Positions 1-64,000 are shown, counted from the stretch's first letter. The stretch: 64,000 nucleotides of DNA from Deltaproteobacteria bacterium (GCA_040218735.1 JAVJQW010000067.1:1-64000), one strand, 5' to 3'. The notes: generated by a model not told the origin, from the sequence alone. Translations and numbers: made by a program.

Positions 1-1
1 G

Positions 2-493
2 GTTCGGAAGCGTGGCGTTGGGCGCCCGTCGAAGGTCGCGGCGTTCGAGGGGACGGTCGCAGCGTGGCTGGAGAAGGACCCCGACGTGATGACGTTGGAG
101 CTCCTGAGGCGCGCTCGCGAGGACGGGTACGAGGGCGGCAAAAGCGCGTTCTTCGCGCTCGTGAAGCGGCTGCGCCCGAAGCCTCGGGGGCCGACCGTTC
201 GTTTCGAAGGACTGCCTGGCGAGTTCGCGCAGCACGACTTCGGCGAGGTCGACGTTCGCTTCATCGACGGCACGTACGTCCTCGCCGTGGACCGCGCTCT
301 ACGCGGGCTCGTCCTCGGACGCTCGAATCACTTCGGCTCGCGCTCGCAGTGCGGGACAGAGGTTGCGGCGATCTTCTACTCGCTGATCGAGAGCGCGAAG
401 TTGAATGGCCTCGACCCCATCGCATACCTACGGACCGCCGCCGCCGCCCACCTGGCTGATCAGACGGTGCCCCTGCCGCACGAAATCGCCTGA
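2..493 (+). pseudogene. Chimeric transposase remnant: IS21 IstA N-terminal part fused in frame to an IS66 TnpC C-terminal part (open at window start)
   Basis: Frame 2 reads GRPSKVAAFEGTVAAWL...GYEGGKSAFFALVKRLRP...RFEGLPGEFAQHDFGE (IstA-like). Near nt 275-290 it switches to DRALRGLVLGRSNHFGSRS...AAIFYSLIESAKLNGLDPIAYL (IS66 C-terminus). Neither DDE core is complete. Confidence 0.8.
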
Positions 494-543
494 GCCTGCG
501 GCCTCGGAACCTACTTCACCGCGCGCTCATTCACCCCGATGGG

Positions 544-780
544 ATGTCAAAGCAAGACGCTCCACGGCGAGGAGTCTACACGCCCCGCCACTGCTCGTGG
601 CTCACTCAGATCGAGATTTGGTTCAGTATCCTCGCTCGGCGCGTGCTGCGGCGCGGTACCTTCAGTTCAACCGACGACCTCTGCGAGAAGGTGGCGCGCT
701 TCATCGAGTACTTCAACGTCGTCATGGCCAAGCCGTTCCGCTGGACCTATGCGGGACGACCTCTTCGAGGCGCGTCATGA
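544..780 (+). pseudogene. IS630-family transposase C-terminal fragment
   Basis: YTPRHCSWLTQIEIWFSILARRVLRRGTFSSTDDL...FIEYFN...KPFRWTY matches the IS630 C-terminal pattern; the N-terminus is missing. Confidence 0.8.
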
Positions 781-825
781 ACCCGGATCGAAACTTCCGC
801 CGGCCTCATCTAGTCCGCGGCTGAC

Positions 826-1005
826 TTGGACGGGTTCACGCCGCACTACCAGAGGCGAACGTTCATCTCGGACCTTGTCGTTGGCGGCGTGGACCTCTCG
901 ACGGTATCACGCCAGGTTGGCCATGCAGACGACGGCGCGCCACGATCGTGGCTCAGAGAAGGCACTGCTGGATGCCGCTGCGAAGGTGGAGGTTCCCTTC
1001 GGAGA
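826..1005 (+). pseudogene. Tyrosine recombinase/integrase C-terminal remnant, frameshifted
   Basis: FTPHYQRRTFISDL..GVDLSTVSRQVGHA (HxxR and GH motifs) continues in another frame as MQTTARHDRGSEKALLDAAAKVEVPF; the usual catalytic Tyr position (TTARY) is His. Confidence 0.7.
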
Positions 1006-1090
1006 ACAACCCGGGTGCGGGGGTCCTGGACCTGCCGCCTCACCCGTCGACCCATGGGGTACCATTCATCTGCCCTCCCCGGGGGCAGCC

Positions 1091-2836
1091 ATGGCGCGAT
1101 GGCGCTTCCAATGTTATAGAAACAGAGTGACTGTACGTGAGCAAGGCAACGGCATAATTTCATACGAAGTTGGCGTTGATCCGTTCGAGCATAATGACGA
1201 AACTGTCGGGTTTGTCCCGGGCGTGGGTAGCCTGTTCGCACCGACTGGTCCGAAGAGTCGAATAGATGCCGGTGGGATCTTTCCGCGACCTGATAGGTAT
1301 ATTGAGAACCCGATCAACCGTCGATGGATGTCGGCGACCTTAGTGCGTGACTTCAAGAGTTTTAGCGACGTAAGGAAGGCGGATGCGCGAATTGAAGCGA
1401 AGGGTTTCATAGTTAGCGGTGAGGCGAGCTTTGAGTACAGGAAGCACGTGGAGAAAACGACTTCATCTGTCTCATTCGTTCTTGAGGTTCAGAATGATTC
1501 GATAGTCAAGGCTGCTGATACTGCTGCGGGTCCCGATCTTCTGAAGTTGGTCGGCTCGATCACGAAGCCGACAAAGGCCGGAAAGGACGATCTCGCAACC
1601 TACCTTAACGCCGAACGGAGCGATGGCTTCACGCATTTCGTTAGTTCGATCACCTACGGGTCCAGATTGACGATTATTGTTGATGTAGATGCTTCAACGG
1701 CTTCTAACACGCGATTCTACAAGGGCGGCGTCCGTGCTTCCTATAAAGGATTTACTGCGAACGCGAATCTCTCGCGTGACGTTAAGGATGTTCTAAATAT
1801 GGGCCGGGCTTCGCTTCGGGTGCGGAGCTACGGACTGAAGAAGGCAGACATCCTTTCGCATGTGCGGACAGCTCTGGAGTCAAGTGGAAACTTCTCGATT
1901 ATGGCCGCTGCACTGCAAGGCATTGTAGCAGATCTGTCCGGAGAGAACGGAAGCGTTGTCGAGTACACCGTGGCCCCTCTACGCGATCGATTCCCTAGTG
2001 TCCTCACCGCGAATACGAACGTCGTGGAAAGCGGCGCTTTCGAGCGTCCTCCCTACGAGATCCTCTCTCTCGCGGACGAGATGGCACTGCAGCTTGCCCG
2101 ACGGGCAGAGTGCCATCGGCTGTTGCTTCTCTCCAGGAGAGCCGGCCTCGCCGCGTCGTATACCGATGCGGAGTGGGATGGGATTCGGGAGGGTGCGAAG
2201 AAGATTGACGCCAATATCACGATGATTCAAGACGAAGCCCGGAAGCCTGAAGGAATGAGGGGAGCAGACACCCTTCGATCCGAACTTAAAGACATCGACC
2301 CGGTGCCGAAGATGAAGGTTATTGTTCCGGAGCCCATCGAACAATCGCGACCACCAGGTAAGACAGACAGGTCAGGTTCGAGTAAATACGGAAGAGTAGA
2401 CTATGTACTTCATCATGATAGTTTTCAGATTCCGGTTCCGATTTACGGTGTTGACACGAATCTTGAGGTTGCTGATCTTGTCATTGCTTTGGCGCAACAT
2501 CCAATCAAGATTCAGCACTTTGATCGCTATCTGTCGAACCTTGGAGTTGGCGCCAGCCACGCGTCCTATGTAGAGTACAACGCCGCTAGTGCGATGTACC
2601 AGAGGCAGACGGTCGATATAGTAGACTCGAACGGGAGAACGTATAAGCACCGACCGCAGGGTGCTGATCTGATCGTTGAGGACATCCCGCTCACACCGGA
2701 TAGCGCGCTTACTCCGACCGGACGCCTTATTCGGCTGACATTCCAGTTTTGGGCTAAGGGTGGCCCTATATTCGCTTCTGTTGTAGACTCATTGCATTTG
2801 AAGTTCTCGTGGCGAGAGAGTAGAGTCGACGACTGA
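1091..2836 (+). CDS. Lower-GC protein with MACPF/cholesterol-dependent cytolysin-like domain (putative pore-forming protein)
   Basis: Long open frame with visibly AT-richer codons. Motifs GFTHFVSSITYGS and VEYTVAPL, plus two Ser/Ala/Gly-rich amphipathic segments. Start at ATG 1091 is an estimate. Confidence 0.55.
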   Translation: MARWRFQCYRNRVTVREQGNGIISYEVGVDPFEHNDETVGFVPGVGSLFAPTGPKSRIDAGGIFPRPDRYIENPINRRWMSATLVRDFKSFSDVRKADARIEAKGFIVSGEASFEYRKHVEKTTSSVSFVLEVQNDSIVKAADTAAGPDLLKLVGSITKPTKAGKDDLATYLNAERSDGFTHFVSSITYGSRLTIIVDVDASTASNTRFYKGGVRASYKGFTANANLSRDVKDVLNMGRASLRVRSYGLKKADILSHVRTALESSGNFSIMAAALQGIVADLSGENGSVVEYTVAPLRDRFPSVLTANTNVVESGAFERPPYEILSLADEMALQLARRAECHRLLLLSRRAGLAASYTDAEWDGIREGAKKIDANITMIQDEARKPEGMRGADTLRSELKDIDPVPKMKVIVPEPIEQSRPPGKTDRSGSSKYGRVDYVLHHDSFQIPVPIYGVDTNLEVADLVIALAQHPIKIQHFDRYLSNLGVGASHASYVEYNAASAMYQRQTVDIVDSNGRTYKHRPQGADLIVEDIPLTPDSALTPTGRLIRLTFQFWAKGGPIFASVVDSLHLKFSWRESRVDD

Positions 2837-3163
2837 ATCGTCGTATTCTCGTGCCTGTTTTGGCGGGTTCGCTGATGGTCGAGCGTCAGAACGCTCTCTT
2901 CAGCCGGATGTGATCGAACATGACTGGCGGCAAACCTCGATGAGGATCTCGCCAAACTCGCGAAAGAGCACGGAAAGCTGCGGGAGGAGATCTCGGAGTT
3001 GCGCAAGGAGCTTGGCTCAACGCGATCAGATGATCGCGAGGCTCACGTCCGCGTCGGAGTCTTCGCGTCGTCTCCGGGAAGCGTCAGGGGCGCGCCGGAG
3101 TTGTGTTTTGCGCAAGCTGACTTGCGCGCGGATCGTGAAGTCCGTGATCAAGGGGGGTGAGAA

Positions 3164-3890
3164 TTGGATTGTCATTTGAAAGGAGCAGTGTGCGTCGGTC
3201 TGGCTCTCGGCTTGCTCTCGGCCACGAACGCATCCGCGGCGGAGCTCCCCGCTCGGTGCCGCGCCGAGATCACCTTCGATGCGAACGACCGCGACCGCGA
3301 GGAAGCCGAGTTCATGCGATCGAAGATCGAGGCCGCGAACCTCCCGGCAAAGCTCACCGTCCTCACGCCCTTCGCGGCGGCGTTCGCCCCCCACCCGGCG
3401 AAGATGGCCTGGAGCATCACCCAGAGCGAGTGGGACGCCTGGCGAACCGCTGTCGAGCAGCTCGAACCGGGCCTCCGCGGCGTCCTCAGAAAGCACGCGC
3501 GTGACATCCGGGCTCACTACGCGCTCGGGAACGATCGTCCCCGAGCGCGCTACTGGGCCTGCGTGCAGGCGTCCTTCTGAGCTGAAGCCGCGCCGCGACA
3601 TCGGACCTTCTCTCCCCACTTCCACCGCCTCGCTCCGTTCCTCTCCGCGTCGGCTCACCTGGGCCGGGGAAACAACGGAGAGCTGCGGGGGCGAGGAGGC
3701 CGGTGAGCTCAGCGGCGGCAACGACGACATCGGGGCCGCCGCGGTGACGCTGTCCCCGACGGAGTGGAGGCACGGCGAGATGCTGCCGCGCTCGCACGCG
3801 GTCGAAGTCGAGCTGAAGGCCGACCCGGCCGACTGCGGCAACGACTCGGCGTACACCGCGTTCGTCGAAGTCACGACGAATCGCCTGTAA
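3164..3890 (+). pseudogene. Secreted hypothetical protein split by a 1-nt frameshift near 3578
   Basis: Signal peptide (GLALGLLSATNASA). Removing one T in TTC-T-GAG-CTG-AAG joins ORF 3164-3580 to the downstream frame ending at 3890. Confidence 0.5.
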
Positions 3891-3912
3891 CCGCCCGACG
3901 TCCGGGATCGTT

Positions 3913-3952
3913 GGGGATCTGCCGACCGTCGATCTTCGGTCGGCAGGTCCCC
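3913..3952. terminator. 16-bp stem hairpin upstream of dps (terminator or REP-like)
   Basis: GGGGATCTGCCGACCG-8 nt-CGGTCGGCAGGTCCCC with one G-T wobble; weak U tract. Confidence 0.4.
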
Positions 3953-3979
3953 CTTGCCGGAACCTTCGACTGCGCTTAG

Positions 3980-4456
3980 ATGCACGTCATGCACATCGAC
4001 ATCGGAATCCCAGAGAACGACCGCCAGCAGATCGCCCAGGGGCTCTCCCGGGTGCTCGCCGACAGCTACACGCTGTACCTCAAGACGCACAACTTCCACT
4101 GGAACGTGACCGGCAAGATGTTCCAGACGCTCCACGTGATGTTCGAGCAGCAGTACAACGAGCTCGCGCTCGCCGTGGACCAGATCGCGGAGCGCATCCG
4201 CGCGCTGGGGGTCTACGCGCCGGGTTCCTACAAGGCGTTCGCCGAGCTGTCGTCCATCAGCGAGGAGACCGAAGTTCCGAAGGCCGAGGACATGATTCGG
4301 CGCCTCGTCGAAGGCCACGAAACCTGCGCGCGCACCTCGCGCGAGGTCTTCGCGACCGCCGACAAGGCCAACGACGAGTCGTCCTGCGATCTGCTCACCC
4401 AGCGGATGCAGCTCCACGAGAAGACCGCCTGGATGCTGCGAAGCCTCCTCGAGTAA
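3980..4456 (+). CDS. dps: DNA protection during starvation protein (Dps/ferritin-like)
   Basis: [40 protein letters not shown]. Confidence 0.95.
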
Positions 4457-4457
4457 C

Positions 4458-6461
4458 TCAGCGGAGCGCCGTGTCCCAGGTGTGCGGCTTCACGTCGTGC
4501 AGGAACCGCACGTTCTCGAGCGTCCCGGCGTAGACGTCCGACGTCGTGGCCCCGAGCTTCTCGAAGTCCGTCCAGGTCGACCGAAGCCGCCCTAGGCTCG
4601 ACTGCAGATCGTTCAGGTTCGCCTGCGCGATCGTCTTGTCCTGGGAGAGCGAACGCTGCGCCTTGTCGACCGCCGCCGCGGCGTCGTTCAGGCTGTGGGC
4701 CGCCTCCCGCCACTCGTTACCGCGCGCGAGGTTCAGCCGGAACTGACTCATCCGACCCTTGCCCTCCATGCCCGCGGAGAGGATCAACACCTTCAGGTGT
4801 GACGTCGCAATGTTCAGGGCTCGGTGCGCGTCGATGAGCGCCGCGTCCCCCTTGTTGTTCGTCGGTCGGGTGTCGAACAACCGGTTCACGAACGCCGGAT
4901 CCTTCGCCTCTTCGGCCGCCTGCGCGGCGCTCTCGAGGACGTCCGGGTTCGCGAGCACACGCTCACTCACGTCATTCAGCAGGCGCTCCGCAAACGCGAC
5001 GTCTCGCGACGAGGCGGTGACCGTGCGCGCCGACTGGTTCTCCTGCGCCGACCACGTGAGGAGGAAGCTGCCCAGCTGGTCCTGGTAGACGCGCCGCAGC
5101 TCCGGCGAAAGCAGCTCGACGCTCTCGGGCTTCACGTCCTTCAACGCGCCGTCGATTTCACGGAGGTGGTCGAGGAGGGCGTTCCTGTTCTCCTTCGACC
5201 CATCCAGCGCCACCAACTTCTCACCGAACCCATCGAGCTTCTGAATGACTTCACGCGCCGCCTGCTCCGCCTTCTCGGGCGTCGGACCGCCGAACCCGAG
5301 GCGCGACGCGAGGCTCGTCATCAGCCCCCAAACGTCATCACGTGGCGCCCGCTGAACCGTCTGCCCCGCGAGCTGCTCCGAGAGCTTCGCCTCCACGTCG
5401 GCGTGGCGCGCCGCGATCGCCTCGTTCACCGGCCCCTCGAGCGCGAGGGTCTTGGTGTTCGTGAACTTCAGATCCGACTTCGCCCGCGTCTGCGCGAGCT
5501 GCCGCTGCAGAGACATCAGGACGTGCGCAGGGAGCTCATCGAGCGTGAACGAGCGCTTCACGCCGTCCGGCGTCGGCTGCGCGTTGTGCTCGATCTCGAG
5601 CGTCCACTTCCCGTCGCTTTCGACGAACGCACCCTCGATCGTCGGCGTGTCTGGGCCACTCGCGCGGAAATCCAGCTTGTCGCCGCGGTTGAGGTGCGAC
5701 TCCACACGGACGTTGCCGCCGAAGTAGGGCGTCCCCGCCTCGCCGTTCCGTTGCGCGATGAGCGCCTCGATGTCCTTCAGCGGCGCTCCGGCCCGCGGAT
5801 CCGGGTACGACTGCCGATTCGCGAGGTAGTCGAGCTTCCAGTGCAGCTTCAGCAGCGCCGGCCTCGACATCTGATCGAGGGGGAGCTCCTTCGGGCCGTC
5901 GTAGCTCGAACCGGTCCGCTCGAGCTGCACCGCCCAGCCCGCGTCGCCGTGCACCAGCGCGCCCTCGAACCCGTTCACTTTCCCCGACGGACAGTCCGGC
6001 GGGTACTTGCTGTCGTCGTGCACCCGCAGGCTGCCGTCGTCCGTGACGCTCGCGCCCACGAAGTACGGCCAGCTCAGGCCGGTCTCCTGCGGGCCGCGCT
6101 CCGCGCCGGGCCCGACTTGGTCGTAGAACTTGCTCAGCGCCGTCCCCAAGTCCGTCGGCGCCGCGTCCCGACCGAGCGTCGCGAGGGATTGGCCGAGCGC
6201 CGCGCCCGACTGCACGGATGGCCCGAGGGCATCCCCGTGGCGCGCACGGAGGAGCGCGAACAAGAAGTGCGGCTTCAGGTCCTCGCGGATGTCGAGCCGA
6301 TCGAGCGTGCCGACGGTGAACGAGTCGCCGCTCGAGAGCTTCGCGATCGCCTGTTCGATCGCGCCTTTGTCCTCGGCGCGGATCGCGTGCTGCTGCACGC
6401 CGTCGGCGATCTTCTTTGCGAATTGGAAGGCTGCGGGATCCGTGGGCTTGGCTACTTCCAT
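4458..6461 (-). CDS. Hypothetical 667-aa protein with an internal duplicated domain
   Basis: Long ORF with normal protein composition and two PYF.G...EGA.V...W...E...LD..P..L..L...L units. Confidence 0.75.
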   Translation of the reverse strand: MEVAKPTDPAAFQFAKKIADGVQQHAIRAEDKGAIEQAIAKLSSGDSFTVGTLDRLDIREDLKPHFLFALLRARHGDALGPSVQSGAALGQSLATLGRDAAPTDLGTALSKFYDQVGPGAERGPQETGLSWPYFVGASVTDDGSLRVHDDSKYPPDCPSGKVNGFEGALVHGDAGWAVQLERTGSSYDGPKELPLDQMSRPALLKLHWKLDYLANRQSYPDPRAGAPLKDIEALIAQRNGEAGTPYFGGNVRVESHLNRGDKLDFRASGPDTPTIEGAFVESDGKWTLEIEHNAQPTPDGVKRSFTLDELPAHVLMSLQRQLAQTRAKSDLKFTNTKTLALEGPVNEAIAARHADVEAKLSEQLAGQTVQRAPRDDVWGLMTSLASRLGFGGPTPEKAEQAAREVIQKLDGFGEKLVALDGSKENRNALLDHLREIDGALKDVKPESVELLSPELRRVYQDQLGSFLLTWSAQENQSARTVTASSRDVAFAERLLNDVSERVLANPDVLESAAQAAEEAKDPAFVNRLFDTRPTNNKGDAALIDAHRALNIATSHLKVLILSAGMEGKGRMSQFRLNLARGNEWREAAHSLNDAAAAVDKAQRSLSQDKTIAQANLNDLQSSLGRLRSTWTDFEKLGATTSDVYAGTLENVRFLHDVKPHTWDTALR

Positions 6462-6895
6462 CGTCGGGCCTTCTTACGACGCGCATCCGTCGTCCTACCG
6501 CGCGCCGAAACGGCGGCGATCTTCGAGTCCAGCCAGCTCTTGGCGCCGGCGATCGCGCCGTGAAGCTGACGCCACGCCGCATCGTCGCCACCCCAGACGA
6601 AGACCCGTCCGGCCTTCGGGCGCGACGCATCGAGGCGTCCTTGCACTAAGTCCGACAGCGCCGCCGCGTTCGCGACGACCAAGAGGTCCGCGTCCTGATC
6701 CATACCCGGCGTCAGCAGAGGCTGCGCCCGCGTGTCGAGGATCCACGGACCGTCGCCGAGCACGGTCAGCGAGATGCGCAACGCCGGGAGCGCCGCGCGC
6801 CGTGGCTCGAAGATCGCAGCGAGGACCTCCAGGCTCTCCGCCGGTTCGAGCTCGGCCGGAGGGACGTTCGACGGCGGGAGCATCGCGGTTTGCAT
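6452..6895 (-). CDS. SCP2 sterol-carrier-like small protein
   Basis: GDGPWILD...DADLLVVANAAALSDLVQGRLDA...VWGGD resembles the SCP2 fold pattern. Confidence 0.5.
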   Translation of the reverse strand: MQTAMLPPSNVPPAELEPAESLEVLAAIFEPRRAALPALRISLTVLGDGPWILDTRAQPLLTPGMDQDADLLVVANAAALSDLVQGRLDASRPKAGRVFVWGGDDAAWRQLHGAIAGAKSWLDSKIAAVSARGRTTDARRKKARRWK

Positions 6896-6947
6896 CGCGT
6901 CGGGCACGATAACACGCCAAACGTCCCACCCCGGACGCATACCAACA

Positions 6948-6975
6948 ACTTCCCATAATGGACGTTATGTCAAAT
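6948..6975. other. dif: XerCD dif site
   Basis: ACTTCCCATAA-TGGACG-TTATGTCAAAT, an intergenic 11-6-11 layout; the right arm matches the E. coli XerD arm TTATGTTAAAT at 10/11 positions. Confidence 0.8.
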
Positions 6976-7043
6976 CAATACCTAGGGTCCCTGGGGCGCC
7001 CCGACTGGACCGCGCTGCCCCGATGCGGTCTGCTCCCGGCTCC

Positions 7044-7994
7044 ATGCGACGATTCGCGATCGCCGCGCTGCTGTTCGCACCGGCCTGTTCGGTGTCGATC
7101 GACGGCGGTACCTGCGCGCTCGACTCCGACTGCGACGCCGACCAGACCTGCCTGTTCGACCTCGACCGGGACACGAGCTACTGCACCGGGTTCTGCGGGA
7201 CGGACGACGACTGTCCGCCCTCTCAGACCTGCAAGACCGGCAAACGCGGCGTCATCACGGAAGCCACCGAGCTGATGTACTGCGTCGACCGAGTTCGGGC
7301 CTGCTCGGAGCCCGAGCTGTGCAACGGGTTCGACGACAACTGCGACGGCGTGGTCGATGAAGCCGGCTGCCAGGTCATCACCGGCTGCCTCGACGATCCG
7401 GCCTGCGACGCCTGGACCTGCCAAGCCCCCGAAAACCAGCCGCTCGCGCTGTGCGCACCGCCCAACGAACAAGCCACCAAGGCAGAATTCGACCGCTGCA
7501 CCCAGGACTCGGAGTGCGTCAGCGGCCTGTGCGATACGGGCCTGTGCGCGTCGCTCTGCCGACCCGGCACGCTGTGCCCGTCCATCCTGGTCGACGGCGA
7601 CACCCAGGAGATGTTCTGCAACGGCGCCATCGGGCCGGGGCCGACGCGCCCCAAACACAACGAGTGCCAGATCGTCTGTGACTCCAACCGGGACTGCTTC
7701 GACGACCAACAGTGTGTCTGGCGCGAGGTCTACCAGGCCGAACCGCAGCACGCGTTCGTTTGCTCGACCGTGAACACGAACCTACTGCCGCTCGGGGCGC
7801 CTTGTCCGGACAACGAACCCGACGGCGGCGACGCCATGTGCCAGCACGGCCTGTGTTTTCAGCAGCGCTGCACGCGGCCGTGCGGCGGGCCCGGCTCCGA
7901 CTGCAGCGACGTCGCGGACAACGTGTCCTGCACCAACAAGATGCTGTTCTACGGCGCGTTCGAGTTCGCGGGGTTCGTATGCGCCGTTCCATGA
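7044..7994 (+). CDS. Cys-rich lipoprotein with putative metal-binding (MopE-like) repeat
   Basis: Lipobox FAPAC; ELCNGFDDNCDGVVDE; many CxxDxDC motifs. Confidence 0.8.
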   Translation: MRRFAIAALLFAPACSVSIDGGTCALDSDCDADQTCLFDLDRDTSYCTGFCGTDDDCPPSQTCKTGKRGVITEATELMYCVDRVRACSEPELCNGFDDNCDGVVDEAGCQVITGCLDDPACDAWTCQAPENQPLALCAPPNEQATKAEFDRCTQDSECVSGLCDTGLCASLCRPGTLCPSILVDGDTQEMFCNGAIGPGPTRPKHNECQIVCDSNRDCFDDQQCVWREVYQAEPQHAFVCSTVNTNLLPLGAPCPDNEPDGGDAMCQHGLCFQQRCTRPCGGPGSDCSDVADNVSCTNKMLFYGAFEFAGFVCAVP

Positions 7995-9571
7995 ATCGAG
8001 CCGTCCTCGGGGTGCCGATCGCCCTGCTCCTGGTCTCCGCCTGCGCCAGCACCTCGGGCGTCGGGTCCGGTCGTGTCTTCGTGCGGGACCAGGCGGAAGC
8101 CGTGAAGCTGAGGAAGATCGACGTCGTGGTGACCGTCGCCGCCGTCCAGACCAGCGGTCCGCAGCTCAACGTCGCCACGTTCGACGTCCCCCAGATGGAA
8201 GCGCCGCTGCTGCCTTCGGATGAGGACCCCGCGACCCGCGACGAGCTGGTCAAGACGCTGCGTCAGTCTCTGAAGCAGCGCGGCTTCGACGCCCGCTTCA
8301 TCTTCGCCGGCGCCGACGATGATCCGCCGGCCGACGCGGTGAAGGTGATGCCGCCGATCGACACGTCCACCGTGAGCGTCAGCCCCGTCGGCACATCCAC
8401 CGTCGCGGAGCCCGGCGCGCCGAACCTGACCACGGGGCCTCCGCAGCCGCCCGCGCGGCGCGACCTCACGCTGGAGGCCGGCACCACGCTCGCCGCGGTG
8501 TTCCAGGCCAGCGACGCCGACGGGCTGCTCGTCGTCCGCGTCGTGCCGGTCGACGCGTTCTACATGTTCCAGACGATCGACGAGAACCAGATCGTCGATC
8601 TCGGCACCACCATTCGACCGATCACGGACGACGCGCCCACGCCGCGCTCGGGACGTCTGATGTTCGGTCAGGCCTTCCTCTACGACCACGAGACGCGCCT
8701 GCGCCTGTGGTCCAAGAACCTCCCCGAGTTCCCCGAGTCGAGCCGCCTGACCACGGACGCGGCGTTCCTCGACTACGGTCTCCTCACGGAGCTCGGCAAG
8801 CCGGAGCTGCCCCCCGCGCGTCGCGCGGAGGTCGCCGCGACGAACTTCGTCCGGACGATGTTCAGCGACTTCCTCGACCCGACGGACGGTACCCAAGCCG
8901 GACGCGACCTGCTCGCGGCCGTCGATCCCGAGATCGAAGCTGCGCGCCAGGCGTTCCTCGACGAGGGGTGGATCGGTCTCGGCATCGACTTCGGGTGGAG
9001 CGGCGAGACCGCCGGCTCCAACGTCGTCTTCGAGGACGACAACGACCCCAACCTCGCCCGGACGATCGAGCTGGGCACCGGCGCGATCGCCCCGGCCGGC
9101 ATCTTCCGACTGACCCCGCGCATGGACATCGTGTCACCCGGCGGCTTCTCCTTCGAGGTCGGCGTCCCGCTCGGCTTCGGGCCCGGGTCGTTCGCCCGCA
9201 CCTACCACTTCGACAACCCCGACGCGGGGCTCGCCGACACCGACCGCGGCGCCCGCGCGACGATCTCGGGGCCGACCGTCGCGGGTATCGAGGTCGGCGC
9301 CGGTTACGTGATCCCGCTGAACGCGACGCTCGACCTGTTCCCGACCGTCGGCCTGTTCGGCGAAGGTTGGTTCCTCGACACCTCGCCGGTGATCGACAGC
9401 GACGTTCACGTCCGGCTCGGCGCGAAGGCGAACTTCGATGCGATCATCCACCCGGCCCGGTCCAGCGCGTTGTTCGTGCGGGCCGGCGGAGGTGTTCGTG
9501 TCGGCGTAGACACCGCCGGACCGGTGGTTTTCGGGGCGACGCTGAACGTCGGCGTCGGGATGTTCCTCTGA
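7991..9571 (+). CDS. Lipoprotein with C-terminal outer-membrane beta-barrel-like region
   Basis: Lipobox LVSAC; ATGA overlap with the upstream gene; alternating beta-strand pattern ending LNVGVGMFL. Confidence 0.7.
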   Translation: MNRAVLGVPIALLLVSACASTSGVGSGRVFVRDQAEAVKLRKIDVVVTVAAVQTSGPQLNVATFDVPQMEAPLLPSDEDPATRDELVKTLRQSLKQRGFDARFIFAGADDDPPADAVKVMPPIDTSTVSVSPVGTSTVAEPGAPNLTTGPPQPPARRDLTLEAGTTLAAVFQASDADGLLVVRVVPVDAFYMFQTIDENQIVDLGTTIRPITDDAPTPRSGRLMFGQAFLYDHETRLRLWSKNLPEFPESSRLTTDAAFLDYGLLTELGKPELPPARRAEVAATNFVRTMFSDFLDPTDGTQAGRDLLAAVDPEIEAARQAFLDEGWIGLGIDFGWSGETAGSNVVFEDDNDPNLARTIELGTGAIAPAGIFRLTPRMDIVSPGGFSFEVGVPLGFGPGSFARTYHFDNPDAGLADTDRGARATISGPTVAGIEVGAGYVIPLNATLDLFPTVGLFGEGWFLDTSPVIDSDVHVRLGAKANFDAIIHPARSSALFVRAGGGVRVGVDTAGPVVFGATLNVGVGMFL

Positions 9572-9645
9572 GGAGCGGCTTGGCGACCCCGCAGCGCGCA
9601 CAAAATGGGACGTCGTCCCGAAGAAATGCTAGCCTGCCGGCTCGC

Positions 9646-11280
9646 GTGGCACACCTGACGCTCGTGGTCCAGGGGCGTGAAGTCCGCAAGTTCGTCCTCA
9701 ATCCGGCGGTCACCACGATTGGTCGGGCCCAAGAGAACGACATCGTCATCAACAACCTCGCCCTGTCGCGCCGACACGCCGAGGTGACGATGCGCCGCGG
9801 CCGCTTCGAGGTCGAGGACCTCGGCAGCCAGAACGGCGTGTTCGTGAACAACGAGCGCATCGACGGCCCCAAGGCGCTGCGCGACGAGGACACCATCACG
9901 CTGGGCACCTACCAGTTCGTGTTCTCGTCGGACCGCTCCGGGGATCCGGACATCCGGGGCCTCAAGACGGGCAAGAAGAAGGTCGAGGTCACGCAGCTCG
10001 AGGACCCCGACGACCTCGAGCCGCCGGACCAGGCGACCCCCCTGCTCGTCCTCAAGTACAACGACGTCGAGCTGCAGCGGTTCCCCATCTACGGCGAGTG
10101 CCTCGTCGGGCGCGCCAAGGAGTGCGACGTCCAGATCGCCGAGCGGCGCCTGTCGCGCCGGCACTGCAAGCTCGTCTTCGACAACGGCCGCGTAACGCTG
10201 GAGGACCTCGGCAGCCAGAACGGCACCTACGTCAACCGCAAGCGCATCCCGCGGCGGTACGACCTCGAGCACGGTGACGTCCTCAACTTCGCCGAGTACT
10301 CGATCCTCTACCTCTCCGACGCCGCCGACTACGACGGCCCGGACCGCGAGAACGCGAGTGTCCCGGTGGCGCCGCGCCCCGCGTCGGGGATCGAACGCGA
10401 GGAGACCGAGTTCCCGGAGGCCTACGGCGAGGACTACGAGGAGGCGCCGCGCCCGTCGATCCTTCCGAACGACAGCCGCATCCATCCGCAGGACCTCGAG
10501 GATCCGGACGACATCCCCGCCGGCGCGCCCGTGCACCACGTGGATCCCGCGGAGCCCTTCGTCGAGCGTCCGCGCCGTTCGCGTGAACGCCGAACCCGTG
10601 AGCCGGAGCGTGAGGCGCCGGAGCCGGAGCGTCGTCGCCGTCGGCCGCCGCCCTCGACGCCCGCGCCACGCAAGGAGCGCGTCGTGCGCGGCCGCGACGT
10701 GGTCGCGAAGCCTACGAAGAAGCCGCGCCGCCCCAGCCCGCACGTGGCGCGCCCGATCGCGGCGCGCGTCGAAGCTGCGGAGCACGCCGACGTCGACGAT
10801 CGTCAGCGCGTCGCCCGCCCGGACTCGGCGCTGGACGACTGGTTCGCCGCACGGGAAGACGACGAGGAGTACGAAGAGGAGCCCTCGGTGCTCCTGGAGC
10901 GGAGCAAGTCGTCGATGTCGCAGCTGTTGTCGACGATGATGGTCGACAAACGCGAGCTCGACCGAAACCTCTCGGTGCGCGCGAAGCAGCGCCGGTTCAA
11001 CATCGAGGTCAAACACGGCAACGACGTGGTCTACAACGGGCCGCTCCTCGAACAGGTCACCATCCTCGGGCGCGACCAGGAGGCGGACATCCAGATCAAG
11101 GGCCGCTACGTCGCCGCCCGCCACAGCCTCCTGGTGCGCGTGAAGGACTCCCTCTTGTTGGTGCGCCTCGGCTCGTCGTCCGCGGCGCGGGTGAACGGCC
11201 TACCGAAGCTGCAGGCGTTCCTGAAGAGCGGCGACGTCGTGCAGATCGACGAGACGACGATCAAGATCCTCGAAGAGTGA
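9646..11280 (+). CDS. Triple FHA-domain protein
   Basis: IGR..SRRHA..DLGSQNG, VGR..SRRHC..DLGSQNG and a third degenerate FHA (LGR..AARHS..VNG), with an acidic/Pro/Arg-rich linker before the third. Confidence 0.9.
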   Translation: MAHLTLVVQGREVRKFVLNPAVTTIGRAQENDIVINNLALSRRHAEVTMRRGRFEVEDLGSQNGVFVNNERIDGPKALRDEDTITLGTYQFVFSSDRSGDPDIRGLKTGKKKVEVTQLEDPDDLEPPDQATPLLVLKYNDVELQRFPIYGECLVGRAKECDVQIAERRLSRRHCKLVFDNGRVTLEDLGSQNGTYVNRKRIPRRYDLEHGDVLNFAEYSILYLSDAADYDGPDRENASVPVAPRPASGIEREETEFPEAYGEDYEEAPRPSILPNDSRIHPQDLEDPDDIPAGAPVHHVDPAEPFVERPRRSRERRTREPEREAPEPERRRRRPPPSTPAPRKERVVRGRDVVAKPTKKPRRPSPHVARPIAARVEAAEHADVDDRQRVARPDSALDDWFAAREDDEEYEEEPSVLLERSKSSMSQLLSTMMVDKRELDRNLSVRAKQRRFNIEVKHGNDVVYNGPLLEQVTILGRDQEADIQIKGRYVAARHSLLVRVKDSLLLVRLGSSSAARVNGLPKLQAFLKSGDVVQIDETTIKILEE

Positions 11281-11289
11281 TCCGTCGGT

Positions 11290-11682
11290 TCAGTTGTCGC
11301 CGAGCATCTGGTCGGCGAGTTTCTCCAGCTCCGGAACGCTGTGTTCGACCGTGACGGAGAAGAACGCGCCCTCGTGCTGGACGTCGTCGCCGGTGGGGAG
11401 CGTGCGGTGCGAGCCGGACTCGACGAACATGCCGTACAGCCCGTCGAGCGCGTCGACCATGAGCATCCACGGATCGCGGTCCTCGCCCGCGCCGCGCAGG
11501 TAGCGGACGCGGAAGCGGAAGTGGTGTCGTCGCTTTTCGTGGACGAGCTCGACGAAGCGGCTCGCGGCGTCGACCTCGACGACGACGGCCTCCCCGGGCG
11601 TCAGCGGGTAACGTTCGGCGATGAGGCGCGCGACGACGTCGCCGAGCGGCGGCTCACCCCACTTGGGCTCTTGCTGGCTCAC
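11290..11682 (-). CDS. Hypothetical protein
   Basis: Protein-like C-terminal part of ORF 11290-12570; GTG start at 11682 is an estimate. Confidence 0.6.
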   Translation of the reverse strand: MSQQEPKWGEPPLGDVVARLIAERYPLTPGEAVVVEVDAASRFVELVHEKRRHHFRFRVRYLRGAGEDRDPWMLMVDALDGLYGMFVESGSHRTLPTGDDVQHEGAFFSVTVEHSVPELEKLADQMLGDN

Positions 11683-12165
11683 GCGCTCGTGTTCGCGTCG
11701 ATGCCCGCTGCTGCGCAAGCGGAACCTGCACTCGTGACGGATCGCGGGGTGTCGCCGTTCGTCGCTGCGCGGCTCGGGCGACAGCTGGTGAGCCGGGACG
11801 CGCGGCCCTTCGAGGACGCGGGGCCGTCGCGCGCGGTGGAGCTGGGGGTCGGGTTCGACGGGGGCTCCGTGTTTGCGTACGAGCTGGGCCTGCGCGCGTC
11901 GACGGGTGCGACGGACGTGGTCTCCGTGTTCGGCGGGGTGCGGCTGGACGTGATGCCCGAGTGGTGGATCGTCACACCGGTGATTCGCGGGGGCTTGGGG
12001 ATCGGGCGCGCGGACGCCTGGACGCTGGGCCCGCACCTCGACGTCGGCGTGCGGGTGGACCTCGGCGGGCCGCAGCTGCTCGTCACCGCGGCCGGGACCG
12101 CGTGGATCGCGCCGTTCGTCGTGGACGTCGGCCTCCGCGTCGCGCTGGTCGGCGGGCGCTTCTGA
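11671..12165 (+). CDS. Small exported beta-barrel-like protein
   Basis: AAAQA signal cleavage site, amphipathic strands, terminal Phe; start uncertain. Confidence 0.5.
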   Translation: MLAHALVFASMPAAAQAEPALVTDRGVSPFVAARLGRQLVSRDARPFEDAGPSRAVELGVGFDGGSVFAYELGLRASTGATDVVSVFGGVRLDVMPEWWIVTPVIRGGLGIGRADAWTLGPHLDVGVRVDLGGPQLLVTAAGTAWIAPFVVDVGLRVALVGGRF

Positions 12166-12229
12166 GGACACGAACGTCGTGCGAACGCGCACGTCGGGCG
12201 ACGCGCTGCCGAGCGCGGTATCGTCGGGT

Positions 12230-13501
12230 GTGCTTCGGCGGCTGCTGTGCCTCGCGCCTCTGTGGGCCGCCTGCGCCACGACCGCGCCGCCGTGCGGATC
12301 GGATCTGGTGACGGCCGCGCCCGCGGCGCTCTCGAAGACGAGCACGGCGACCCTGGTCTTCGACTTCCGCCGACTGATCGGCGAGCGGCGCGAGCTGGAG
12401 CGCTGTCTGGAGGCGGAGCTCGACGCGCAGCCGGTGCGGTTGCAGCCGTTCGGGAACATGTCGGCGCAGGTCTGCGGGTTCCCGAAGCTGATCGTGCACG
12501 CGGGCGGGCAGAAGCGGGTGCTGGTCACCCACTGCAACGACGTCGAGGACGTGGGCACCGCGCTCCCCACCGGGGCGCAGGTCCACGGGCACGCCCTGGC
12601 CTACCGGCTGTTCGAGGCGCTGGAGTTCGTGGCGCTGCGAACCGTACGGCGCGACATCGTCTACCAAGACGCGCGCAGCGACACCAAGATGTCGGCGCGG
12701 CCGGCGTTCTTCCTGGAGTTCCTCGACGATCTCTTGAAACGAACGGGCACGGTGCGCGCCGACGACGCGCCGCGCGCCGCGTTGGACCTCGACGTCGTCG
12801 CGCGCCTCTTCCTGTTCCAGATCCTGATCGACAACCGCGACTGGCGGCTCTTCGACTTCACGTCGGTCGAGGGGCCCTACTTCGGTGTCCAGAACAAGAT
12901 CGGCGCCCACAACGTGTTCCTGGTGCGCCGCGCGAACGGACGCGTCGTGCCGATCGCCTACGACTTGGAGCTGTCCGGCTTCGTCGGGATCCCGCGCGGC
13001 ATCTACCTGCTGTCGGGCGGGCACGACCAGACGCTCCTCGACGCGATTGCCGCTCCCGAGCTCGCGCCGAAGGAGCCCTGGCTGGTGCGGTGGATGTTGG
13101 TGCGCCTGCTCGACTTTCGGCGCCGCTTCGACGCGAAGCGCGCGGCGGACGCGGAGCGGCACTTCAGGAAGCTCCGCGTCGCGGTGGAGGCCCGCATCGA
13201 CGACGAGTCGCTCCCGGCCAAGACCCGCGAGCGGGCCCGAGCGCACGTCGACGCGTTCTACCGCGCGCTGCGCCTGCTCCGCCGCATCGATCGCACGAAG
13301 TGGCCGGTGGACCTGTACGTGGACGGCGAGCGGGTGTGCGAGGCGGTCCCGACGGGGACGCCGTTCGAGATCCTCGAGCCCGATCCCGTGAAGCCCAAGG
13401 TGCGCCTGTTGTTCCAGATGCGGTTGGACGAGGACGACGCGAAGCCGATGTGCCCGCGGATCAACGTTGGCCACGCGCTGCGCCACGAGGGACGCCGATG
13501 A
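12230..13501 (+). CDS. Lipoprotein with atypical (CotH-like) kinase motifs
   Basis: Lipobox LWAAC; FQILIDNRDW...HNVFL...PIAYDLELSG. Confidence 0.6.
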   Translation: MLRRLLCLAPLWAACATTAPPCGSDLVTAAPAALSKTSTATLVFDFRRLIGERRELERCLEAELDAQPVRLQPFGNMSAQVCGFPKLIVHAGGQKRVLVTHCNDVEDVGTALPTGAQVHGHALAYRLFEALEFVALRTVRRDIVYQDARSDTKMSARPAFFLEFLDDLLKRTGTVRADDAPRAALDLDVVARLFLFQILIDNRDWRLFDFTSVEGPYFGVQNKIGAHNVFLVRRANGRVVPIAYDLELSGFVGIPRGIYLLSGGHDQTLLDAIAAPELAPKEPWLVRWMLVRLLDFRRRFDAKRAADAERHFRKLRVAVEARIDDESLPAKTRERARAHVDAFYRALRLLRRIDRTKWPVDLYVDGERVCEAVPTGTPFEILEPDPVKPKVRLLFQMRLDEDDAKPMCPRINVGHALRHEGRR

Positions 13502-14300
13502 AGTTGAATGCGGCGAACGGAAACTCGTGCGCTCGATGAAACGATGTGAAGTCCAGCGGCGCGGCTCCGTCCGTGAATTGCTGCGGCAAGAAGATCGAAT
13601 AGCCGACGCGGTCGAGGAAATCGAAAACGTCACGCGTCGCGACCGACGCGGCGGACAGCGCGCTCTGCGTCGACTCGAAGAGTAATGACGGACGCTGCCG
13701 GAGGAGGAGTCGCTCCGCTCCGAGCAACACCTGGAGCTCGGCCCCTTCGACGTCGACCTTCATGAAGTCCACGCGTCGCTCCGGGGGGAGGACGTCATCG
13801 AGCCGGCGACAGGCTACGCGCGTCTCGACGAGCTCGTCGCCCGGCTCGTAGTGACGATTCAGGCCGCTGTACCCCGTGCTGTCGCGGTTGATGAAGAAGG
13901 TCGCGGCGTGGTCGTCGCGTGACGACAGCGCCATCTGGTGGATCTCGTACTCCGGGAACTTCGCGCGGAGCCACGCCGCCTTTTCTGGGATGGGTTCGAA
14001 CGCGATGTGCGCACCGAGCGGAGCGATGCGCGCGAATGCGCTCAACATGATTCCGAGGTGGCAGCCGATGTCGATGCAGTTCGACTCCGCGGACAACGTG
14101 GTGCGGAGGAAGCGCTCGATGCATCGACCTTCACCGAAGATGGGCGCGAGCTCGGGGTGCCGCACGCGATGGGGATAGCCGAGGATCTCCTTGAGGCGCA
14201 GCGCTGGCGCTTCGAACGGCGTTCGAACGATGGTCTTCTTGATGCGATCTTTGAGCACTCCGGCCTCCCGGGTCGGTGGTTGGGTCGGCAAATTCGCCAA
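13461..14300 (-). CDS. FkbM-family methyltransferase
   Basis: IDIGCHLG, AFEP, RLDD, DFMKVDVEGAELQVLLG. Confidence 0.9.
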   Translation of the reverse strand: MANLPTQPPTREAGVLKDRIKKTIVRTPFEAPALRLKEILGYPHRVRHPELAPIFGEGRCIERFLRTTLSAESNCIDIGCHLGIMLSAFARIAPLGAHIAFEPIPEKAAWLRAKFPEYEIHQMALSSRDDHAATFFINRDSTGYSGLNRHYEPGDELVETRVACRRLDDVLPPERRVDFMKVDVEGAELQVLLGAERLLLRQRPSLLFESTQSALSAASVATRDVFDFLDRVGYSIFLPQQFTDGAAPLDFTSFHRAHEFPFAAFNFIGVPRGAARGQR

Positions 14301-14334
14301 CCACCGACGCCGTGCGGCGACCTCGCGTCATCGA

Positions 14335-15012
14335 TCACCCGTCGATGATTCCTCCGAGCCTCTCTCGGACCGCCTGCGTTGCGCGGCGGCTCACGCGGGC
14401 ACAGGTTCCGTCGTCGAGCTCCAACACCAAGGCGCCACCGTCGCGCGTCGTCCGTACGACGCGGCCCAGATCCACCAGCTCCGCGCGATGCACCCGAACG
14501 AAGCCCAGCGGCGCCAGGCGCTCCTCCAGCGCGCTCAGGCTCTCCTCGAGGAGCAGCTCCTCGCCGTCGATCTCACACACCGTGTATTTGTCGCGCGCCG
14601 TGAAACGAGCGACCTGCTTCACGTCGAACACACGCGCGGTGTCGCCGTGGCGCGCCGTGAGACGTACGGTTCGCCGCTGTCGCTGCGTGCGGGACAGCGC
14701 GGCCTCCAGGCGCTCGCGCGCGACGGGCTTCAGGAGGTAGTCGACCGCCTCGACCTCGAAGGCCGCGACCGCGTGCTCGGGGTGCGCCGTCGTGAACACG
14801 ATCGCGACCCCCGTCCGCGCCGCGACCTCGAGGCCGTCGAGACCCGGCATCGAGATGTCCAGGAGCACGACGTCCGGCGCGAAGCGTTCGATCGCCGCGA
14901 GCGCCGCCTCACCGTCGCCGGCCTCACCGACGACCTGGAACCCCAACGCTTCCACCAGCCGCACCAGGCGACGCCGCGCCGGCGGCTCGTCGTCGACGAC
15001 CAACACCCTCAC
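14335..15012 (-). CDS. LytTR-family (AlgR-like) response regulator
   Basis: VVDDE, LLDISMPGLDG, FTTAH, DYLLKP, and C-terminal FVRVHRAELV...VSRR. Confidence 0.95.
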   Translation of the reverse strand: MRVLVVDDEPPARRRLVRLVEALGFQVVGEAGDGEAALAAIERFAPDVVLLDISMPGLDGLEVAARTGVAIVFTTAHPEHAVAAFEVEAVDYLLKPVARERLEAALSRTQRQRRTVRLTARHGDTARVFDVKQVARFTARDKYTVCEIDGEELLLEESLSALEERLAPLGFVRVHRAELVDLGRVVRTTRDGGALVLELDDGTCARVSRRATQAVRERLGGIIDG

Positions 15013-16034
15013 GGCGCGCTCCGCGGGAGACGCAGACGGACGCGGAACCCACCGAGCGCGCCGTCGCGATCGACGTCGACGCGGGCCGCGCCGCCGTAGA
15101 GGATGTCGAGGCGCTTCGCGAGATCGCGGTGCGCCGTCTTCGTTCCGTCGTCGCCGGACGTTCCGTCGCCGTCGTCCTCGACGGACAGCTCCACGAGCTC
15201 GCCAGCCGCCCGGACGGAGACCGATACGCGCCCGCCCTCCCGACGACCAACGCCGTGTTTGACGGCGTTCTCGGCGAGCGGCTGGAGCACCAGCGGGGGG
15301 ACCGGCACCGCTTCGAGGCCCTCCGCGACATCCAGCTCTACCCGCAGCCGCTCCCCGTACCTCAGACCTTCGAACGCGAGGTACCGCCGCGTCGCTTCGA
15401 TCTCCTGCGCCAGCGGCACCCAGCGGTGCTTCGAGCCGTCGAGGGTGTGCCGCAGCAACCCTGAAAGCTCCACCACGGCGTCCTCTGCGCGCGCCGCGTC
15501 CTCCGGGATCAGCGCCGCGATGGTGTTCAGGCTATTGAATAGAAAGTGCGGGTTGATGCGCGCGTGGATCGCCGCCAGCTCACTCTCCAGGCGAGCGCGT
15601 TCCGCGTCGGCGGTCCGGCGGCGCCAACGATCCAACGCGCTGGTGACGAACACGATCGTCACGGTGACCGGCAAGGCGACTTGCACCACGGCCGAGTACG
15701 GGAACGCCTTCAACACACTCGGCGCAACCAACCCCACGACGAAGAGCGCGAGGGACGTCCCCGCGAGGATGCCCGCCGAGATCGCGACGGTGTGACCGAC
15801 CAGCCCGAGCCACCCCTGATCCACCGTCACCCCCACGCGCGCGAGCAGCGCGTAGGAGACGGTGAGCGAAAGCCCGATCGCCACCGAGATGACGACGTTC
15901 ACCGCGAAGACCTCCAGCCACGCGCGCGTGGAATCCACGCCGAGGAAACTCGACAGAACGATCGTGAGGCCGGCCGCCAGCGCGAGGTAGAGGGCGACCT
16001 CCTTCATCAGGTGCGGACCGTGGAGCTTCATCAC
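15009..16034 (-). CDS. LytS/AlgZ-type sensor histidine kinase
   Basis: Four N-terminal TM segments; ARINPHFLFNSLNTI, LQPLAENAVKHG, VEDDGDG. Confidence 0.93.
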   Translation of the reverse strand: MMKLHGPHLMKEVALYLALAAGLTIVLSSFLGVDSTRAWLEVFAVNVVISVAIGLSLTVSYALLARVGVTVDQGWLGLVGHTVAISAGILAGTSLALFVVGLVAPSVLKAFPYSAVVQVALPVTVTIVFVTSALDRWRRRTADAERARLESELAAIHARINPHFLFNSLNTIAALIPEDAARAEDAVVELSGLLRHTLDGSKHRWVPLAQEIEATRRYLAFEGLRYGERLRVELDVAEGLEAVPVPPLVLQPLAENAVKHGVGRREGGRVSVSVRAAGELVELSVEDDGDGTSGDDGTKTAHRDLAKRLDILYGGAARVDVDRDGALGGFRVRLRLPRSAP

Positions 16035-16111
16035 ACGACCTCGGCGACCCTTCGACGTTGCCGGACCTCGGCGCCCCCGGCAATCCGGCGCCCCGGCGCT
16101 ACGCGGATTGG

Positions 16112-16149
16112 TTGACCCGGGGTCAATAGCTGTTGACCTTCGGTCAACA
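16112..16149. promoter_or_regulatory. Two TTGACC-N3-GGTCAA palindromes (probable TetR operators)
   Basis: TTGACCCGGGGTCAA (16112-16126) and TGTTGACCTTCGGTCAACA (16131-16149), directly before the TetR gene. Confidence 0.7.
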
Positions 16150-16159
16150 AGCGCTCAGG

Positions 16160-16759
16160 GTGTCGCTCGTGCCCGCCGCCGCCCAGCGCCTCTCCACCGA
16201 AGAGCGCCACCGTCAGCTCCTGGAGCGCGGGCTCGACCTGTTCGCCCGCCACAGCTTCGACCAGCTCTCCACCGACCAGATAGCCAAGGAGGCTGGCGTC
16301 TCCAAGGCGCTCTTGTTCCACTACTTCGGGAGCAAGCGCGGCTACTACGTCGCGACCATCCAGGAGGTCGCCGCGCGCGTCGCCACCGCCACGGCGCCGG
16401 ACCCCTCGTTGCCCTTCGAGCCCGCGCTGAAGGGGGCCCTCGATGGCTACGTCGACTTCGTGAAACACCACGGCGCCCTCTACGCGAGCCTCGTACGCGG
16501 CGGCGTCGGCGCCGACGACGAGGTGCACGGCATCCTCGACGTCGTGCGCAAGACCTCCGTCGACCTCGTCATCGAGCGCGCCGAGATCCGCCGCCCTTCG
16601 GCGCGGCTCCTCGCCGCCCTCGAAGGCTGGGTCGCCTTCACCGAGACCACCACCCTGCGGTGGCACGCCGACCGCGGCTTCTCCGAGCGCGCGTTGGTAC
16701 GCCTCCTCATGGACACCCTCCTCGCCCTCCTCGAGCGCGAGCAACGGAGCAAGAGATGA
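16160..16759 (+). CDS. TetR/AcrR-family transcriptional regulator
   Basis: HTH STDQIAKEAGVSKALLFHYFGSK. Confidence 0.93.
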   Translation: MSLVPAAAQRLSTEERHRQLLERGLDLFARHSFDQLSTDQIAKEAGVSKALLFHYFGSKRGYYVATIQEVAARVATATAPDPSLPFEPALKGALDGYVDFVKHHGALYASLVRGGVGADDEVHGILDVVRKTSVDLVIERAEIRRPSARLLAALEGWVAFTETTTLRWHADRGFSERALVRLLMDTLLALLEREQRSKR

Positions 16760-17583
16760 AGAACACCCAAGACTGGCGCACGTTCACCGGCGAGCTCGCC
16801 TGGCCCACCGTGGCCCTGTTCCTCTTCCTCGTCGCGGGCCACGCGCTCACCTGGTGGCTCGTCCTCGAAGACCACCTTCCGCTCCTCGTCGGCGCCGCGC
16901 TGCAGACGGTGTTCGCGTACCTGGCGTTCACGCCGCTGCACGAGGCGGTGCACGGCAACATCCACGGCCGTCACACGAAGTACGCCCGCCTCGACGGCAC
17001 CATCGGCTGGGTCAGCGCCGCCCTCCTCGCGGCGCCCTACCCGGCCTTCCGCGTGCTCCACCTGACACACCATTCGCACACCAACGATCCCGAGCGCGAC
17101 CCGGACCACTGGGTCGCCGGGGACAGCTACTTCGCCGTCGCCGCGCGGTGCTTCACGATCGTGCCCCGCTACCTCGCGGACTTCTTCGCGGGCCGCACGA
17201 GCACGACCAAAGCCGCCCGCGACGGGCGCAACGCCTCCGCGCTGTTCTTCGTGGTGCTCGCCATCGCGCTCGGCGGCGTCGTCGCGCTGGGGTACGGGGT
17301 CGAGGTCATCGCCCTCTACGTCGCCCCAGCGATCGTCGCGAGCGGCATGCTGGCGTTTGCGTTCGACTGGCTCCCGCACCACCCGCACGACGTCCAGGGC
17401 CGCTACGTCGACACCCGCATCGTGTTGTTCCCGGGCCTGGGCCTGTTCACGCTCGGCCAGAGCTACCACACCGTTCATCACCTCTACCCGCGCGTGCCGT
17501 TCTACCGCTACGCGGAGGCGTTCTTCTCGCTGCGCGGTGAGCTCGAAGCCAACGGGACGCCGATCGTCGACCTACGCGGCTGA
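16756..17583 (+). CDS. Membrane fatty-acid desaturase/hydroxylase family protein
   Basis: His boxes HEAVH, HLTHH, HTVHH; ATGA overlap with tetR. Confidence 0.9.
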   Translation: MKNTQDWRTFTGELAWPTVALFLFLVAGHALTWWLVLEDHLPLLVGAALQTVFAYLAFTPLHEAVHGNIHGRHTKYARLDGTIGWVSAALLAAPYPAFRVLHLTHHSHTNDPERDPDHWVAGDSYFAVAARCFTIVPRYLADFFAGRTSTTKAARDGRNASALFFVVLAIALGGVVALGYGVEVIALYVAPAIVASGMLAFAFDWLPHHPHDVQGRYVDTRIVLFPGLGLFTLGQSYHTVHHLYPRVPFYRYAEAFFSLRGELEANGTPIVDLRG

Positions 17584-18245
17584 CCGCCTTCGAACTTCGT
17601 GCGGTAGCGCCGAATCCACACCTGGAAGATGGGCACCATCACCGCCGACGGGAGGAACCACGGTACCCACGCCCACGCCTCCGGGAGGTTCGGCGCGAGC
17701 CGCGCGACGTTCACGACCAGGAACGCCGTCACCGCCGCGATGCAGGCGCCCATCATGCTCGACATGTGCTGGTACCACCACGCCATCCGCGACTGCAGCG
17801 CACGCGACGCGAAGCGGTAGTCTCCGAGCCCCGTCACGAGGGCGATCGTCGAGAACACGATCATGAGCAGCTCGCCGACGATCAGCCCGTAGACGATCGC
17901 CCCGCTCGCCGCGACCGCGAGGAGAATCGGGAACACACGATCGAGGATCCGCGGGCTCGGCTCGGGCGCCTTCTTCCGACGAACCGCCGCGATCGCCGCG
18001 TAGACCCCCTCGCCGAGGAGCAGCGACAGCACGCCGAAGAACACGCCGGTCGCCGTGCGGCCCGCGAGCAGGAACAGCACGGACAACACCAGACCGGACA
18101 CCGCGGAGGTGGTCATCCCGGCGACGAACGCCCAGCCGGCGCGTTTGTGCCATCGCCCGCCCTTCTTGGTGAGGAGCGGGATCAACAGGGTGACGAGGCC
18201 GGTGAACCCGCCGGCGACGTGAATGCCGAGGACAATGTCTTTCAT
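17508..18245 (-). CDS. DUF2306-like integral membrane protein
   Basis: IHVAGG...KKGGRWHKRAGW and WWYQHMSSMMGACIAAVTAF; multiple TM helices. Confidence 0.75.
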   Translation of the reverse strand: MKDIVLGIHVAGGFTGLVTLLIPLLTKKGGRWHKRAGWAFVAGMTTSAVSGLVLSVLFLLAGRTATGVFFGVLSLLLGEGVYAAIAAVRRKKAPEPSPRILDRVFPILLAVAASGAIVYGLIVGELLMIVFSTIALVTGLGDYRFASRALQSRMAWWYQHMSSMMGACIAAVTAFLVVNVARLAPNLPEAWAWVPWFLPSAVMVPIFQVWIRRYRTKFEGGQPRRSTIGVPLASSSPRSEKNASA

Positions 18246-18287
18246 GCCCACAACGTAGCGGCGCGAAGGTGCGCGACGAGGGGGGAG

Positions 18288-18322
18288 CCGACGAGCGGTC
18301 GCTCGCGTCCGACGAACGGTCG
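18288..18322 (-). promoter_or_regulatory. LytTR (AlgR-type) direct-repeat binding sites
   Basis: Minus strand CGACCGTTCGTCGG and CGACCGCTCGTCGG with a 21-bp period; contains the exact AlgR core ACCGTTCGTC. Confidence 0.7.
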
Positions 18323-18329
18323 TCGAGGA

Positions 18330-19328
18330 CTACGGGCTGACCTTGCTGACGATCTTCGGGAGCTGCTCGGCGAGCGGCGCGCCCGACTCGGCGGAGTCGA
18401 GGACCTTCAGCGACGCACGCGCCCAGCGCATCCCCTTGCGCGACTGCTCGTCGATGAAGTCTTCGTCGGCGTCGCGGCTGCGCTTCGCGAGCACGCTGTG
18501 CGCGACGGCGGCGGTGAGGCCCTCGGTTAGGTAGTTCGGGCCGTCCGTGAACTGCGTCCGGATGCGCTTCGACGTCTTCAGGCCGTCCCACGAACGCGAG
18601 AAGCCGCGCGCGGAGCCGAACGCTGCTTTCACCGGCGCCGCGAGCGAGGCGCGCAGGGCGTCTTCGAGGATCGCGCGGCGCGCCGTCGGGAAGCCGGGCC
18701 CCACCACGAGGAAGCGCACATCGCCGTGGTCGACGACGCGAACCATGCCGTGCCCGTCGAGCGGGTTCGGCACGACGACGAGGTTCGCGGGGCCGCGGAG
18801 CGGGTCGCCGCCGAGGATCTTGGAGGCGGCCGCGAAGTCGGCCTCGAGCTTGGTCTTCAGCTCTTTGGCGTGGTTGCGCTGATCCTCCGCGAGTTTGTCG
18901 AACAGCGCGACGAGCTCGGCTTCCTCACGGAGCTTGCTGAACACGGCGTCCAGCTTGGGGCGGATCTTCTTGGCGGCCGGCGAAAGCTCGGCCTTCCCCT
19001 CGGCGAGCGCGGCGGACAGGTAGTCCTCGATCTCCCCCGGGTTCGACTCGAACAGCTTGCGCACCCCCTCCATCGAGGGCTTGTCGCGGACTTTGCGCAG
19101 GGCGTCACGGACGTCGACACGGATGGCGTGGAAGACTGGGGCGCGCAGCGGCGGGCCCTTGCGCTCCGTCTCCTCGGCGTAGCCGGCGGCGTTCAGGGCG
19201 GCGAAGAGCACGAAGACGTCCTCGTCGGCGCGCAGCTCTACGCCGTGGTCCGTGATGAGCTTGGTCGGCGCATCTTGGGTGGCGGAAGGTGCGAGGGTGA
19301 GTACGGCGAGTGCAAACAGGGTGCTCAT
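18330..19328 (-). CDS. Secreted hypothetical protein (DUF4932-like)
   Basis: Signal peptide; GVELRADEDVFVLFAALNAAGY; helical. Confidence 0.65.
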   Translation of the reverse strand: MSTLFALAVLTLAPSATQDAPTKLITDHGVELRADEDVFVLFAALNAAGYAEETERKGPPLRAPVFHAIRVDVRDALRKVRDKPSMEGVRKLFESNPGEIEDYLSAALAEGKAELSPAAKKIRPKLDAVFSKLREEAELVALFDKLAEDQRNHAKELKTKLEADFAAASKILGGDPLRGPANLVVVPNPLDGHGMVRVVDHGDVRFLVVGPGFPTARRAILEDALRASLAAPVKAAFGSARGFSRSWDGLKTSKRIRTQFTDGPNYLTEGLTAAVAHSVLAKRSRDADEDFIDEQSRKGMRWARASLKVLDSAESGAPLAEQLPKIVSKVSP

Positions 19329-19477
19329 CGGGGGGTCCTCCGGACGGCGGCGAGTCTAATCGAACGCGAATCCCGTCGTCTAACGAAACGGTCACCGGGG
19401 CCGGTTTTTGCCAGGTAGAGACAACTCCCCGTGTAGCTCCCCTCCCCATCGGGGTACGCTGCGCCGAGGCAACTGAC

Positions 19478-22400
19478 ATGACGCGCCACATCCCTTCGAC
19501 GACGATCCCGCTCCTCACATTCGTTTTCGCCTCTACGTGCGCGATCGAGGCCTCCGCGACCTCCGTCGGACCGGTCACGCAGCTCGCGACTCCGGCCGGG
19601 TCCCAGCGCGCACCCGCCATCTCTTGGGACCCCGTGAACGAGGTCTACGTGATCGTCTGGGAGGACGGTCGCAACGGCGCCAACGGCATCGACCTCTACG
19701 TCGCGCGCATCGGCGAGGACGGCACGATCGTCGATTCGATCGGGCTCCCGGTGCTCGCCGGCGCGACCGAGCTTCAGGACGACGAGCTCGCGCCGGACAT
19801 CGTCTTCAACTCGCTGTCCGTCGAACACGTGATCACCTGGCAGGAGGTTCGGCCGCCCGCTGCGTTCACCGACATCTGGGCGACGCGTTTCTCCGCGCAG
19901 GGGCCCGGCACGGTGGTCCCGTCGGCGGGTGTGCAGATCACGAGCGGCACCGCCTCGGAGAGCGGGCCGGTGATCGAGACGACCGGCGGTCAGCTCCTCC
20001 TCGGGTGGCAGGTCGTCGAGATGGGGACGCGGTTCCTCCGCGGTCGGCGTGTCTTCCCGGACCTCACGCTCGTCGAGCCCGCGTTCGACGTGACGACCAC
20101 CATCGGCACCACCCCCGCCGTGGCCGCGGCGGGCTCCAACTTCTTCTACGCGTGGGAGGCGGGCGCGGACCTCTTCGGCCGCGTGATTCCGGACGTCCCG
20201 CCGAACCCCACGCCGAACGACATCACGATCTCCGCGGCCAACCTCGCGCAGACCGTACCGAGCCTGACGGTCATCGGCAGCAACGTCGTCGCGGTCTGGG
20301 AGGACGCGCGCAGCAGCACCTCGTCCGTCACGAAGGACATCTGGGCGCAGGTCTTCGACACCGCGCTGACGCCGGTCGGCATGCCCTTCCCCGTGTCGGA
20401 GGCTCAGAACGACCAGGTGCGCCCGCGCATCGCCGGGCACGCGGGCGGCGGGCTCGCGGTCTGGCAGGATCGCCGCAACTCGGTGTCGACCGCGATCACC
20501 TACGGCGCGCGCCTGAACGCGACCGGCGCGGTGCAGGACGTGGAGGGCTTCCCGATCCTCGCGTTCCAGAGCAACGCGTTCGAGCACGCCGTCGCGAAGG
20601 GCCCGTCGGGTTCCGGCGGCGCGACGTACGAGGACTACCTCGTGGCCTCCGTCGCGTTCGGGCAGCCGTCGCGGATCAGCTACCGCATCGTGCGTGACGA
20701 GCTGCCCGGCGGCCCCGCGATGACCGGCCTCGGCGACCTCATGGTCCCGGCGGACGGGGTCACGCAGGCGAACGTCACCTTCGGGCTCGCGCAGGGCGAC
20801 AGCGGGCTGCCGGTCGTCGGCGGCACGCTCTACACGCTCTCGCTGAGCAACAACATGGTGACCGTCGTGCAGGCCGACGCGGATCCTTCGATCCCCGGGC
20901 ACCAGATTCGCTCCGGCGAAGGCACGGTGTCGGTGTCGATGACGAGCCTCGCGCACGTGCTGGTCGACGTGACGGTGACCTCCGTCGAGGGCACCTCGTC
21001 GGGCACGGTGCAGGTCGAGTTCCTGAACGTGCCGCCGGTCGCGACGAACGCGCTGATCGCGCCGGCGGTGCCGCGCTCCGACGAGGACCTGACGCTGAGC
21101 TACACGTACTCCGACATCAACTCGGACCCGGAGACGAACACGCGGATCCGCTGGCTGCGCAACACCGCGATTCAGAACATCTACAACGACATGCCCTCGG
21201 TGCCGTCGATGGCGACGCGCCGCGGGGATCTGTGGCGCGTGCAGGTCACGCCGAACGACGGCCTGGATCTCGGGCAGCCCATCAACAGCAACATCGTGGA
21301 GATCGGCAACACGCCGCCGGTCGCGACGAACCTGGAGGTGCGGTACCAGCCCGCGCCCGAGCTGGTGACCGGGACGCCGATCACCGCGTTCTACGCGTAC
21401 TCGGATCTCGACATGGACTCCGAGGGGCCGACCGAGCTGCGCTGGTACCTCGACGGCGCGGAGCGCACGGACCTCGCGGGCATGGAGGACGTCGCCGGTA
21501 CCGAGGTCATCAAGGACCAGTCCTGGTATTTCACGATTCGCCCGAACGACAACACGGAGTTCGGTGAGCTCGTGCAGAGCCCGGCGGTCACGGTGATCAA
21601 CACGGAGCCGGTCGCGGTGGCGGGGCAAGACCTCCCGGTCGAGGACCGGCGTGTGCTGGAGCGGCGCGTGTATCAGCTCGACGGGACGCGCTCGAGTGAC
21701 ATCGATCCGCAAGACACGTTGACGTACACGTGGCGGCAGGTCATCCGCACGACGGAGCCGGAGGTCACGCTCTCGGACACGTCGTCGGCGACGCCGTCGT
21801 TCACGGCGCCGAGCGTCACGACGACGCAGCAGCTGCGCTTCGAGTTGGTGGTCAACGACGGGGACGAGGACTCGTCGGTCGACTTCGTGATCATCGAGAT
21901 CACCCCGGTGGCGGACGGTGACGCGGACGGTCTCGACGACGAGGAAGAGGCGATCGCCGGCACGGACCCGACGCAGGCCGACACGGATCGCGACGGTCTG
22001 CGGGATCGCGACGAGGTCGAGGCCGGCACGGACCCGCTCGACGAGGACACGGACGACGACGGCGTGCGCGACGGCGGTGAGGGCCGCACGAGCAAGAACG
22101 GCAACGACTTCGCGCCGCTCGGCGACGCGGACGGTGACGGGATCATCAACGCGCTGGATCCGGACAGCGACGACGACGGCCTCTTCGACGGGACGGAGAT
22201 CAGCATCATCGACCCGCGCACCGGCGGCGGTGAGCCGCCGTACGAGTACGCGGGCACGGACGAGTCGGCCGGGTTCTTCATCGCGGACGAGGACCCGAGC
22301 ACGGGCACGAACCCGAACCTCGCCGACACCGACGAGGACACCTTCCTCGACGGCGATGAGGACGCGAACCACAACGGCCGCGTCGACGCCGGCGAGAGCG

Positions 22401-22780
22401 ACCCGAACGATCCCGCCGATCCGGGCATCCCGTGTGACGGCATGGGGAACTGCCCCGGCGCGCTGGTGTGCATGGGCGGGATGTGTGTCCCGGACACGTC
22501 CGGCAACGTCTGCCCGATGAAGCTCCCCGCCACGCTCCAGTGCTGCATGGGCGGCTGCAACGCGCAGGCGACCGAGGTCGACGCGATCTGCCCGGCCGGC
22601 GGCACCACGGAGCGCTGCCCGGTCGGCGCGCAGCAGTGCGCGGCGAACACGTGCATGGCGGCCGACGCCGTGACCCCGCCCGCCGAGGGCTGCAACTGCG
22701 CCGCGACGAAGCGCTCGGAGCGCGGCGGCCTGTGGGGGTTGGTGTTGCTCGCGGCGTTCGTGGTGCGGCGCCGCCGCTGA
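19478..22780 (+). CDS. Large surface protein: beta-propeller-like N-terminus, Ig/PKD-like domains, Ca-binding DxDxDG (TSP3-like) repeats, Cys-rich region and MYXO-CTERM-like anchor
   Basis: Signal peptide; repeated VWEDxR; NxPPVA Ig starts; DTDxDG repeats; GCNCAA...LWGLVLLAAFVVRRRR. Confidence 0.85.
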   Translation: MTRHIPSTTIPLLTFVFASTCAIEASATSVGPVTQLATPAGSQRAPAISWDPVNEVYVIVWEDGRNGANGIDLYVARIGEDGTIVDSIGLPVLAGATELQDDELAPDIVFNSLSVEHVITWQEVRPPAAFTDIWATRFSAQGPGTVVPSAGVQITSGTASESGPVIETTGGQLLLGWQVVEMGTRFLRGRRVFPDLTLVEPAFDVTTTIGTTPAVAAAGSNFFYAWEAGADLFGRVIPDVPPNPTPNDITISAANLAQTVPSLTVIGSNVVAVWEDARSSTSSVTKDIWAQVFDTALTPVGMPFPVSEAQNDQVRPRIAGHAGGGLAVWQDRRNSVSTAITYGARLNATGAVQDVEGFPILAFQSNAFEHAVAKGPSGSGGATYEDYLVASVAFGQPSRISYRIVRDELPGGPAMTGLGDLMVPADGVTQANVTFGLAQGDSGLPVVGGTLYTLSLSNNMVTVVQADADPSIPGHQIRSGEGTVSVSMTSLAHVLVDVTVTSVEGTSSGTVQVEFLNVPPVATNALIAPAVPRSDEDLTLSYTYSDINSDPETNTRIRWLRNTAIQNIYNDMPSVPSMATRRGDLWRVQVTPNDGLDLGQPINSNIVEIGNTPPVATNLEVRYQPAPELVTGTPITAFYAYSDLDMDSEGPTELRWYLDGAERTDLAGMEDVAGTEVIKDQSWYFTIRPNDNTEFGELVQSPAVTVINTEPVAVAGQDLPVEDRRVLERRVYQLDGTRSSDIDPQDTLTYTWRQVIRTTEPEVTLSDTSSATPSFTAPSVTTTQQLRFELVVNDGDEDSSVDFVIIEITPVADGDADGLDDEEEAIAGTDPTQADTDRDGLRDRDEVEAGTDPLDEDTDDDGVRDGGEGRTSKNGNDFAPLGDADGDGIINALDPDSDDDGLFDGTEISIIDPRTGGGEPPYEYAGTDESAGFFIADEDPSTGTNPNLADTDEDTFLDGDEDANHNGRVDAGESDPNDPADPGIPCDGMGNCPGALVCMGGMCVPDTSGNVCPMKLPATLQCCMGGCNAQATEVDAICPAGGTTERCPVGAQQCAANTCMAADAVTPPAEGCNCAATKRSERGGLWGLVLLAAFVVRRRR

Positions 22781-22781
22781 T

Positions 22782-23645
22782 TCAGAGCAGACCGAGCTGC
22801 CCTTCCTCTCGCTCGCCCGGCCAGGGCGGGTGCTCGGGCAGCTCCGGGATGCGGCGTCGGACGAGGTAGTGGAAGGTCCGCGCGAGGCGCGGGGCGTACA
22901 GGTCGTCGGGCGCGTGCATGAAGACGTAGGGCTCGAGGCCCGCGCGGAGCCAGTCGGCGACGGTCTCGGCCCAGCGGTCGAGCCAGCCGCTCGTCGCGCG
23001 GACGTCGTTCTGGCCGACGAAGCGTAGAAAGGGCTGCTCGGCGATCACGGACTGGCGCGCGGGGACGCGGGGTTTGCGGGACTGGGTGTGGAGCGTGGTC
23101 GGGTCCTTCTTCTTCGCGGCGAACAGCGCGGTCGTGTCGAAGTGACAGCGGCCAACGCTGCGCGCCGCGAGGAGCGCGTCGAGCTCGGCTTCCGCGTTGC
23201 CGAAGAACGCGAGGTGGCGCACCTCGACGACGTAGCGGTGCTGCGGCGGGAGCTCGGCGACGAAACGATCGAGGACATCGAGGCGGTCGGGGCCGAAGCG
23301 GTTCGACAGCTGCACCATGAACGGCCCGAGGCGCGGCCCGAGGGGCGCGAGGCGATCGAAGAACCGGTCGAGCTCGGCGCGTTGACCCTCGAGCATCGTG
23401 TCGTGGCTGACGCCGCGCGGGATCTTGAAGCAGAAGCGAAACGCCTCGGGCGTCTCCTCCGCCCATCGCGCGACGGTGGGCTCGGAGGGGAGCGCGTAGA
23501 AGGTGCTGTTGCCCTCGACGGTGTCGAAGACGGAGGCGTAGGCGGAGAGGAGCGCCTTGGTCTTGGGGTGGAAGAGGTTCCCGAGCCAAGCGCGGTTCGC
23601 CCAGATGGGGCAGCCAACGCGAAGCACGGGGGTGTGCACCAGCAA
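22782..23645 (-). CDS. DUF72 (YecE-like) protein
   Basis: VGCPIW, FDTVEGNSTFYALP, FRFCFKIP, EVRH, YVFMH; start uncertain (23645 or 23639). Confidence 0.9.
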   Translation of the reverse strand: MLVHTPVLRVGCPIWANRAWLGNLFHPKTKALLSAYASVFDTVEGNSTFYALPSEPTVARWAEETPEAFRFCFKIPRGVSHDTMLEGQRAELDRFFDRLAPLGPRLGPFMVQLSNRFGPDRLDVLDRFVAELPPQHRYVVEVRHLAFFGNAEAELDALLAARSVGRCHFDTTALFAAKKKDPTTLHTQSRKPRVPARQSVIAEQPFLRFVGQNDVRATSGWLDRWAETVADWLRAGLEPYVFMHAPDDLYAPRLARTFHYLVRRRIPELPEHPPWPGEREEGQLGLL

Positions 23646-23653
23646 CCTCAGAC

Positions 23654-23800
23654 CCCTTGAACTTGAACTTGCCCGTGCCCTTGCCCTGCACCACGGCGCG
23701 CGCGACGGGCAGCGCGTCGGCCCGAGCACAGCGTCATCGACGTGCCGGTTTCAAAGGCGGAGCGAGAGGGCAAGTTCAAGGGCAAGTTCAAGTTCAAGGG
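23654..23800. repeat. Intergenic element with a 21-bp perfect inverted repeat built from hexamers
   Basis: CCCTTGAACTTGAACTTGCCC (23654-23674) and GGGCAAGTTCAAGTTCAAGGG (23780-23800), plus extra partial copies. Confidence 0.8.
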
Positions 23801-23820
23801 TTCGGCCGCCTTCGGCGTCC

Positions 23821-25749
23821 TCAGAGCTCCCTTGGATCCGTCAACTTCCCCGTCACCGCGCTCGCCGCAGCCACAGCCGGCGACACCAGATACACCGGCC
23901 CCGGCGCGCCCATGCGTCGATCGAAGTTCCGGTTCGTCGTGCTCGCCGTCGTCTCTCCCGCGTGCGGGATCCCGGGGCCGTTGCCGATGCACGAGCCGCA
24001 CCCCGGCGGCGAAACGAACGCGCCGAGCTCGCGGAAGAGGCCCAGGATGCCCTCCTTCTCCGCGGCGTCGGCGACGTCGGCGCTCGACGGCGTCACGGTG
24101 ACGCGCACGCCGTTCTTGAATTGCTTGCCCTTCAGGACGTCGGCTGCGGCGCGCAGGTCGGCGAGCGAGCCGCCCGTGCAGGACGCGATCACGACGTTGT
24201 GAATCTCCACGGCGCCGTGCTCCGCGAGGGGCGCGCGGTTTCGCGAGTCGCCGGGGGTCGCGACGGTGAGCGGAACCTCGTCGAGGTTCACGTGGATCGT
24301 CTTCACGTACTCCGCGTCCGGATCGGGGTGGACGAACATGGCGTCGACGTCGATGTCGCCGCGGCGCTCCTTCAGGAACTTCCGCACCGGCTCACACGGC
24401 TCGACGATGCCCGTCATCAGGCCGCCCTCGACCGTCATGTTCGTGAGCACCGACAGCTCGTCCGCGTTCCACTGGTCGAGGCCGGGGCCGGCGAACTGCA
24501 CGACGCAGGTGTCGGTCGGCGACTCGCGCCACTGCTCCTCGCGGAAGTAGGGATCGCCGATCAAGTGAAGGATGAGGTCCTTGGGCGAGAGCACCGACTT
24601 CGCGTCGCCTTCGACCACCACGCGCACGCACTTCGGCACCGTCACCGGCACCAGTCCGGTGCGCAGCGCGAACGACATCGCGGTCGAGCCGACGCCGAAC
24701 GCGAAGTTGTTGAGCACCCCCGCCGTGGGTGTGTGGCTGTCCGTGAGCACGACGACCGTGCCCGGCTCCGCGTAGTCCTCGACGACGATGCGGTGGCAAA
24801 CGCCCGCCGGCAGATCGCGCCCCGGGCCGTGCACCTTGATGCCGTTCTTCTGGCAGGCGGCGATCATCTCCTTCGTGAGGTTCTGCGCCGGCCCGAGCCG
24901 CTGGTTCTTCACCGGCATCGGCACGGTGTCCTGCTCCAGCAGCACGAAGTGGTCCTCGAAAGCCGCCACCAGCTCGGGCTTCGCCACCGGCGCATCGCCC
25001 CACTCCTGTTCGTACAGGTGCATCACCATGCCGGCGGTGTACTCGTGCATCCCGCGGAAGCCCGCCTCGCAGAGGACCTGGTCGCCCGGCTTCACGGACG
25101 CGATGCCCATCTCGGCGCCCAGCCCGCGGAACGTCCGCGCCGCGACGATCTTCTCGATACAGTTCATCGGGCGCGCGGGGACGTCGAGGTCGTAGACGGG
25201 CTTGGCCTCGCCGGCGAGGAGCTTGGTGCCGTACTTCAGCAGACCCCCGTTCTCCGCGACCGCGCGGAAGAACGGTGGGAGCTCTTCGGCGAACTTCGCG
25301 AGGTCGACGACCTGGCCGTCCTCGAGGCGGTCCGCCACGGTCAGGTCCGTCGTGAACGGCAGCCCGCTGTAGACCATGTTCTCCTGGAAGATGCGCTGGA
25401 AGCTCTTCGCGATGACGAGCTCGATCCCCGCGCCCTGGTGCGCCACGACGGCGACCTCGCGCGAGCTCCCCGACCCATACGCGTCCCCACCGACGACGAC
25501 CTGAAAGCCCCCATCCTTGATGCCGTTCTTCTTCACCGTCTCCTTGAAGTTCTCGAGGAAGTACGGACCGAGGACTTCGCCGGTATATCCGAGCGTGCAC
25601 GCCGCGCCGCTGATGATGGCGTCGGTGTTGAGCCCGTAGTGCAGCGACGGGTGGGCGGCGCCGGAAAACGGCACCGAAGTGCCCGCGAGTTGGGCCGCGA
25701 TGGGGCCGGATTCGTCGGTCAGCCAGAGGACACGGCCGGTGAGCTTCAT
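23821..25749 (-). CDS. Aconitase-family dehydratase, fused LeuD-like (N) plus LeuC-like (C)
   Basis: NTDAI, YGSGSSRE, AKSFQRIF, then EDH, GVCH, DSHT, ASCTGG, PGCGSCIG, STTNRNF. Confidence 0.9.
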   Translation of the reverse strand: MKLTGRVLWLTDESGPIAAQLAGTSVPFSGAAHPSLHYGLNTDAIISGAACTLGYTGEVLGPYFLENFKETVKKNGIKDGGFQVVVGGDAYGSGSSREVAVVAHQGAGIELVIAKSFQRIFQENMVYSGLPFTTDLTVADRLEDGQVVDLAKFAEELPPFFRAVAENGGLLKYGTKLLAGEAKPVYDLDVPARPMNCIEKIVAARTFRGLGAEMGIASVKPGDQVLCEAGFRGMHEYTAGMVMHLYEQEWGDAPVAKPELVAAFEDHFVLLEQDTVPMPVKNQRLGPAQNLTKEMIAACQKNGIKVHGPGRDLPAGVCHRIVVEDYAEPGTVVVLTDSHTPTAGVLNNFAFGVGSTAMSFALRTGLVPVTVPKCVRVVVEGDAKSVLSPKDLILHLIGDPYFREEQWRESPTDTCVVQFAGPGLDQWNADELSVLTNMTVEGGLMTGIVEPCEPVRKFLKERRGDIDVDAMFVHPDPDAEYVKTIHVNLDEVPLTVATPGDSRNRAPLAEHGAVEIHNVVIASCTGGSLADLRAAADVLKGKQFKNGVRVTVTPSSADVADAAEKEGILGLFRELGAFVSPPGCGSCIGNGPGIPHAGETTASTTNRNFDRRMGAPGPVYLVSPAVAAASAVTGKLTDPREL

Positions 25750-25845
25750 CGTGGCTCCGGATTAACCGAACCCGCCCCACCCCCGCAACAAGAAGCGGTG
25801 ACCCTCGGGTTGCAAAACACCCGGTCCCCGTGAGATCGCCGCGTC

Positions 25846-26544
25846 GTGGACGCGTCGACTGCCAAGCAGCTCGCGGCGTTCTGGCCGGACGTCGCGAAAC
25901 CCTTTGCGGAGGTGATCCCGATGGGCTGTCAGCTCGCGCGCATCGAAGACGAGTGGCGCGCGGGGTCCGACGCATCGCGGCGACGCCGCGTCGAGGTCTT
26001 CCCCGGCGAGGATGCGCCTTCCGTGGACGAGCTCCTCGAGGAGGCCTGCGAAGACGCCTTTCGCGAGGGCTGGACCTGCATGTCCGACCCCGGCGAGCCC
26101 GCACACTACGAGCTCGAGAACGTGCGGCTGGACCTGCGCGCCCAGGACTGTCCGATGCTGCTCGGCGAGCGCCGCGTGTTGTCCGCGCAGTTCGTCCAGG
26201 CCTGGCCGCCCGACTTCGGTCCGCCGGTCGAGACCAGCGACATGTTCCAGAACCTCGTGCGCAAGCTGCTCCGCCTGGGAGAAGATCCCGACCGCCTCAT
26301 GAAGACCGTGACGTTCGACCCGATGGCCAAGGCCCGCGCCGACGTGCTGTTCGAGCTCGTCGAGATGCCCTGCCCCGAAAACCTCCTGCCGCGGTTCGAC
26401 GAGCTGTCGTTCACGCCGCCCGTCGAGCCCGGCGCCGCCTGGGTGTCGACGGAGACGAGCGGCGAGCACCGCATCACCGCTCGGGTGACGAAGGCCGAAG
26501 GCCGCGTGCAGGTGATCATGGAGAAACGCAGGCAGGTGTCCTGA
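25846..26544 (+). CDS. Hypothetical protein
   Basis: Protein-like ORF, TGATG-coupled to the next gene. Confidence 0.7.
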   Translation: MDASTAKQLAAFWPDVAKPFAEVIPMGCQLARIEDEWRAGSDASRRRRVEVFPGEDAPSVDELLEEACEDAFREGWTCMSDPGEPAHYELENVRLDLRAQDCPMLLGERRVLSAQFVQAWPPDFGPPVETSDMFQNLVRKLLRLGEDPDRLMKTVTFDPMAKARADVLFELVEMPCPENLLPRFDELSFTPPVEPGAAWVSTETSGEHRITARVTKAEGRVQVIMEKRRQVS

Positions 26545-27233
26545 TGGAGCTTCTGTTCGTTCGCCACGCTCAACCCGCCTGGGTGGAGGACGGCATCAGC
26601 CGCCTCGACCCGCAGCTCACCCCCGTGGGTTTGCGACAAGCCGAGCACTTCGGGCCGCGCGCCGCGATGTTCGGTCCGGTCGACGAGCTGTGGGTCTCGC
26701 CGACGCGCCGCACGCGACAGACCGCGGAGCCGATCGCACGTGCGCTGGGCATGGAGCCCGTCATCTACGATTGGCTGGAGGAGATCCGCCTCCCGCCGGA
26801 GTGGGACGGCGTGCCCGCGGAGAAGATGGGGCCCGCGTTCCGTGCGGCGAAGCTCCGCCCGCCCGCCGAGTGGTGGGACGGCCTGGGGACCGGCGAGCCG
26901 TTCACGGACTTTCACGCGCGGGTGACGGCGGGGTTGGACGAAGAGCTCGGCGTGCGCGGCGTGACCGTGCAGCACGACGAACACGACACGCGGGTCTTCG
27001 ACATGCCGGACGACCACCGGCGGATCATCGTCGTCGGTCACGGCGGGACGAACTCCGTGGCCATCGCGCACCTGTTGGGTCTGCCGCCGGTGCCGTGGTC
27101 GTGGGAGCGGTTCGTGCTGATGCACGCGTCGGTGTCGCGGCTGCGGTCGACGTCGCTGCTCGGCGGCCGCATCTTCGGGATGCGGCAGATGAGCGACGTG
27201 AGTCACCTTCCCGAGGCGCTGGTGACGCGCTGA
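26544..27233 (+). CDS. Histidine phosphatase (phosphoglycerate mutase family)
   Basis: FVRHAQ, VSPTRRTRQTA, LEE, VGHGG. Confidence 0.9.
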   Translation: MELLFVRHAQPAWVEDGISRLDPQLTPVGLRQAEHFGPRAAMFGPVDELWVSPTRRTRQTAEPIARALGMEPVIYDWLEEIRLPPEWDGVPAEKMGPAFRAAKLRPPAEWWDGLGTGEPFTDFHARVTAGLDEELGVRGVTVQHDEHDTRVFDMPDDHRRIIVVGHGGTNSVAIAHLLGLPPVPWSWERFVLMHASVSRLRSTSLLGGRIFGMRQMSDVSHLPEALVTR

Positions 27234-29221
27234 TGGAGGTGTCGGCGTACGCCGAGCGCATCCTGTTCGGAGCGACGCTCGCCGACAAACGCGTCACCTT
27301 CGATCGACTGACCGACGACCGCCCCGGCGCCGGGGTTCGGCGGGTTCGTGAGCCGGGTCGACCGAAGGCGCTCGCGTTCGGGCGCGGGCGCTTCGAGTTC
27401 CCGCGGAACCTCGAAGACGACCGCGCGCGTGGGCGCGCGCTGCACTTCTTCTTGAATCACGAGCTGCTGGCTTCGGAGCTGATGGCGTTGGTGCTGCTGC
27501 GCTTCCCCGAGGCGCCGACGAAGTTCCGGATGGGGCTCGCAAAGACGATCGCCGACGAGCAGCGGCACCTCGGCCTGTACCTGGACCGGATGCAGGCGCT
27601 CGGCGTCGAGCTCGGCGAGGTGCCGGTGAACGACTTCTTCTGGCGGACGCTTTCGGACATGGAGGACCCGCTCGACTTCGTCGCGGCGATGAGCCTCGGG
27701 TTCGAACAGGCGAACCTCGACTTTTCGCGGCACTACCAGGCGCGCTTCGAGCAGCTCGGTGACGACGTGACGGCGCGGCTGCTCGTCGAGGTGTACGAGG
27801 ACGAGATCCGCCACGTGCGCCGCGGCGTGCAGTGGTACGCGGAGGCGGCGGGGCCGCTGACGTTCGCCGACCACGCGTCGCGCGTCGCACCGATGTCGAT
27901 GATGCGCGTGAAGGGACCAGTGTTCGACGCCGAGGGACGGCGCCGCGCCGCGCTGCCGGACGCGTACGTGGATGCGGTGCGGACGTTCGCCGGCACGAAG
28001 GGCCGCGCGCCGCGGGCGTTTGTCTTCAACGCGACGGCGGAGGAGGAGGTCCAGCACGGGCGGCGCTACACCGCGCCCGAGGGGGCGCGGACGCTGGAGG
28101 CGGACCTAGGCTGGGTGATGGCGTACCTCGCCTCGCCGACGGACGTGGTGGTCGCGCCGACGCCGACGCGCGCTTTTCTGCGGTCCCTCGTCGCGGCGGG
28201 CTTCGAGGTGCCCGCGGCGGTGGATTCGGTGCCGGAGGATGCCGCCGAGATCGTGCCTTGGGGGTGGTCGCCGCGGTTCGAGGGGGCGAATAGGGGGCGC
28301 ACGGCGACGCGCGTTCCGCGGACCTCGCAGAACGCGGATATGCCGGACTCGCAGAACGCGGTTATGCCGGTCTCGCAGAACGCGGTTATGCCGGCCTCGC
28401 ATAACGCCGTTCTTGCGGTCTCGCAGAACGCGATATGCGATCTCTACGACAAGCGCACGACCGTCCGTGTCGCACACGCCTTCGGAGACGACGCGGCGCG
28501 GGTCGCCACGACGCCGGACGAGGTGCTCGCCGCGATTCACAGCGACACCCTCGTGAAGGCGATCTACGGCGCGAGCGGTCGCAACCGCCGGCGCTTCGAC
28601 GGGGCCATCGACGAGGCCGGCCGAAACTGGCTCGCCCGCGCGCTCCGCGCGGGCGCGGTGATCGTCGAGCCGTGGGCCGAGCGCTGGCGCGACTTCGGGA
28701 TCGTGCTGCACGTCGGGCGCAAGGATCCACTCCTCGACGTGTTCGAGTTGCTCGTCGACCCCCGCGGCGCGTACCGAGGTCACCGGCTCGCGGCGCCGCA
28801 CCACGACTTCCCCCAAACGCTCCGCGCGGACTTCTACGCGCACGTTCGCCGGATCGCCGAGCACGTCGCGGCCGCGCTCGCGGCGCGCGGCTACGAAGGG
28901 CCCGCGGGCGTCGATGCGTTCGTCACCCGCGACGGGCGCTGGCGTTCGATCGTCGACGTCAACGCGCGCCACACGATGGGGCACGTTGCCCGCGCGCTGA
29001 AGGCCCACGTCGCGCCGAAGACCGACGCGGTGTGGTGGCACGTGCCGACCGACGAGCCGACGTCGCTCGCGGCGCGGCTCCGCGAAGCGCATCCCCTGGG
29101 TATGGCGGACGGCAAGATCACGTCCGGCGTGCTGATGACGACCGACCCCGAGCGCGCGCAGCGGACGCTCACGATGCTCGTGGTCGGCGCACCCGCCATC
29201 GAAGACGTCGTCGGACTCTGA
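27233..29221 (+). CDS. DUF455 ferritin-like diiron domain fused to an ATP-grasp-like domain
   Basis: HELLASE, DEQRH, FEQANLD, DEIRH, then LVKAIYGASGR, IVEPW, GPAGVDAF, DVNAR. Confidence 0.75.
   Translation: MEVSAYAERILFGATLADKRVTFDRLTDDRPGAGVRRVREPGRPKALAFGRGRFEFPRNLEDDRARGRALHFFLNHELLASELMALVLLRFPEAPTKFRMGLAKTIADEQRHLGLYLDRMQALGVELGEVPVNDFFWRTLSDMEDPLDFVAAMSLGFEQANLDFSRHYQARFEQLGDDVTARLLVEVYEDEIRHVRRGVQWYAEAAGPLTFADHASRVAPMSMMRVKGPVFDAEGRRRAALPDAYVDAVRTFAGTKGRAPRAFVFNATAEEEVQHGRRYTAPEGARTLEADLGWVMAYLASPTDVVVAPTPTRAFLRSLVAAGFEVPAAVDSVPEDAAEIVPWGWSPRFEGANRGRTATRVPRTSQNADMPDSQNAVMPVSQNAVMPASHNAVLAVSQNAICDLYDKRTTVRVAHAFGDDAARVATTPDEVLAAIHSDTLVKAIYGASGRNRRRFDGAIDEAGRNWLARALRAGAVIVEPWAERWRDFGIVLHVGRKDPLLDVFELLVDPRGAYRGHRLAAPHHDFPQTLRADFYAHVRRIAEHVAAALAARGYEGPAGVDAFVTRDGRWRSIVDVNARHTMGHVARALKAHVAPKTDAVWWHVPTDEPTSLAARLREAHPLGMADGKITSGVLMTTDPERAQRTLTMLVVGAPAIEDVVGL
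28324..28440 (+). repeat. In-frame 24-bp tandem repeat (about 5 copies, SQNAVMPx)
   Basis: CTCGCAGAACGCGGTTATGCCGGx-like units at 28324, 28348, 28372, 28396 and 28420. Confidence 0.85.
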
Positions 29222-29224
29222 GCC

Positions 29225-29974
29225 CTACAGCTCACCCATCGCGCCGCGGAACCTCCGAACGCTCGCCTCGAAGCCGTGCTCGAGCGCGTCCGCGGTGAAC
29301 GCGTGGCCGATCGACATCTCCCGAATGTACGGCGCGCGGGCGATCAGCGCCGGGATGTTCGCGATGGTGAGGTCGTGCCCGGCGTTGACGCCGAGCCCGG
29401 CCGCGCGCGCCGCTTCCGCCGTGGCGACGACGCGGTCGAGCTCCGCGGCGGCGCGGTCGTCGTCGTCGTACGCACCTCCGTAGGGGCCAGTGTAGATCTC
29501 GATGCGGTCGGCGCCGAGGCGAGCGGCGTGCGCCGGCGCGCTCGGGTCGGGATCGCAGAACAGCGAGACCGCGATTTGGAGATCGTGGGCAGCCGCGACG
29601 GCCTCGGCGAGGTGCGCCGTGTCAGCGTCGAAGCGCCAGCCGTGGTCCGACGTCGACTGCGCGGGATCGTCCGGCACGAACAGGACCTGGTCGGGCCGCG
29701 ACCGCACCAGCAGGTCCATGAACTCGGCCGCCGGGTACCCTTCGAGGCAGAGCTCCTTGCCGGGGAACTGGTCGCGGATCAGCGCGGTGAGATCGTCGAC
29801 GTCGCTGCGGCGGATGTGCCGCTCGTCGGGCCGCGGGTGCACCGTGATGCCCTTCGCGCCCGCCGCGAGCGCCCGGCTCGCGAGGTGCGTGACGCTCGGC
29901 CAGGGCAGATCCCGGCGGTTGCGGAGGAACGCGACGGCGTTGACGTTCACCGAGAGGCGCGACGGCGTGCTCAT
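29225..29974 (-). CDS. pdxJ: Pyridoxine 5'-phosphate synthase
   Basis: LSVNVN...LRNRR, GITVHPRPDERHIR, IEIYTG, NAGHDL, SIGHA. Confidence 0.95.
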   Translation of the reverse strand: MSTPSRLSVNVNAVAFLRNRRDLPWPSVTHLASRALAAGAKGITVHPRPDERHIRRSDVDDLTALIRDQFPGKELCLEGYPAAEFMDLLVRSRPDQVLFVPDDPAQSTSDHGWRFDADTAHLAEAVAAAHDLQIAVSLFCDPDPSAPAHAARLGADRIEIYTGPYGGAYDDDDRAAAELDRVVATAEAARAAGLGVNAGHDLTIANIPALIARAPYIREMSIGHAFTADALEHGFEASVRRFRGAMGEL

Positions 29975-30022
29975 GAAGGCATCCGATCAGGTCGAGCGCG
30001 TGAACGCCAGCGATTGTCGGCG

Positions 30023-31102
30023 TCACCCGACCTGCGCGCGCTGCCGGAGCGCGTGGTCCGCGAGGACCCACGCGACCACCGCCTCCGCGATCGGGATGAA
30101 ACGCGGCACGAGGCACGGGTCATGGCGCCCCTTCGTGGTGATGGTCGTGGGCTCGCGCTCGGTCGTCACGGTGTCGAGCGGCTGCGGGATACTGCTCGCG
30201 GGTTTCAGCGCGGCGCGCAGCAGGATCGGCATCCCGGTGGAGATGCCGCCGAGGACGCCGCCGTGGTGGTTGGTCGTGGTGACGACGCGGTCGTCTTCGG
30301 TGGTGAAACGATCGTCGTGTTCGCTCCCGCGCATCGCGGCCGCGGCGAAGCCCGCGCCGAGCTCGACGCCGACGACCGCCGGCACCGAGAACAAGGCCTT
30401 GGCGAGGTCGGCCTCGAGTTTGTCGAAGACCGGCTCGCCCCACCCCGCCGGGACGCCGGTCGCGACGATCTGCGCGACGCCGCCGATCGAGTCGCGATCG
30501 TTTCGCGCCGCTTCGATCGTCTCGATCATCCGGGCGGCGACCGCGGGGTCCGGACAGCGCACCGGCGTGGCTTCGACGTCCGCTTCCACGACCGTCGTCG
30601 GATCGATGGGCGTGACGATCGCCCCGACCTGTCGCGTGTACGCGAGGACACGGACGCCGAAGCCGGCGAGGATCTTCTTCGCGACCACGCCAGCCGCCAC
30701 GCGCATCACCGTCTCGCGTGCGCTCGCGCGGCCGCCGCCGCGGTAATCGCGCACGCCGTACTTGGCGAAGTACGACCAGTCGGCGTGGCCGGGGCGGAAC
30801 TTGTCCGCGATCGCGGTGTAGTCCTTCGAGCGCGCGTCCTCGTTCTTCACGAGGAGCGCGAGCGCGGTGCCCGTCGTGACTCCCTCGAAGACCCCCGAGA
30901 GGATCTCGACCGCGTCCGGCTCCTGGCGTTGGGTGACGAGCTTGCTCTGCCCCGGCCTCCGCCTTCCGAGGTCATGCGCGAAGTCCGCGGGCGTCAGCGG
31001 CAGCCCCGGCGGGACGCCGTCGAGGATGGCGACCTCGGCGGGCCCGTGGCTCTCCCCCGCCGTCGTGAGGACCAGGATTCGGCCCGTGCTGCTCCCCGCC
31101 AT
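30023..31102 (-). CDS. aroC: Chorismate synthase
   Basis: [35 protein letters not shown]. Confidence 0.96.
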
Positions 31103-31125
31103 CGCCCCGGAGCCTAGCTCGGCGC

Positions 31126-31178
31126 TCATTGACTCGCGAATCAATGATCCCTATCGTCGTCGTTGATTCGAGAATCAA
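31126..31178. promoter_or_regulatory. Two TTGAYTC-N2-GAATCAA palindromes in the aroC / acyl-CoA dehydrogenase divergent promoter
   Basis: TCATTGACTCGCGAATCAATGA (31126-31147) and TTGATTCGAGAATCAA (31163-31178). Confidence 0.65.
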
Positions 31179-31203
31179 TCTCGACGCAAGGAGTCAAAAG
31201 CCA

Positions 31204-32370
31204 ATGACCGAGTCGCATGTGGTGATGCAGGACCACGAGATATTCACGGAGGACCACAAGGCGCTCCGCAAGACCGTCCGCCAGTTCGCGGAGTCCCTGG
31301 CGCCCTTCGCCGAGGAGTGGGACCGCGAGGGCATCTTCCCGCGCGAGGTCTTCAAGCAGGCCGGTGACCTCGGCCTCCTCGGCATCCGCGCGGACCCGGA
31401 GATCGGCGGCATGGGGCTCGACTGGTGGTTCACCACCGTGTGGGCCGAGGAGCTCGTGTACAGCCGCAACGCCGGCGTGAACATGGCGCTCCTCGTCCAG
31501 TCGGACATGGCGACGCCGATCATCGACGAGATCGGTAGCGACGAGGTGAAGAAGGAGTTCCTCGCCCCCGCGATCGCCGGCGACAAGATCGCGGCGCTCG
31601 GGATCAGCGAGCCCGGCGGCGGCTCCGACGTCGCGGCGATCCGCACGACCGCGGTCCGCGACGGCGACGACTACGTCATCAACGGCCAAAAGCTCTGGAT
31701 CACGAACGGCACCCGCGCCGACTTCATCACCCTCGCGGTGCGCACCGGCGACGACGGCTACGGCGGCATCACCCTCCTCGTCTTCCCGACCGACGTGAAG
31801 GGCTTTTCAGTCGGCAAGAGCCTGAAGAAGATCGGCAACAAGTCCTCCGACACCGCGGAGCTGTTCTTCGAGGATTGCCGAGTACCCGTGCGCTACACGC
31901 TCGGCGAAGAGAACATGGGCTTCTATCACATCATGACCAACTTCCAGGGCGAGCGCCTGGTCGCGGCGATCGGCTGTGTGCACGGCATGGAGATGGCGGT
32001 CCGCGAAGCCATCGCCTACGGCAACGAGCGCAAGGCGTTCGGTCGCCCGCTGATGAAGTTCCAGGTGTGGAAGCACAAACTCGTCGAGCACCTCACCGCG
32101 ATCGAAGCGGCGCGGCGGCTGACGTACTTCGCCGTCGACAAGTTCAACAAGGACTCGTCCTCGGCGCAGCGTGAGATCACGATGGCGAAGCTGTTCGCCG
32201 GCGACCTCGCCCAGAAGGTGCTCTACGACTGCATGCAGATGCACGGTGGGTTCGGCTACACGACGGAGTACCCGATCGGCCGCGCGTGGGCCGACGTCCG
32301 CCTGATCACGATCGGCGGCGGCACCTCCGAGATCATGAAAGAGATCCTCACGAAGATGGAGGGGATGTGA
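31204..32370 (+). CDS. Acyl-CoA dehydrogenase
   Basis: [46 protein letters not shown]. Confidence 0.95.
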
Positions 32371-33146
32371 TGGGCACCGACGTTCGCACCGAGCTCGAAG
32401 ACGGCGTCTTCACCGTCACGCTCGACCGCCCGCAGAAGAAGAACGCGCTCACGCTCGCGATGTACGAGGGCCTCGTCGACGCCTACACGAAGGCGTCCGA
32501 GGACCCGGCGGTGCGTGTGGTCCTCCTTCGCGGCGAGGGCGGGACGTTCACGGCGGGCAACGACCTCATGGACTTCATGCAGGACCCGCCGAAGGACGAC
32601 GACTCCCCGGTCGCGCGCTTCTTGAAGGTGCTCGTGTCGTTCGCGAAGCCGGCGGTCGCCGCGGTGGAGGGCCACGCGATCGGGCTCGGCTCGACGCTGC
32701 TGCTCCACACGGACCTCGTCTACGCCGCGGCCGACGCGAAGTTCCGGCTGCCCTTCGTGAACCTCGGCCTCGTGCCGGAGGGCGCGTCGAGTTACCTCCT
32801 CCCCCGCACCGCCGGGTGGCGCCTGACGGCGGAGCTGGTCTACTTCGGCGAGCCCTTCGACGCCGAGACCGCGCAGCGCGCCGGGCTGGTGAACCGGATC
32901 GTCGCGCCGGGTGAGGTGGTCGCGGTCGCGACGGAGCGCGCGCAGGCGCTCGCGAAGAAGCCGATCGGCGCGCTGATGGACGCGAAGCGTTTGCTGCTCG
33001 CCGGCCAGCGCGACGCGACCGAGGGCGCCCTTCGCCGCGAGGGCGAGATCTTCACCTCGCGCCTCACCAGCCCGGAGGCGATGGAGGCGTTCACGGCGTT
33101 CTTCGAGCGCCGTGAACCGGACTTCACGAAGTTCCCAGCCGGCTGA
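32370..33146 (+). CDS. Enoyl-CoA hydratase/isomerase
   Basis: DRPQKKNAL, FTAGNDL, VEGHAIGLG, LGLVPEG. Confidence 0.93.
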   Translation: MGTDVRTELEDGVFTVTLDRPQKKNALTLAMYEGLVDAYTKASEDPAVRVVLLRGEGGTFTAGNDLMDFMQDPPKDDDSPVARFLKVLVSFAKPAVAAVEGHAIGLGSTLLLHTDLVYAAADAKFRLPFVNLGLVPEGASSYLLPRTAGWRLTAELVYFGEPFDAETAQRAGLVNRIVAPGEVVAVATERAQALAKKPIGALMDAKRLLLAGQRDATEGALRREGEIFTSRLTSPEAMEAFTAFFERREPDFTKFPAG

Positions 33147-33277
33147 GGCACCCTCCGCCACCGCCTCTGCCGACCTATCACCCCCGCGCACAAACGACGC
33201 CGCGGCGACGGGCCGGGTTGCGACGGCGATTCGGTCCCGGCGACGGGCCGCGTTTGGGGCTTCCGTCTGTCGTCGCC

Positions 33278-35599
33278 TCAGCGGCGGCGTCGCAACCACA
33301 CCGCCGCGAACACCACCGCGATCCACGCGGGCGCCCGGCCGGGCGCCGTCGTGCACGACGCCGGCTCCGACGCCACGATCGGCGACGACGCCTGCAGCTC
33401 TACCTCCGCGACGCGCCCCGCTTCGTCCTCGGCGCGCACGACCAAGCGGCCCGGCGCGACGGACCACGCCACGAAGCCGTCCGCGTCCGGAACGACCTCG
33501 ACGACGCGCGTTTCATCTTCCACGAACACCCGAACTCGGTCGCGGCTGATGCGGTCCCGCGCGGCGATCGACAGACCGCCGTCCACGATCTCCGCGTTCA
33601 GCACCGGCGGTTCCGAGTCGATGTTCACGTGCAGCTTCACCCCGGAAGGGTCGAGCGTCGCCGACGCCCCCGGCACGCGCGAGCGCACCTCGATCGTGTG
33701 CCTGCCCTGGAGCAGGAACGCGGGCTCCGACACCACGCGCGTGGCGCCGCGTGTGAACGTCGACCACCAACCGCCGTCGACGCGGACCTGGTGCTCGTAC
33801 GCTTCGTCGAGCGCGAGCGTCACGCGCGGGAGCTGCGGGCCCTCCGCGTTCGTCACGGCGAACGCCGCGGTCTCGGGGATCGCGACGTCGACGATCGACG
33901 CCGTCGTGTGCGCCCGCTCCGCGAGGTTGCCCGTCCCCGGGGGCGCCAGCGCCGCGTAGACCATGACGTTCTCGTAGACCCCCGCGGCCTCCTCGGAGCG
34001 AATGCCCAGGATCTCGGTGTCGAGCCCCGGGACGCTCGGGAGGGCGATCGGGTCCTGCGGTCCCAGGATCTCGAATAACCCCAGCTGCACCAGCGTGGGG
34101 ATCGCCGACGCGATCGACGCGGGCGGATCCGTCAGCAGCTCCGAGTTCGTTACGCGCACGTTCGAGATCAGGTCCGCGAAGCCCGACCCGATCACCGGCA
34201 CCAGCTCCTGGTCCGGCGTCACCGTGACGCCGAGACCCAGGCTCACGTCCAACGCGATCGTCGCGACGCGCACGAAGCGCTCCTCGACCAGCACGTTGAG
34301 CTCGATCGTCAGGTCCCGCAGCGTGAGGACCACGAGGTTGTCCTCGGGGAGCATCGGCGCGCCGACGTCCGCGACCTTGCCGCTCCCGAGCGCCACCTCC
34401 GGCTCCGACGCCAGCCAGATCGACAGCCGCGCCGGCTTCTCCGACCACGGGAACAGGTGCCCGCGCGTGAGGAAACGGAGCGACGGGATGATCAGCTCCA
34501 GCGTCCCCGTGTTGAGGTCCGAGATGTCGCGCTCCGTCACCCGACCGCAGATGACGCCGGTCTGGTAGGTGCTCCACACGAGCTGATCGAGGTGCGCGCG
34601 CGACAACCCGAGCGCGATGTCGAACTCCGTCTCGCGGGTGCCGTCGAAGTCGAGGTCCGCGGTGTCTTCGCTCGGCAGCGCCGGCGGCGTCACGAAGGAC
34701 GCGCGCGTCCGCGGGCTCGGGGTCGGCGCCGCACAGCGCGCGTTCGCCGACACGGGACGCGCCGCCGCCTGGACGCCGAGCGTCACGCCGTTGGGATCCG
34801 CGTCGGATGCGCCGCCCACGCCGATCCAGGTGTCGACGTTCGTCGCGGCGCTCGTGCCGTACCCCGCGCTCGCGAACAGGGACGGCAGCTCGATGCGCTG
34901 GTCGAAGGTCAGCGGGTCGAGCAATACACGTTCCCCCGCGACGCAGTAGTGATTGTCGCGGCACGTCGCGCCCGACGCGCAGTCCGCGTCGACGTCACAG
35001 ACCTGCCCGAGGAGCCGCCCCACCGCCGTCCGTCCGAACGCGAGCGCGGGCGCCGCCGCCGCGTCGCCAATCGCCGTCGCGAGCGCCGCCGTCGAAGCGG
35101 AGCACGTGTCCTCCAGCGTCACCGTCGAGGCCGGGACGACCACGGAGGCCGCGACCACGTCCAACGCGAGCTGCGCCTCGGAGGCGGAACGTGGTGCGAG
35201 CTGCGCGTCGAACACCAGCTCCGCGGGCCCCGCCACGGACACGAGGCAGGCCACGTTCGGCGAGACGTCCACCGCGATCGGCGGGGACGTCAGCTGCGTG
35301 CCCATCGTGATGCGCACGCCGTCGGCGGTCGGCGCGAGCGCGAGCGTGTCGAACGCGCCGGCGATCGTGCAGCCGGGGCAGACGTCGACCGAGAAGGTCG
35401 GTGTCTCGCGGCGCACCTCAGCTTCGAGGAGCGCGGCCACTGTCGCGAGGCCGCGGTCGGTCGCGCGGACCTGCGCGGCGCGGTCGATGAGCTCGTTGTC
35501 GGCGAAGCCTCCCGGCACGCCGCCCACGCCCTGCACACACGCGCCGTCACACGCGCTCAGGAACAAACAGCCGACCAGCGCTCGCTTCCACCCCGCCAT
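33278..35599 (-). CDS. Lipoprotein with BPI/LBP-like segments and MYXO-CTERM-like tail
   Basis: Lipobox LSAC; C-terminus SCTTAPGRAPAWIAVVFAAVWLRRRR. Confidence 0.75.
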   Translation of the reverse strand: MAGWKRALVGCLFLSACDGACVQGVGGVPGGFADNELIDRAAQVRATDRGLATVAALLEAEVRRETPTFSVDVCPGCTIAGAFDTLALAPTADGVRITMGTQLTSPPIAVDVSPNVACLVSVAGPAELVFDAQLAPRSASEAQLALDVVAASVVVPASTVTLEDTCSASTAALATAIGDAAAAPALAFGRTAVGRLLGQVCDVDADCASGATCRDNHYCVAGERVLLDPLTFDQRIELPSLFASAGYGTSAATNVDTWIGVGGASDADPNGVTLGVQAAARPVSANARCAAPTPSPRTRASFVTPPALPSEDTADLDFDGTRETEFDIALGLSRAHLDQLVWSTYQTGVICGRVTERDISDLNTGTLELIIPSLRFLTRGHLFPWSEKPARLSIWLASEPEVALGSGKVADVGAPMLPEDNLVVLTLRDLTIELNVLVEERFVRVATIALDVSLGLGVTVTPDQELVPVIGSGFADLISNVRVTNSELLTDPPASIASAIPTLVQLGLFEILGPQDPIALPSVPGLDTEILGIRSEEAAGVYENVMVYAALAPPGTGNLAERAHTTASIVDVAIPETAAFAVTNAEGPQLPRVTLALDEAYEHQVRVDGGWWSTFTRGATRVVSEPAFLLQGRHTIEVRSRVPGASATLDPSGVKLHVNIDSEPPVLNAEIVDGGLSIAARDRISRDRVRVFVEDETRVVEVVPDADGFVAWSVAPGRLVVRAEDEAGRVAEVELQASSPIVASEPASCTTAPGRAPAWIAVVFAAVWLRRRR

Positions 35600-35655
35600 G
35601 CGCCACCAGTCTCGGCAGCGGCGAAAGGACCGTCAACCGGACCGATGTCGGCGGG

Positions 35656-37899
35656 TTACGGGCAACCCATCCCGGGCAGGATCACCTGGTTCGAGCCGCT
35701 CGACTCGTCGCACTCGTTGTGGTCGCCCGAGTTCGTGCCGCTGCCGTCGTCGTCGACGAGGATGTAGACGTCGCGCGGCGACATCGGCGGCGCCGGCCAG
35801 GTGGCGATGACGAATTCCCCCTCCCCGGGCGCCAGCGCCACCGACGTGGACCCCACCGCGAACGCGGGGTTCGAGGGGGCCGGCGCGCCGTCGTAGAACG
35901 CGACGCTCGTGAGCGGCGGAAGCTGAAGCGCGCCCCGGTTCTCGACCCACACGCCGAGCTGGTTGTTCGCGGGGCACTGCTTGATCGCGAGGGGCCCGTC
36001 CGCCACAGCGTCAGGCGCGGCGAGCGCGACGGAGCCACCGGTGCCCTGCAGGTTCGTGCGGTAGGTGTTGTAGATCAGCCAGCTCGACAGCTGCGGGTAC
36101 GGGACCGTGCCGGCGAGGTCGATGTTGGTGATGTGGTACGCGTGCTGGTTCCAGATCGTGCGCGTGGGCACCCAGTTGTCCTGCACGTCGCCGAAGACCC
36201 GCAGCCCGTTCCCCACCACGCTGCGCCCGAAGTTGTTCGCGCCGACGATGATCTCCGCGTTGCCGTCCCGGTCGACGTCCGCGATCACCGGGTACTCGTG
36301 CGCGGTCAGCGTCGGGTTCGGCGTGGACCACACCACCGCGGCGCTCGCCGTGCCGACGTACGAGTACACGAACAGGGTGTTCTCGTCGTTGTAGACGATC
36401 TCGGCCTGCCCATCGCCGTCGAAGTCGAACACCGACGAACCCGTGCGTGACGACGAGAACTCCTGGATCTCGTTCGACCACACCATCGCGCCGTTCGAGG
36501 CGTCGTACACCGTGTAACGCGTGCGCCCTGCGACACCGATCTCCGGCTCCGGATCCGCGTCGAAGTTCGCGACCGTCGGCGGACCGCCGGCGCCACCGCC
36601 CCGCACCGGGACGCGCCAAAGCTCGTCGCCGTTGGTGTCGATGCCGAAGACCTCACCCTGGGCGACCATCACGAACTCGGGCCGCAGGTCGGCGTCGATC
36701 TGAATCGCCGCCGTGAAGCCGTCCGGGCGCGAGGGGACGTCCCAGAAGATCGTGCCGTTCGCACGGTAGGCCGTCCGCCCCGCGACGACCTCGAGGGTGT
36801 TGTTGCCGTCGATGTCGACCGCAATCGACAGGCCACCGACCCCGTTGCTCCCGTGCCCTTGCGCCGCCGTCCCGCAGAAGCGCACGGCGCCGCTCGTCCC
36901 CTCCAGGACACAGCCGCCGCGGAGCACCTCGGGCCCGCCGCCGTCGAGGTCGGCGATCGCGACGCCGCCCCACAACGACTGGATCGGCCGGCACTCGGCC
37001 GTCGTGCACGCCCAGTACAGCGTGCCGTCGGAGCGCAGCGCGATGACGCCGCCGGTCCAGGCCTCCGTGACGATCTCCACGCGACCGTCACCGTCGAGGT
37101 CCGCCGCCGCGAGGTTGCCCGCGGGCGCGACGCGGCGCGCGACGCCGTCGGCGCTCCACAGCAGCGCGCCGTTGGCACCCGAGACCGCGCGGACGATCCC
37201 CGCCTGCAACTGGTGTTGCAGCGGCTGGCCCGCCGGGCCTGTGGTGTCGAAGCTGATGAAGACGACATCCGGGATGTCGTTGTCGTCCACGAGGTTGTCG
37301 CCGTTATCGTCCGTGAGGTTCACGACGATCGGCGTGCTCATCACCTGATCCTTGTTCGGTTCGACGGAGCCGGCGTTGGTCGTCCACGTCCACTCCGTCG
37401 TCGGCGAGAAGACCCGCGGCGGCGGCGTGTACGTGCAGTTCGGATCGCTGGGGCCGCCGCTGCGCGTGGTGGTCGGCGGGTCGCAGGCGTCGCCCATCCC
37501 GTCGAGGTCGCGGTCGAGCTGGTTCGGGTTCGCGACGTCGATGCAGTTGTCCTCGTCGTCGGGCACGCCGTCGCCGTCGCGATCGTTGTTGCCTGCGTCG
37601 CGGTCGCCGCCGTCGCGCATCATCATCGCGCCACCGTCGCGGTCACCGCCGTCGCGCATCGTGGTGTCGCCGCCGTCGCGCGGGCCGCCGTCGCGGATGA
37701 CGGAGCCGCCGTCGCGTGTGCCCGCGTCGGGGGTCCCGCCGTCGGGGGCTGCGCTCGGGTCGTAGCAGTCCCCGGAGACGCAGACGTTTTCACCGGGGCA
37801 GTCGCTGTCGACCTGGCAGGGGCCGGCGGGGGCTTCGCCGCAGTCGCAGCCGGCGAGCGCCCACACGAGCAGCACCGAGAAGGTACGCACACGTCTCAT
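35656..37899 (-). CDS. FG-GAP/VCBS beta-propeller lipoprotein with TSP3 repeat and CARDB-like C-terminus
   Basis: Lipobox LAGC; RDGG repeats; DxDGDG repeats; WNQHAYHITN. Confidence 0.85.
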   Translation of the reverse strand: MRRVRTFSVLLVWALAGCDCGEAPAGPCQVDSDCPGENVCVSGDCYDPSAAPDGGTPDAGTRDGGSVIRDGGPRDGGDTTMRDGGDRDGGAMMMRDGGDRDAGNNDRDGDGVPDDEDNCIDVANPNQLDRDLDGMGDACDPPTTTRSGGPSDPNCTYTPPPRVFSPTTEWTWTTNAGSVEPNKDQVMSTPIVVNLTDDNGDNLVDDNDIPDVVFISFDTTGPAGQPLQHQLQAGIVRAVSGANGALLWSADGVARRVAPAGNLAAADLDGDGRVEIVTEAWTGGVIALRSDGTLYWACTTAECRPIQSLWGGVAIADLDGGGPEVLRGGCVLEGTSGAVRFCGTAAQGHGSNGVGGLSIAVDIDGNNTLEVVAGRTAYRANGTIFWDVPSRPDGFTAAIQIDADLRPEFVMVAQGEVFGIDTNGDELWRVPVRGGGAGGPPTVANFDADPEPEIGVAGRTRYTVYDASNGAMVWSNEIQEFSSSRTGSSVFDFDGDGQAEIVYNDENTLFVYSYVGTASAAVVWSTPNPTLTAHEYPVIADVDRDGNAEIIVGANNFGRSVVGNGLRVFGDVQDNWVPTRTIWNQHAYHITNIDLAGTVPYPQLSSWLIYNTYRTNLQGTGGSVALAAPDAVADGPLAIKQCPANNQLGVWVENRGALQLPPLTSVAFYDGAPAPSNPAFAVGSTSVALAPGEGEFVIATWPAPPMSPRDVYILVDDDGSGTNSGDHNECDESSGSNQVILPGMGCP

Positions 37900-37960
37900 G
37901 TTTCTGCCCATACACGACCTGAGCGTCCCTGACAGCGGTCGATGAACCGACGAACGCGGC

Positions 37961-39652
37961 TCAGGTGTGGCGGGAGGGGCCTCCGAGGACCGGCTGGAGG
38001 ATGGCCGATATCCCCATGACCGCCCCGCAGCCGATCACGTTGTACCAGAGGAACCCGAGGGACGACCCGAGGAACAGCCCCACGACGATGACCTGGGCGA
38101 TGAGGGCCGCGACGAACACCGGGGTCGCGGTGACACGCTTCAGGAAGAACGCGACGAGGAACAGCCCGAGCACGGTCCCATAGAAGATCGACCCCAGGAT
38201 GTTCACGGCCTCGATCAGGTTGTCGAGGAGCGACGCAAAACTCGCGAAGGCGAGCGCGACCCCGCCCCACATCATCGTAAACAGCTTCGACGCCCGCAGC
38301 GCGTGGGCGTCGGACGCGTCGCGCTTGAAGATGCGTCGGTAGAGATCGATCGTCGTCGTCGACCCGAGCGCGTTGAGCTCGCTCGCCGTGCTGCTCATCG
38401 CCGCGGAGAGGATCACCGCCACCAGCAGCCCGACCAGCCCGACCGGCAGGTACTCGAGGACGAACGCGATGAACACGTAGTCGGCGTCCTTCGTCTCGGC
38501 TTCGGGGAGCGCCTCCGCCACGACCCGCTTCGCTTCGGCGCGCACCTCGGACAGCTCGGCACCGGCGGCGGCGAGCGCGGCCTTCTTGTCATCGACCGGG
38601 CCGCCCTCGTCGAGCGCCGCGACGTACCGCTCGGCGGCGACGCGCTGCACCTCGAAGGCGGCGTCGTACCGGGACTGGACGGTGGCCATCTGCTCCGCCC
38701 GCTCCGTCTCGTACACCGCCGCGAGCGTGGGCTCGTTGAAGAACACGGGCGGCTTCACGAAGACGTAGAACACGAACACGAGCACACCCGTGAACAGGAT
38801 CAGCGCCTGCATCGGGATCTTGAACATCCCGTTGAACAGGAGCCCGAGGCGGCTCTCCGTCACCGATCGCCCCGTGAGGTAGCGCTGCACCTGCGACTGG
38901 TCCGTGCCGAAGTACGACAGCGCGAGGAAGAAGCCGCCCGTGATCCCCGACCAGAAGCTGTAGCGATTCTCGAAGTCGAAGGAGAAGTCGACGACGTTCA
39001 TGCGCCCGAGCGCACCGGCGACCTTGACCGCGTTGGGCAGCGAGACGGTGTCCGAGAGGCGATGCCCGATCACGATTGCGGCGATCACCATGCCCGTCAT
39101 CATGACGACCATCTGGTGCTTCTGGGTCTGGCTGACCATCTTGGTCCCGCCCGACACCGTGTAGACGATCACCACGAGGCCGATCCCGAGGATCGTGAGC
39201 CGCAGCGACCATCCGAGGATCGAGCTCAGGATGATCGCCGGCGCGTAGATCGTGATCCCCGCGGCGAGCCCGCGCTGCACGAGGAACAGGATCGCGCCGA
39301 GGTAGCGGACCTTCGCGTCGAAGCGCCGCTCCAGGTACTCGTACGCGGTGTAGACCTTCAGCCTGTAGTAGATCGGGATGAAGACCGCGCTGATGACGAT
39401 CATCGCGAGCGGCAGCCCGAAGTAGAACTGCACGAAGCGCATCCCGTCTTCGTAGGCCTGGCCCGGCGTCGACAGGAACGTAATCGCGCTCGCCTGCGTC
39501 GCCATCACCGACAGCCCGATCGTCGGCCACGTCAGCGAGTTGCCGCCCTTCAGGTACCCGTCGATGTCCTTCGTGCCGCGGGTGCGCCACGCGCCGTAGC
39601 CGAGGATCGCGAGGATCGTCCCCACCAGCACACACCAGTCGAGCGTCGTCAC
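37961..39652 (-). CDS. Sodium:solute symporter (SSS family)
   Basis: GLSVMATQASAITFLSTPG, TAYEYLERRF, YFGTDQSQVQRYL, ILSAAMSS. Confidence 0.93.
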   Translation of the reverse strand: MTTLDWCVLVGTILAILGYGAWRTRGTKDIDGYLKGGNSLTWPTIGLSVMATQASAITFLSTPGQAYEDGMRFVQFYFGLPLAMIVISAVFIPIYYRLKVYTAYEYLERRFDAKVRYLGAILFLVQRGLAAGITIYAPAIILSSILGWSLRLTILGIGLVVIVYTVSGGTKMVSQTQKHQMVVMMTGMVIAAIVIGHRLSDTVSLPNAVKVAGALGRMNVVDFSFDFENRYSFWSGITGGFFLALSYFGTDQSQVQRYLTGRSVTESRLGLLFNGMFKIPMQALILFTGVLVFVFYVFVKPPVFFNEPTLAAVYETERAEQMATVQSRYDAAFEVQRVAAERYVAALDEGGPVDDKKAALAAAGAELSEVRAEAKRVVAEALPEAETKDADYVFIAFVLEYLPVGLVGLLVAVILSAAMSSTASELNALGSTTTIDLYRRIFKRDASDAHALRASKLFTMMWGGVALAFASFASLLDNLIEAVNILGSIFYGTVLGLFLVAFFLKRVTATPVFVAALIAQVIVVGLFLGSSLGFLWYNVIGCGAVMGISAILQPVLGGPSRHT

Positions 39653-39807
39653 GAGGCCCACCACGTGACGACCGCGAACCCGGCGACGAGGAGCGCGAGC
39701 TGCAGGACGAGGACGAGGTACACGTTCCGCCAGCGCCCGAGGATGGGCGGCGGCGCCTCGGGCGCGTCCTGTTCGCCCGGACCGCTCTGGGGATCGGCCT
39801 CCGTCAC
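39649..39807 (-). CDS. Small single-TM protein (symporter companion)
   Basis: 52 aa containing PPPILGRWRNVYLVLVLQLALLVAGFAVVTWW; GTGA overlaps on both sides. Confidence 0.7.
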   Translation of the reverse strand: MTEADPQSGPGEQDAPEAPPPILGRWRNVYLVLVLQLALLVAGFAVVTWWAS

Positions 39808-42290
39808 GGCGCGCCGAGCCCCACGAGGTTCACGAGCAGCCGGTACGCGCCGGGCACCCCCGCCGGGAGCTGCCGGAAGAACGAGACACCCGTGTACACA
39901 AACGTGCCCTTGCCGTGCTTCGCGACGAGGAGCGCCCCTCGTAGCGGCGCCTCGCCCGCGTCGTTCATCTCGAGGAGCGGCCGATAACGTTCGTCCCAGG
40001 TCTTGGCGAAGTACAGCCCACGCTCCTGAACCCAGCCCGTGAAGTCGGCGGCGGTGATCACGTTCGGGCTCGAGAAGAGGCGGTGCGCGGGGTCGACCAG
40101 CGTGACGGGCGCGTTCTCGTCCGTCACACGCTCGCGATCGATCTGGAACGGGAACGGCCCGACCGGGTCCGTGAGCGTCGTCCACCGGTTGCTCGTGTTG
40201 TACTGCGCGACGAGTGTTCCGCCCGCGGCGACCCACTTCATCAGCGCGTCGTGCGCGGGCGCCAGATCCCTGCGGACGTTGAACGCCCGGACGCCGATCA
40301 CGATCGCACCGTACCGCTCCAGCGCGCCGCGCCGGAGGGACTCTGCGTCGATCTCCTCGACCTCCAGGCCTACGCTCCTCAGGTCATCCGCGACGGTGTC
40401 CCCCGAACCCGGCAGGTAACCGACGCGGACCGACGGGAGCCGCAGCTGCAGCGGCACCAGCCGAAGCTCGGCGACCTGCAAGACAGCTTGCACCGGGATG
40501 TGGTTGTGGTCGATCAGGTCGTAGCGGATCGACGAAGCGCGTCCGGCGACCGTCGCCGTCGGCCGAACCACCGTCGGCTCGGCCCCCTTCGGCGCCGTCA
40601 CCGAGAAGGCCAGCACCTGCTCCGCCCCGGCCTTCACGAACCGCACCTCGTGGGCGGCGGGTGTGACCTTCCACCCCTTCGGAACGGGGAGCGCGATCCG
40701 CGCCGCGACACCGTCCACCGCGGCGCGCGCGGTGATGCGGACGGTGCGCGCCTCCCCGTTCGGGAGCATCGCGTGCGCAGCGAGCGGCGTGACGGTGACC
40801 GGGGGGAGGATCAGGAATCGACGCTCGCGTTCGCCGAGGACCCGATCCGTCGTCACGTGCACCACGGGCCGCGTCAGCGCGAACCGCGAGGCGCCGCTCG
40901 ACAACACGATCCGTACGGTGCGCGCGGGCGGGCCTTCGGGTTCGCCGACCCGCTCGGGGGCCGCCTCGTAGCGGCCGCTCCCGGGGGGCGCGGTGAGCCA
41001 ATACGGGGACGACGGTGCCGCGTCGGTCGGAATGCGCAGCGTCTTCTCGAGCCTCTGCACTGCGTTGGTCTCGAGCACCTTCTTGTCGGGCTCGGGGGAG
41101 TCGCCCCAGTCGATCGATTCGAGCGCGATCTTCGCGGGGCGTCGCTTCACGATTTCGATTTCGACGGCGACCGAGGAGCCCGGCGTCGCCTCCGCACGCT
41201 CGGCGACGGCGCGGACGTACAACCCGGCGGCGTCGGCGATCATCTCCGCGGTCCGGTCGCGTGCGTCGAGCACCCGCGGCACCGGCTGCTTCGCCGCGAG
41301 CCGGTCGAGCGCCGCGAAGGCGGCGAGGAGGCCCGGGAGTGCATCTTCCGGGCGGTCCGAGCGGTACGCCCGACGCGCGCGTTCGAGCGAGGTCCGCACT
41401 TTCGTCGCTCCGCGAATGCGACGCCAGCTCGTGTCGATCCCTTCGAAGAGGTCCTTGTCGGGGCGACGCCCCGCGATCGGTTCGAAGTACTCCCAGATCG
41501 GACCACGCACCCCGGCCGACCCAAAGCCCTGGCTCTTGTGCATGCTTCGGCTCGCCGCCGCGAGCTCTCCGTAGGACTGACCGAGGCGCGGGTCGTACGC
41601 GCCAACGTCGAGCGCGAGGTAGGCGTCGAGCCCGTCGTCGTCGTCGCGTCCCCAGCGCGGGACGTTCAGGAGCAACCGCTGGGCGCGCCACGTCTGGCCC
41701 CCACGTTCGAGCTGCTCCGGGAATCGCTTCGGATCCGCGGCCGCCTCGAAGGCCTCGTGCGCGAGGATCGCCGACGCGGTGTGGTGTCCGTGGTTGGGCG
41801 GAGACTCGGTGAAGCGCGTGATGACGACGTCGGGTCTAAACGACCGGATGACCCACACGACGTCCGCGAGGATCGCGTCGTGGCCCCATGTCGCGAACGT
41901 CTCCTCGGCGGTCTTGGAGTAGCCGAAGTCGCGCGCACGTGTGAAGCGCTGTTCGGCGCCGTCGATCCGCCGCGCCGCGAGCAGCTCCTGCGTTCGGATG
42001 ACACCGAGCAGCGCGGCCTGCTCCGACCCGATCAGGTTCTGACCGCCGCCCCCGCGCGTCATGGACAGGTAGGCGACCTGGAGGTGCTTCGCGTTGGCGA
42101 GGTATCCGAGGAGGCGCGTGTTCTCGTCGTCGGGGTGCGCCGCGACGTAGAGGACACGCCCCGTGTTCAAGAGCCGCTCGATCGCGACCTGCTGAGCCCC
42201 CGTGTGCATGACCTCCGCGCCCTCCGCTTCGTGCACGACCGCTCCGAACACGAGGCTCGAAGTCATCGATAGCGTCCACCAGCCCTTCAT
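39804..42290 (-). CDS. Probably exported PIG-L/LmbE-family deacetylase with NEW3-like Ig domain and GATase-like C-terminus
   Basis: Signal-like N-terminus; AAHPDDE, RTQEL..ARRIDG, DFGYSK, HGHH; C-terminal VGYLPGSGD...FFRQLPAGVPGAYRLLVN. Confidence 0.88.
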   Translation of the reverse strand: MKGWWTLSMTSSLVFGAVVHEAEGAEVMHTGAQQVAIERLLNTGRVLYVAAHPDDENTRLLGYLANAKHLQVAYLSMTRGGGGQNLIGSEQAALLGVIRTQELLAARRIDGAEQRFTRARDFGYSKTAEETFATWGHDAILADVVWVIRSFRPDVVITRFTESPPNHGHHTASAILAHEAFEAAADPKRFPEQLERGGQTWRAQRLLLNVPRWGRDDDDGLDAYLALDVGAYDPRLGQSYGELAAASRSMHKSQGFGSAGVRGPIWEYFEPIAGRRPDKDLFEGIDTSWRRIRGATKVRTSLERARRAYRSDRPEDALPGLLAAFAALDRLAAKQPVPRVLDARDRTAEMIADAAGLYVRAVAERAEATPGSSVAVEIEIVKRRPAKIALESIDWGDSPEPDKKVLETNAVQRLEKTLRIPTDAAPSSPYWLTAPPGSGRYEAAPERVGEPEGPPARTVRIVLSSGASRFALTRPVVHVTTDRVLGERERRFLILPPVTVTPLAAHAMLPNGEARTVRITARAAVDGVAARIALPVPKGWKVTPAAHEVRFVKAGAEQVLAFSVTAPKGAEPTVVRPTATVAGRASSIRYDLIDHNHIPVQAVLQVAELRLVPLQLRLPSVRVGYLPGSGDTVADDLRSVGLEVEEIDAESLRRGALERYGAIVIGVRAFNVRRDLAPAHDALMKWVAAGGTLVAQYNTSNRWTTLTDPVGPFPFQIDRERVTDENAPVTLVDPAHRLFSSPNVITAADFTGWVQERGLYFAKTWDERYRPLLEMNDAGEAPLRGALLVAKHGKGTFVYTGVSFFRQLPAGVPGAYRLLVNLVGLGAP

Positions 42291-43450
42291 GCGCCTCCCT
42301 CCGCCGCCACGACCCGCGCGTAGTAGCGCTCGTAGCGATCGACCGCCGGCCCCACGCCGTAACGGGCTTCGACGTGTCTGCGCGCCGCGGCGCCCATCGC
42401 GATGCGGCGCCTATCGTCCGCGAGCAGCTCGTCCGCGGCGTCCGCGAGCGCCTCGACGTCGCGGTTTTCGATCAACACGCCGGTCTCTTGGTGCTGTACG
42501 ACCTCGGGGAGCCCCCCGACGGCGTACGCCAGGACCGGCAGGCCGCAGCTCGCCGCCTCGAGCGCCGCGAGCCCGAAGCTCTCCATCTCGCTCGTCAGCA
42601 GGAACAGATCGGCGTGCGCGAGGTAGCCGGCGACGTCCTCGCTCGCGCCGACGAACGCGACGTTCGCCCCGAGGCCGTGCGCCCGGACCGCCTCTTCGAC
42701 GGCGGGCCGGTCCGGGCCGTCACCGACCAGGAGCAATCGCGCGCGGCGCCGCTCCCTCAGCCGGGCGAGCACGGCGACGAGGTCCGCGGTGCGCTTCACG
42801 GGCCGAAAGTTCGAGATGTGCACGAGGACCGGCGCGCCGACGTCCGCGCCCGGCCCGAAACACACGTCGAGCTTCGAGCGGTCACGTTCGAACGGGGGCC
42901 GAAAGGCCGCGGTGTCGACGAAGTTCTCGATCACCTCCACGTGCGGAGCGTCGAGCGCGAAGGCCTCGCACGCGGCCTGCTGGAGATAACGCGACGGCGT
43001 CGTCACCCCCGCCGCGGCGCGGATCGCAAAGCCGTTCACGACGCGATCCGGCGGCGTGTTCCCGACCCGCGTGACGTCGGTGCCATGCAAAGTGATGATG
43101 ACCTTCGGCGCTCGTGCGCCGAGGACCTGCTGCGCCAGATAGGCGCTGACGGCGTGCGGCACCGCGTAGTGAGCGTGGACGAGATCGAGGCCCCTGCTCT
43201 GCGCGAGCTCGACGAGCTTCGAGGTGACCGCCAGGCCGTACAGCGGCTGCTCGAACAGCGGGTAGGCGGCCGGCGACAGCGTGTGCAGCTCGACACCCGA
43301 CTCTCGGCCGAGGCGGTGCGGCGCCTCGCTCGCGACGACGTGAACCTCGTGCCCGCGGGCCGCCATGCTCCGCGCGAGCTCGGTGGCGACGACGCCGCTG
43401 CCCCCGTACGACGAGAAGCAGACGTAGGCGATGCGCAGTCGCCGGGTCAC
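42287..43450 (-). CDS. bshA: N-acetyl-alpha-D-glucosaminyl L-malate synthase
   Basis: YGGSGVVATEL, HAHYAVPHA, TLHGTD, HISNFRPVKR, ESFGLAALEA. Confidence 0.93.
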   Translation of the reverse strand: MTRRLRIAYVCFSSYGGSGVVATELARSMAARGHEVHVVASEAPHRLGRESGVELHTLSPAAYPLFEQPLYGLAVTSKLVELAQSRGLDLVHAHYAVPHAVSAYLAQQVLGARAPKVIITLHGTDVTRVGNTPPDRVVNGFAIRAAAGVTTPSRYLQQAACEAFALDAPHVEVIENFVDTAAFRPPFERDRSKLDVCFGPGADVGAPVLVHISNFRPVKRTADLVAVLARLRERRRARLLLVGDGPDRPAVEEAVRAHGLGANVAFVGASEDVAGYLAHADLFLLTSEMESFGLAALEAASCGLPVLAYAVGGLPEVVQHQETGVLIENRDVEALADAADELLADDRRRIAMGAAARRHVEARYGVGPAVDRYERYYARVVAAEGGA

Positions 43451-44244
43451 CGACGCCCCTCGATCACAAACGCGTGCGGATAGTCGTGGCGCCGAAAGTG
43501 CGCGACCGGGTCGTCGATCCCGAGCACCTCGACGACGCGGAGGGGCTCGCCGTGGGCGACGCCGATCATGCTCCCGAAGTAGCGGTCCCGCGCGTCGAGC
43601 GCGTCGAGCGCACCGGGGGCGCCCACCAGCGTCGGCGTCGCGGGGCGTGCGACCTGACTCGCGTAGCACGCGATCGCCTCGCGTTTGCGCTCCGCCGCCT
43701 CGGTCGTGTCGACCACGAACGTCGGCGACATCGTGTGCCGCTGCGCGTAGTACAAGACCCGACGCACGCGGTGCGGCGCGAGCGCGGCGGGAGTCTCGAA
43801 CCGCGCGACGTGGGCGAAGAACAGCGCCTTGGTGAGGAGCTCACTGGCCGCGGAGTGGTCCGGGTGTCGAGCCTCGCTCCAGGGGATGAGGACGAGCTCC
43901 GGCTTCAGGCGGCGGATCGCCTCCACGACGCGCACGACCTGCGACCGGGCGAGGCGAGCGGGCGCTTCGAGGTCGTGTCCGGACCACGGCGACAGCCACG
44001 TGTCGGGGAGGCCGAGGTTTTCGCGCACGGAGAGCCCGAGCACCTTCGCCGCCGCTGCGGCCTCGGCGCGTCGGGTGGCGACGTCGCCGTTGGACGCGCG
44101 CTCGCCCTCCGTGAGATCGAGGACCGCGGTGGTGTGCCCGAGGTCCGCCATGCGGATGAGGATGCCGCCGCAGAACAGCTCGACGTCGTCCGGGTGGGGT
44201 CCGATCGCGAGGAGATCGACGCCGCCGTCCGTCCTCGAGGTCAC
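43447..44244 (-). CDS. bshB1: Bacillithiol biosynthesis deacetylase
   Basis: GPHPDDVEL, DLTEGE, RENLGLPD, RHPDH, YASQ. Confidence 0.9.
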   Translation of the reverse strand: MTSRTDGGVDLLAIGPHPDDVELFCGGILIRMADLGHTTAVLDLTEGERASNGDVATRRAEAAAAAKVLGLSVRENLGLPDTWLSPWSGHDLEAPARLARSQVVRVVEAIRRLKPELVLIPWSEARHPDHSAASELLTKALFFAHVARFETPAALAPHRVRRVLYYAQRHTMSPTFVVDTTEAAERKREAIACYASQVARPATPTLVGAPGALDALDARDRYFGSMIGVAHGEPLRVVEVLGIDDPVAHFRRHDYPHAFVIEGRR

Positions 44245-45824
44245 CACGTGATCTCCTGGAGCGCGCCTTCGAAGGGGCGACAGCGCGCGAGGACATCTTC
44301 GACCACACGCTCCGCGGAGTAACGCGCGGCGAAGTAAGGCAGGCCGAAGACCCGCTCCTGCGGCGCGTCGTTCGGCTGGAGCGCCCACCGAATCCGTCGC
44401 GCGCGATCGACGCGGTCTTCGTCCTCGTGCAGGACCGCTCGCTCGTACTTGTCGGTGAAGCGTTGGATGGTCCCTTCGATCGTCGCTGCGGTCTTGGCGT
44501 GCGCGCGTTCGAGTCCGCCGAGGCCGCGCCACGCAGGCGCCGCTTCGTCGAGCGCGCTCTTCATGCGCGCGACGAGCTCGGCCTCGAGCGCTGCACGGCC
44601 CCGCCGCGTCGCACCGCCCGACGCCTTCTTCAGGAGCTCGTCCAGCGGCGCCGCGGCGTCGTCCGCCGTCAGGTTCAACGACTGGAGTGTGCGGGCGGTG
44701 CGCGTCTCGACGATCGTGAAGCGCGCGCGCGGCACGATCACCGGCATGGGGAGGTCGAACGCCTCGTAGACCGGGCCCATCTGCGCGAAGTAGTCGATCT
44801 CTCCCGGCCCGCCGACATACGCGGCTGTCGGGAACCACGTGTCCTGAAGGATGGGCCTCAGGAGCGCGCTCGTGCTGAAGGCACGCGGGTTCGACTCCAG
44901 CTCTGCGAGCAGCGTCGACGCCGTCGAACGCCCCTCCCCGCCGACGACCGTGTACACGTCCCCGTCGCGGTCGAGGCGGTGCCGCGGCCCCTCTGGGCCA
45001 TCCGGGTGGAAGAACGACAGCGGCGCTCCGGGGCGGACGTAGACCTGAGTGTCGAAGCCGAGCTCCGTGAGCCGGGCACAACGCTCGTCGAGCCCGCGCG
45101 CGATGACGTCCGCGGACGCGATCGCGCGGCGATGCACCGGCGCGGCCGCCGCGGCGAGCCCTCGGTCGCGGGGGTCGATCACCAAGAGCCCCGACGGCCC
45201 GAACAGCTCGCGGAGCCACCCCGCGAACGCATCGGGCCACGTCGCGCCGACGTGGTAGTGACGCCGGATCACATCGAGGGTGGCGGCCGCGTGCGGCAGG
45301 TTGCCGATCGTCGCCTCGAGCTCCGCGATGACCTCGTCGATCGCCGGATCGAAGCGACGGTGCGCCATCGAGATCGGCGAAGCGTCCGGCGCCTCGACGC
45401 GGAGCGGACGAGGTTCGGCGGCGCCCTGCGGGATCCACGTGGTCGCGACCTCGTCGAAGTCGTGATCCTCGGTCTGCAGCCAGAAGATCGGGACGACGGG
45501 GACGCCGCAGGCAGACTGGAGCGCGCGGGCCGCGACCACCGCCGAGGCCGCCTTGTACACGGTGTACAGCGGGCCGAGGAACAGCCCGACCTGCTGCCCC
45601 GTGAGCACCGCCGCCGCGCCGCCGCGCGCGAGCACATCGAGGTGCGCGCGGCAGGCGTCGCCGGTCGCGCTGTGGCGCTCGAGCGCCGCGAGGACGGCGT
45701 CCGGAACGCGACGTGTGGCGGCGTCCCGGACAGCGGCTTCACGATCGCTGGCCGCCCTCGCCTGGCGCTTCAGGAGGTGACCGCACCGTTCGTCGCCCGA
45801 CGTGTAAGCTTGCGAGAATCGCAT
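44241..45824 (-). CDS. bshC: Bacillithiol biosynthesis cysteine-adding enzyme
   Basis: TGQQVGLFLGPLYTVYKA, WLQTEDHDFDE, LLRPILQD, GGPGEIDYFAQ, PQER. Confidence 0.93.
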   Translation of the reverse strand: MRFSQAYTSGDERCGHLLKRQARAASDREAAVRDAATRRVPDAVLAALERHSATGDACRAHLDVLARGGAAAVLTGQQVGLFLGPLYTVYKAASAVVAARALQSACGVPVVPIFWLQTEDHDFDEVATTWIPQGAAEPRPLRVEAPDASPISMAHRRFDPAIDEVIAELEATIGNLPHAAATLDVIRRHYHVGATWPDAFAGWLRELFGPSGLLVIDPRDRGLAAAAAPVHRRAIASADVIARGLDERCARLTELGFDTQVYVRPGAPLSFFHPDGPEGPRHRLDRDGDVYTVVGGEGRSTASTLLAELESNPRAFSTSALLRPILQDTWFPTAAYVGGPGEIDYFAQMGPVYEAFDLPMPVIVPRARFTIVETRTARTLQSLNLTADDAAAPLDELLKKASGGATRRGRAALEAELVARMKSALDEAAPAWRGLGGLERAHAKTAATIEGTIQRFTDKYERAVLHEDEDRVDRARRIRWALQPNDAPQERVFGLPYFAARYSAERVVEDVLARCRPFEGALQEITW

Positions 45825-45852
45825 CGTCGGCTCGGGAGCGTCCTCGACGACC

Positions 45853-46695
45853 CTACTTCCAGGTCTTCGCGGCCTCTTCGATGCGCGGCTTGTAGAAGGC
45901 GAAGGCACCGCTCTTGTCGCCCTTCTTCAGGGCGCTCGCGGCGAGGGCTCCCGCCTCCTTCTTCTTGCCCATCTTCTCGAGGATCTGCGCCTTCACCCAC
46001 TCGTTGCGCCACGTGGCCTGGATGCGAATGGACGTGTCGATGTACTCGAGCGCCTTCTTGGTGTCGCCGTGCTCGAGGAGGTACTGGGCCGAACGCAGGT
46101 GCGGCAGCGGCGCGCCGTTCACGGCCGACTCGATGTTGGCGAGGACCTGGGCGTGGGTGTCGACCTGAATCGGGATCGAGACGCGCTGGTCGGCCCACTC
46201 CAGATCGAGCCGCGTCGCGTCGTCGGTCGTGTCGGAGAACAAAAACGTTAGCCGCTCACGCGCGGAAGAGCGCGCCGGCTTCACGGTCACCCGTGCGGCG
46301 TCCTTCTTCTTGTCGTAATTCGAGCTGCCCCACAGCTCCGTCTCGCGGTTCAGGATGACGGTCCACTGCTTGGCGGTCGGGATCGTGAAGACGGAGTAGT
46401 CGCCCTTCGGCACGGCCTTGCCGCCGAACTTCACGTCGCGCGAAAACGAGATCTTCGTGGCCTTGTTGGCGCCGGTTCGCCAGACCTCACCGTAGGGGAC
46501 GAGCCCCCCGAAGATCTTCCGGCCCTTCACGCCGGGGCTGCTGTAGGTGATCGCGACGTCGGTCAGGCCGACGCGTTGATGCACCTCGGCCGCGGGGCTG
46601 GCGGCCGGTGTCTCCGGGCCCGCCTGGGCGATCGCGAGGGAAGGTGTGGCCAGCGCAAACGCCAGTGCGAAGTGAGGGGCAGAAAGTCGATACAT
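45853..46695 (-). CDS. DUF2911 exported protein with TPR-like C-terminus
   Basis: Signal peptide; ASPAA.V.QRVGLT...YSSPGVKGRKIFGGLVPYGEVWRTGAN. Confidence 0.9.
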   Translation of the reverse strand: MYRLSAPHFALAFALATPSLAIAQAGPETPAASPAAEVHQRVGLTDVAITYSSPGVKGRKIFGGLVPYGEVWRTGANKATKISFSRDVKFGGKAVPKGDYSVFTIPTAKQWTVILNRETELWGSSNYDKKKDAARVTVKPARSSARERLTFLFSDTTDDATRLDLEWADQRVSIPIQVDTHAQVLANIESAVNGAPLPHLRSAQYLLEHGDTKKALEYIDTSIRIQATWRNEWVKAQILEKMGKKKEAGALAASALKKGDKSGAFAFYKPRIEEAAKTWK

Positions 46696-46803
46696 CGTAG
46701 GGAATCCTCATGCGACCGAACGTCGCGGACAGGTGCGCCGAAGTAATGGGCGACTGGGTGCCCTTATTCCCATTCGGGGGAGAAAGCCAAGCGAAGGAGC
46801 GCG

Positions 46804-48285
46804 TCAGAAGACACGCAAGCGGTCCGCGACAGCGGCGCCCGAGAGGACGGCGCGGGCCTGCTCGGCGCGCCGATCGATCACCTTCTGGATGAAGGCCATC
46901 GCCTGCGGACGCGCGCGCACGATGGTGAGGAAGTCGTCGCGTGGGAGCTCGATGGCGAAGCACTTCGTGGTCGCGCGGACGCTCCCCATCGCGGGTTTGT
47001 CGGTCAGGATCGACATCTCTCCGACCACGTCGGAGGGGCCGAGCATCCCGACGCGCACGGGCTTGCCGTCCCGCTCGACCAGCGCCTCGGCGGTGCCGGC
47101 GAGGAGGACGAGGAGGCTGCTGGCGGGGGTGCCGGACCGAACGAGGAGCGCGCCGGGCTCGACTTCGAGGAACGAGAACCGGCGCCCGAGCGCCATTTTG
47201 TCGTTGTCGGAGAGGCCCTGGAACAGCGGGTTCTCCGCGAGGAGGCGCTCGACGCTGCGGTTTCGGAAGAACCGCAGCAGCACGGTGAGCACGCCGGGGT
47301 CGTCCTCGATGAGCTCGTGGATCATCCCGCGGTCGATCGCGATGACCTGCGCGTCCGTCAGCGCGAGGATCGTCGCGCTGCGGGGTTGGTCGGTGAGGAG
47401 CGCGATCTCGCCGAAGAAGTCGCCCTCCTTCAGCTTGGAGATCCCGCGCCGCGGCGGGCCCTCGTCGATGACGCCGACGGTGCCCTCCGCGATCACGTAG
47501 AGCTGATCACCCGGCTCGCCCTGACGAAACAGCGTCTGCTCCTTCGCGAGGTTCACGATGCTCGCCGCCATCAACAGCTGCCCGAAGCTCGACTCCGGCA
47601 GCTGCGCGAACAGCGAAGTCTCGGAGAGCGCCTTGTTCGTTTGCTCGGCGAGGCGGAACTCCTCCTCGACCGCGAGCACCGCGGCGTCCTCCACCGCGAA
47701 GCCGCGGTTTTGTTCGGTCACCGCGTCGGGGTTGGCCGCCGCGAACAGCGGCGTCGTGGCGGTGACACCGGGGCCCTCCTCGACGATGTCCTCCAGCGGG
47801 ATGGTGTAGATGCTCGCCTCGTCGTCGCTGCGCGTCAGGTCGCGCGTGGCGCCCGGGACGGCGTCCTTCAGCGTGACACTCGACAGCGCCGAGCCGCGCT
47901 CCCACTCGCCCGTGATCGCCTTGGGCGGCGGGCGTTGCCGAACGGTGGTGGATCCGGGGCGCTGGCGGTGCGCGTTCCGGAGCTTCTCGATCCGCGCGAG
48001 GGTCTCGGGGTGCCGCGGCGCGATCTCGAGCAGCTGCTTCGAGACGGTCGCGGACTTCAGGTAGTCGCCGGTCTTTTCGTACAGACGCGCGGCGCGGTTG
48101 AGGGCGTCGACCTCTTCCTTCGGGCGGTTCAGTCGGCGGTAGAGCTTCGCGGTGCGGCGCGGCCAACCCGGGTCGTGGGGGTCGGCGGCTTCGAGCTGCA
48201 GGCTCAGACGCAGCGCCTCTTCGAGACGCCCCGCCTTCACGGCAGCGACGGCGGCGTCGCTGAGCGCCTTCAGCTTCTCGCTCAT
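46804..48285 (-). CDS. TPR plus two cyclic-nucleotide-binding domains
   Basis: FRQGEPG...FFGEIALL..PRSAT and VVGEMSIL...SVRA. Confidence 0.88.
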   Translation of the reverse strand: MSEKLKALSDAAVAAVKAGRLEEALRLSLQLEAADPHDPGWPRRTAKLYRRLNRPKEEVDALNRAARLYEKTGDYLKSATVSKQLLEIAPRHPETLARIEKLRNAHRQRPGSTTVRQRPPPKAITGEWERGSALSSVTLKDAVPGATRDLTRSDDEASIYTIPLEDIVEEGPGVTATTPLFAAANPDAVTEQNRGFAVEDAAVLAVEEEFRLAEQTNKALSETSLFAQLPESSFGQLLMAASIVNLAKEQTLFRQGEPGDQLYVIAEGTVGVIDEGPPRRGISKLKEGDFFGEIALLTDQPRSATILALTDAQVIAIDRGMIHELIEDDPGVLTVLLRFFRNRSVERLLAENPLFQGLSDNDKMALGRRFSFLEVEPGALLVRSGTPASSLLVLLAGTAEALVERDGKPVRVGMLGPSDVVGEMSILTDKPAMGSVRATTKCFAIELPRDDFLTIVRARPQAMAFIQKVIDRRAEQARAVLSGAAVADRLRVF

Positions 48286-48320
48286 GGCCGGCGGATTCTA
48301 CCCAATCTTCTCGCGCGCCG

Positions 48321-50114
48321 TCAGCGCTTGCGGGGGCGCGGGAGATCGTACTTCTCGATCTTCTTCACCAGCGTCTGCCGGGAGATGCCGAGCGCGCGGG
48401 CGGCGCGGGTCTGGTTCTGGGCGTGGGCCTCCAGCGCGCGAACGACCCGCTCGCGCTCCTCGGCCTCGCGCGGGGTCAACGGCCGCCCACCCGGCCCCAC
48501 CGGGACCACCGTCATCGCGTGCACGCTCGCGTCCGAGGTCTTGGGGAGCGGCGGGCTCGCGGCCTGCGGCGGTGCGAGCCAGGTCGCGGACATCTTCTCC
48601 ACCGGGAGGTGCGCGCGACCGATGCGGCCGTCCGTCGACAGGAGCACGGCGCGCTCCATGGCGTTCTTCAGCTCGCGCAGATTCCCCGGCCAGTCGTAGC
48701 GCTCGAGGATCGCCTGGGCCTCCGGCTCGATCTTCGGCGGCGCGGTGTTCGCGTCTTCGGCGGCGCGCTCCAGGAACGCGCGCGCGAAGGTCATCAGCTC
48801 GCCCTTGCGCTCGCGCAGCGGCGGGATCGTGAGGGAGACGCCGCACAGCCGGAAGTACAGATCCTCACGGAAGGTGTTCTCGCGGATGCCCTTCTCCAGG
48901 TCACGGTTGGTGGCGGAGACGTAGCGGACGTCGATCGCCTTCGGCGTCAGCGCGCCGAGGCGCTGCACTTCGCCCTGCTCCAGGACCCGGAGCAACTTCA
49001 CTTGCAACGGCAGCGGGAGCTCGCCGAGCTCGTCGAGGAACACCGTGCCGCCGTGGGCGTGTTCGAGGAGGCCCGGCTTGGGCTGGTCGGCGCCGGTGAA
49101 GGCGCCCTTTTCGTACCCGAACAGCTCGCTCTCCAGGAGGTTGGGCGAGAACGCGCCGCAGTTCAGTCGAACGAACGGTTTGCTCGCGCGCGGGGAGCGT
49201 CGGTGGATCTCGGCCGCGAGGACCTCCTTGCCGACACCCGTCTCGCCGAGGATGAGGACGCCGATCTTCCCGCGCGCGACACGTTCGGCGACGCGGAACA
49301 GGTCGACCATCGCGTGGTCCTCGACGATCGGGCGATCCTCGAAGATCGAGTGGTTCGAGCTATCCGCAACCGAGGTTGCGCCGCGCGCGCGTTGGCGGGC
49401 GGCGGCGATCAAGGCGTCGGGGGTGCGGCCGTCCTTGGGGAACTGCGCGACGCCGACGCGCGCCGGGGTGTCGTACCCGTCGAGGTGGGCGATCAGGTCC
49501 GCGGTGAGGCGAGAGGCGCGGTCCCCGCCCCCGAAGAGCAGCACCTCGTACTGGCCCTCCGCGTAGCGACCGATCAGGTCGGTCGGTTCGGCGAGGAGCG
49601 AGAGTGTGCCTTCGACGGCTTCGCGGTCCGCGCCGGTGGGGGCGTCGAGCCAGAGGACGGCGAGCCCGAGCGCGCCGCGTCCTTCCAGGCCGCAGCTCTC
49701 CTCCAGGCGCATCTCGAAGTAGCCCTGCGGCCAGAGGCGACGCGCGCGCGGGCGGTTCGTCTGGCGCTGGACGACGAGCAGAGTCCCGGCGATTTCGACG
49801 ACCTGCCCGGGTTCGAGCAGCGTGCGCTCACCCCCGTTCAGCTCGCGCCCGCTCACGAAGGTGCCGTTGGTACCACCGAGGTCCTCGATGTAGACGTCGT
49901 CGTCGACCTCGATGCGCGCGTGCTGCCGCGACACGAGGGGGTCGTCGATGAAGACGTCGGCGGAGTCGAGGCGGCCGATGGTCAGCGCGCCCGAGTCCGG
50001 GAGTGGGTAGGTCGCGACCGAACCGTCGCCGATGACGGCGAGGAACAGACGTTCGTCGTCGGTGCCGAGCACCGGCAGCGACTCGACGGTGGTGCCGTAA
50101 ACTGTCTCCTCCAA
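48321..50114 (-). CDS. Sigma-54 enhancer-binding protein: FHA, degenerate GGDEF-like domain, AAA+, HTH
   Basis: IGR..VSRQHA..NGT; GETGVGKE, GAFTGA, FLDE, WPGNLREL, NQTRAARALGISR. Confidence 0.93.
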   Translation of the reverse strand: MEETVYGTTVESLPVLGTDDERLFLAVIGDGSVATYPLPDSGALTIGRLDSADVFIDDPLVSRQHARIEVDDDVYIEDLGGTNGTFVSGRELNGGERTLLEPGQVVEIAGTLLVVQRQTNRPRARRLWPQGYFEMRLEESCGLEGRGALGLAVLWLDAPTGADREAVEGTLSLLAEPTDLIGRYAEGQYEVLLFGGGDRASRLTADLIAHLDGYDTPARVGVAQFPKDGRTPDALIAAARQRARGATSVADSSNHSIFEDRPIVEDHAMVDLFRVAERVARGKIGVLILGETGVGKEVLAAEIHRRSPRASKPFVRLNCGAFSPNLLESELFGYEKGAFTGADQPKPGLLEHAHGGTVFLDELGELPLPLQVKLLRVLEQGEVQRLGALTPKAIDVRYVSATNRDLEKGIRENTFREDLYFRLCGVSLTIPPLRERKGELMTFARAFLERAAEDANTAPPKIEPEAQAILERYDWPGNLRELKNAMERAVLLSTDGRIGRAHLPVEKMSATWLAPPQAASPPLPKTSDASVHAMTVVPVGPGGRPLTPREAEERERVVRALEAHAQNQTRAARALGISRQTLVKKIEKYDLPRPRKR

Positions 50115-50215
50115 GGTCTCGCTCGCGCCGCGGATGGTAATGCCGTGACGCGCGCGCCCGCAACGGCTGTGCTAAGTTGGCGCCCGCGCCTCGGCGCAGT
50201 CGAGGGACGATCCGA

Positions 50216-52528
50216 GTGCCGAGCGCCCGACGCCTCTGCCCGCTCTGCGAGAGCGAGATGCCGGACCTGCAGTGTCCCACGCACGACGTGCCGACCATCG
50301 CCGTCGGCGACAGCCAGGGCCCCGCCGCGAAGCTCGAGATCGGCTCCGTCCTCAACGACCGCTACGTGATCGACGGCCTGCTGAGCCAGGGCGGGATGGG
50401 TGCGCTCCTGAGGGCGCGGCGGCTGCCGGAGGGCACGGTGGTCGTGGTGAAGGTGCTGCGCGGGCAGCGGGTCTCCGAGATCCAGAACGTGCGGCGCTTC
50501 TATCAGGAGGCGCGGGTCGCGAGCGCGCTGCACCACCCAAACATCGTCCGCATCATCGAGTTCGGCGTAGACGAAGCGACGCGCGCGCCGTTCATCGCGA
50601 TGGAGTACGTCGACGGGCGAACGCTCAAGGCGCTGATCGGGGAAGCCGGAGCGCTCGACGAGAAGCGCACGGCGGCGCTGTTCGTCCAGATCGCGCGGGC
50701 GCTCCTCGCTGCGCACGACCACGGGATCCTGCATCGCGATCTCAAGCCGTCGAACATCATGGTGAGCCCGCTCTCCGACGGTGAGGAGCACGTGAAGGTG
50801 CTCGACTTCGGACTCGCGAAGATCCTCTCGCCGGATCCGGAGATGTCGCCACTGACCCAGCCCGGAAAGACGGTCGGCACGCCGGCGTACATGAGCCCGG
50901 AGCAGGTGACGCAGCGACCGCAGGACTTCCGCTCGGACCTCTACGGGCTGGGGTGCATGCTGCACGCGGCGCTGACGGGTGGCCCGCCGTTCACGGGCGA
51001 CGATCTGATCGCGGTGATGCGCAAGCAGATGCGCGACCCGCCCCCGCCGCTCCCGGACCGGCTGTTCGACGGGCGCACGCCGACGTTCGGGCTGGTGCAG
51101 CTGCACCGGCAGCTGCTGAAGAAGAGCAAGAACGAGCGGCCCGCGAGCACCGAGGAGGTGGTGCGGACGTTCGAGTCGCTGCTGTCGCGGGACTCACGAT
51201 TGCTGACGACGAGCCCGAAGGAGAAGGCGCACGGGCTGTCGATCATGCCGCTCGGGTTGGGGGAGACGAGCGAGGATCGCGGCGCGATCCAGACGCTCGC
51301 CGCGCAGACGCGCAACGAGCGCGGCTCGGACCGAAGCATCCCCAACGTCGACACCGACCTCGACTCGGTGGAGTCGCTCGAGTCGCAGACCGTCCTGACG
51401 CCCAACTACACGGCGCGTTCGGAGTCGGCGACGCAGCTCGGCGGGATTCCGCCGGCGCTCACGTTCCGCGAGTCGATCGATCCGGCCACGGCGAAGCCGT
51501 TCGCTCCGCGGGATCCGGCGGACGCGGATCTGTCGGACGTGTTTGCGTCGAGTGGGGCCTATCCGGAGGCGACGGATCCCGAGAACGCGGCGTACGATTC
51601 GAACACTTCGAGCGGCGCGACGTTCGGGGACGAAGGGACGGAGGCGACGAACGAGGAGCTGGGGGCGCGGACCGGCAGTGTGTCGTGGAGCGCATTGGCG
51701 CCGACGCCGGCCGACGGGCTCCCGGCGAGCCCTTTGGCGCCTTCGAACGCGACGGAGCCGACGCGCACGAGCGGCGCGACGGACGCTGCGCTGCTCGCGA
51801 CCGGCCCCGCCGACGACTCCGCGTCGGGGCTCGCGACGATGCGGGGTTCGATCTCGGACCTGAGTCAGGTCTCGGAGGACGTGCTGACGACGATCGTGCC
51901 GTCGGATCTCGACGGGTCGGAGATGGTCGATGCGGGGACGCCGATCGTCGACGACGACTTCGAGAACCACACGGACGCGCTGGAGTCGACGCGCCCGATC
52001 GACAAGGAGTCGACGTGGGGGATGGAGCCTTCTCCGCCGGCGCCGGTCGTTCCGGCGCGCGCGCGTGGGTCGCTCGGGCCGGCGACCGAGGATCCCGCGG
52101 CGAGCTTTAGGCCGCTGGAGGAGCTGCCCCCAGCGAAGCCGAGGACCGACGCACGTCGGGGGCGCGGGGTGTTGCTGGTGTTGGCGGGTGCGGTGGTCTG
52201 CGTGTCGGTGGCAGTGGTGGTGTGGTTGGCGCCGGCGCCGCGCGGGACGTCGTCCCAGCGTGCGGCGGCGAACGCGAAGGTGGTCGAGGAGGCGGACGAC
52301 ACGCCGCGGATCGTGCCGCGCGCGCGCCAGGTCTCGGTCGAGTCTCGCCCCAAGGGCGCGGTGGTGTTCCGGGGCGACGAGCGTCTGGGGCGAACGCCGG
52401 TGACGATCGATGCGCCGATGACGACGCAGATCCTCCGGTTCGAGAAGCGCGGGTTCGATCCGGCGCTGGTGGAGATTCGGCCAGACGTGGGTGAGGTGCT
52501 CGAGGTCCAGCTGCGGCGCCGACCCTGA
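50216..52528 (+). CDS. Membrane Ser/Thr protein kinase with N-terminal Cys knuckle and C-terminal PEGA domain
   Basis: GGMG, VVKVL, HRDLKPSN, DFG, GTPAYMSPEQ, TM segment, VESRPKGA...LGRTP. Confidence 0.93.
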   Translation: MPSARRLCPLCESEMPDLQCPTHDVPTIAVGDSQGPAAKLEIGSVLNDRYVIDGLLSQGGMGALLRARRLPEGTVVVVKVLRGQRVSEIQNVRRFYQEARVASALHHPNIVRIIEFGVDEATRAPFIAMEYVDGRTLKALIGEAGALDEKRTAALFVQIARALLAAHDHGILHRDLKPSNIMVSPLSDGEEHVKVLDFGLAKILSPDPEMSPLTQPGKTVGTPAYMSPEQVTQRPQDFRSDLYGLGCMLHAALTGGPPFTGDDLIAVMRKQMRDPPPPLPDRLFDGRTPTFGLVQLHRQLLKKSKNERPASTEEVVRTFESLLSRDSRLLTTSPKEKAHGLSIMPLGLGETSEDRGAIQTLAAQTRNERGSDRSIPNVDTDLDSVESLESQTVLTPNYTARSESATQLGGIPPALTFRESIDPATAKPFAPRDPADADLSDVFASSGAYPEATDPENAAYDSNTSSGATFGDEGTEATNEELGARTGSVSWSALAPTPADGLPASPLAPSNATEPTRTSGATDAALLATGPADDSASGLATMRGSISDLSQVSEDVLTTIVPSDLDGSEMVDAGTPIVDDDFENHTDALESTRPIDKESTWGMEPSPPAPVVPARARGSLGPATEDPAASFRPLEELPPAKPRTDARRGRGVLLVLAGAVVCVSVAVVVWLAPAPRGTSSQRAAANAKVVEEADDTPRIVPRARQVSVESRPKGAVVFRGDERLGRTPVTIDAPMTTQILRFEKRGFDPALVEIRPDVGEVLEVQLRRRP

Positions 52529-52529
52529 C

Positions 52530-53054
52530 CTACTTGTGGCGGGTGTTGTACTTGCGGATGACCTCGTTGGTGAGGTCGAGGTGCGGCTTGGCGAACAGGA
52601 GGCGGTTCTCCTGTACTTCGAGGATGAGGCTGTATTTCCCCGACTTCCCGATCTCCGCGATGATCTTCTTCATCTTCGTCTGAATCTTGGCGACCTCTTC
52701 GGCCTGCGCCTTCTGGAGCGCTTGGGACTCGCCGACAAAAACCTCCTGGAGCGCCTTGTACTTCTTCTCGAACTCGAGGATGCGCGCGCGGACCTTCGGG
52801 TCGTCCTTGTTGGTCTCCTTCTCGAGGGAGTCCTTGAGGGCCTTCAGCTCGTTCTCGCGCTTGGTGAGATCGGCCTGCTTGACCTTGAACGTCTTCTCCA
52901 GGGCCGAGCGGGCGCGCTTGCCCTCCTCGACCTCCATGATGGCGCGGGCCATGTTGACGTACCCGATGTTGGTGTCATCAGCGCGGGCGACGTCGACCCG
53001 GGCGAGCGTGGCGGCGGCCACTGCGGCCGCGAGCGCGTAACGGAACGTGGACAT
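52530..53054 (-). CDS. OmpH/Skp periplasmic chaperone
   Basis: Signal peptide; IGYVNM...coiled coil...DLTNEVI. Confidence 0.85.
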   Translation of the reverse strand: MSTFRYALAAAVAAATLARVDVARADDTNIGYVNMARAIMEVEEGKRARSALEKTFKVKQADLTKRENELKALKDSLEKETNKDDPKVRARILEFEKKYKALQEVFVGESQALQKAQAEEVAKIQTKMKKIIAEIGKSGKYSLILEVQENRLLFAKPHLDLTNEVIRKYNTRHK

Positions 53055-53087
53055 AGGACTCCCTCTGACTAAACGCGGCTCCATCCG

Positions 53088-53777
53088 TCAAGGCGAACCG
53101 CCATCCTCTTCTTCGACGGGGGCAGCGGACGGATGTTCACCGGGTGCGGATGCGGCGATGCGCGACGCGTAGACCATCGAGATCACGAGGGCGAGCACCG
53201 ACGGCGCGATGGCGACGGCGATGAGCGTGGGGCCTTCGAAGAGTAATCCGAGGAGCCCGACGGCGCCGGCGAGCATGAACAGCTTCCCGGCGAGGCGGTG
53301 GGTGCGGAGCCAGACGTCGGGGTCGTCGAGCGTCGCGCGGGTCCGGATCCCCATGGCGCTGCCGGGTTCGAGGGCCATGAGGACGGGGCCCATACCGAAC
53401 ATGAGGAGGCCGGTCGCGGCGGGGATCGCGCGGTCGAGGCTGTCGATCATGCCGATGGCGACGGCGAGCACGGAGGCATGCACGGCGAACAGGAACGCGG
53501 TGATCCACAGGACGAGGACGTCGCTGTGGCGGGACGTGGTCTGTTTGACGCGACCGATCGCGCGCAGGACGAGGAGGATGACGAGCGCAAACGCGGGGAC
53601 GACCGCGAAGGTCACGAGCATGCGAGTGCCGCCGGCTTCGCGGGCCGCTTCGGAGACGCGGTTCGTGTAGACCCACGCAGAGAGGAGCACCGAGGCCCAG
53701 ATCATGAGCATCGGGAGGTACCAGCGCGTCGTGGGCGTGGAGGGGAGCGGGACGTCGGCGGGCGCGGGGTCGGTCAC
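53088..53777 (-). CDS. SdpI/YhfL-family membrane protein
   Basis: GIRTRATLDDPDVWLRTHRLAG; several TM helices. Confidence 0.8.
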   Translation of the reverse strand: MTDPAPADVPLPSTPTTRWYLPMLMIWASVLLSAWVYTNRVSEAAREAGGTRMLVTFAVVPAFALVILLVLRAIGRVKQTTSRHSDVLVLWITAFLFAVHASVLAVAIGMIDSLDRAIPAATGLLMFGMGPVLMALEPGSAMGIRTRATLDDPDVWLRTHRLAGKLFMLAGAVGLLGLLFEGPTLIAVAIAPSVLALVISMVYASRIAASAPGEHPSAAPVEEEDGGSP

Positions 53778-54763
53778 GAGACGATCCCGGAGCTGCGCAG
53801 GACGGTCTTGAAGCGGTCGGCCTCTTCGTTGCCGACCTCCTCGAAGGGGGGGCGGACGTGTGGCTTCACCGGGTGGCCCTGCATCTGGAGGCCCTTCTTG
53901 ATGAGGCGGAACGGGACCGTGGGGCGCAGGAGGAGACCGTCGAGGGGGCGCTGGGCGAGGCGGTTGGCGAGGCGCTTCACGCCGCCCTCCTCGCCCGGGG
54001 GCCGCGGTGGGCCGAGGACTTCGATGCCGGGTTTCAGCTTCTTCTCGAGGCGGCGGATCATGTCGACGTCGCCGCGTTCGACGGCGCCCATCATGCGGGT
54101 GGATTGTTCGGTGGCGAGCATCGCGACGCCGCAGATCACGGCGTTGGCGCCGGCCCGGGCGGATTCGGGGAACGTGAGCGCGCAGCCGGCGAAGACGGTC
54201 CCTTCCTTGGCCTTCATGCGCTTCGCCCACGCGCGGGTCTTCTCGGCGGGTGCGTCGGGCACGAAGACCCCGGCGAGGCGCTCGTGCTGGCCGAGCGTCG
54301 CGAGCTCCTCGGGCGTGAGGCAGTCGGCGGCGTTGTCGGAGCGCAGCGAGAGGTAGGTCGGGACGGTGACGGCGCGGCTGACGCGGTCGAGGTGGCGGTA
54401 CAGCTCGCGGTAACCGAGGCCGGGGATGCGGTGGAGGGCGAGGAGGATGCCGTGGGTGCCGCACTGCTCGGCGTGGCGTGCGAGGTCGACGGCTTCGCGG
54501 GTGGAGACCGCGGAGATGGAGACGATGGTGCTCTTCTTCTCGGCGAGGCGTTTGTGGACGCGCTCGACGATCTTGGTTCGCTCCTCGGCGGTCAGCACGG
54601 CGTCTTCGGCGGCTTCGGTGAGCAGCGCGATCCCGGCGACGTCACGTCGAGCGAGGTAGTCGGTGATGTGGATGAGCGCGGCGTCGTCCACGGCGCCGCC
54701 GTCGTCGAACGGGGTCGGCGCGGCGACAAAGACGCTCGCAAACGGAATGGCGCTTTCGCTCAT
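53774..54763 (-). CDS. DapA/NAL-family TIM barrel, catalytically degenerate
   Basis: AAPTPFDDGGAVD and LTAEER are present, but GTTGE and the Schiff-base Lys are not. Confidence 0.75.
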   Translation of the reverse strand: MSESAIPFASVFVAAPTPFDDGGAVDDAALIHITDYLARRDVAGIALLTEAAEDAVLTAEERTKIVERVHKRLAEKKSTIVSISAVSTREAVDLARHAEQCGTHGILLALHRIPGLGYRELYRHLDRVSRAVTVPTYLSLRSDNAADCLTPEELATLGQHERLAGVFVPDAPAEKTRAWAKRMKAKEGTVFAGCALTFPESARAGANAVICGVAMLATEQSTRMMGAVERGDVDMIRRLEKKLKPGIEVLGPPRPPGEEGGVKRLANRLAQRPLDGLLLRPTVPFRLIKKGLQMQGHPVKPHVRPPFEEVGNEEADRFKTVLRSSGIVS

Positions 54764-56196
54764 GCGACGCCGAGCTTCTCCAAGAAGAGCTCCCTCAGCT
54801 CCATCGTCTCACGATCTCTGCTTCGAACGCCCGAAATTGCCTCGACGAGCTGGTCGTTGACGCGAACGCGTCCGCGGTCGTCGAGCTCGAGGAGCTCCTC
54901 GAGCGCGAGCTTGGCGAGCTTGGGATCGCCGAGCCCGACGACCTTCACGAGGAGGTTCTGGTCGGGCGGCAACGCGGACTGCCGTCGCCCGGGCGCGTTG
55001 GCGAGGCGCTCGACGAGCTCGTGCGCGATCTTCTTGGCCTTCTTCTTGTCCTCGGACATCCGCAGGGCCGTGGTGAGCGAGTCGATCTCGTTCACGCGGA
55101 CCTCGAAGTCCCCCTGCCCGGCGCGCGCCGCGGCGGCGGGCGCGGTCGGCGTGGACGGCGCGGTCGGCTCGCTCGGCGTGGGCGCGACGCCCTGTGCGGT
55201 CCAGTTGGGCGCCACCTTCTGGAAAGCCGCCTCCGCCTGCGCGCGCTTCTTGGCGGCGACGGTCATCTTCTTCGGCGCATCGGCGGCCCCCGCCGGGCCC
55301 GCGGCGCCGTTCGATGGGGTGGACGCGGCGGTCCGCACGGCCTCGTTGGTCTCGGACTTCGGTGCGGCGGATTTCTTTGGGGCCGCCTTGGGCGCCGCGG
55401 ATTTCCTTGCGGCCGCCTTCGGGACCGAGACCGTCTTCCCGGTCTTCGTCGGAGCGACGGCCTTGGCTGCTCCGGCCTTCGTCGTCTTCCGCGCTGCGGA
55501 TTTCGTTGCGGTCGTCTTCCGCGCTGCGAATTTCGTTGCGGCGGTCTTCCGCGCTGCGGATTTCGTTGCGGCGGTCTTCCGCGCTGCGGATTTCGTTGCG
55601 GTGGTCTTGGACGCTGCGGATTTCTTTGCGGTCGTCTTCCGCGCCGCGGATTTCTTTGCGGTCGTCTTCCGCGCCGCGGATTTCTTTGCGGTCGTCTTCG
55701 TTGCGGTGGCGTTCCGCGCCGCCGCCTTCTTCGCAGCGGTCTTCTTGGGCGCCGTCTTCCGCGCCGCGGATTTCTTTGCGGTCGCCTTGGACGCTGCGGA
55801 TTTCTTTGCGGTCGTCTTCGTTGCGGTGGCGTTCCTTGCGGCCGTCTTCCGCGCTGCGGATTTCTTTGCGGCCGTCTTCCGCACCGTGGATTTCTTTGCG
55901 GCCGTCTTCCGCGCCACGGATTTCTTTGCGTCCGTCTTCCGCGCCACGGATTTCTTTGCGCCCGTCTTCCGCGCCGCGGATTTCTTTGCGGCCGTCTTCC
56001 CGGCTGCGGATTTCTTTGCGGCCGTCTTCCCGGTTGCCGCCTTCTTCGCGCTCGCCTTCCGCGTCGTCGTCTTCTTCGCCGGCGCCTTCTTCTTCGCCGC
56101 CTTCGACTTCGTCCGCCGCGGCGTTCGCACCAGGCTCTTCTTGGACGCCGTGGTCGCGCTCTTCTTCGTCGCCTTCTTCTTCACGCGCTTCGCCAT
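54760..56196 (-). CDS. Histone H1/Hc2-like Lys-Ala-rich protein with C-terminal helical domain
   Basis: KTAAKKSAAR-like decapeptide repeats; RBS AAGGAG; coupled to the next gene by ATGA. Confidence 0.85.
   Translation of the reverse strand: MAKRVKKKATKKSATTASKKSLVRTPRRTKSKAAKKKAPAKKTTTRKASAKKAATGKTAAKKSAAGKTAAKKSAARKTGAKKSVARKTDAKKSVARKTAAKKSTVRKTAAKKSAARKTAARNATATKTTAKKSAASKATAKKSAARKTAPKKTAAKKAAARNATATKTTAKKSAARKTTAKKSAARKTTAKKSAASKTTATKSAARKTAATKSAARKTAATKFAARKTTATKSAARKTTKAGAAKAVAPTKTGKTVSVPKAAARKSAAPKAAPKKSAAPKSETNEAVRTAASTPSNGAAGPAGAADAPKKMTVAAKKRAQAEAAFQKVAPNWTAQGVAPTPSEPTAPSTPTAPAAAARAGQGDFEVRVNEIDSLTTALRMSEDKKKAKKIAHELVERLANAPGRRQSALPPDQNLLVKVVGLGDPKLAKLALEELLELDDRGRVRVNDQLVEAISGVRSRDRETMELRELFLEKLGVA
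55480..56050 (-). repeat. 30-bp coding tandem repeats
   Basis: GCGGATTTCTTTGCGGyCGTCTTCCGCGCy-type units on the + strand. Confidence 0.85.
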
Positions 56197-56224
56197 TCGA
56201 ACTGTCTCCTTCGTTCGGGCTCGA

Positions 56225-58432
56225 CTAGAAGCCCAGGCCACCCTCGTAGGCGGCCGTCAGGTCGGCCAGCGCCACGTCCAGGTGCCCATCGATCTTGAAT
56301 TGGTCGCCCCCGACCACGCCCACGCGCTCACACGGCGCGCCGGCATCCGCCGCGATGCGGGCGAGCTCGTCCGCCGACGACGGCGCCACGGACACGAGGA
56401 TCATCGAGGGCCCTTCGCCGAAGAGCCGAAGTGCCTCGGCCGCGCTCCCCGGCAAGCGCGCCTGCACGCCGCGCCCGCCGCGGATCGCGCTCTCCGCGAG
56501 CGCGACGGCGAACCCGCCCTCCGAGAGGTCGTGCGCGCTCCGCGCGACACCGCCCCGCACCGCCGCCAGACAGGCCGCGTGCACCGCGCGCGCCCGGTCC
56601 AGGTTCGGCTCCGGCGGCCGGCCGGACAGCTTGCCTTGCTCCATCAGCTGCAGCTCGCTGCCTGCGAACGACACGTCGTCCAGCGTCCCCAGCAGGAACA
56701 CCAGATCCCCGTCGTCCACGAAGCCCGCGCCCGTCGCGCGCGCCACGTCATCGACCACGCCGACCATCGCGATCGTCGGCGTCGGCAGGATCGCCCGCCC
56801 CTCCGTCTCGTTGTAGAGCGACACGTTCCCGGAGACGATCGGCGCCGACACCGCGCGGCAGCCCTCGCCCATCCCGCGGATCGCCTCCACGAAGGTCCAC
56901 ATGACCTCCGGCTTCTCCGGATTCCCGAAGTTCAGGCAGTCGGTCGAGGCTTTCGGCTCCGCCCCCACGCACACCAAGTTGCGCGCCGCCTCCAGCACCC
57001 CGAGCAACGTCCCGCGGTACGGATCCAGCCACACGTAGCGCCCGTTCATGTCCGACGTCATCGCGACCCCGCGCGACGTCGAAGTCGTCGGCGCGAGGTC
57101 CGCGTCCGGCAGCCGAATCACCGCCGCGTCACCCCCGCCCGGCCCGATGACCGTCGAGGCGCGCACGCTCGAGTCGTACTGCTCCCAAATCCACTTCTTC
57201 GAAGCGATCGTCGGCTGCGCCAGCAGCGCCAGCAACCGCGCGTCCGCCGCACCCGAGCCGATCGGCGCCTCCTGCCAACGCACGTCGAGGTCCGCCGGTG
57301 GCGCGTACGGCCGGTCGTAGTTCGGCGCGTCCTCCACGATCAGCGGCACCGGCAGATTCACGACGACCTCGTCGCCGTCCTTCACCACCACGTGCCGCGT
57401 ATCGGTCACGACGCCGACCACCGACGAATCGAGCCCCCACTTGTCGAAGATCCGCGAGACCACATCCGTGCGGTCCGGCTTCACCACCATGAGCATCCGC
57501 TCCTGGCTCTCCGACAGCAGCACCTCGTACGGCGTCATCCCCGTCTCGCGCCGCGGCACCTTCGCCACGTCGATCTCGATCCCGAGGCCGCCCTTCGAAG
57601 CCATCTCACACGACGAGCTCGTCAGCCCCGCCGCACCCATGTCCTGGATCGCGACGATCGCGTCTTCCTTCATCAGCTCGAGGCACGCCTCGAGGAGCTT
57701 CTTCTCCGTGAAGGGGTCACCGACCTGCACCCGCGGGCGCTTCGCCTCGCTGCCCTCGCCGAACTCCTCCGACGCCATCGTCGCGCCGTGAATCCCGTCG
57801 CGCCCGGTCTTGCTCCCGACGTACATCACGGTCCCGCCCACGCCGGGCGGCGCCGAACGGAAGATCCGATCCGCACGCAGCACCCCGAGCGTGAACGCAT
57901 TCACCAGGATGTTCCCGTCGTAGCTCGCGTCGAACGCGACCTCGCCGCCGACCGTCGGCACGCCCATGCAATTGCCGTAACCGCCGATCCCCGCGACCAC
58001 GCCCTCCACGAGGAAACGCATCCGCGGCGCATCGAGGCGACCGAACCGCAGCGAGTTCAGCGAAGCCACCGGCCGCGCGCCCATCGTGAAGACGTCGCGC
58101 ATGATCCCACCGACGCCGGTCGCCGCACCCTGGTACGGCTCGATGAACGACGGGTGATTGTGTGACTCCATCTTGAAGCACACCGCGAGCCCGTCCCCGA
58201 CGTCGATCACACCCGCGTTCTCACCGGGCCCCTGCAGCACCCACTCCGCCTCCGTCGGCAGCGTCTTGAGGTGCCGCCGCGAAGACTTGTACGAGCAGTG
58301 CTCGCTCCACATCACGGAGAGGACACCGAGCTCCTCCCACGTCGGGTCGCGCCCCAGACGATCCAGGATCAGCTCCCACTCGTCCTGCGTGAGCCCGTGC
58401 TCCTTCGCGACCTTCGCGTTGACCTCACTCAC
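56225..58432 (-). CDS. purL: Phosphoribosylformylglycinamidine synthase subunit PurL
   Basis: [51 protein letters not shown]. Confidence 0.97.
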
Positions 58433-59109
58433 GCCGAGGCCTCCCCGTCGATCGCCGCCTGAATCGAACGGAACACCCCGAGCCCATCCGTGAGCCGCAG
58501 CGCGTCCTCCGCCGCCCGCTCCGGGTGCGGCATCATTCCGAGCACGTTGCGCTCGGGGTTCACGATCCCCGCGATGTCCGCGGCCGATCCGTTCGGGTTG
58601 TCGCCTGCATACCGGAACACGACTCGTCCTTCGCGCTCGAGCGCGGCCACCGTGTCGGGTGGTGCGAAGTATCGCCCTTCGTGGTGCGCCACGGGGATCC
58701 GAATCGTGTCCCCCACGGCGTAGGCCGAAGAAAACGGCGTCGAAGCCTCCACGCGGAGCGACACCACCCGGCACACGAACTTGTGTGATGCGTTCTCCAG
58801 CATCGCGCCGGGCAACAGGTTCGCCTCGAGCAGCACCTGGAATCCGTTGCAGATCCCCAAGACGTAACCCCCGCGATCCGCGAAGGCCTTCACCGCCCCC
58901 ATGATCCGCGAGAACCGCGCCAGCGCGCCGCTGCGCAGCGCGTCACCGTACGAGAAGCCGCCGGGGAGCACCACGAGGTCCGTGCCCGCCGGGAGCTCGC
59001 TGGTCTCGTGCCAGACGAGCTCGGCGTGCGCACCGAGGACGTTCCGCACGACGTGCACGGCGTCCTCGTCACAGTTGGAGCCGGGGAACGTGACGACCGA
59101 GACTCTCAA
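58429..59109 (-). CDS. purQ: FGAM synthase glutaminase subunit
   Basis: [28 protein letters not shown]. Confidence 0.97.
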
Positions 59110-59117
59110 GACAACCT

Positions 59118-59354
59118 CTAGAACTCGACTTCGAAGTCTTCGATGACCGTGTTGGCGAGGAGCTGCCGGCCCATCTCTTCGAGGTGCTTGCGCGCCTCGT
59201 CCTCGGGCATGTCGTCGAGCTCGACCTCGAGGACCTTCCCGATCCGGACACCCTTCACTTGGGAGAAACCGAGCTGGTTGAGACTGGTGGCCACCGCCTG
59301 CCCCGCGGGGTCGAGGACCCCCTGGCGCAGCGTCACGAGGACTTTGGCGTGCAT
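59118..59354 (-). CDS. purS: FGAM synthase subunit PurS
   Basis: VLDPAGQAV...VRIGK...LLANTVIEDF. Confidence 0.95.
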   Translation of the reverse strand: MHAKVLVTLRQGVLDPAGQAVATSLNQLGFSQVKGVRIGKVLEVELDDMPEDEARKHLEEMGRQLLANTVIEDFEVEF

Positions 59355-59397
59355 GATCGACGCGCGGTTAGCAATCCCCGCCTAGAACAGTCAACTA

Positions 59398-60741
59398 TCA
59401 CCGGCCGAACGGGAGCCTTCCCGCGTGCCAACCGGCACGGTGACGCTGGTTTCGACCGAGCCAGTCGACGAGCCCGTGGAAGAGCGCCGAGCGGCCGCGC
59501 GCACCGGCGTGGGGGCTCATGCGGGCGCGGACGTGGTCGCGCGTCGACTCGGGAGGGACTGCACCGTCGAGGAGACGACCGTTGTGCACGACGTTCCGCC
59601 CGTCGACCCACACGCTCTTCACCAGATCCGATCCGCCGTGCTCGACGATCCGGCGCGCGACCTCCTCGTGCCCTTCGCCCTCCTCCGCCGTCACGTCCAC
59701 CAACAACAGATCCGCGCGGTGCCCGACCTCGATGCTCCCCACCCCGAGCCCCAACGCCTTGCCTCCGCCACGCGTCGCGATCTCCAACGCACGCGACGCC
59801 GGACGATCCGCCCGCCCCACGAGCAGCCGCCGCAACAGGCGCACCTCACGGAACAGATCGAACCCGCACCGCGTCGCTCCCGTCTCCGCGCCGAGCGCGA
59901 GGTTCACCTCCGCCGCCAGCAACGTCTCCAGCGGGGGCGACGGCGCGCCCGAGAGGATGTCGAACGACGGTGTCAGCACCACCGACGCCTCCGCCGACGC
60001 CAGGCGCTCCGCGTCGCGCTTCGCGGCGATCGCCGCGCCGTTCGCGTGCGCCAACACCACCCGCGTGTCGAACGCGTCCAACCGCTCGATCCGACGCACA
60101 CCGCCCCGATCCTGCGGGAGCATCCCGAGGTGCATCATCAGCGGCACCCGCGTGTGGTGCGCGGCGTCGACCGCGAGTCGAATCCCGCGACGCGTCGTGC
60201 GCTCCGCGTCGCCGCCCCACACCGCCGGCGCGAGGAACGTCCGCGCCTCGGCCTTGGCCTGCTCCTCCAACACGGCGATCTCCGCGCCCGCGTGCTGCGC
60301 CATGCCGTCGATCCCCAACACCAAGCGCGCCCCGAGGCGACTCGCCGCCTTGGTCAGGCTCGGTCCCGCCGACCCGTGGCCCGCCTGCGCGAACGTCGTG
60401 GTCCCGCTCATCAGCCCGAGGCCGAACGCGACGGACGCGCTCACGTCGAGCGCGTCGGCGTCCAACGCGGCTCGCCAGGCTGCGACCTGCGCGTGGTGAT
60501 AGACGTGCGGATCGAGATCCGGGACGAAGTGTTTGTCGAGCAGCGCCTGCTCGACGTGCACGTGGGCATCGACGAGGCCGGGCATGAGCACACCTTCGAC
60601 GTCGAAGATCTGCGTCTCCTGCGTGTCGAGCGTACCGCCCGCGGCGGCGATGACGCCGTCGTCGATCAGTACGTCGCTCTTCTTCAGCGTGCGCCGACCG
60701 TCGAGCGCCATGACGGTCGCGCCGCGCAAGATCACGCGCAC
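59398..60741 (-). CDS. Amidohydrolase superfamily protein (MTA/SAH/guanine deaminase-like)
   Basis: PGLVDAHVH, SGTTT, ATRGGGKALG, GSIEVGHRADL, VWVDGR. Confidence 0.8.
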   Translation of the reverse strand: MRVILRGATVMALDGRRTLKKSDVLIDDGVIAAAGGTLDTQETQIFDVEGVLMPGLVDAHVHVEQALLDKHFVPDLDPHVYHHAQVAAWRAALDADALDVSASVAFGLGLMSGTTTFAQAGHGSAGPSLTKAASRLGARLVLGIDGMAQHAGAEIAVLEEQAKAEARTFLAPAVWGGDAERTTRRGIRLAVDAAHHTRVPLMMHLGMLPQDRGGVRRIERLDAFDTRVVLAHANGAAIAAKRDAERLASAEASVVLTPSFDILSGAPSPPLETLLAAEVNLALGAETGATRCGFDLFREVRLLRRLLVGRADRPASRALEIATRGGGKALGLGVGSIEVGHRADLLLVDVTAEEGEGHEEVARRIVEHGGSDLVKSVWVDGRNVVHNGRLLDGAVPPESTRDHVRARMSPHAGARGRSALFHGLVDWLGRNQRHRAGWHAGRLPFGR

Positions 60742-60752
60742 GGCACCGGGTT

Positions 60753-61736
60753 CTACCCCGAGCGTGGGCTCGAATACCAACGGCGAAGCACGTCCGCCGC
60801 CGGCTTCTTCCGTGGGGTGTAGTTGGTGTCCTCGGGGCCCCCGAACCCGAACCAGTTCCAAAAGTACGTGCCCTGTAGCGCCTCGACCCCGCTCCAGGCG
60901 CGGACGAAGGCCTCGTAGGCGCGTCGCTGCTCGTCGAGGTCCACGGGGGCCTTGCGCGTCTCGTTCCACGGCCAGGACGCTCCGCCGTCGAGGGACGGAT
61001 AACCCACTTCCGTGAACACGAACCGCCGACCGGTGCGCCGCGACCAATCCAGGAGCGCCGGTCGAATCGCGCTCCACGCGAAGACCAAATCGTTCACGGA
61101 CGGATCCGGATCCTTCGTGAGCTCCCAGTACGCGGTGAGCCCGACGACGTCGACCGCGTCCCAGAAACTCACCGGCTGGAAGTGATCCCAGTTCGCGCTG
61201 TAGAGCAGCTCGAGGTCCGGCGCGCGCATCCGCACGCGCTCGATCAGCTCCAGCCACCGCACGCGCATCGGCTCGCGGGTGAGCAGCTCGCTGCCGATGC
61301 AGAGCCGGTCCGCGCCCGCCTGTTTGGCGAGGGACAGCGCGTGGATCATGAACGCCGTGTAGCTCGACCACCACGCGTCCTCGTTCGTCGGCCGGATGCG
61401 GCCGCGCCACTCGTTGGCCTCGGACTTCACCAGGCGCACGATCGGGAACGCGGTGACGTGCAGCCCCGCGGCCTTCGCGCGTTTCAGGGTGTCGAGGATC
61501 TGTTCGTCGGTCGCGCTCCATCCGGCGACGCGGTGGATGTCGTTCGCGCGCACGTCGTCCTGCCACCACACCCAGGTGATCGACACGTGCGTCGCCCCGG
61601 TCTCGACGATCTCTTCGAGCAGCTCAGTGTAGCGGTAGTCGGGGTCCGCCGAGAACAAGCCGAGCGCGACGCCCTTTTCGGCCGGGGCTCCGGTCGACGC
61701 CAGCAGCGCGGCAGTGATGGCGACGGCGACGCTCAC
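60753..61736 (-). CDS. Secreted glycoside hydrolase family 113-like protein
   Basis: Signal peptide; WRGRIRP, IGSEL, YSANWD, FTEVGY. Confidence 0.8.
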   Translation of the reverse strand: MSVAVAITAALLASTGAPAEKGVALGLFSADPDYRYTELLEEIVETGATHVSITWVWWQDDVRANDIHRVAGWSATDEQILDTLKRAKAAGLHVTAFPIVRLVKSEANEWRGRIRPTNEDAWWSSYTAFMIHALSLAKQAGADRLCIGSELLTREPMRVRWLELIERVRMRAPDLELLYSANWDHFQPVSFWDAVDVVGLTAYWELTKDPDPSVNDLVFAWSAIRPALLDWSRRTGRRFVFTEVGYPSLDGGASWPWNETRKAPVDLDEQRRAYEAFVRAWSGVEALQGTYFWNWFGFGGPEDTNYTPRKKPAADVLRRWYSSPRSG

Positions 61737-63199
61737 GGTGCGAACAGGTGCACGTCCGAGACGCTCTTGAGCCAGGCGGTCGGCCCCTTCTTCGAGAGCG
61801 AGCGGCGAAACGACAGCAGCAGGGACGGCAGGTCGTACAGGCGGAGGTCGTCGAGCTCGCCGTCGAGGTCGCGGCCGACGAGCACGCCGACGCCGAATGG
61901 TCTGGCCTTCTCCAGCGCGGTCTTGGTCTCGGCGTCGAGGGGGCACGCCTTCGGGGTGCGTCGATCGGCGAGGATCGCGGTGATGCAGGGCATCGCGAAC
62001 GTATCGCGCTGGGCGTCGATGCGGCGCGTCGCGGTGACGCCCGCGAGCTCGAACATCCGGGTGACGAGGCGGCTCGCGCGCGGCGTCGAGGTGCGATCGA
62101 CGATGATGATGCGGGGCTTCGTCTTGGCGATCTTTCGCAGGATGTCCGACGCCGGGCGGACCCACTCGAGGAGCTCCGACTCGTCACCGCGCGCGACCCA
62201 CAGGACGACGGCGCCCTTGTCGAGCTCGGCGAGCGTCGAGGTCATCGATGTCAGGCCGGCGAGGCGCTTCGTGTCGAAGCCGGGATCGAGGGTGACGTCC
62301 GCCTTGTTGGCGGCGCCGAGGTTCTGCGTCTCGCGCGCCGCGCGGGCGCAGGCGTCTGAGGTGGGGATGCGGTCGGCGTCGTAGCAGAGGTTGTCGAGCG
62401 CGCGGTTGCGGATGGCCGCGATGAACGGCGCGACGGAGAGCCGTTGGTAGAGGCCGGCGGCTTCGAGGAGGGTCTTCTTCTGCGTGTCGCCCGACTCCCA
62501 GACGGCGCGCTCGCCGAGGAGGCGGGCGTGGGTGGCGAGTACGGCGGTCAGATCGATCACCGCCCACTTCGAGCTCGGCTCGACGGAGACGGTCTCGATC
62601 GCGTCGGCGAGCATCCCGGGGGTGTAGCCGTCGCTCGCGGCGCGGGCGCGCTGGGCCTGGATGTTGGCGGTCAGGGCGATGGCGTGGACCGAGCCGCCCT
62701 CCAGCGCGCGGCGCGCCGCCTTCTCCGCTTCGGCGAAGTCTTCGCGGGCGGCGAGGAGGCGTGCGCGGATCACGTCGAGGCGCGGCGACTGCACAAACGC
62801 CTCGGCGCCGGTGAGGAGCGCCAGCGCACCCTCGGGATCGCTGCGGAAGCAGGCGGTGGCGACGTGCTCGATCGTGTCGATCGCGAGCTGCGTCGGCAGG
62901 TAGTTCTCCTCGCTCGAAAACGAGGTCGACCACTTCGCGACCTCCAGGAACTCGTCGCGTTCCTTGGCGTCGACGCAGACCGGCCGGACGAGCGGGTAGA
63001 GCTTCGTCGCGCGGTTCGTCGACTCCGGCGGCTCCCTCAGGAGGTTCCGAATCTTGATGAACCGCGTGTCGTCGCGGGTCGGAGGGAGGTCGTAGCCGAT
63101 GATCCGCACCCCCGCGTCCGGCGCACCGCCCACGGGCGGCACCGGATCGGCCTTACACGCCACCGAGGCGACAAGGAGTGTGCCGAGGGCCCACTTCAT
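61733..63199 (-). CDS. Lipoprotein with TPR-like helical region, unknown function
   Basis: Lipobox SVAC; GTGA overlap with the GH113-like gene. Confidence 0.75.
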   Translation of the reverse strand: MKWALGTLLVASVACKADPVPPVGGAPDAGVRIIGYDLPPTRDDTRFIKIRNLLREPPESTNRATKLYPLVRPVCVDAKERDEFLEVAKWSTSFSSEENYLPTQLAIDTIEHVATACFRSDPEGALALLTGAEAFVQSPRLDVIRARLLAAREDFAEAEKAARRALEGGSVHAIALTANIQAQRARAASDGYTPGMLADAIETVSVEPSSKWAVIDLTAVLATHARLLGERAVWESGDTQKKTLLEAAGLYQRLSVAPFIAAIRNRALDNLCYDADRIPTSDACARAARETQNLGAANKADVTLDPGFDTKRLAGLTSMTSTLAELDKGAVVLWVARGDESELLEWVRPASDILRKIAKTKPRIIIVDRTSTPRASRLVTRMFELAGVTATRRIDAQRDTFAMPCITAILADRRTPKACPLDAETKTALEKARPFGVGVLVGRDLDGELDDLRLYDLPSLLLSFRRSLSKKGPTAWLKSVSDVHLFAP

Positions 63200-63267
63200 C
63201 CCCCGAGCACACCCCGGTTCACGCCAGCGGGGCAACGCCTTTCAGCCCGCCCAAGGGCCGCGCCAGC

Positions 63268-64000
63268 AGAGGGCGCAGCCCGAAGCGCGCAGCGCGGCGC
63301 AGCCGCGCGAAGGGCCGCACGCGGTCGCCGTCAGCGCACGCAAGCGAAGGGCGAAGCCCGTAGCGCGCAGCGAGCCGAAGGCGACCATAACGCACCGCCG
63401 CTTCGCGGCCGTGCTTGGCACGGGCCTCGGACCGACCGCTTCGCGCTCGGCCTCACCCCCAGAGCGAAGAACTCCGGGCGGAGGCCGTCAGCAACTCCCG
63501 CAAGCGAAGGGCGCAGCCCGAAGCGCGCACCGCGGCGCAGCCGCGCGAAGGGCCGCAGGCCGACTTGTCGGCCAATAACGGCCAAGCCCGGGCAAGCGAA
63601 GCGCGCAGCGCGCCGAAGAACCGCAGGCGGTCGCCGTCAGCGCACCCGCAAGCGAAGGGCGAAGCCCGTAGCGCGCAGCGCGGCGCAGCCGCGCGAAGGG
63701 CCGCAGGCCGACTTGTCGGCCGATAACGGCCAAGTCCGGGCAAGCGAAGGGCGCAGCTCGAAGCGGGCAGCGCGGCGCAGCCGCGCGAAGGGCCGCAGGC
63801 CGACTTGTCGGCCGATAACGGCCAAGTCCGGGCAAGCGAAGGGCGAAGCCCGAAGCGCGCAGCGCGGCGCAGCCGCGCGAAGGGCCGCAGGCCAACTTGT
63901 TGGCCGATAACGGCCAAGTCCGGGCAAGCGAAGGGCGAAGCCCGAGCGCGCAGCGAGCCGAAGGCGAGCGAAGAGCCGCAGGACCAACTTGTTGGCCGTT
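63268..64000. repeat. Non-coding array of 92-bp hairpin-rich repeats (REP/BIME-like), running to the window edge
   Basis: Units start at 63648, 63740, 63832 and 63924 (GCAAGCGAAGGGCG...), with degenerate or partial copies at ~63268, 63340 and 63500. Confidence 0.9.

Follow-up and report, generated by a model that had tools for sequence, protein, structure and literature searches.

The window (the whole 64,000-nt stretch analysed) carries on its minus strand a run of seven genes in the order DUF2911-bshC-bshB1-bshA-bigPIGL-peptide-SSS, and all seven ORFs proposed by the initial annotation were found in place. The first gene (45853..46695) encodes a predicted exported DUF2911 protein with a C-terminal TPR domain (PF11138). 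Three enzymes of the bacillithiol (BSH) pathway follow, each above the equivalog cut-off of its family: bshC, which adds cysteine to GlcN-malate (44241..45824, the longest ORF running to 45908; TIGR03998, 421.9 bits, cut-off 265.8; further matches to PF10079 and PF24850), bshB1, the GlcNAc-malate deacetylase (43447..44244; TIGR04001, 247.2 bits against 182.5, with PF02585 at 89.8 bits), and bshA, the GlcNAc-malate synthase of the GT4 family (42287..43450; TIGR03999, 405.9 bits against 273.7; further matches to PF00534 and PF13439). The remaining genes encode an 828-aa LmbE/PIG-L hydrolase with a predicted export signal, here called bigPIGL (39804..42290; PF02585), a 52-aa membrane peptide (39649..39807) that has a single hydrophobic helix and matched no family in Pfam/NCBIfam-type profile searches, and an SSS Na+/solute symporter of a module-dedicated subfamily (37961..39652; PF00474, TIGR00813).

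The five 4-bp start/stop overlaps claimed for this strand could all be read there: GTGA at 44244..44241 couples bshB1 to bshC, GTGA at 43450..43447 couples bshA to bshB1, and ATGA at 42290..42287, GTGA at 39807..39804 and GTGA at 39652..39649 join the genes that follow. The genome search match for BshC spans 44262-45824, and the true start of bshC is probably the ATG at 45824, because the TIGR03998 match begins only at residue 29 of the longest frame; with that start, a gap of ~28 nt lies between DUF2911 and bshC, which do not overlap. A promoter scan of the cluster stretch returned no sites, and terminator-like sites were no more frequent there than in shuffled sequence. In the cluster's own genome the best match to a YpdA-type disulfide reductase reached 163 bits where the cut-off is 340, so that no such enzyme was identified.

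The bigPIGL product belongs to the PF02585 superfamily (59 bits against a gathering threshold of 28.2, residues 47-180) and falls below every equivalog cut-off: of the NCBIfam models it comes closest to Mca, the mycothiol conjugate amidase (51.7 bits, far under the cut-off of 277.15), then to MshB (32.3 against 224.35), BshB1 (24.2 against 182.5) and BshB2 (22.2 against 195.25). At the 90% identity level this very large family holds at least 8000 clusters, all without annotation beyond "PIG-L family deacetylase" or "LmbE family". In the AF2 model (pLDDT 86.5, pTM 0.86) residues 1-27, the presumptive signal peptide, are disordered, and these lead into an LmbE/PIG-L metallohydrolase domain (~30-290), a helical linker, beta-sandwich domains (~357-614) and a final GATase1/ThuA-like domain (~619-828) that has no conserved Cys and matches 2gk3 (Z 16.6), 3rht (Z 16.3) and the ThuA-like 1t0b (Z 15.5). 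The N-terminal domain has the LmbE fold, aligning by VIA-align with LnmX (Z 18.6, rmsd 2.7, 201 aligned residues), MshB (Z 18.2, rmsd 3.7, 232 aligned; Foldseek E 9e-10) and BC1534 (Z 17.2, rmsd 3.0, 197 aligned).

Residues H52, D55 and H170 of bigPIGL align with H13, D16 and H147 of MshB, which we take to be its zinc ligands, and D54 aligns with D15, presumably the general base; H167 aligns with MshB H144, and all five bigPIGL residues are invariant among 22 sequences. The predicted catalytic metal site and general-base Asp are intact, and His169 stands where MshB has Asp146. With BshB1, BshB2/Bca, MshB and Mca, bigPIGL thus shares the fold, the His/Asp/His zinc site, the general base and the linkage to a thiol pathway. 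Those enzymes are, to our knowledge, cytoplasmic; unlike them, bigPIGL is about three times larger, carries the extra beta-sandwich and GATase1-like domains, is predicted to be exported and is partnered with a symporter. The equivalent ligands in BshB are given as His12, Asp15 and His113 in a review (PMC5790435), where the chemistry expected of BshB/MshB/Mca-type enzymes is GlcNAc-R deacetylation or Cys-GlcN amide cleavage, and where LmbE enzymes of the bacillithiol pathway are described as able to act as both deacetylase and amidase.

A signal peptide had been suggested for this enzyme; among its relatives, clear Sec-type signal peptides were recognised by eye in every phylum examined. By the same inspection the window's own N-terminus, which has a single Lys and a hydrophobic stretch rich in Ser/Thr, makes a weaker candidate signal peptide than theirs. 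The bigPIGL ATG, the one that makes the ATGA overlap with bshA, is preceded by a GGAGG motif. A start at Met28, which would give a cytoplasmic isoform, was considered and rejected: this Met is kept in 20 of 22 close relatives, yet the GGAGG motifs upstream of it are badly spaced, and it is not conserved in Bacteroidota or in the Myxococcota that lack BshB1.

The symporter is a member of the SSS superfamily (PF00474, 138.7 bits against 22.8; TIGR00813, 234.4 against 184) that reached no equivalog cut-off (PRK10484, 151.6 against 401; PutP, 72.5 against 515.5; PanF, 53.4 against 328; VC_2705, 46.8 against 320.75). The profile of its subfamily scored best, among solved structures, with SiaT (5nv9, 222.6 bits), SMVT (211.4), SMCT1 (210.4) and NIS (208.3), and clearly lower with vSGLT (169.5) and SGLT1/2 (126-137 bits). 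Ranked by these profile scores, its closest solved relatives are transporters of sugar acids or carboxylate-bearing solutes, SiaT, SMVT and SMCT1 being SSS/SLC5-type symporters of the latter kind. Ser55 and Thr58 of the module symporter align with SiaT Ser60 and Thr63, which presumably contact the sialic acid carboxylate; SiaT Arg135 aligns with an Ala, and an invariant Arg127 lies three residues earlier.

Unlike SiaT, SMVT and SMCT1, the module symporter comes with a dedicated, translationally coupled one-helix peptide, and small subunits exist for other SSS transporters. By a script criterion, a matching small ORF lay between bigPIGL and the symporter in all 60 adjacent pairs, two of which (L060 and L081, insertions) have small ORFs that look spurious. 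Residues P21, W26 and Y30 of the peptide are invariant in 26 sequences. In each of the 25 related loci examined, the end of its ORF shares 4 bp with the symporter start, and this overlap is also kept at three loci in which bigPIGL and the symporter are not linked. Prediction of the symporter-peptide complex gave an ipSAE of 0.82 (best control 0.00), a mark reached by 58 of 80 solved complexes and by 2 of 110 mismatched pairs, with runs sharing at least 79% of contacts and a partner pLDDT of at least 70. The 52-aa peptide probably serves the symporter as an accessory subunit.

The DUF2911 protein scored 185.6 bits against PF11138 (threshold 27), with a weak TPR match in addition, and its N-terminus is a predicted Sec-type signal peptide ending in AIAQA; signal peptides were likewise present on all 37 listed relatives. 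No Cys is conserved; W72, R73, G75, A76, N77, G98, Y100, P106, W111 and W167 are invariant. The AF2 model (pLDDT 91.3) comprises a beta domain (35-177) followed by three TPRs (180-278). A sequence search of the PDB gave no match at E<=1 and Foldseek none at E<=1e-3, and a wide VIA-align search returned solely TPR matches at residues 178-280. The protein is possibly a periplasmic binding or docking protein.

We found this old four-part module, i.e., DUF2911, bigPIGL, a one-helix peptide of ~30-75 aa and the SSS symporter, in Myxococcota, Bacteroidota, Acidobacteriota, Ignavibacteria, Binatia and Eisenbacteria; the co-occurrence of DUF2911, SSS and large PIG-L genes in Bacteroidota, which the initial annotation had mentioned, is real in the loci. 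In 201 Myxococcota genomes (including the unpublished G195), bigPIGL occurred in 61, BshC in 62 and DUF2911 in 60, the last being exactly those with both bigPIGL and BshC. The suspected tie between symporter and large PIG-L enzyme proved strict, the symporter orthologue occurring in the same 61 genomes; 60 genomes had all four genes and 138 had none. Presence was patchy inside families (12 of 19 genomes in f1, 37 of 54 in f9) and spanned 24-26 of 110 genera, counts to be read with the caution that related genomes are non-independent samples and that adjacent Myxococcota genes would be gained or lost jointly even without a shared function.

Among 201 Acidobacteriota genomes (including the unpublished G479 and G504), BshC was present in 81 of the 92 with bigPIGL and in 38 of the 109 without it. 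Six of the 11 exceptions have a divergent BshC-like frame and two carry BshA directly upstream of bigPIGL; in three of the 92 (G537, G549 and G614, possibly incomplete genomes) neither BshC nor BshA was found. In 251 Bacteroidota genomes, BshC accompanied all 95 bigPIGL-family matches and all ten BshC-negative genomes lacked bigPIGL, a weak test in that 241 of the 251 have BshC anyway. In five genomes of other lineages where bigPIGL lies apart from the bsh genes, BshC was found above cut-off on another contig each time. A module common in genomes without bshABC, named beforehand as evidence against a bacillithiol connection, is thus not what these phyla show, a sample of lineages other than the monoderm BSH producers (Bacillota, Deinococcota). 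Its occurrence almost exclusively with bacillithiol genes points to a putative, undescribed extracytoplasmic branch of bacillithiol metabolism. The symporter was absent within 10 kb of bigPIGL in 13 of 74 informative loci, and four of five tested genomes without a nearby symporter encode it elsewhere.

The bsh genes adjoin the module or sit inside it in four different arrangements: besides the order in the window, bshA/B1/C are divergent from bigPIGL-SSS in Myxococcus (L005), bshC-bshB1-bshA is inserted between bigPIGL and SSS in Aminicenantes (L012), and in a second Acidobacteriota subfamily (L084, L085) SSS precedes bigPIGL with a convergent bshC right behind. ORF clustering of 88 loci returned as recurrent groups bigPIGL, the symporter, DUF2911, the bsh genes, antisense artefacts and lineage-specific synteny; neither this clustering nor the inspected loci held a recurring exporter near the module. 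Some neighbours were seen in individual loci. In L083 a ROK regulator, a TonB-dependent receptor, the symporter and bigPIGL stand in a row, as in nutrient-uptake loci; in L088 (Acidobacteriota) two DinB_2-family proteins with signal peptides directly follow the symporter; and in L018 a glutathione-peroxidase-family gene adjoins DUF2911. A methyltransferase gene adjoining the module in L010, L020 and L003 is a candidate NmbA (N-methyl-bacillithiol synthase), for the comparison of which no NmbA model or named NmbA structure was found.

We consider it an even chance that the cluster couples bacillithiol synthesis in the cytoplasm (BshA, BshB1, BshC) to an envelope module whose periplasmic hydrolase feeds the recovery of GlcN-malate. 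We infer the substrate, the transported solute and the direction of flux as follows: bigPIGL in the periplasm would hydrolyse an amide bond of a bacillithiol-related glucosaminyl-malate compound. By Mca/Bca-type chemistry it would split Cys from GlcN in BSH, BSSB or BS-conjugates, or by BshB-type chemistry it would take the acetyl group off GlcNAc-malate. The product GlcN-malate would be returned to the cytoplasm by the symporter and its small subunit, and BshC would re-charge it with cysteine. Counting against this scheme are the three Acidobacteriota genomes with bigPIGL in which neither BshC nor BshA was found, the symporter-free 10-kb surroundings in part of the loci, the nutrient-type neighbours in L083 and the weaker signal peptide of the window's copy. 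Glutathione is salvaged in Gram-negatives by a periplasmic gamma-glutamyl transpeptidase, an exported hydrolase that cleaves the thiol outside the cytoplasm, the pieces being re-imported. The logic proposed here would be the same, although enzyme family, thiol and transporter type are unrelated, making this a working resemblance and not membership. Of glutathione, the review (PMC5790435) notes only GSH export to the periplasm by E. coli; of bacillithiol, it states that neither import or export of BSH/BSSB nor a glutathione-like periplasmic process has been established. Full-text literature on bacillithiol or DUF2911 yielded no description of the module, subscription journals and supplementary files lying outside the scope of that search.

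The initial annotation had reasoned that bshB1 already supplies the biosynthetic deacetylase, leaving bigPIGL free for another role. This holds in the window but not generally, BshB1 (E<=1e-25) being absent from 21 of the 60 Myxococcota genomes in which bigPIGL and BshC occur together, many of the 21 being 97-100% complete. In G070 (99% complete, 9 contigs) and G022 (97%), where BshA and BshC pass their equivalog cut-offs, bigPIGL is the sole PF02585 match in the genome, as it is in the MAGs G658 and G660. A role in salvage only leaves the 21 genomes unexplained, and they raise the question of how GlcNAc-malate is deacetylated where BshA and BshC are encoded but BshB is missing. Because of these 21 genomes, and of the two with bigPIGL alone, bigPIGL may be the pathway's own deacetylase, i.e., a functional BshB: GlcNAc-malate would leave the cytoplasm, be deacetylated outside and return as GlcN-malate through the symporter for use by BshC, the two routes being redundant where BshB1 is also present, as in the window.

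The dual deacetylase/amidase activity documented for the enzyme family and the position of bigPIGL directly after bshA in operons lacking BshB1 are consistent with such a role. Yet bigPIGL keeps its signal peptide in those same genomes with no recurring exporter for GlcNAc-malate near the module, three of the five genomes tested that lack BshB1 encode a further small PIG-L protein that could substitute, a deacetylase of an unrelated family could also serve, and about 70% of BshC-positive Bacteroidota genomes have no bigPIGL, so that it is not generally required. On balance we regard a BshB role for bigPIGL as unlikely. Equally doubtful is its extension to cross-compartment BSH synthesis, in which bigPIGL would be the sole deacetylase in many diderms, the Na+ symporter would have two subunits, DUF2911 would act as a periplasmic binding or docking factor, and the whole would double as a bacillithiol counterpart of the gamma-glutamyl cycle.

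Recovery of GlcN-malate must also be weighed against periplasmic detoxification or sulfur scavenging, in which bigPIGL would cleave exported or environmental BS-conjugates or BSSB mainly for cysteine or cysteine conjugates, and the symporter might carry a solute other than GlcN-malate. The similarity of the PIG-L domain to Mca would fit this, as would the glutathione-peroxidase-family gene in L018 and the two predicted exported DinB_2-family proteins in L088. DinB-type proteins include bacillithiol S-transferases. One report (PMC5815605) is consistent with this. Such neighbours occur in single loci, however, with no recurrence across the 88 clustered loci, and strict pairing with a sugar-acid-like symporter and BshC fits GlcN-malate recovery better; we think detoxification distinctly improbable as the main function.

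Very unlikely, finally, is import and deacetylation of an ordinary N-acetyl-hexosamine glycoside as a nutrient, with the bsh association due to shared ancestry and chance synteny: the PIG-L fold does also match diacetylchitobiose deacetylases, beta-sandwich and ThuA-like domains are frequent in carbohydrate-active enzymes, and L083 has its regulator and receptor upstream, but the genus-level co-distribution within Myxococcota families, the Acidobacteriota enrichment and the four arrangements with bsh genes all speak against it, and catabolic sugar genes do not recur near the 88 clustered loci. The likeness to the receptor-enzyme-transporter uptake loci of Bacteroidota and Acidobacteriota is confined to L083 and lies outside the conserved core; unlike such loci, the cluster in the window has no adjoining TonB-dependent receptor.

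Under GlcN-malate recovery, the module would offer named candidates for the gap in BSH import and export, namely, an exported hydrolase, a dedicated symporter and a newly spotted probable subunit, and it gives DUF2911 a functional context. Bacillithiol and its derivatives have been proposed (PMC6282198) as the most widespread bacterial low-molecular-weight thiols. Tractable Myxococcus strains carry the module (L005), so genetics is feasible.

The initial annotation placed seven minus-strand genes at 37961-46695, and a check of open reading frames recovered all of them as described: a DUF2911 protein with a TPR tail (Pfam/NCBIfam), BshC (TIGR03998, 421.9 bits vs. a cut-off of 265.8), BshB1 (TIGR04001, 247.2 vs. 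182.5), BshA (TIGR03999, 405.9 vs. 273.7), an 828-aa protein with a PIG-L/LmbE domain at its N-terminus (39804-42290; hereafter bigPIGL), a 52-aa ORF (39649-39807) encoding a single hydrophobic helix that matches no Pfam or NCBIfam family, and an SSS Na+/solute symporter (Pfam/NCBIfam). The five 4-bp overlaps reported from bshC to the symporter are likewise there, reading GTGA, GTGA, ATGA, GTGA and GTGA. The genome is 11.6 Mb with ~70% G+C, and its relatives are Myxococcota. Two further genes lie upstream on the same strand: 46804-48285 encodes a protein combining a pair of cNMP-binding domains with TPR, and 48321-50114 an FHA/sigma-54 activator. A terminator-like hairpin (46828-46814) stands between them and DUF2911. 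An FG-GAP repeat protein (35656-37911, minus strand) begins 50 nt downstream of the symporter; in a Myxococcus locus an FG-GAP protein (L005:14492-15598) also adjoins the symporter, on the opposite strand.

Compared across 80 genomic loci from Myxococcota, Bacteroidota, Ignavibacteria, Acidobacteriota (including Aminicenantes), Binatia and Eisenbacteria, bigPIGL, the small peptide, the symporter and DUF2911 make up a conserved module. bigPIGL belongs to a very large family, whose clusters at 90% identity number at least 8000 and carry no annotation beyond PIG-L or LmbE family. The symporter gene directly follows bigPIGL in 60 of the 74 informative loci and follows it across an interposed bshC-bshB1-bshA in one (L012, an Aminicenantes genome); it was absent within 10 kb of bigPIGL in 13, and four of five tested genomes of this last kind encode a symporter orthologue elsewhere. 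DUF2911 lies inside the locus in 38 of the 80, mostly just downstream on the opposite strand, and when the neighbouring ORFs of 88 loci were clustered, no other partner gene recurred widely. At one Flavobacteriaceae MAG locus (L007:4842-5621) the symporter frame ends after 260 aa, which suggests a frameshift or assembly error because the tblastn match runs on past that stop.

A link between this module and bacillithiol (BSH) had been proposed, and it held up: in the Myxococcota, Acidobacteriota and Bacteroidota samples the module was not common in genomes lacking bshABC, as seen both in co-distribution and in clustering with bsh genes in distinct arrangements. A functional tie of some kind is very probable. 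Among 201 sampled Myxococcota genomes, bigPIGL, symporter, DUF2911 and BshC occurred together in 60 and none of the four in 138, although these counts, like those for the other phyla, take in unpublished genomes (G195, G479, G504) and related genomes that are non-independent samples. Taken singly, bigPIGL was found in 61, a symporter orthologue in the same 61, DUF2911 in 60 and BshC in 62. In one genome (G088, 86% complete) a contig end cuts the operon, leaving a BshB1 fragment at the contig start, and two (G124, G126) have BshC only. Module presence is patchy within families: 12 of the 19 f1 genomes have it, for instance, and 37 of the 54 of f9. In the 201 Acidobacteriota, BshC was present in 81 of 92 bigPIGL-positive genomes vs. 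38 of 109 bigPIGL-negative ones; among the 11 exceptions, a divergent BshC-like frame is present in six, BshA lies immediately upstream of bigPIGL in two, and neither was found in three (G537, G549, G614). A strongly divergent BshC-like gene occurs in an acidobacterial clade (G558, G570, G594, G605, G616, G627; also G495, G511, G525, G538 and G562), in frames of 400-640 aa with two-part matches of 30-125 bits, well under the TIGR03998 cut-off. BshC was present in 241 of 251 Bacteroidota genomes, including all 95 with a bigPIGL-family match, and the ten BshC-negative genomes all lack bigPIGL; these counts agree with the bacillithiol link but are a weak test of it. BshC is also present in each of five genomes of other lineages whose module lies apart from the bsh genes.

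Physical clustering with bsh genes takes four arrangements: the single operon of the window, a divergent bshA-bshB1-bshC in Myxococcus (L005), the interposed Aminicenantes genes, and a symporter upstream of bigPIGL with a convergent bshC right behind (L084, L085). These last two loci represent a second Acidobacteriota subfamily, at 33-37% identity.

The AF2 model of bigPIGL (pLDDT 86.5, residues 1-27 disordered) has an LmbE fold in its N-terminal domain, with VIA-align Z scores of 18.6 to LnmX, 18.2 to MshB and 17.2 to BC1534 and with Foldseek concurring, followed by a helical linker and beta-sandwich domains. The C-terminus is a GATase1/ThuA-like domain (Z 15.5-16.6) lacking an invariant Cys. 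The zinc ligands and general base are invariant and align with those of MshB; His169 stands where MshB has Asp146. Against NCBIfam, bigPIGL fell under all thiol-pathway equivalog cut-offs, the best match being Mca at 51.7 bits. By eye, its relatives bear typical Sec signal peptides at the N-terminus in all phyla examined; the putative one of the window protein is weaker than theirs. Met28 (42207-42209), directly after this signal peptide, is kept in 20 of 22 close relatives. An internal start there could in principle yield a cytoplasmic isoform but has no support, the Met not being conserved in bigPIGL of Bacteroidota or BshB1-less Myxococcota. DUF2911 proteins also have signal peptides, together with a beta domain and three TPRs; Trp, Arg, Asn and Tyr are among their invariant residues, and no Cys is conserved.

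Between bigPIGL and the symporter, loci repeatedly carry an ORF for a one-helix peptide in which a Pro, a Trp and a Tyr are invariant. In all 25 loci examined its stop and the symporter start share a 4-bp overlap, which is also found at three loci whose symporter lies apart from bigPIGL. Complex prediction from family alignments gave an ipSAE of 0.82 for peptide and symporter vs. 0.00 for the best control; on the benchmark, 58 of 80 solved complexes reached that mark, as did 2 of 110 mismatched pairs. Runs shared at least 79% of contacts, with partner pLDDT of at least 70. This supports, but does not show, binding of the peptide to the symporter. Among solved structures, SiaT, SMVT, SMCT1 and NIS are the nearest to the symporter subfamily, with glucose transporters well below.

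We favor, with middling confidence, a route in which an exported LmbE hydrolase makes GlcN-malate outside the cytoplasm and a two-part symporter returns it for BshC: bigPIGL would release GlcN-malate from BSH-derived compounds or GlcNAc-malate, and symporter plus peptide would bring it back. The initial annotation had assigned the biosynthetic deacetylation to bshB1; this agrees with the BshB1 of the window but not with many relatives, BshB1 being undetected (E<=1e-25) in 21 of 60 module-bearing Myxococcota genomes. In G070 (99% complete) and G022 (97%), both with BshA and BshC above cut-offs, bigPIGL was the sole PIG-L-family gene found and retains its signal peptide; two MAGs (G658, G660) likewise have no other PIG-L-family gene. 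From such gene content, bigPIGL itself may perform the deacetylation step. Bifunctionality is known in this enzyme family: according to a review (PMC5790435), the only BshB of S. aureus serves as deacetylase and amidase, and Mca can back up MshB. Compartment-spanning biosynthesis, with bigPIGL as the pathway's own deacetylase, is unlikely overall. Conjugate detoxification or cysteine scavenging is less probable still; it is hinted at by a single locus (L088, genome G570), in which the symporter is directly followed by two DinB_2-family proteins (L088:3442-4056 and 4130-4918) that bear Sec signal peptides and are possible periplasmic thiol S-transferases. An unrelated amino-sugar uptake system is very improbable, its hint being one locus (L083:6641-11096, G636) with a ROK-type regulator (MarR_2 plus ROK) and a TonB-dependent receptor directly upstream of symporter and bigPIGL, and with bshC and mutL farther upstream.

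The favored exported hydrolase with its importer would be new as an LmbE-family thiol-pathway hydrolase, putatively periplasmic, coupled to a dedicated importer. Import and export of BSH are called an open question in the consulted part of the field's review (PMC5790435). The available sections of Hiras et al. (PMC6282198) predict BSH genes in Acidobacteria, Bacteroidetes, Gemmatimonadetes and Proteobacteria and do not mention the module, and a search of full-text literature, with supplementary files and subscription journals outside its range, found no description of it.

The window genome has six PIG-L-family genes in total, those besides bigPIGL including G000:C16:66920-67543 (locus L002) and genes on contigs C9, C41 and C48; two of these others lie within open frames as long as 676 and 668 aa, and one of the two has 38% identity to bigPIGL residues 42-264. 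Five Bacteroidota genomes (G207, G214, G218, G221, G223) and ~20 more encode a paralogous family, in frames of 630-830 aa, matching only the PIG-L and C-terminal GATase1-like domains of bigPIGL (two-part, E 1e-43 to 1e-65), the middle region being unlike. A SAM-dependent methyltransferase (Methyltransf_31/11/25) lies between symporter and DUF2911 in two Pontibacter loci (L010:5185-6099, L020:14826-15740) and another upstream of DUF2911 at L003:2757-3608; these could be N-methyl-bacillithiol synthases.
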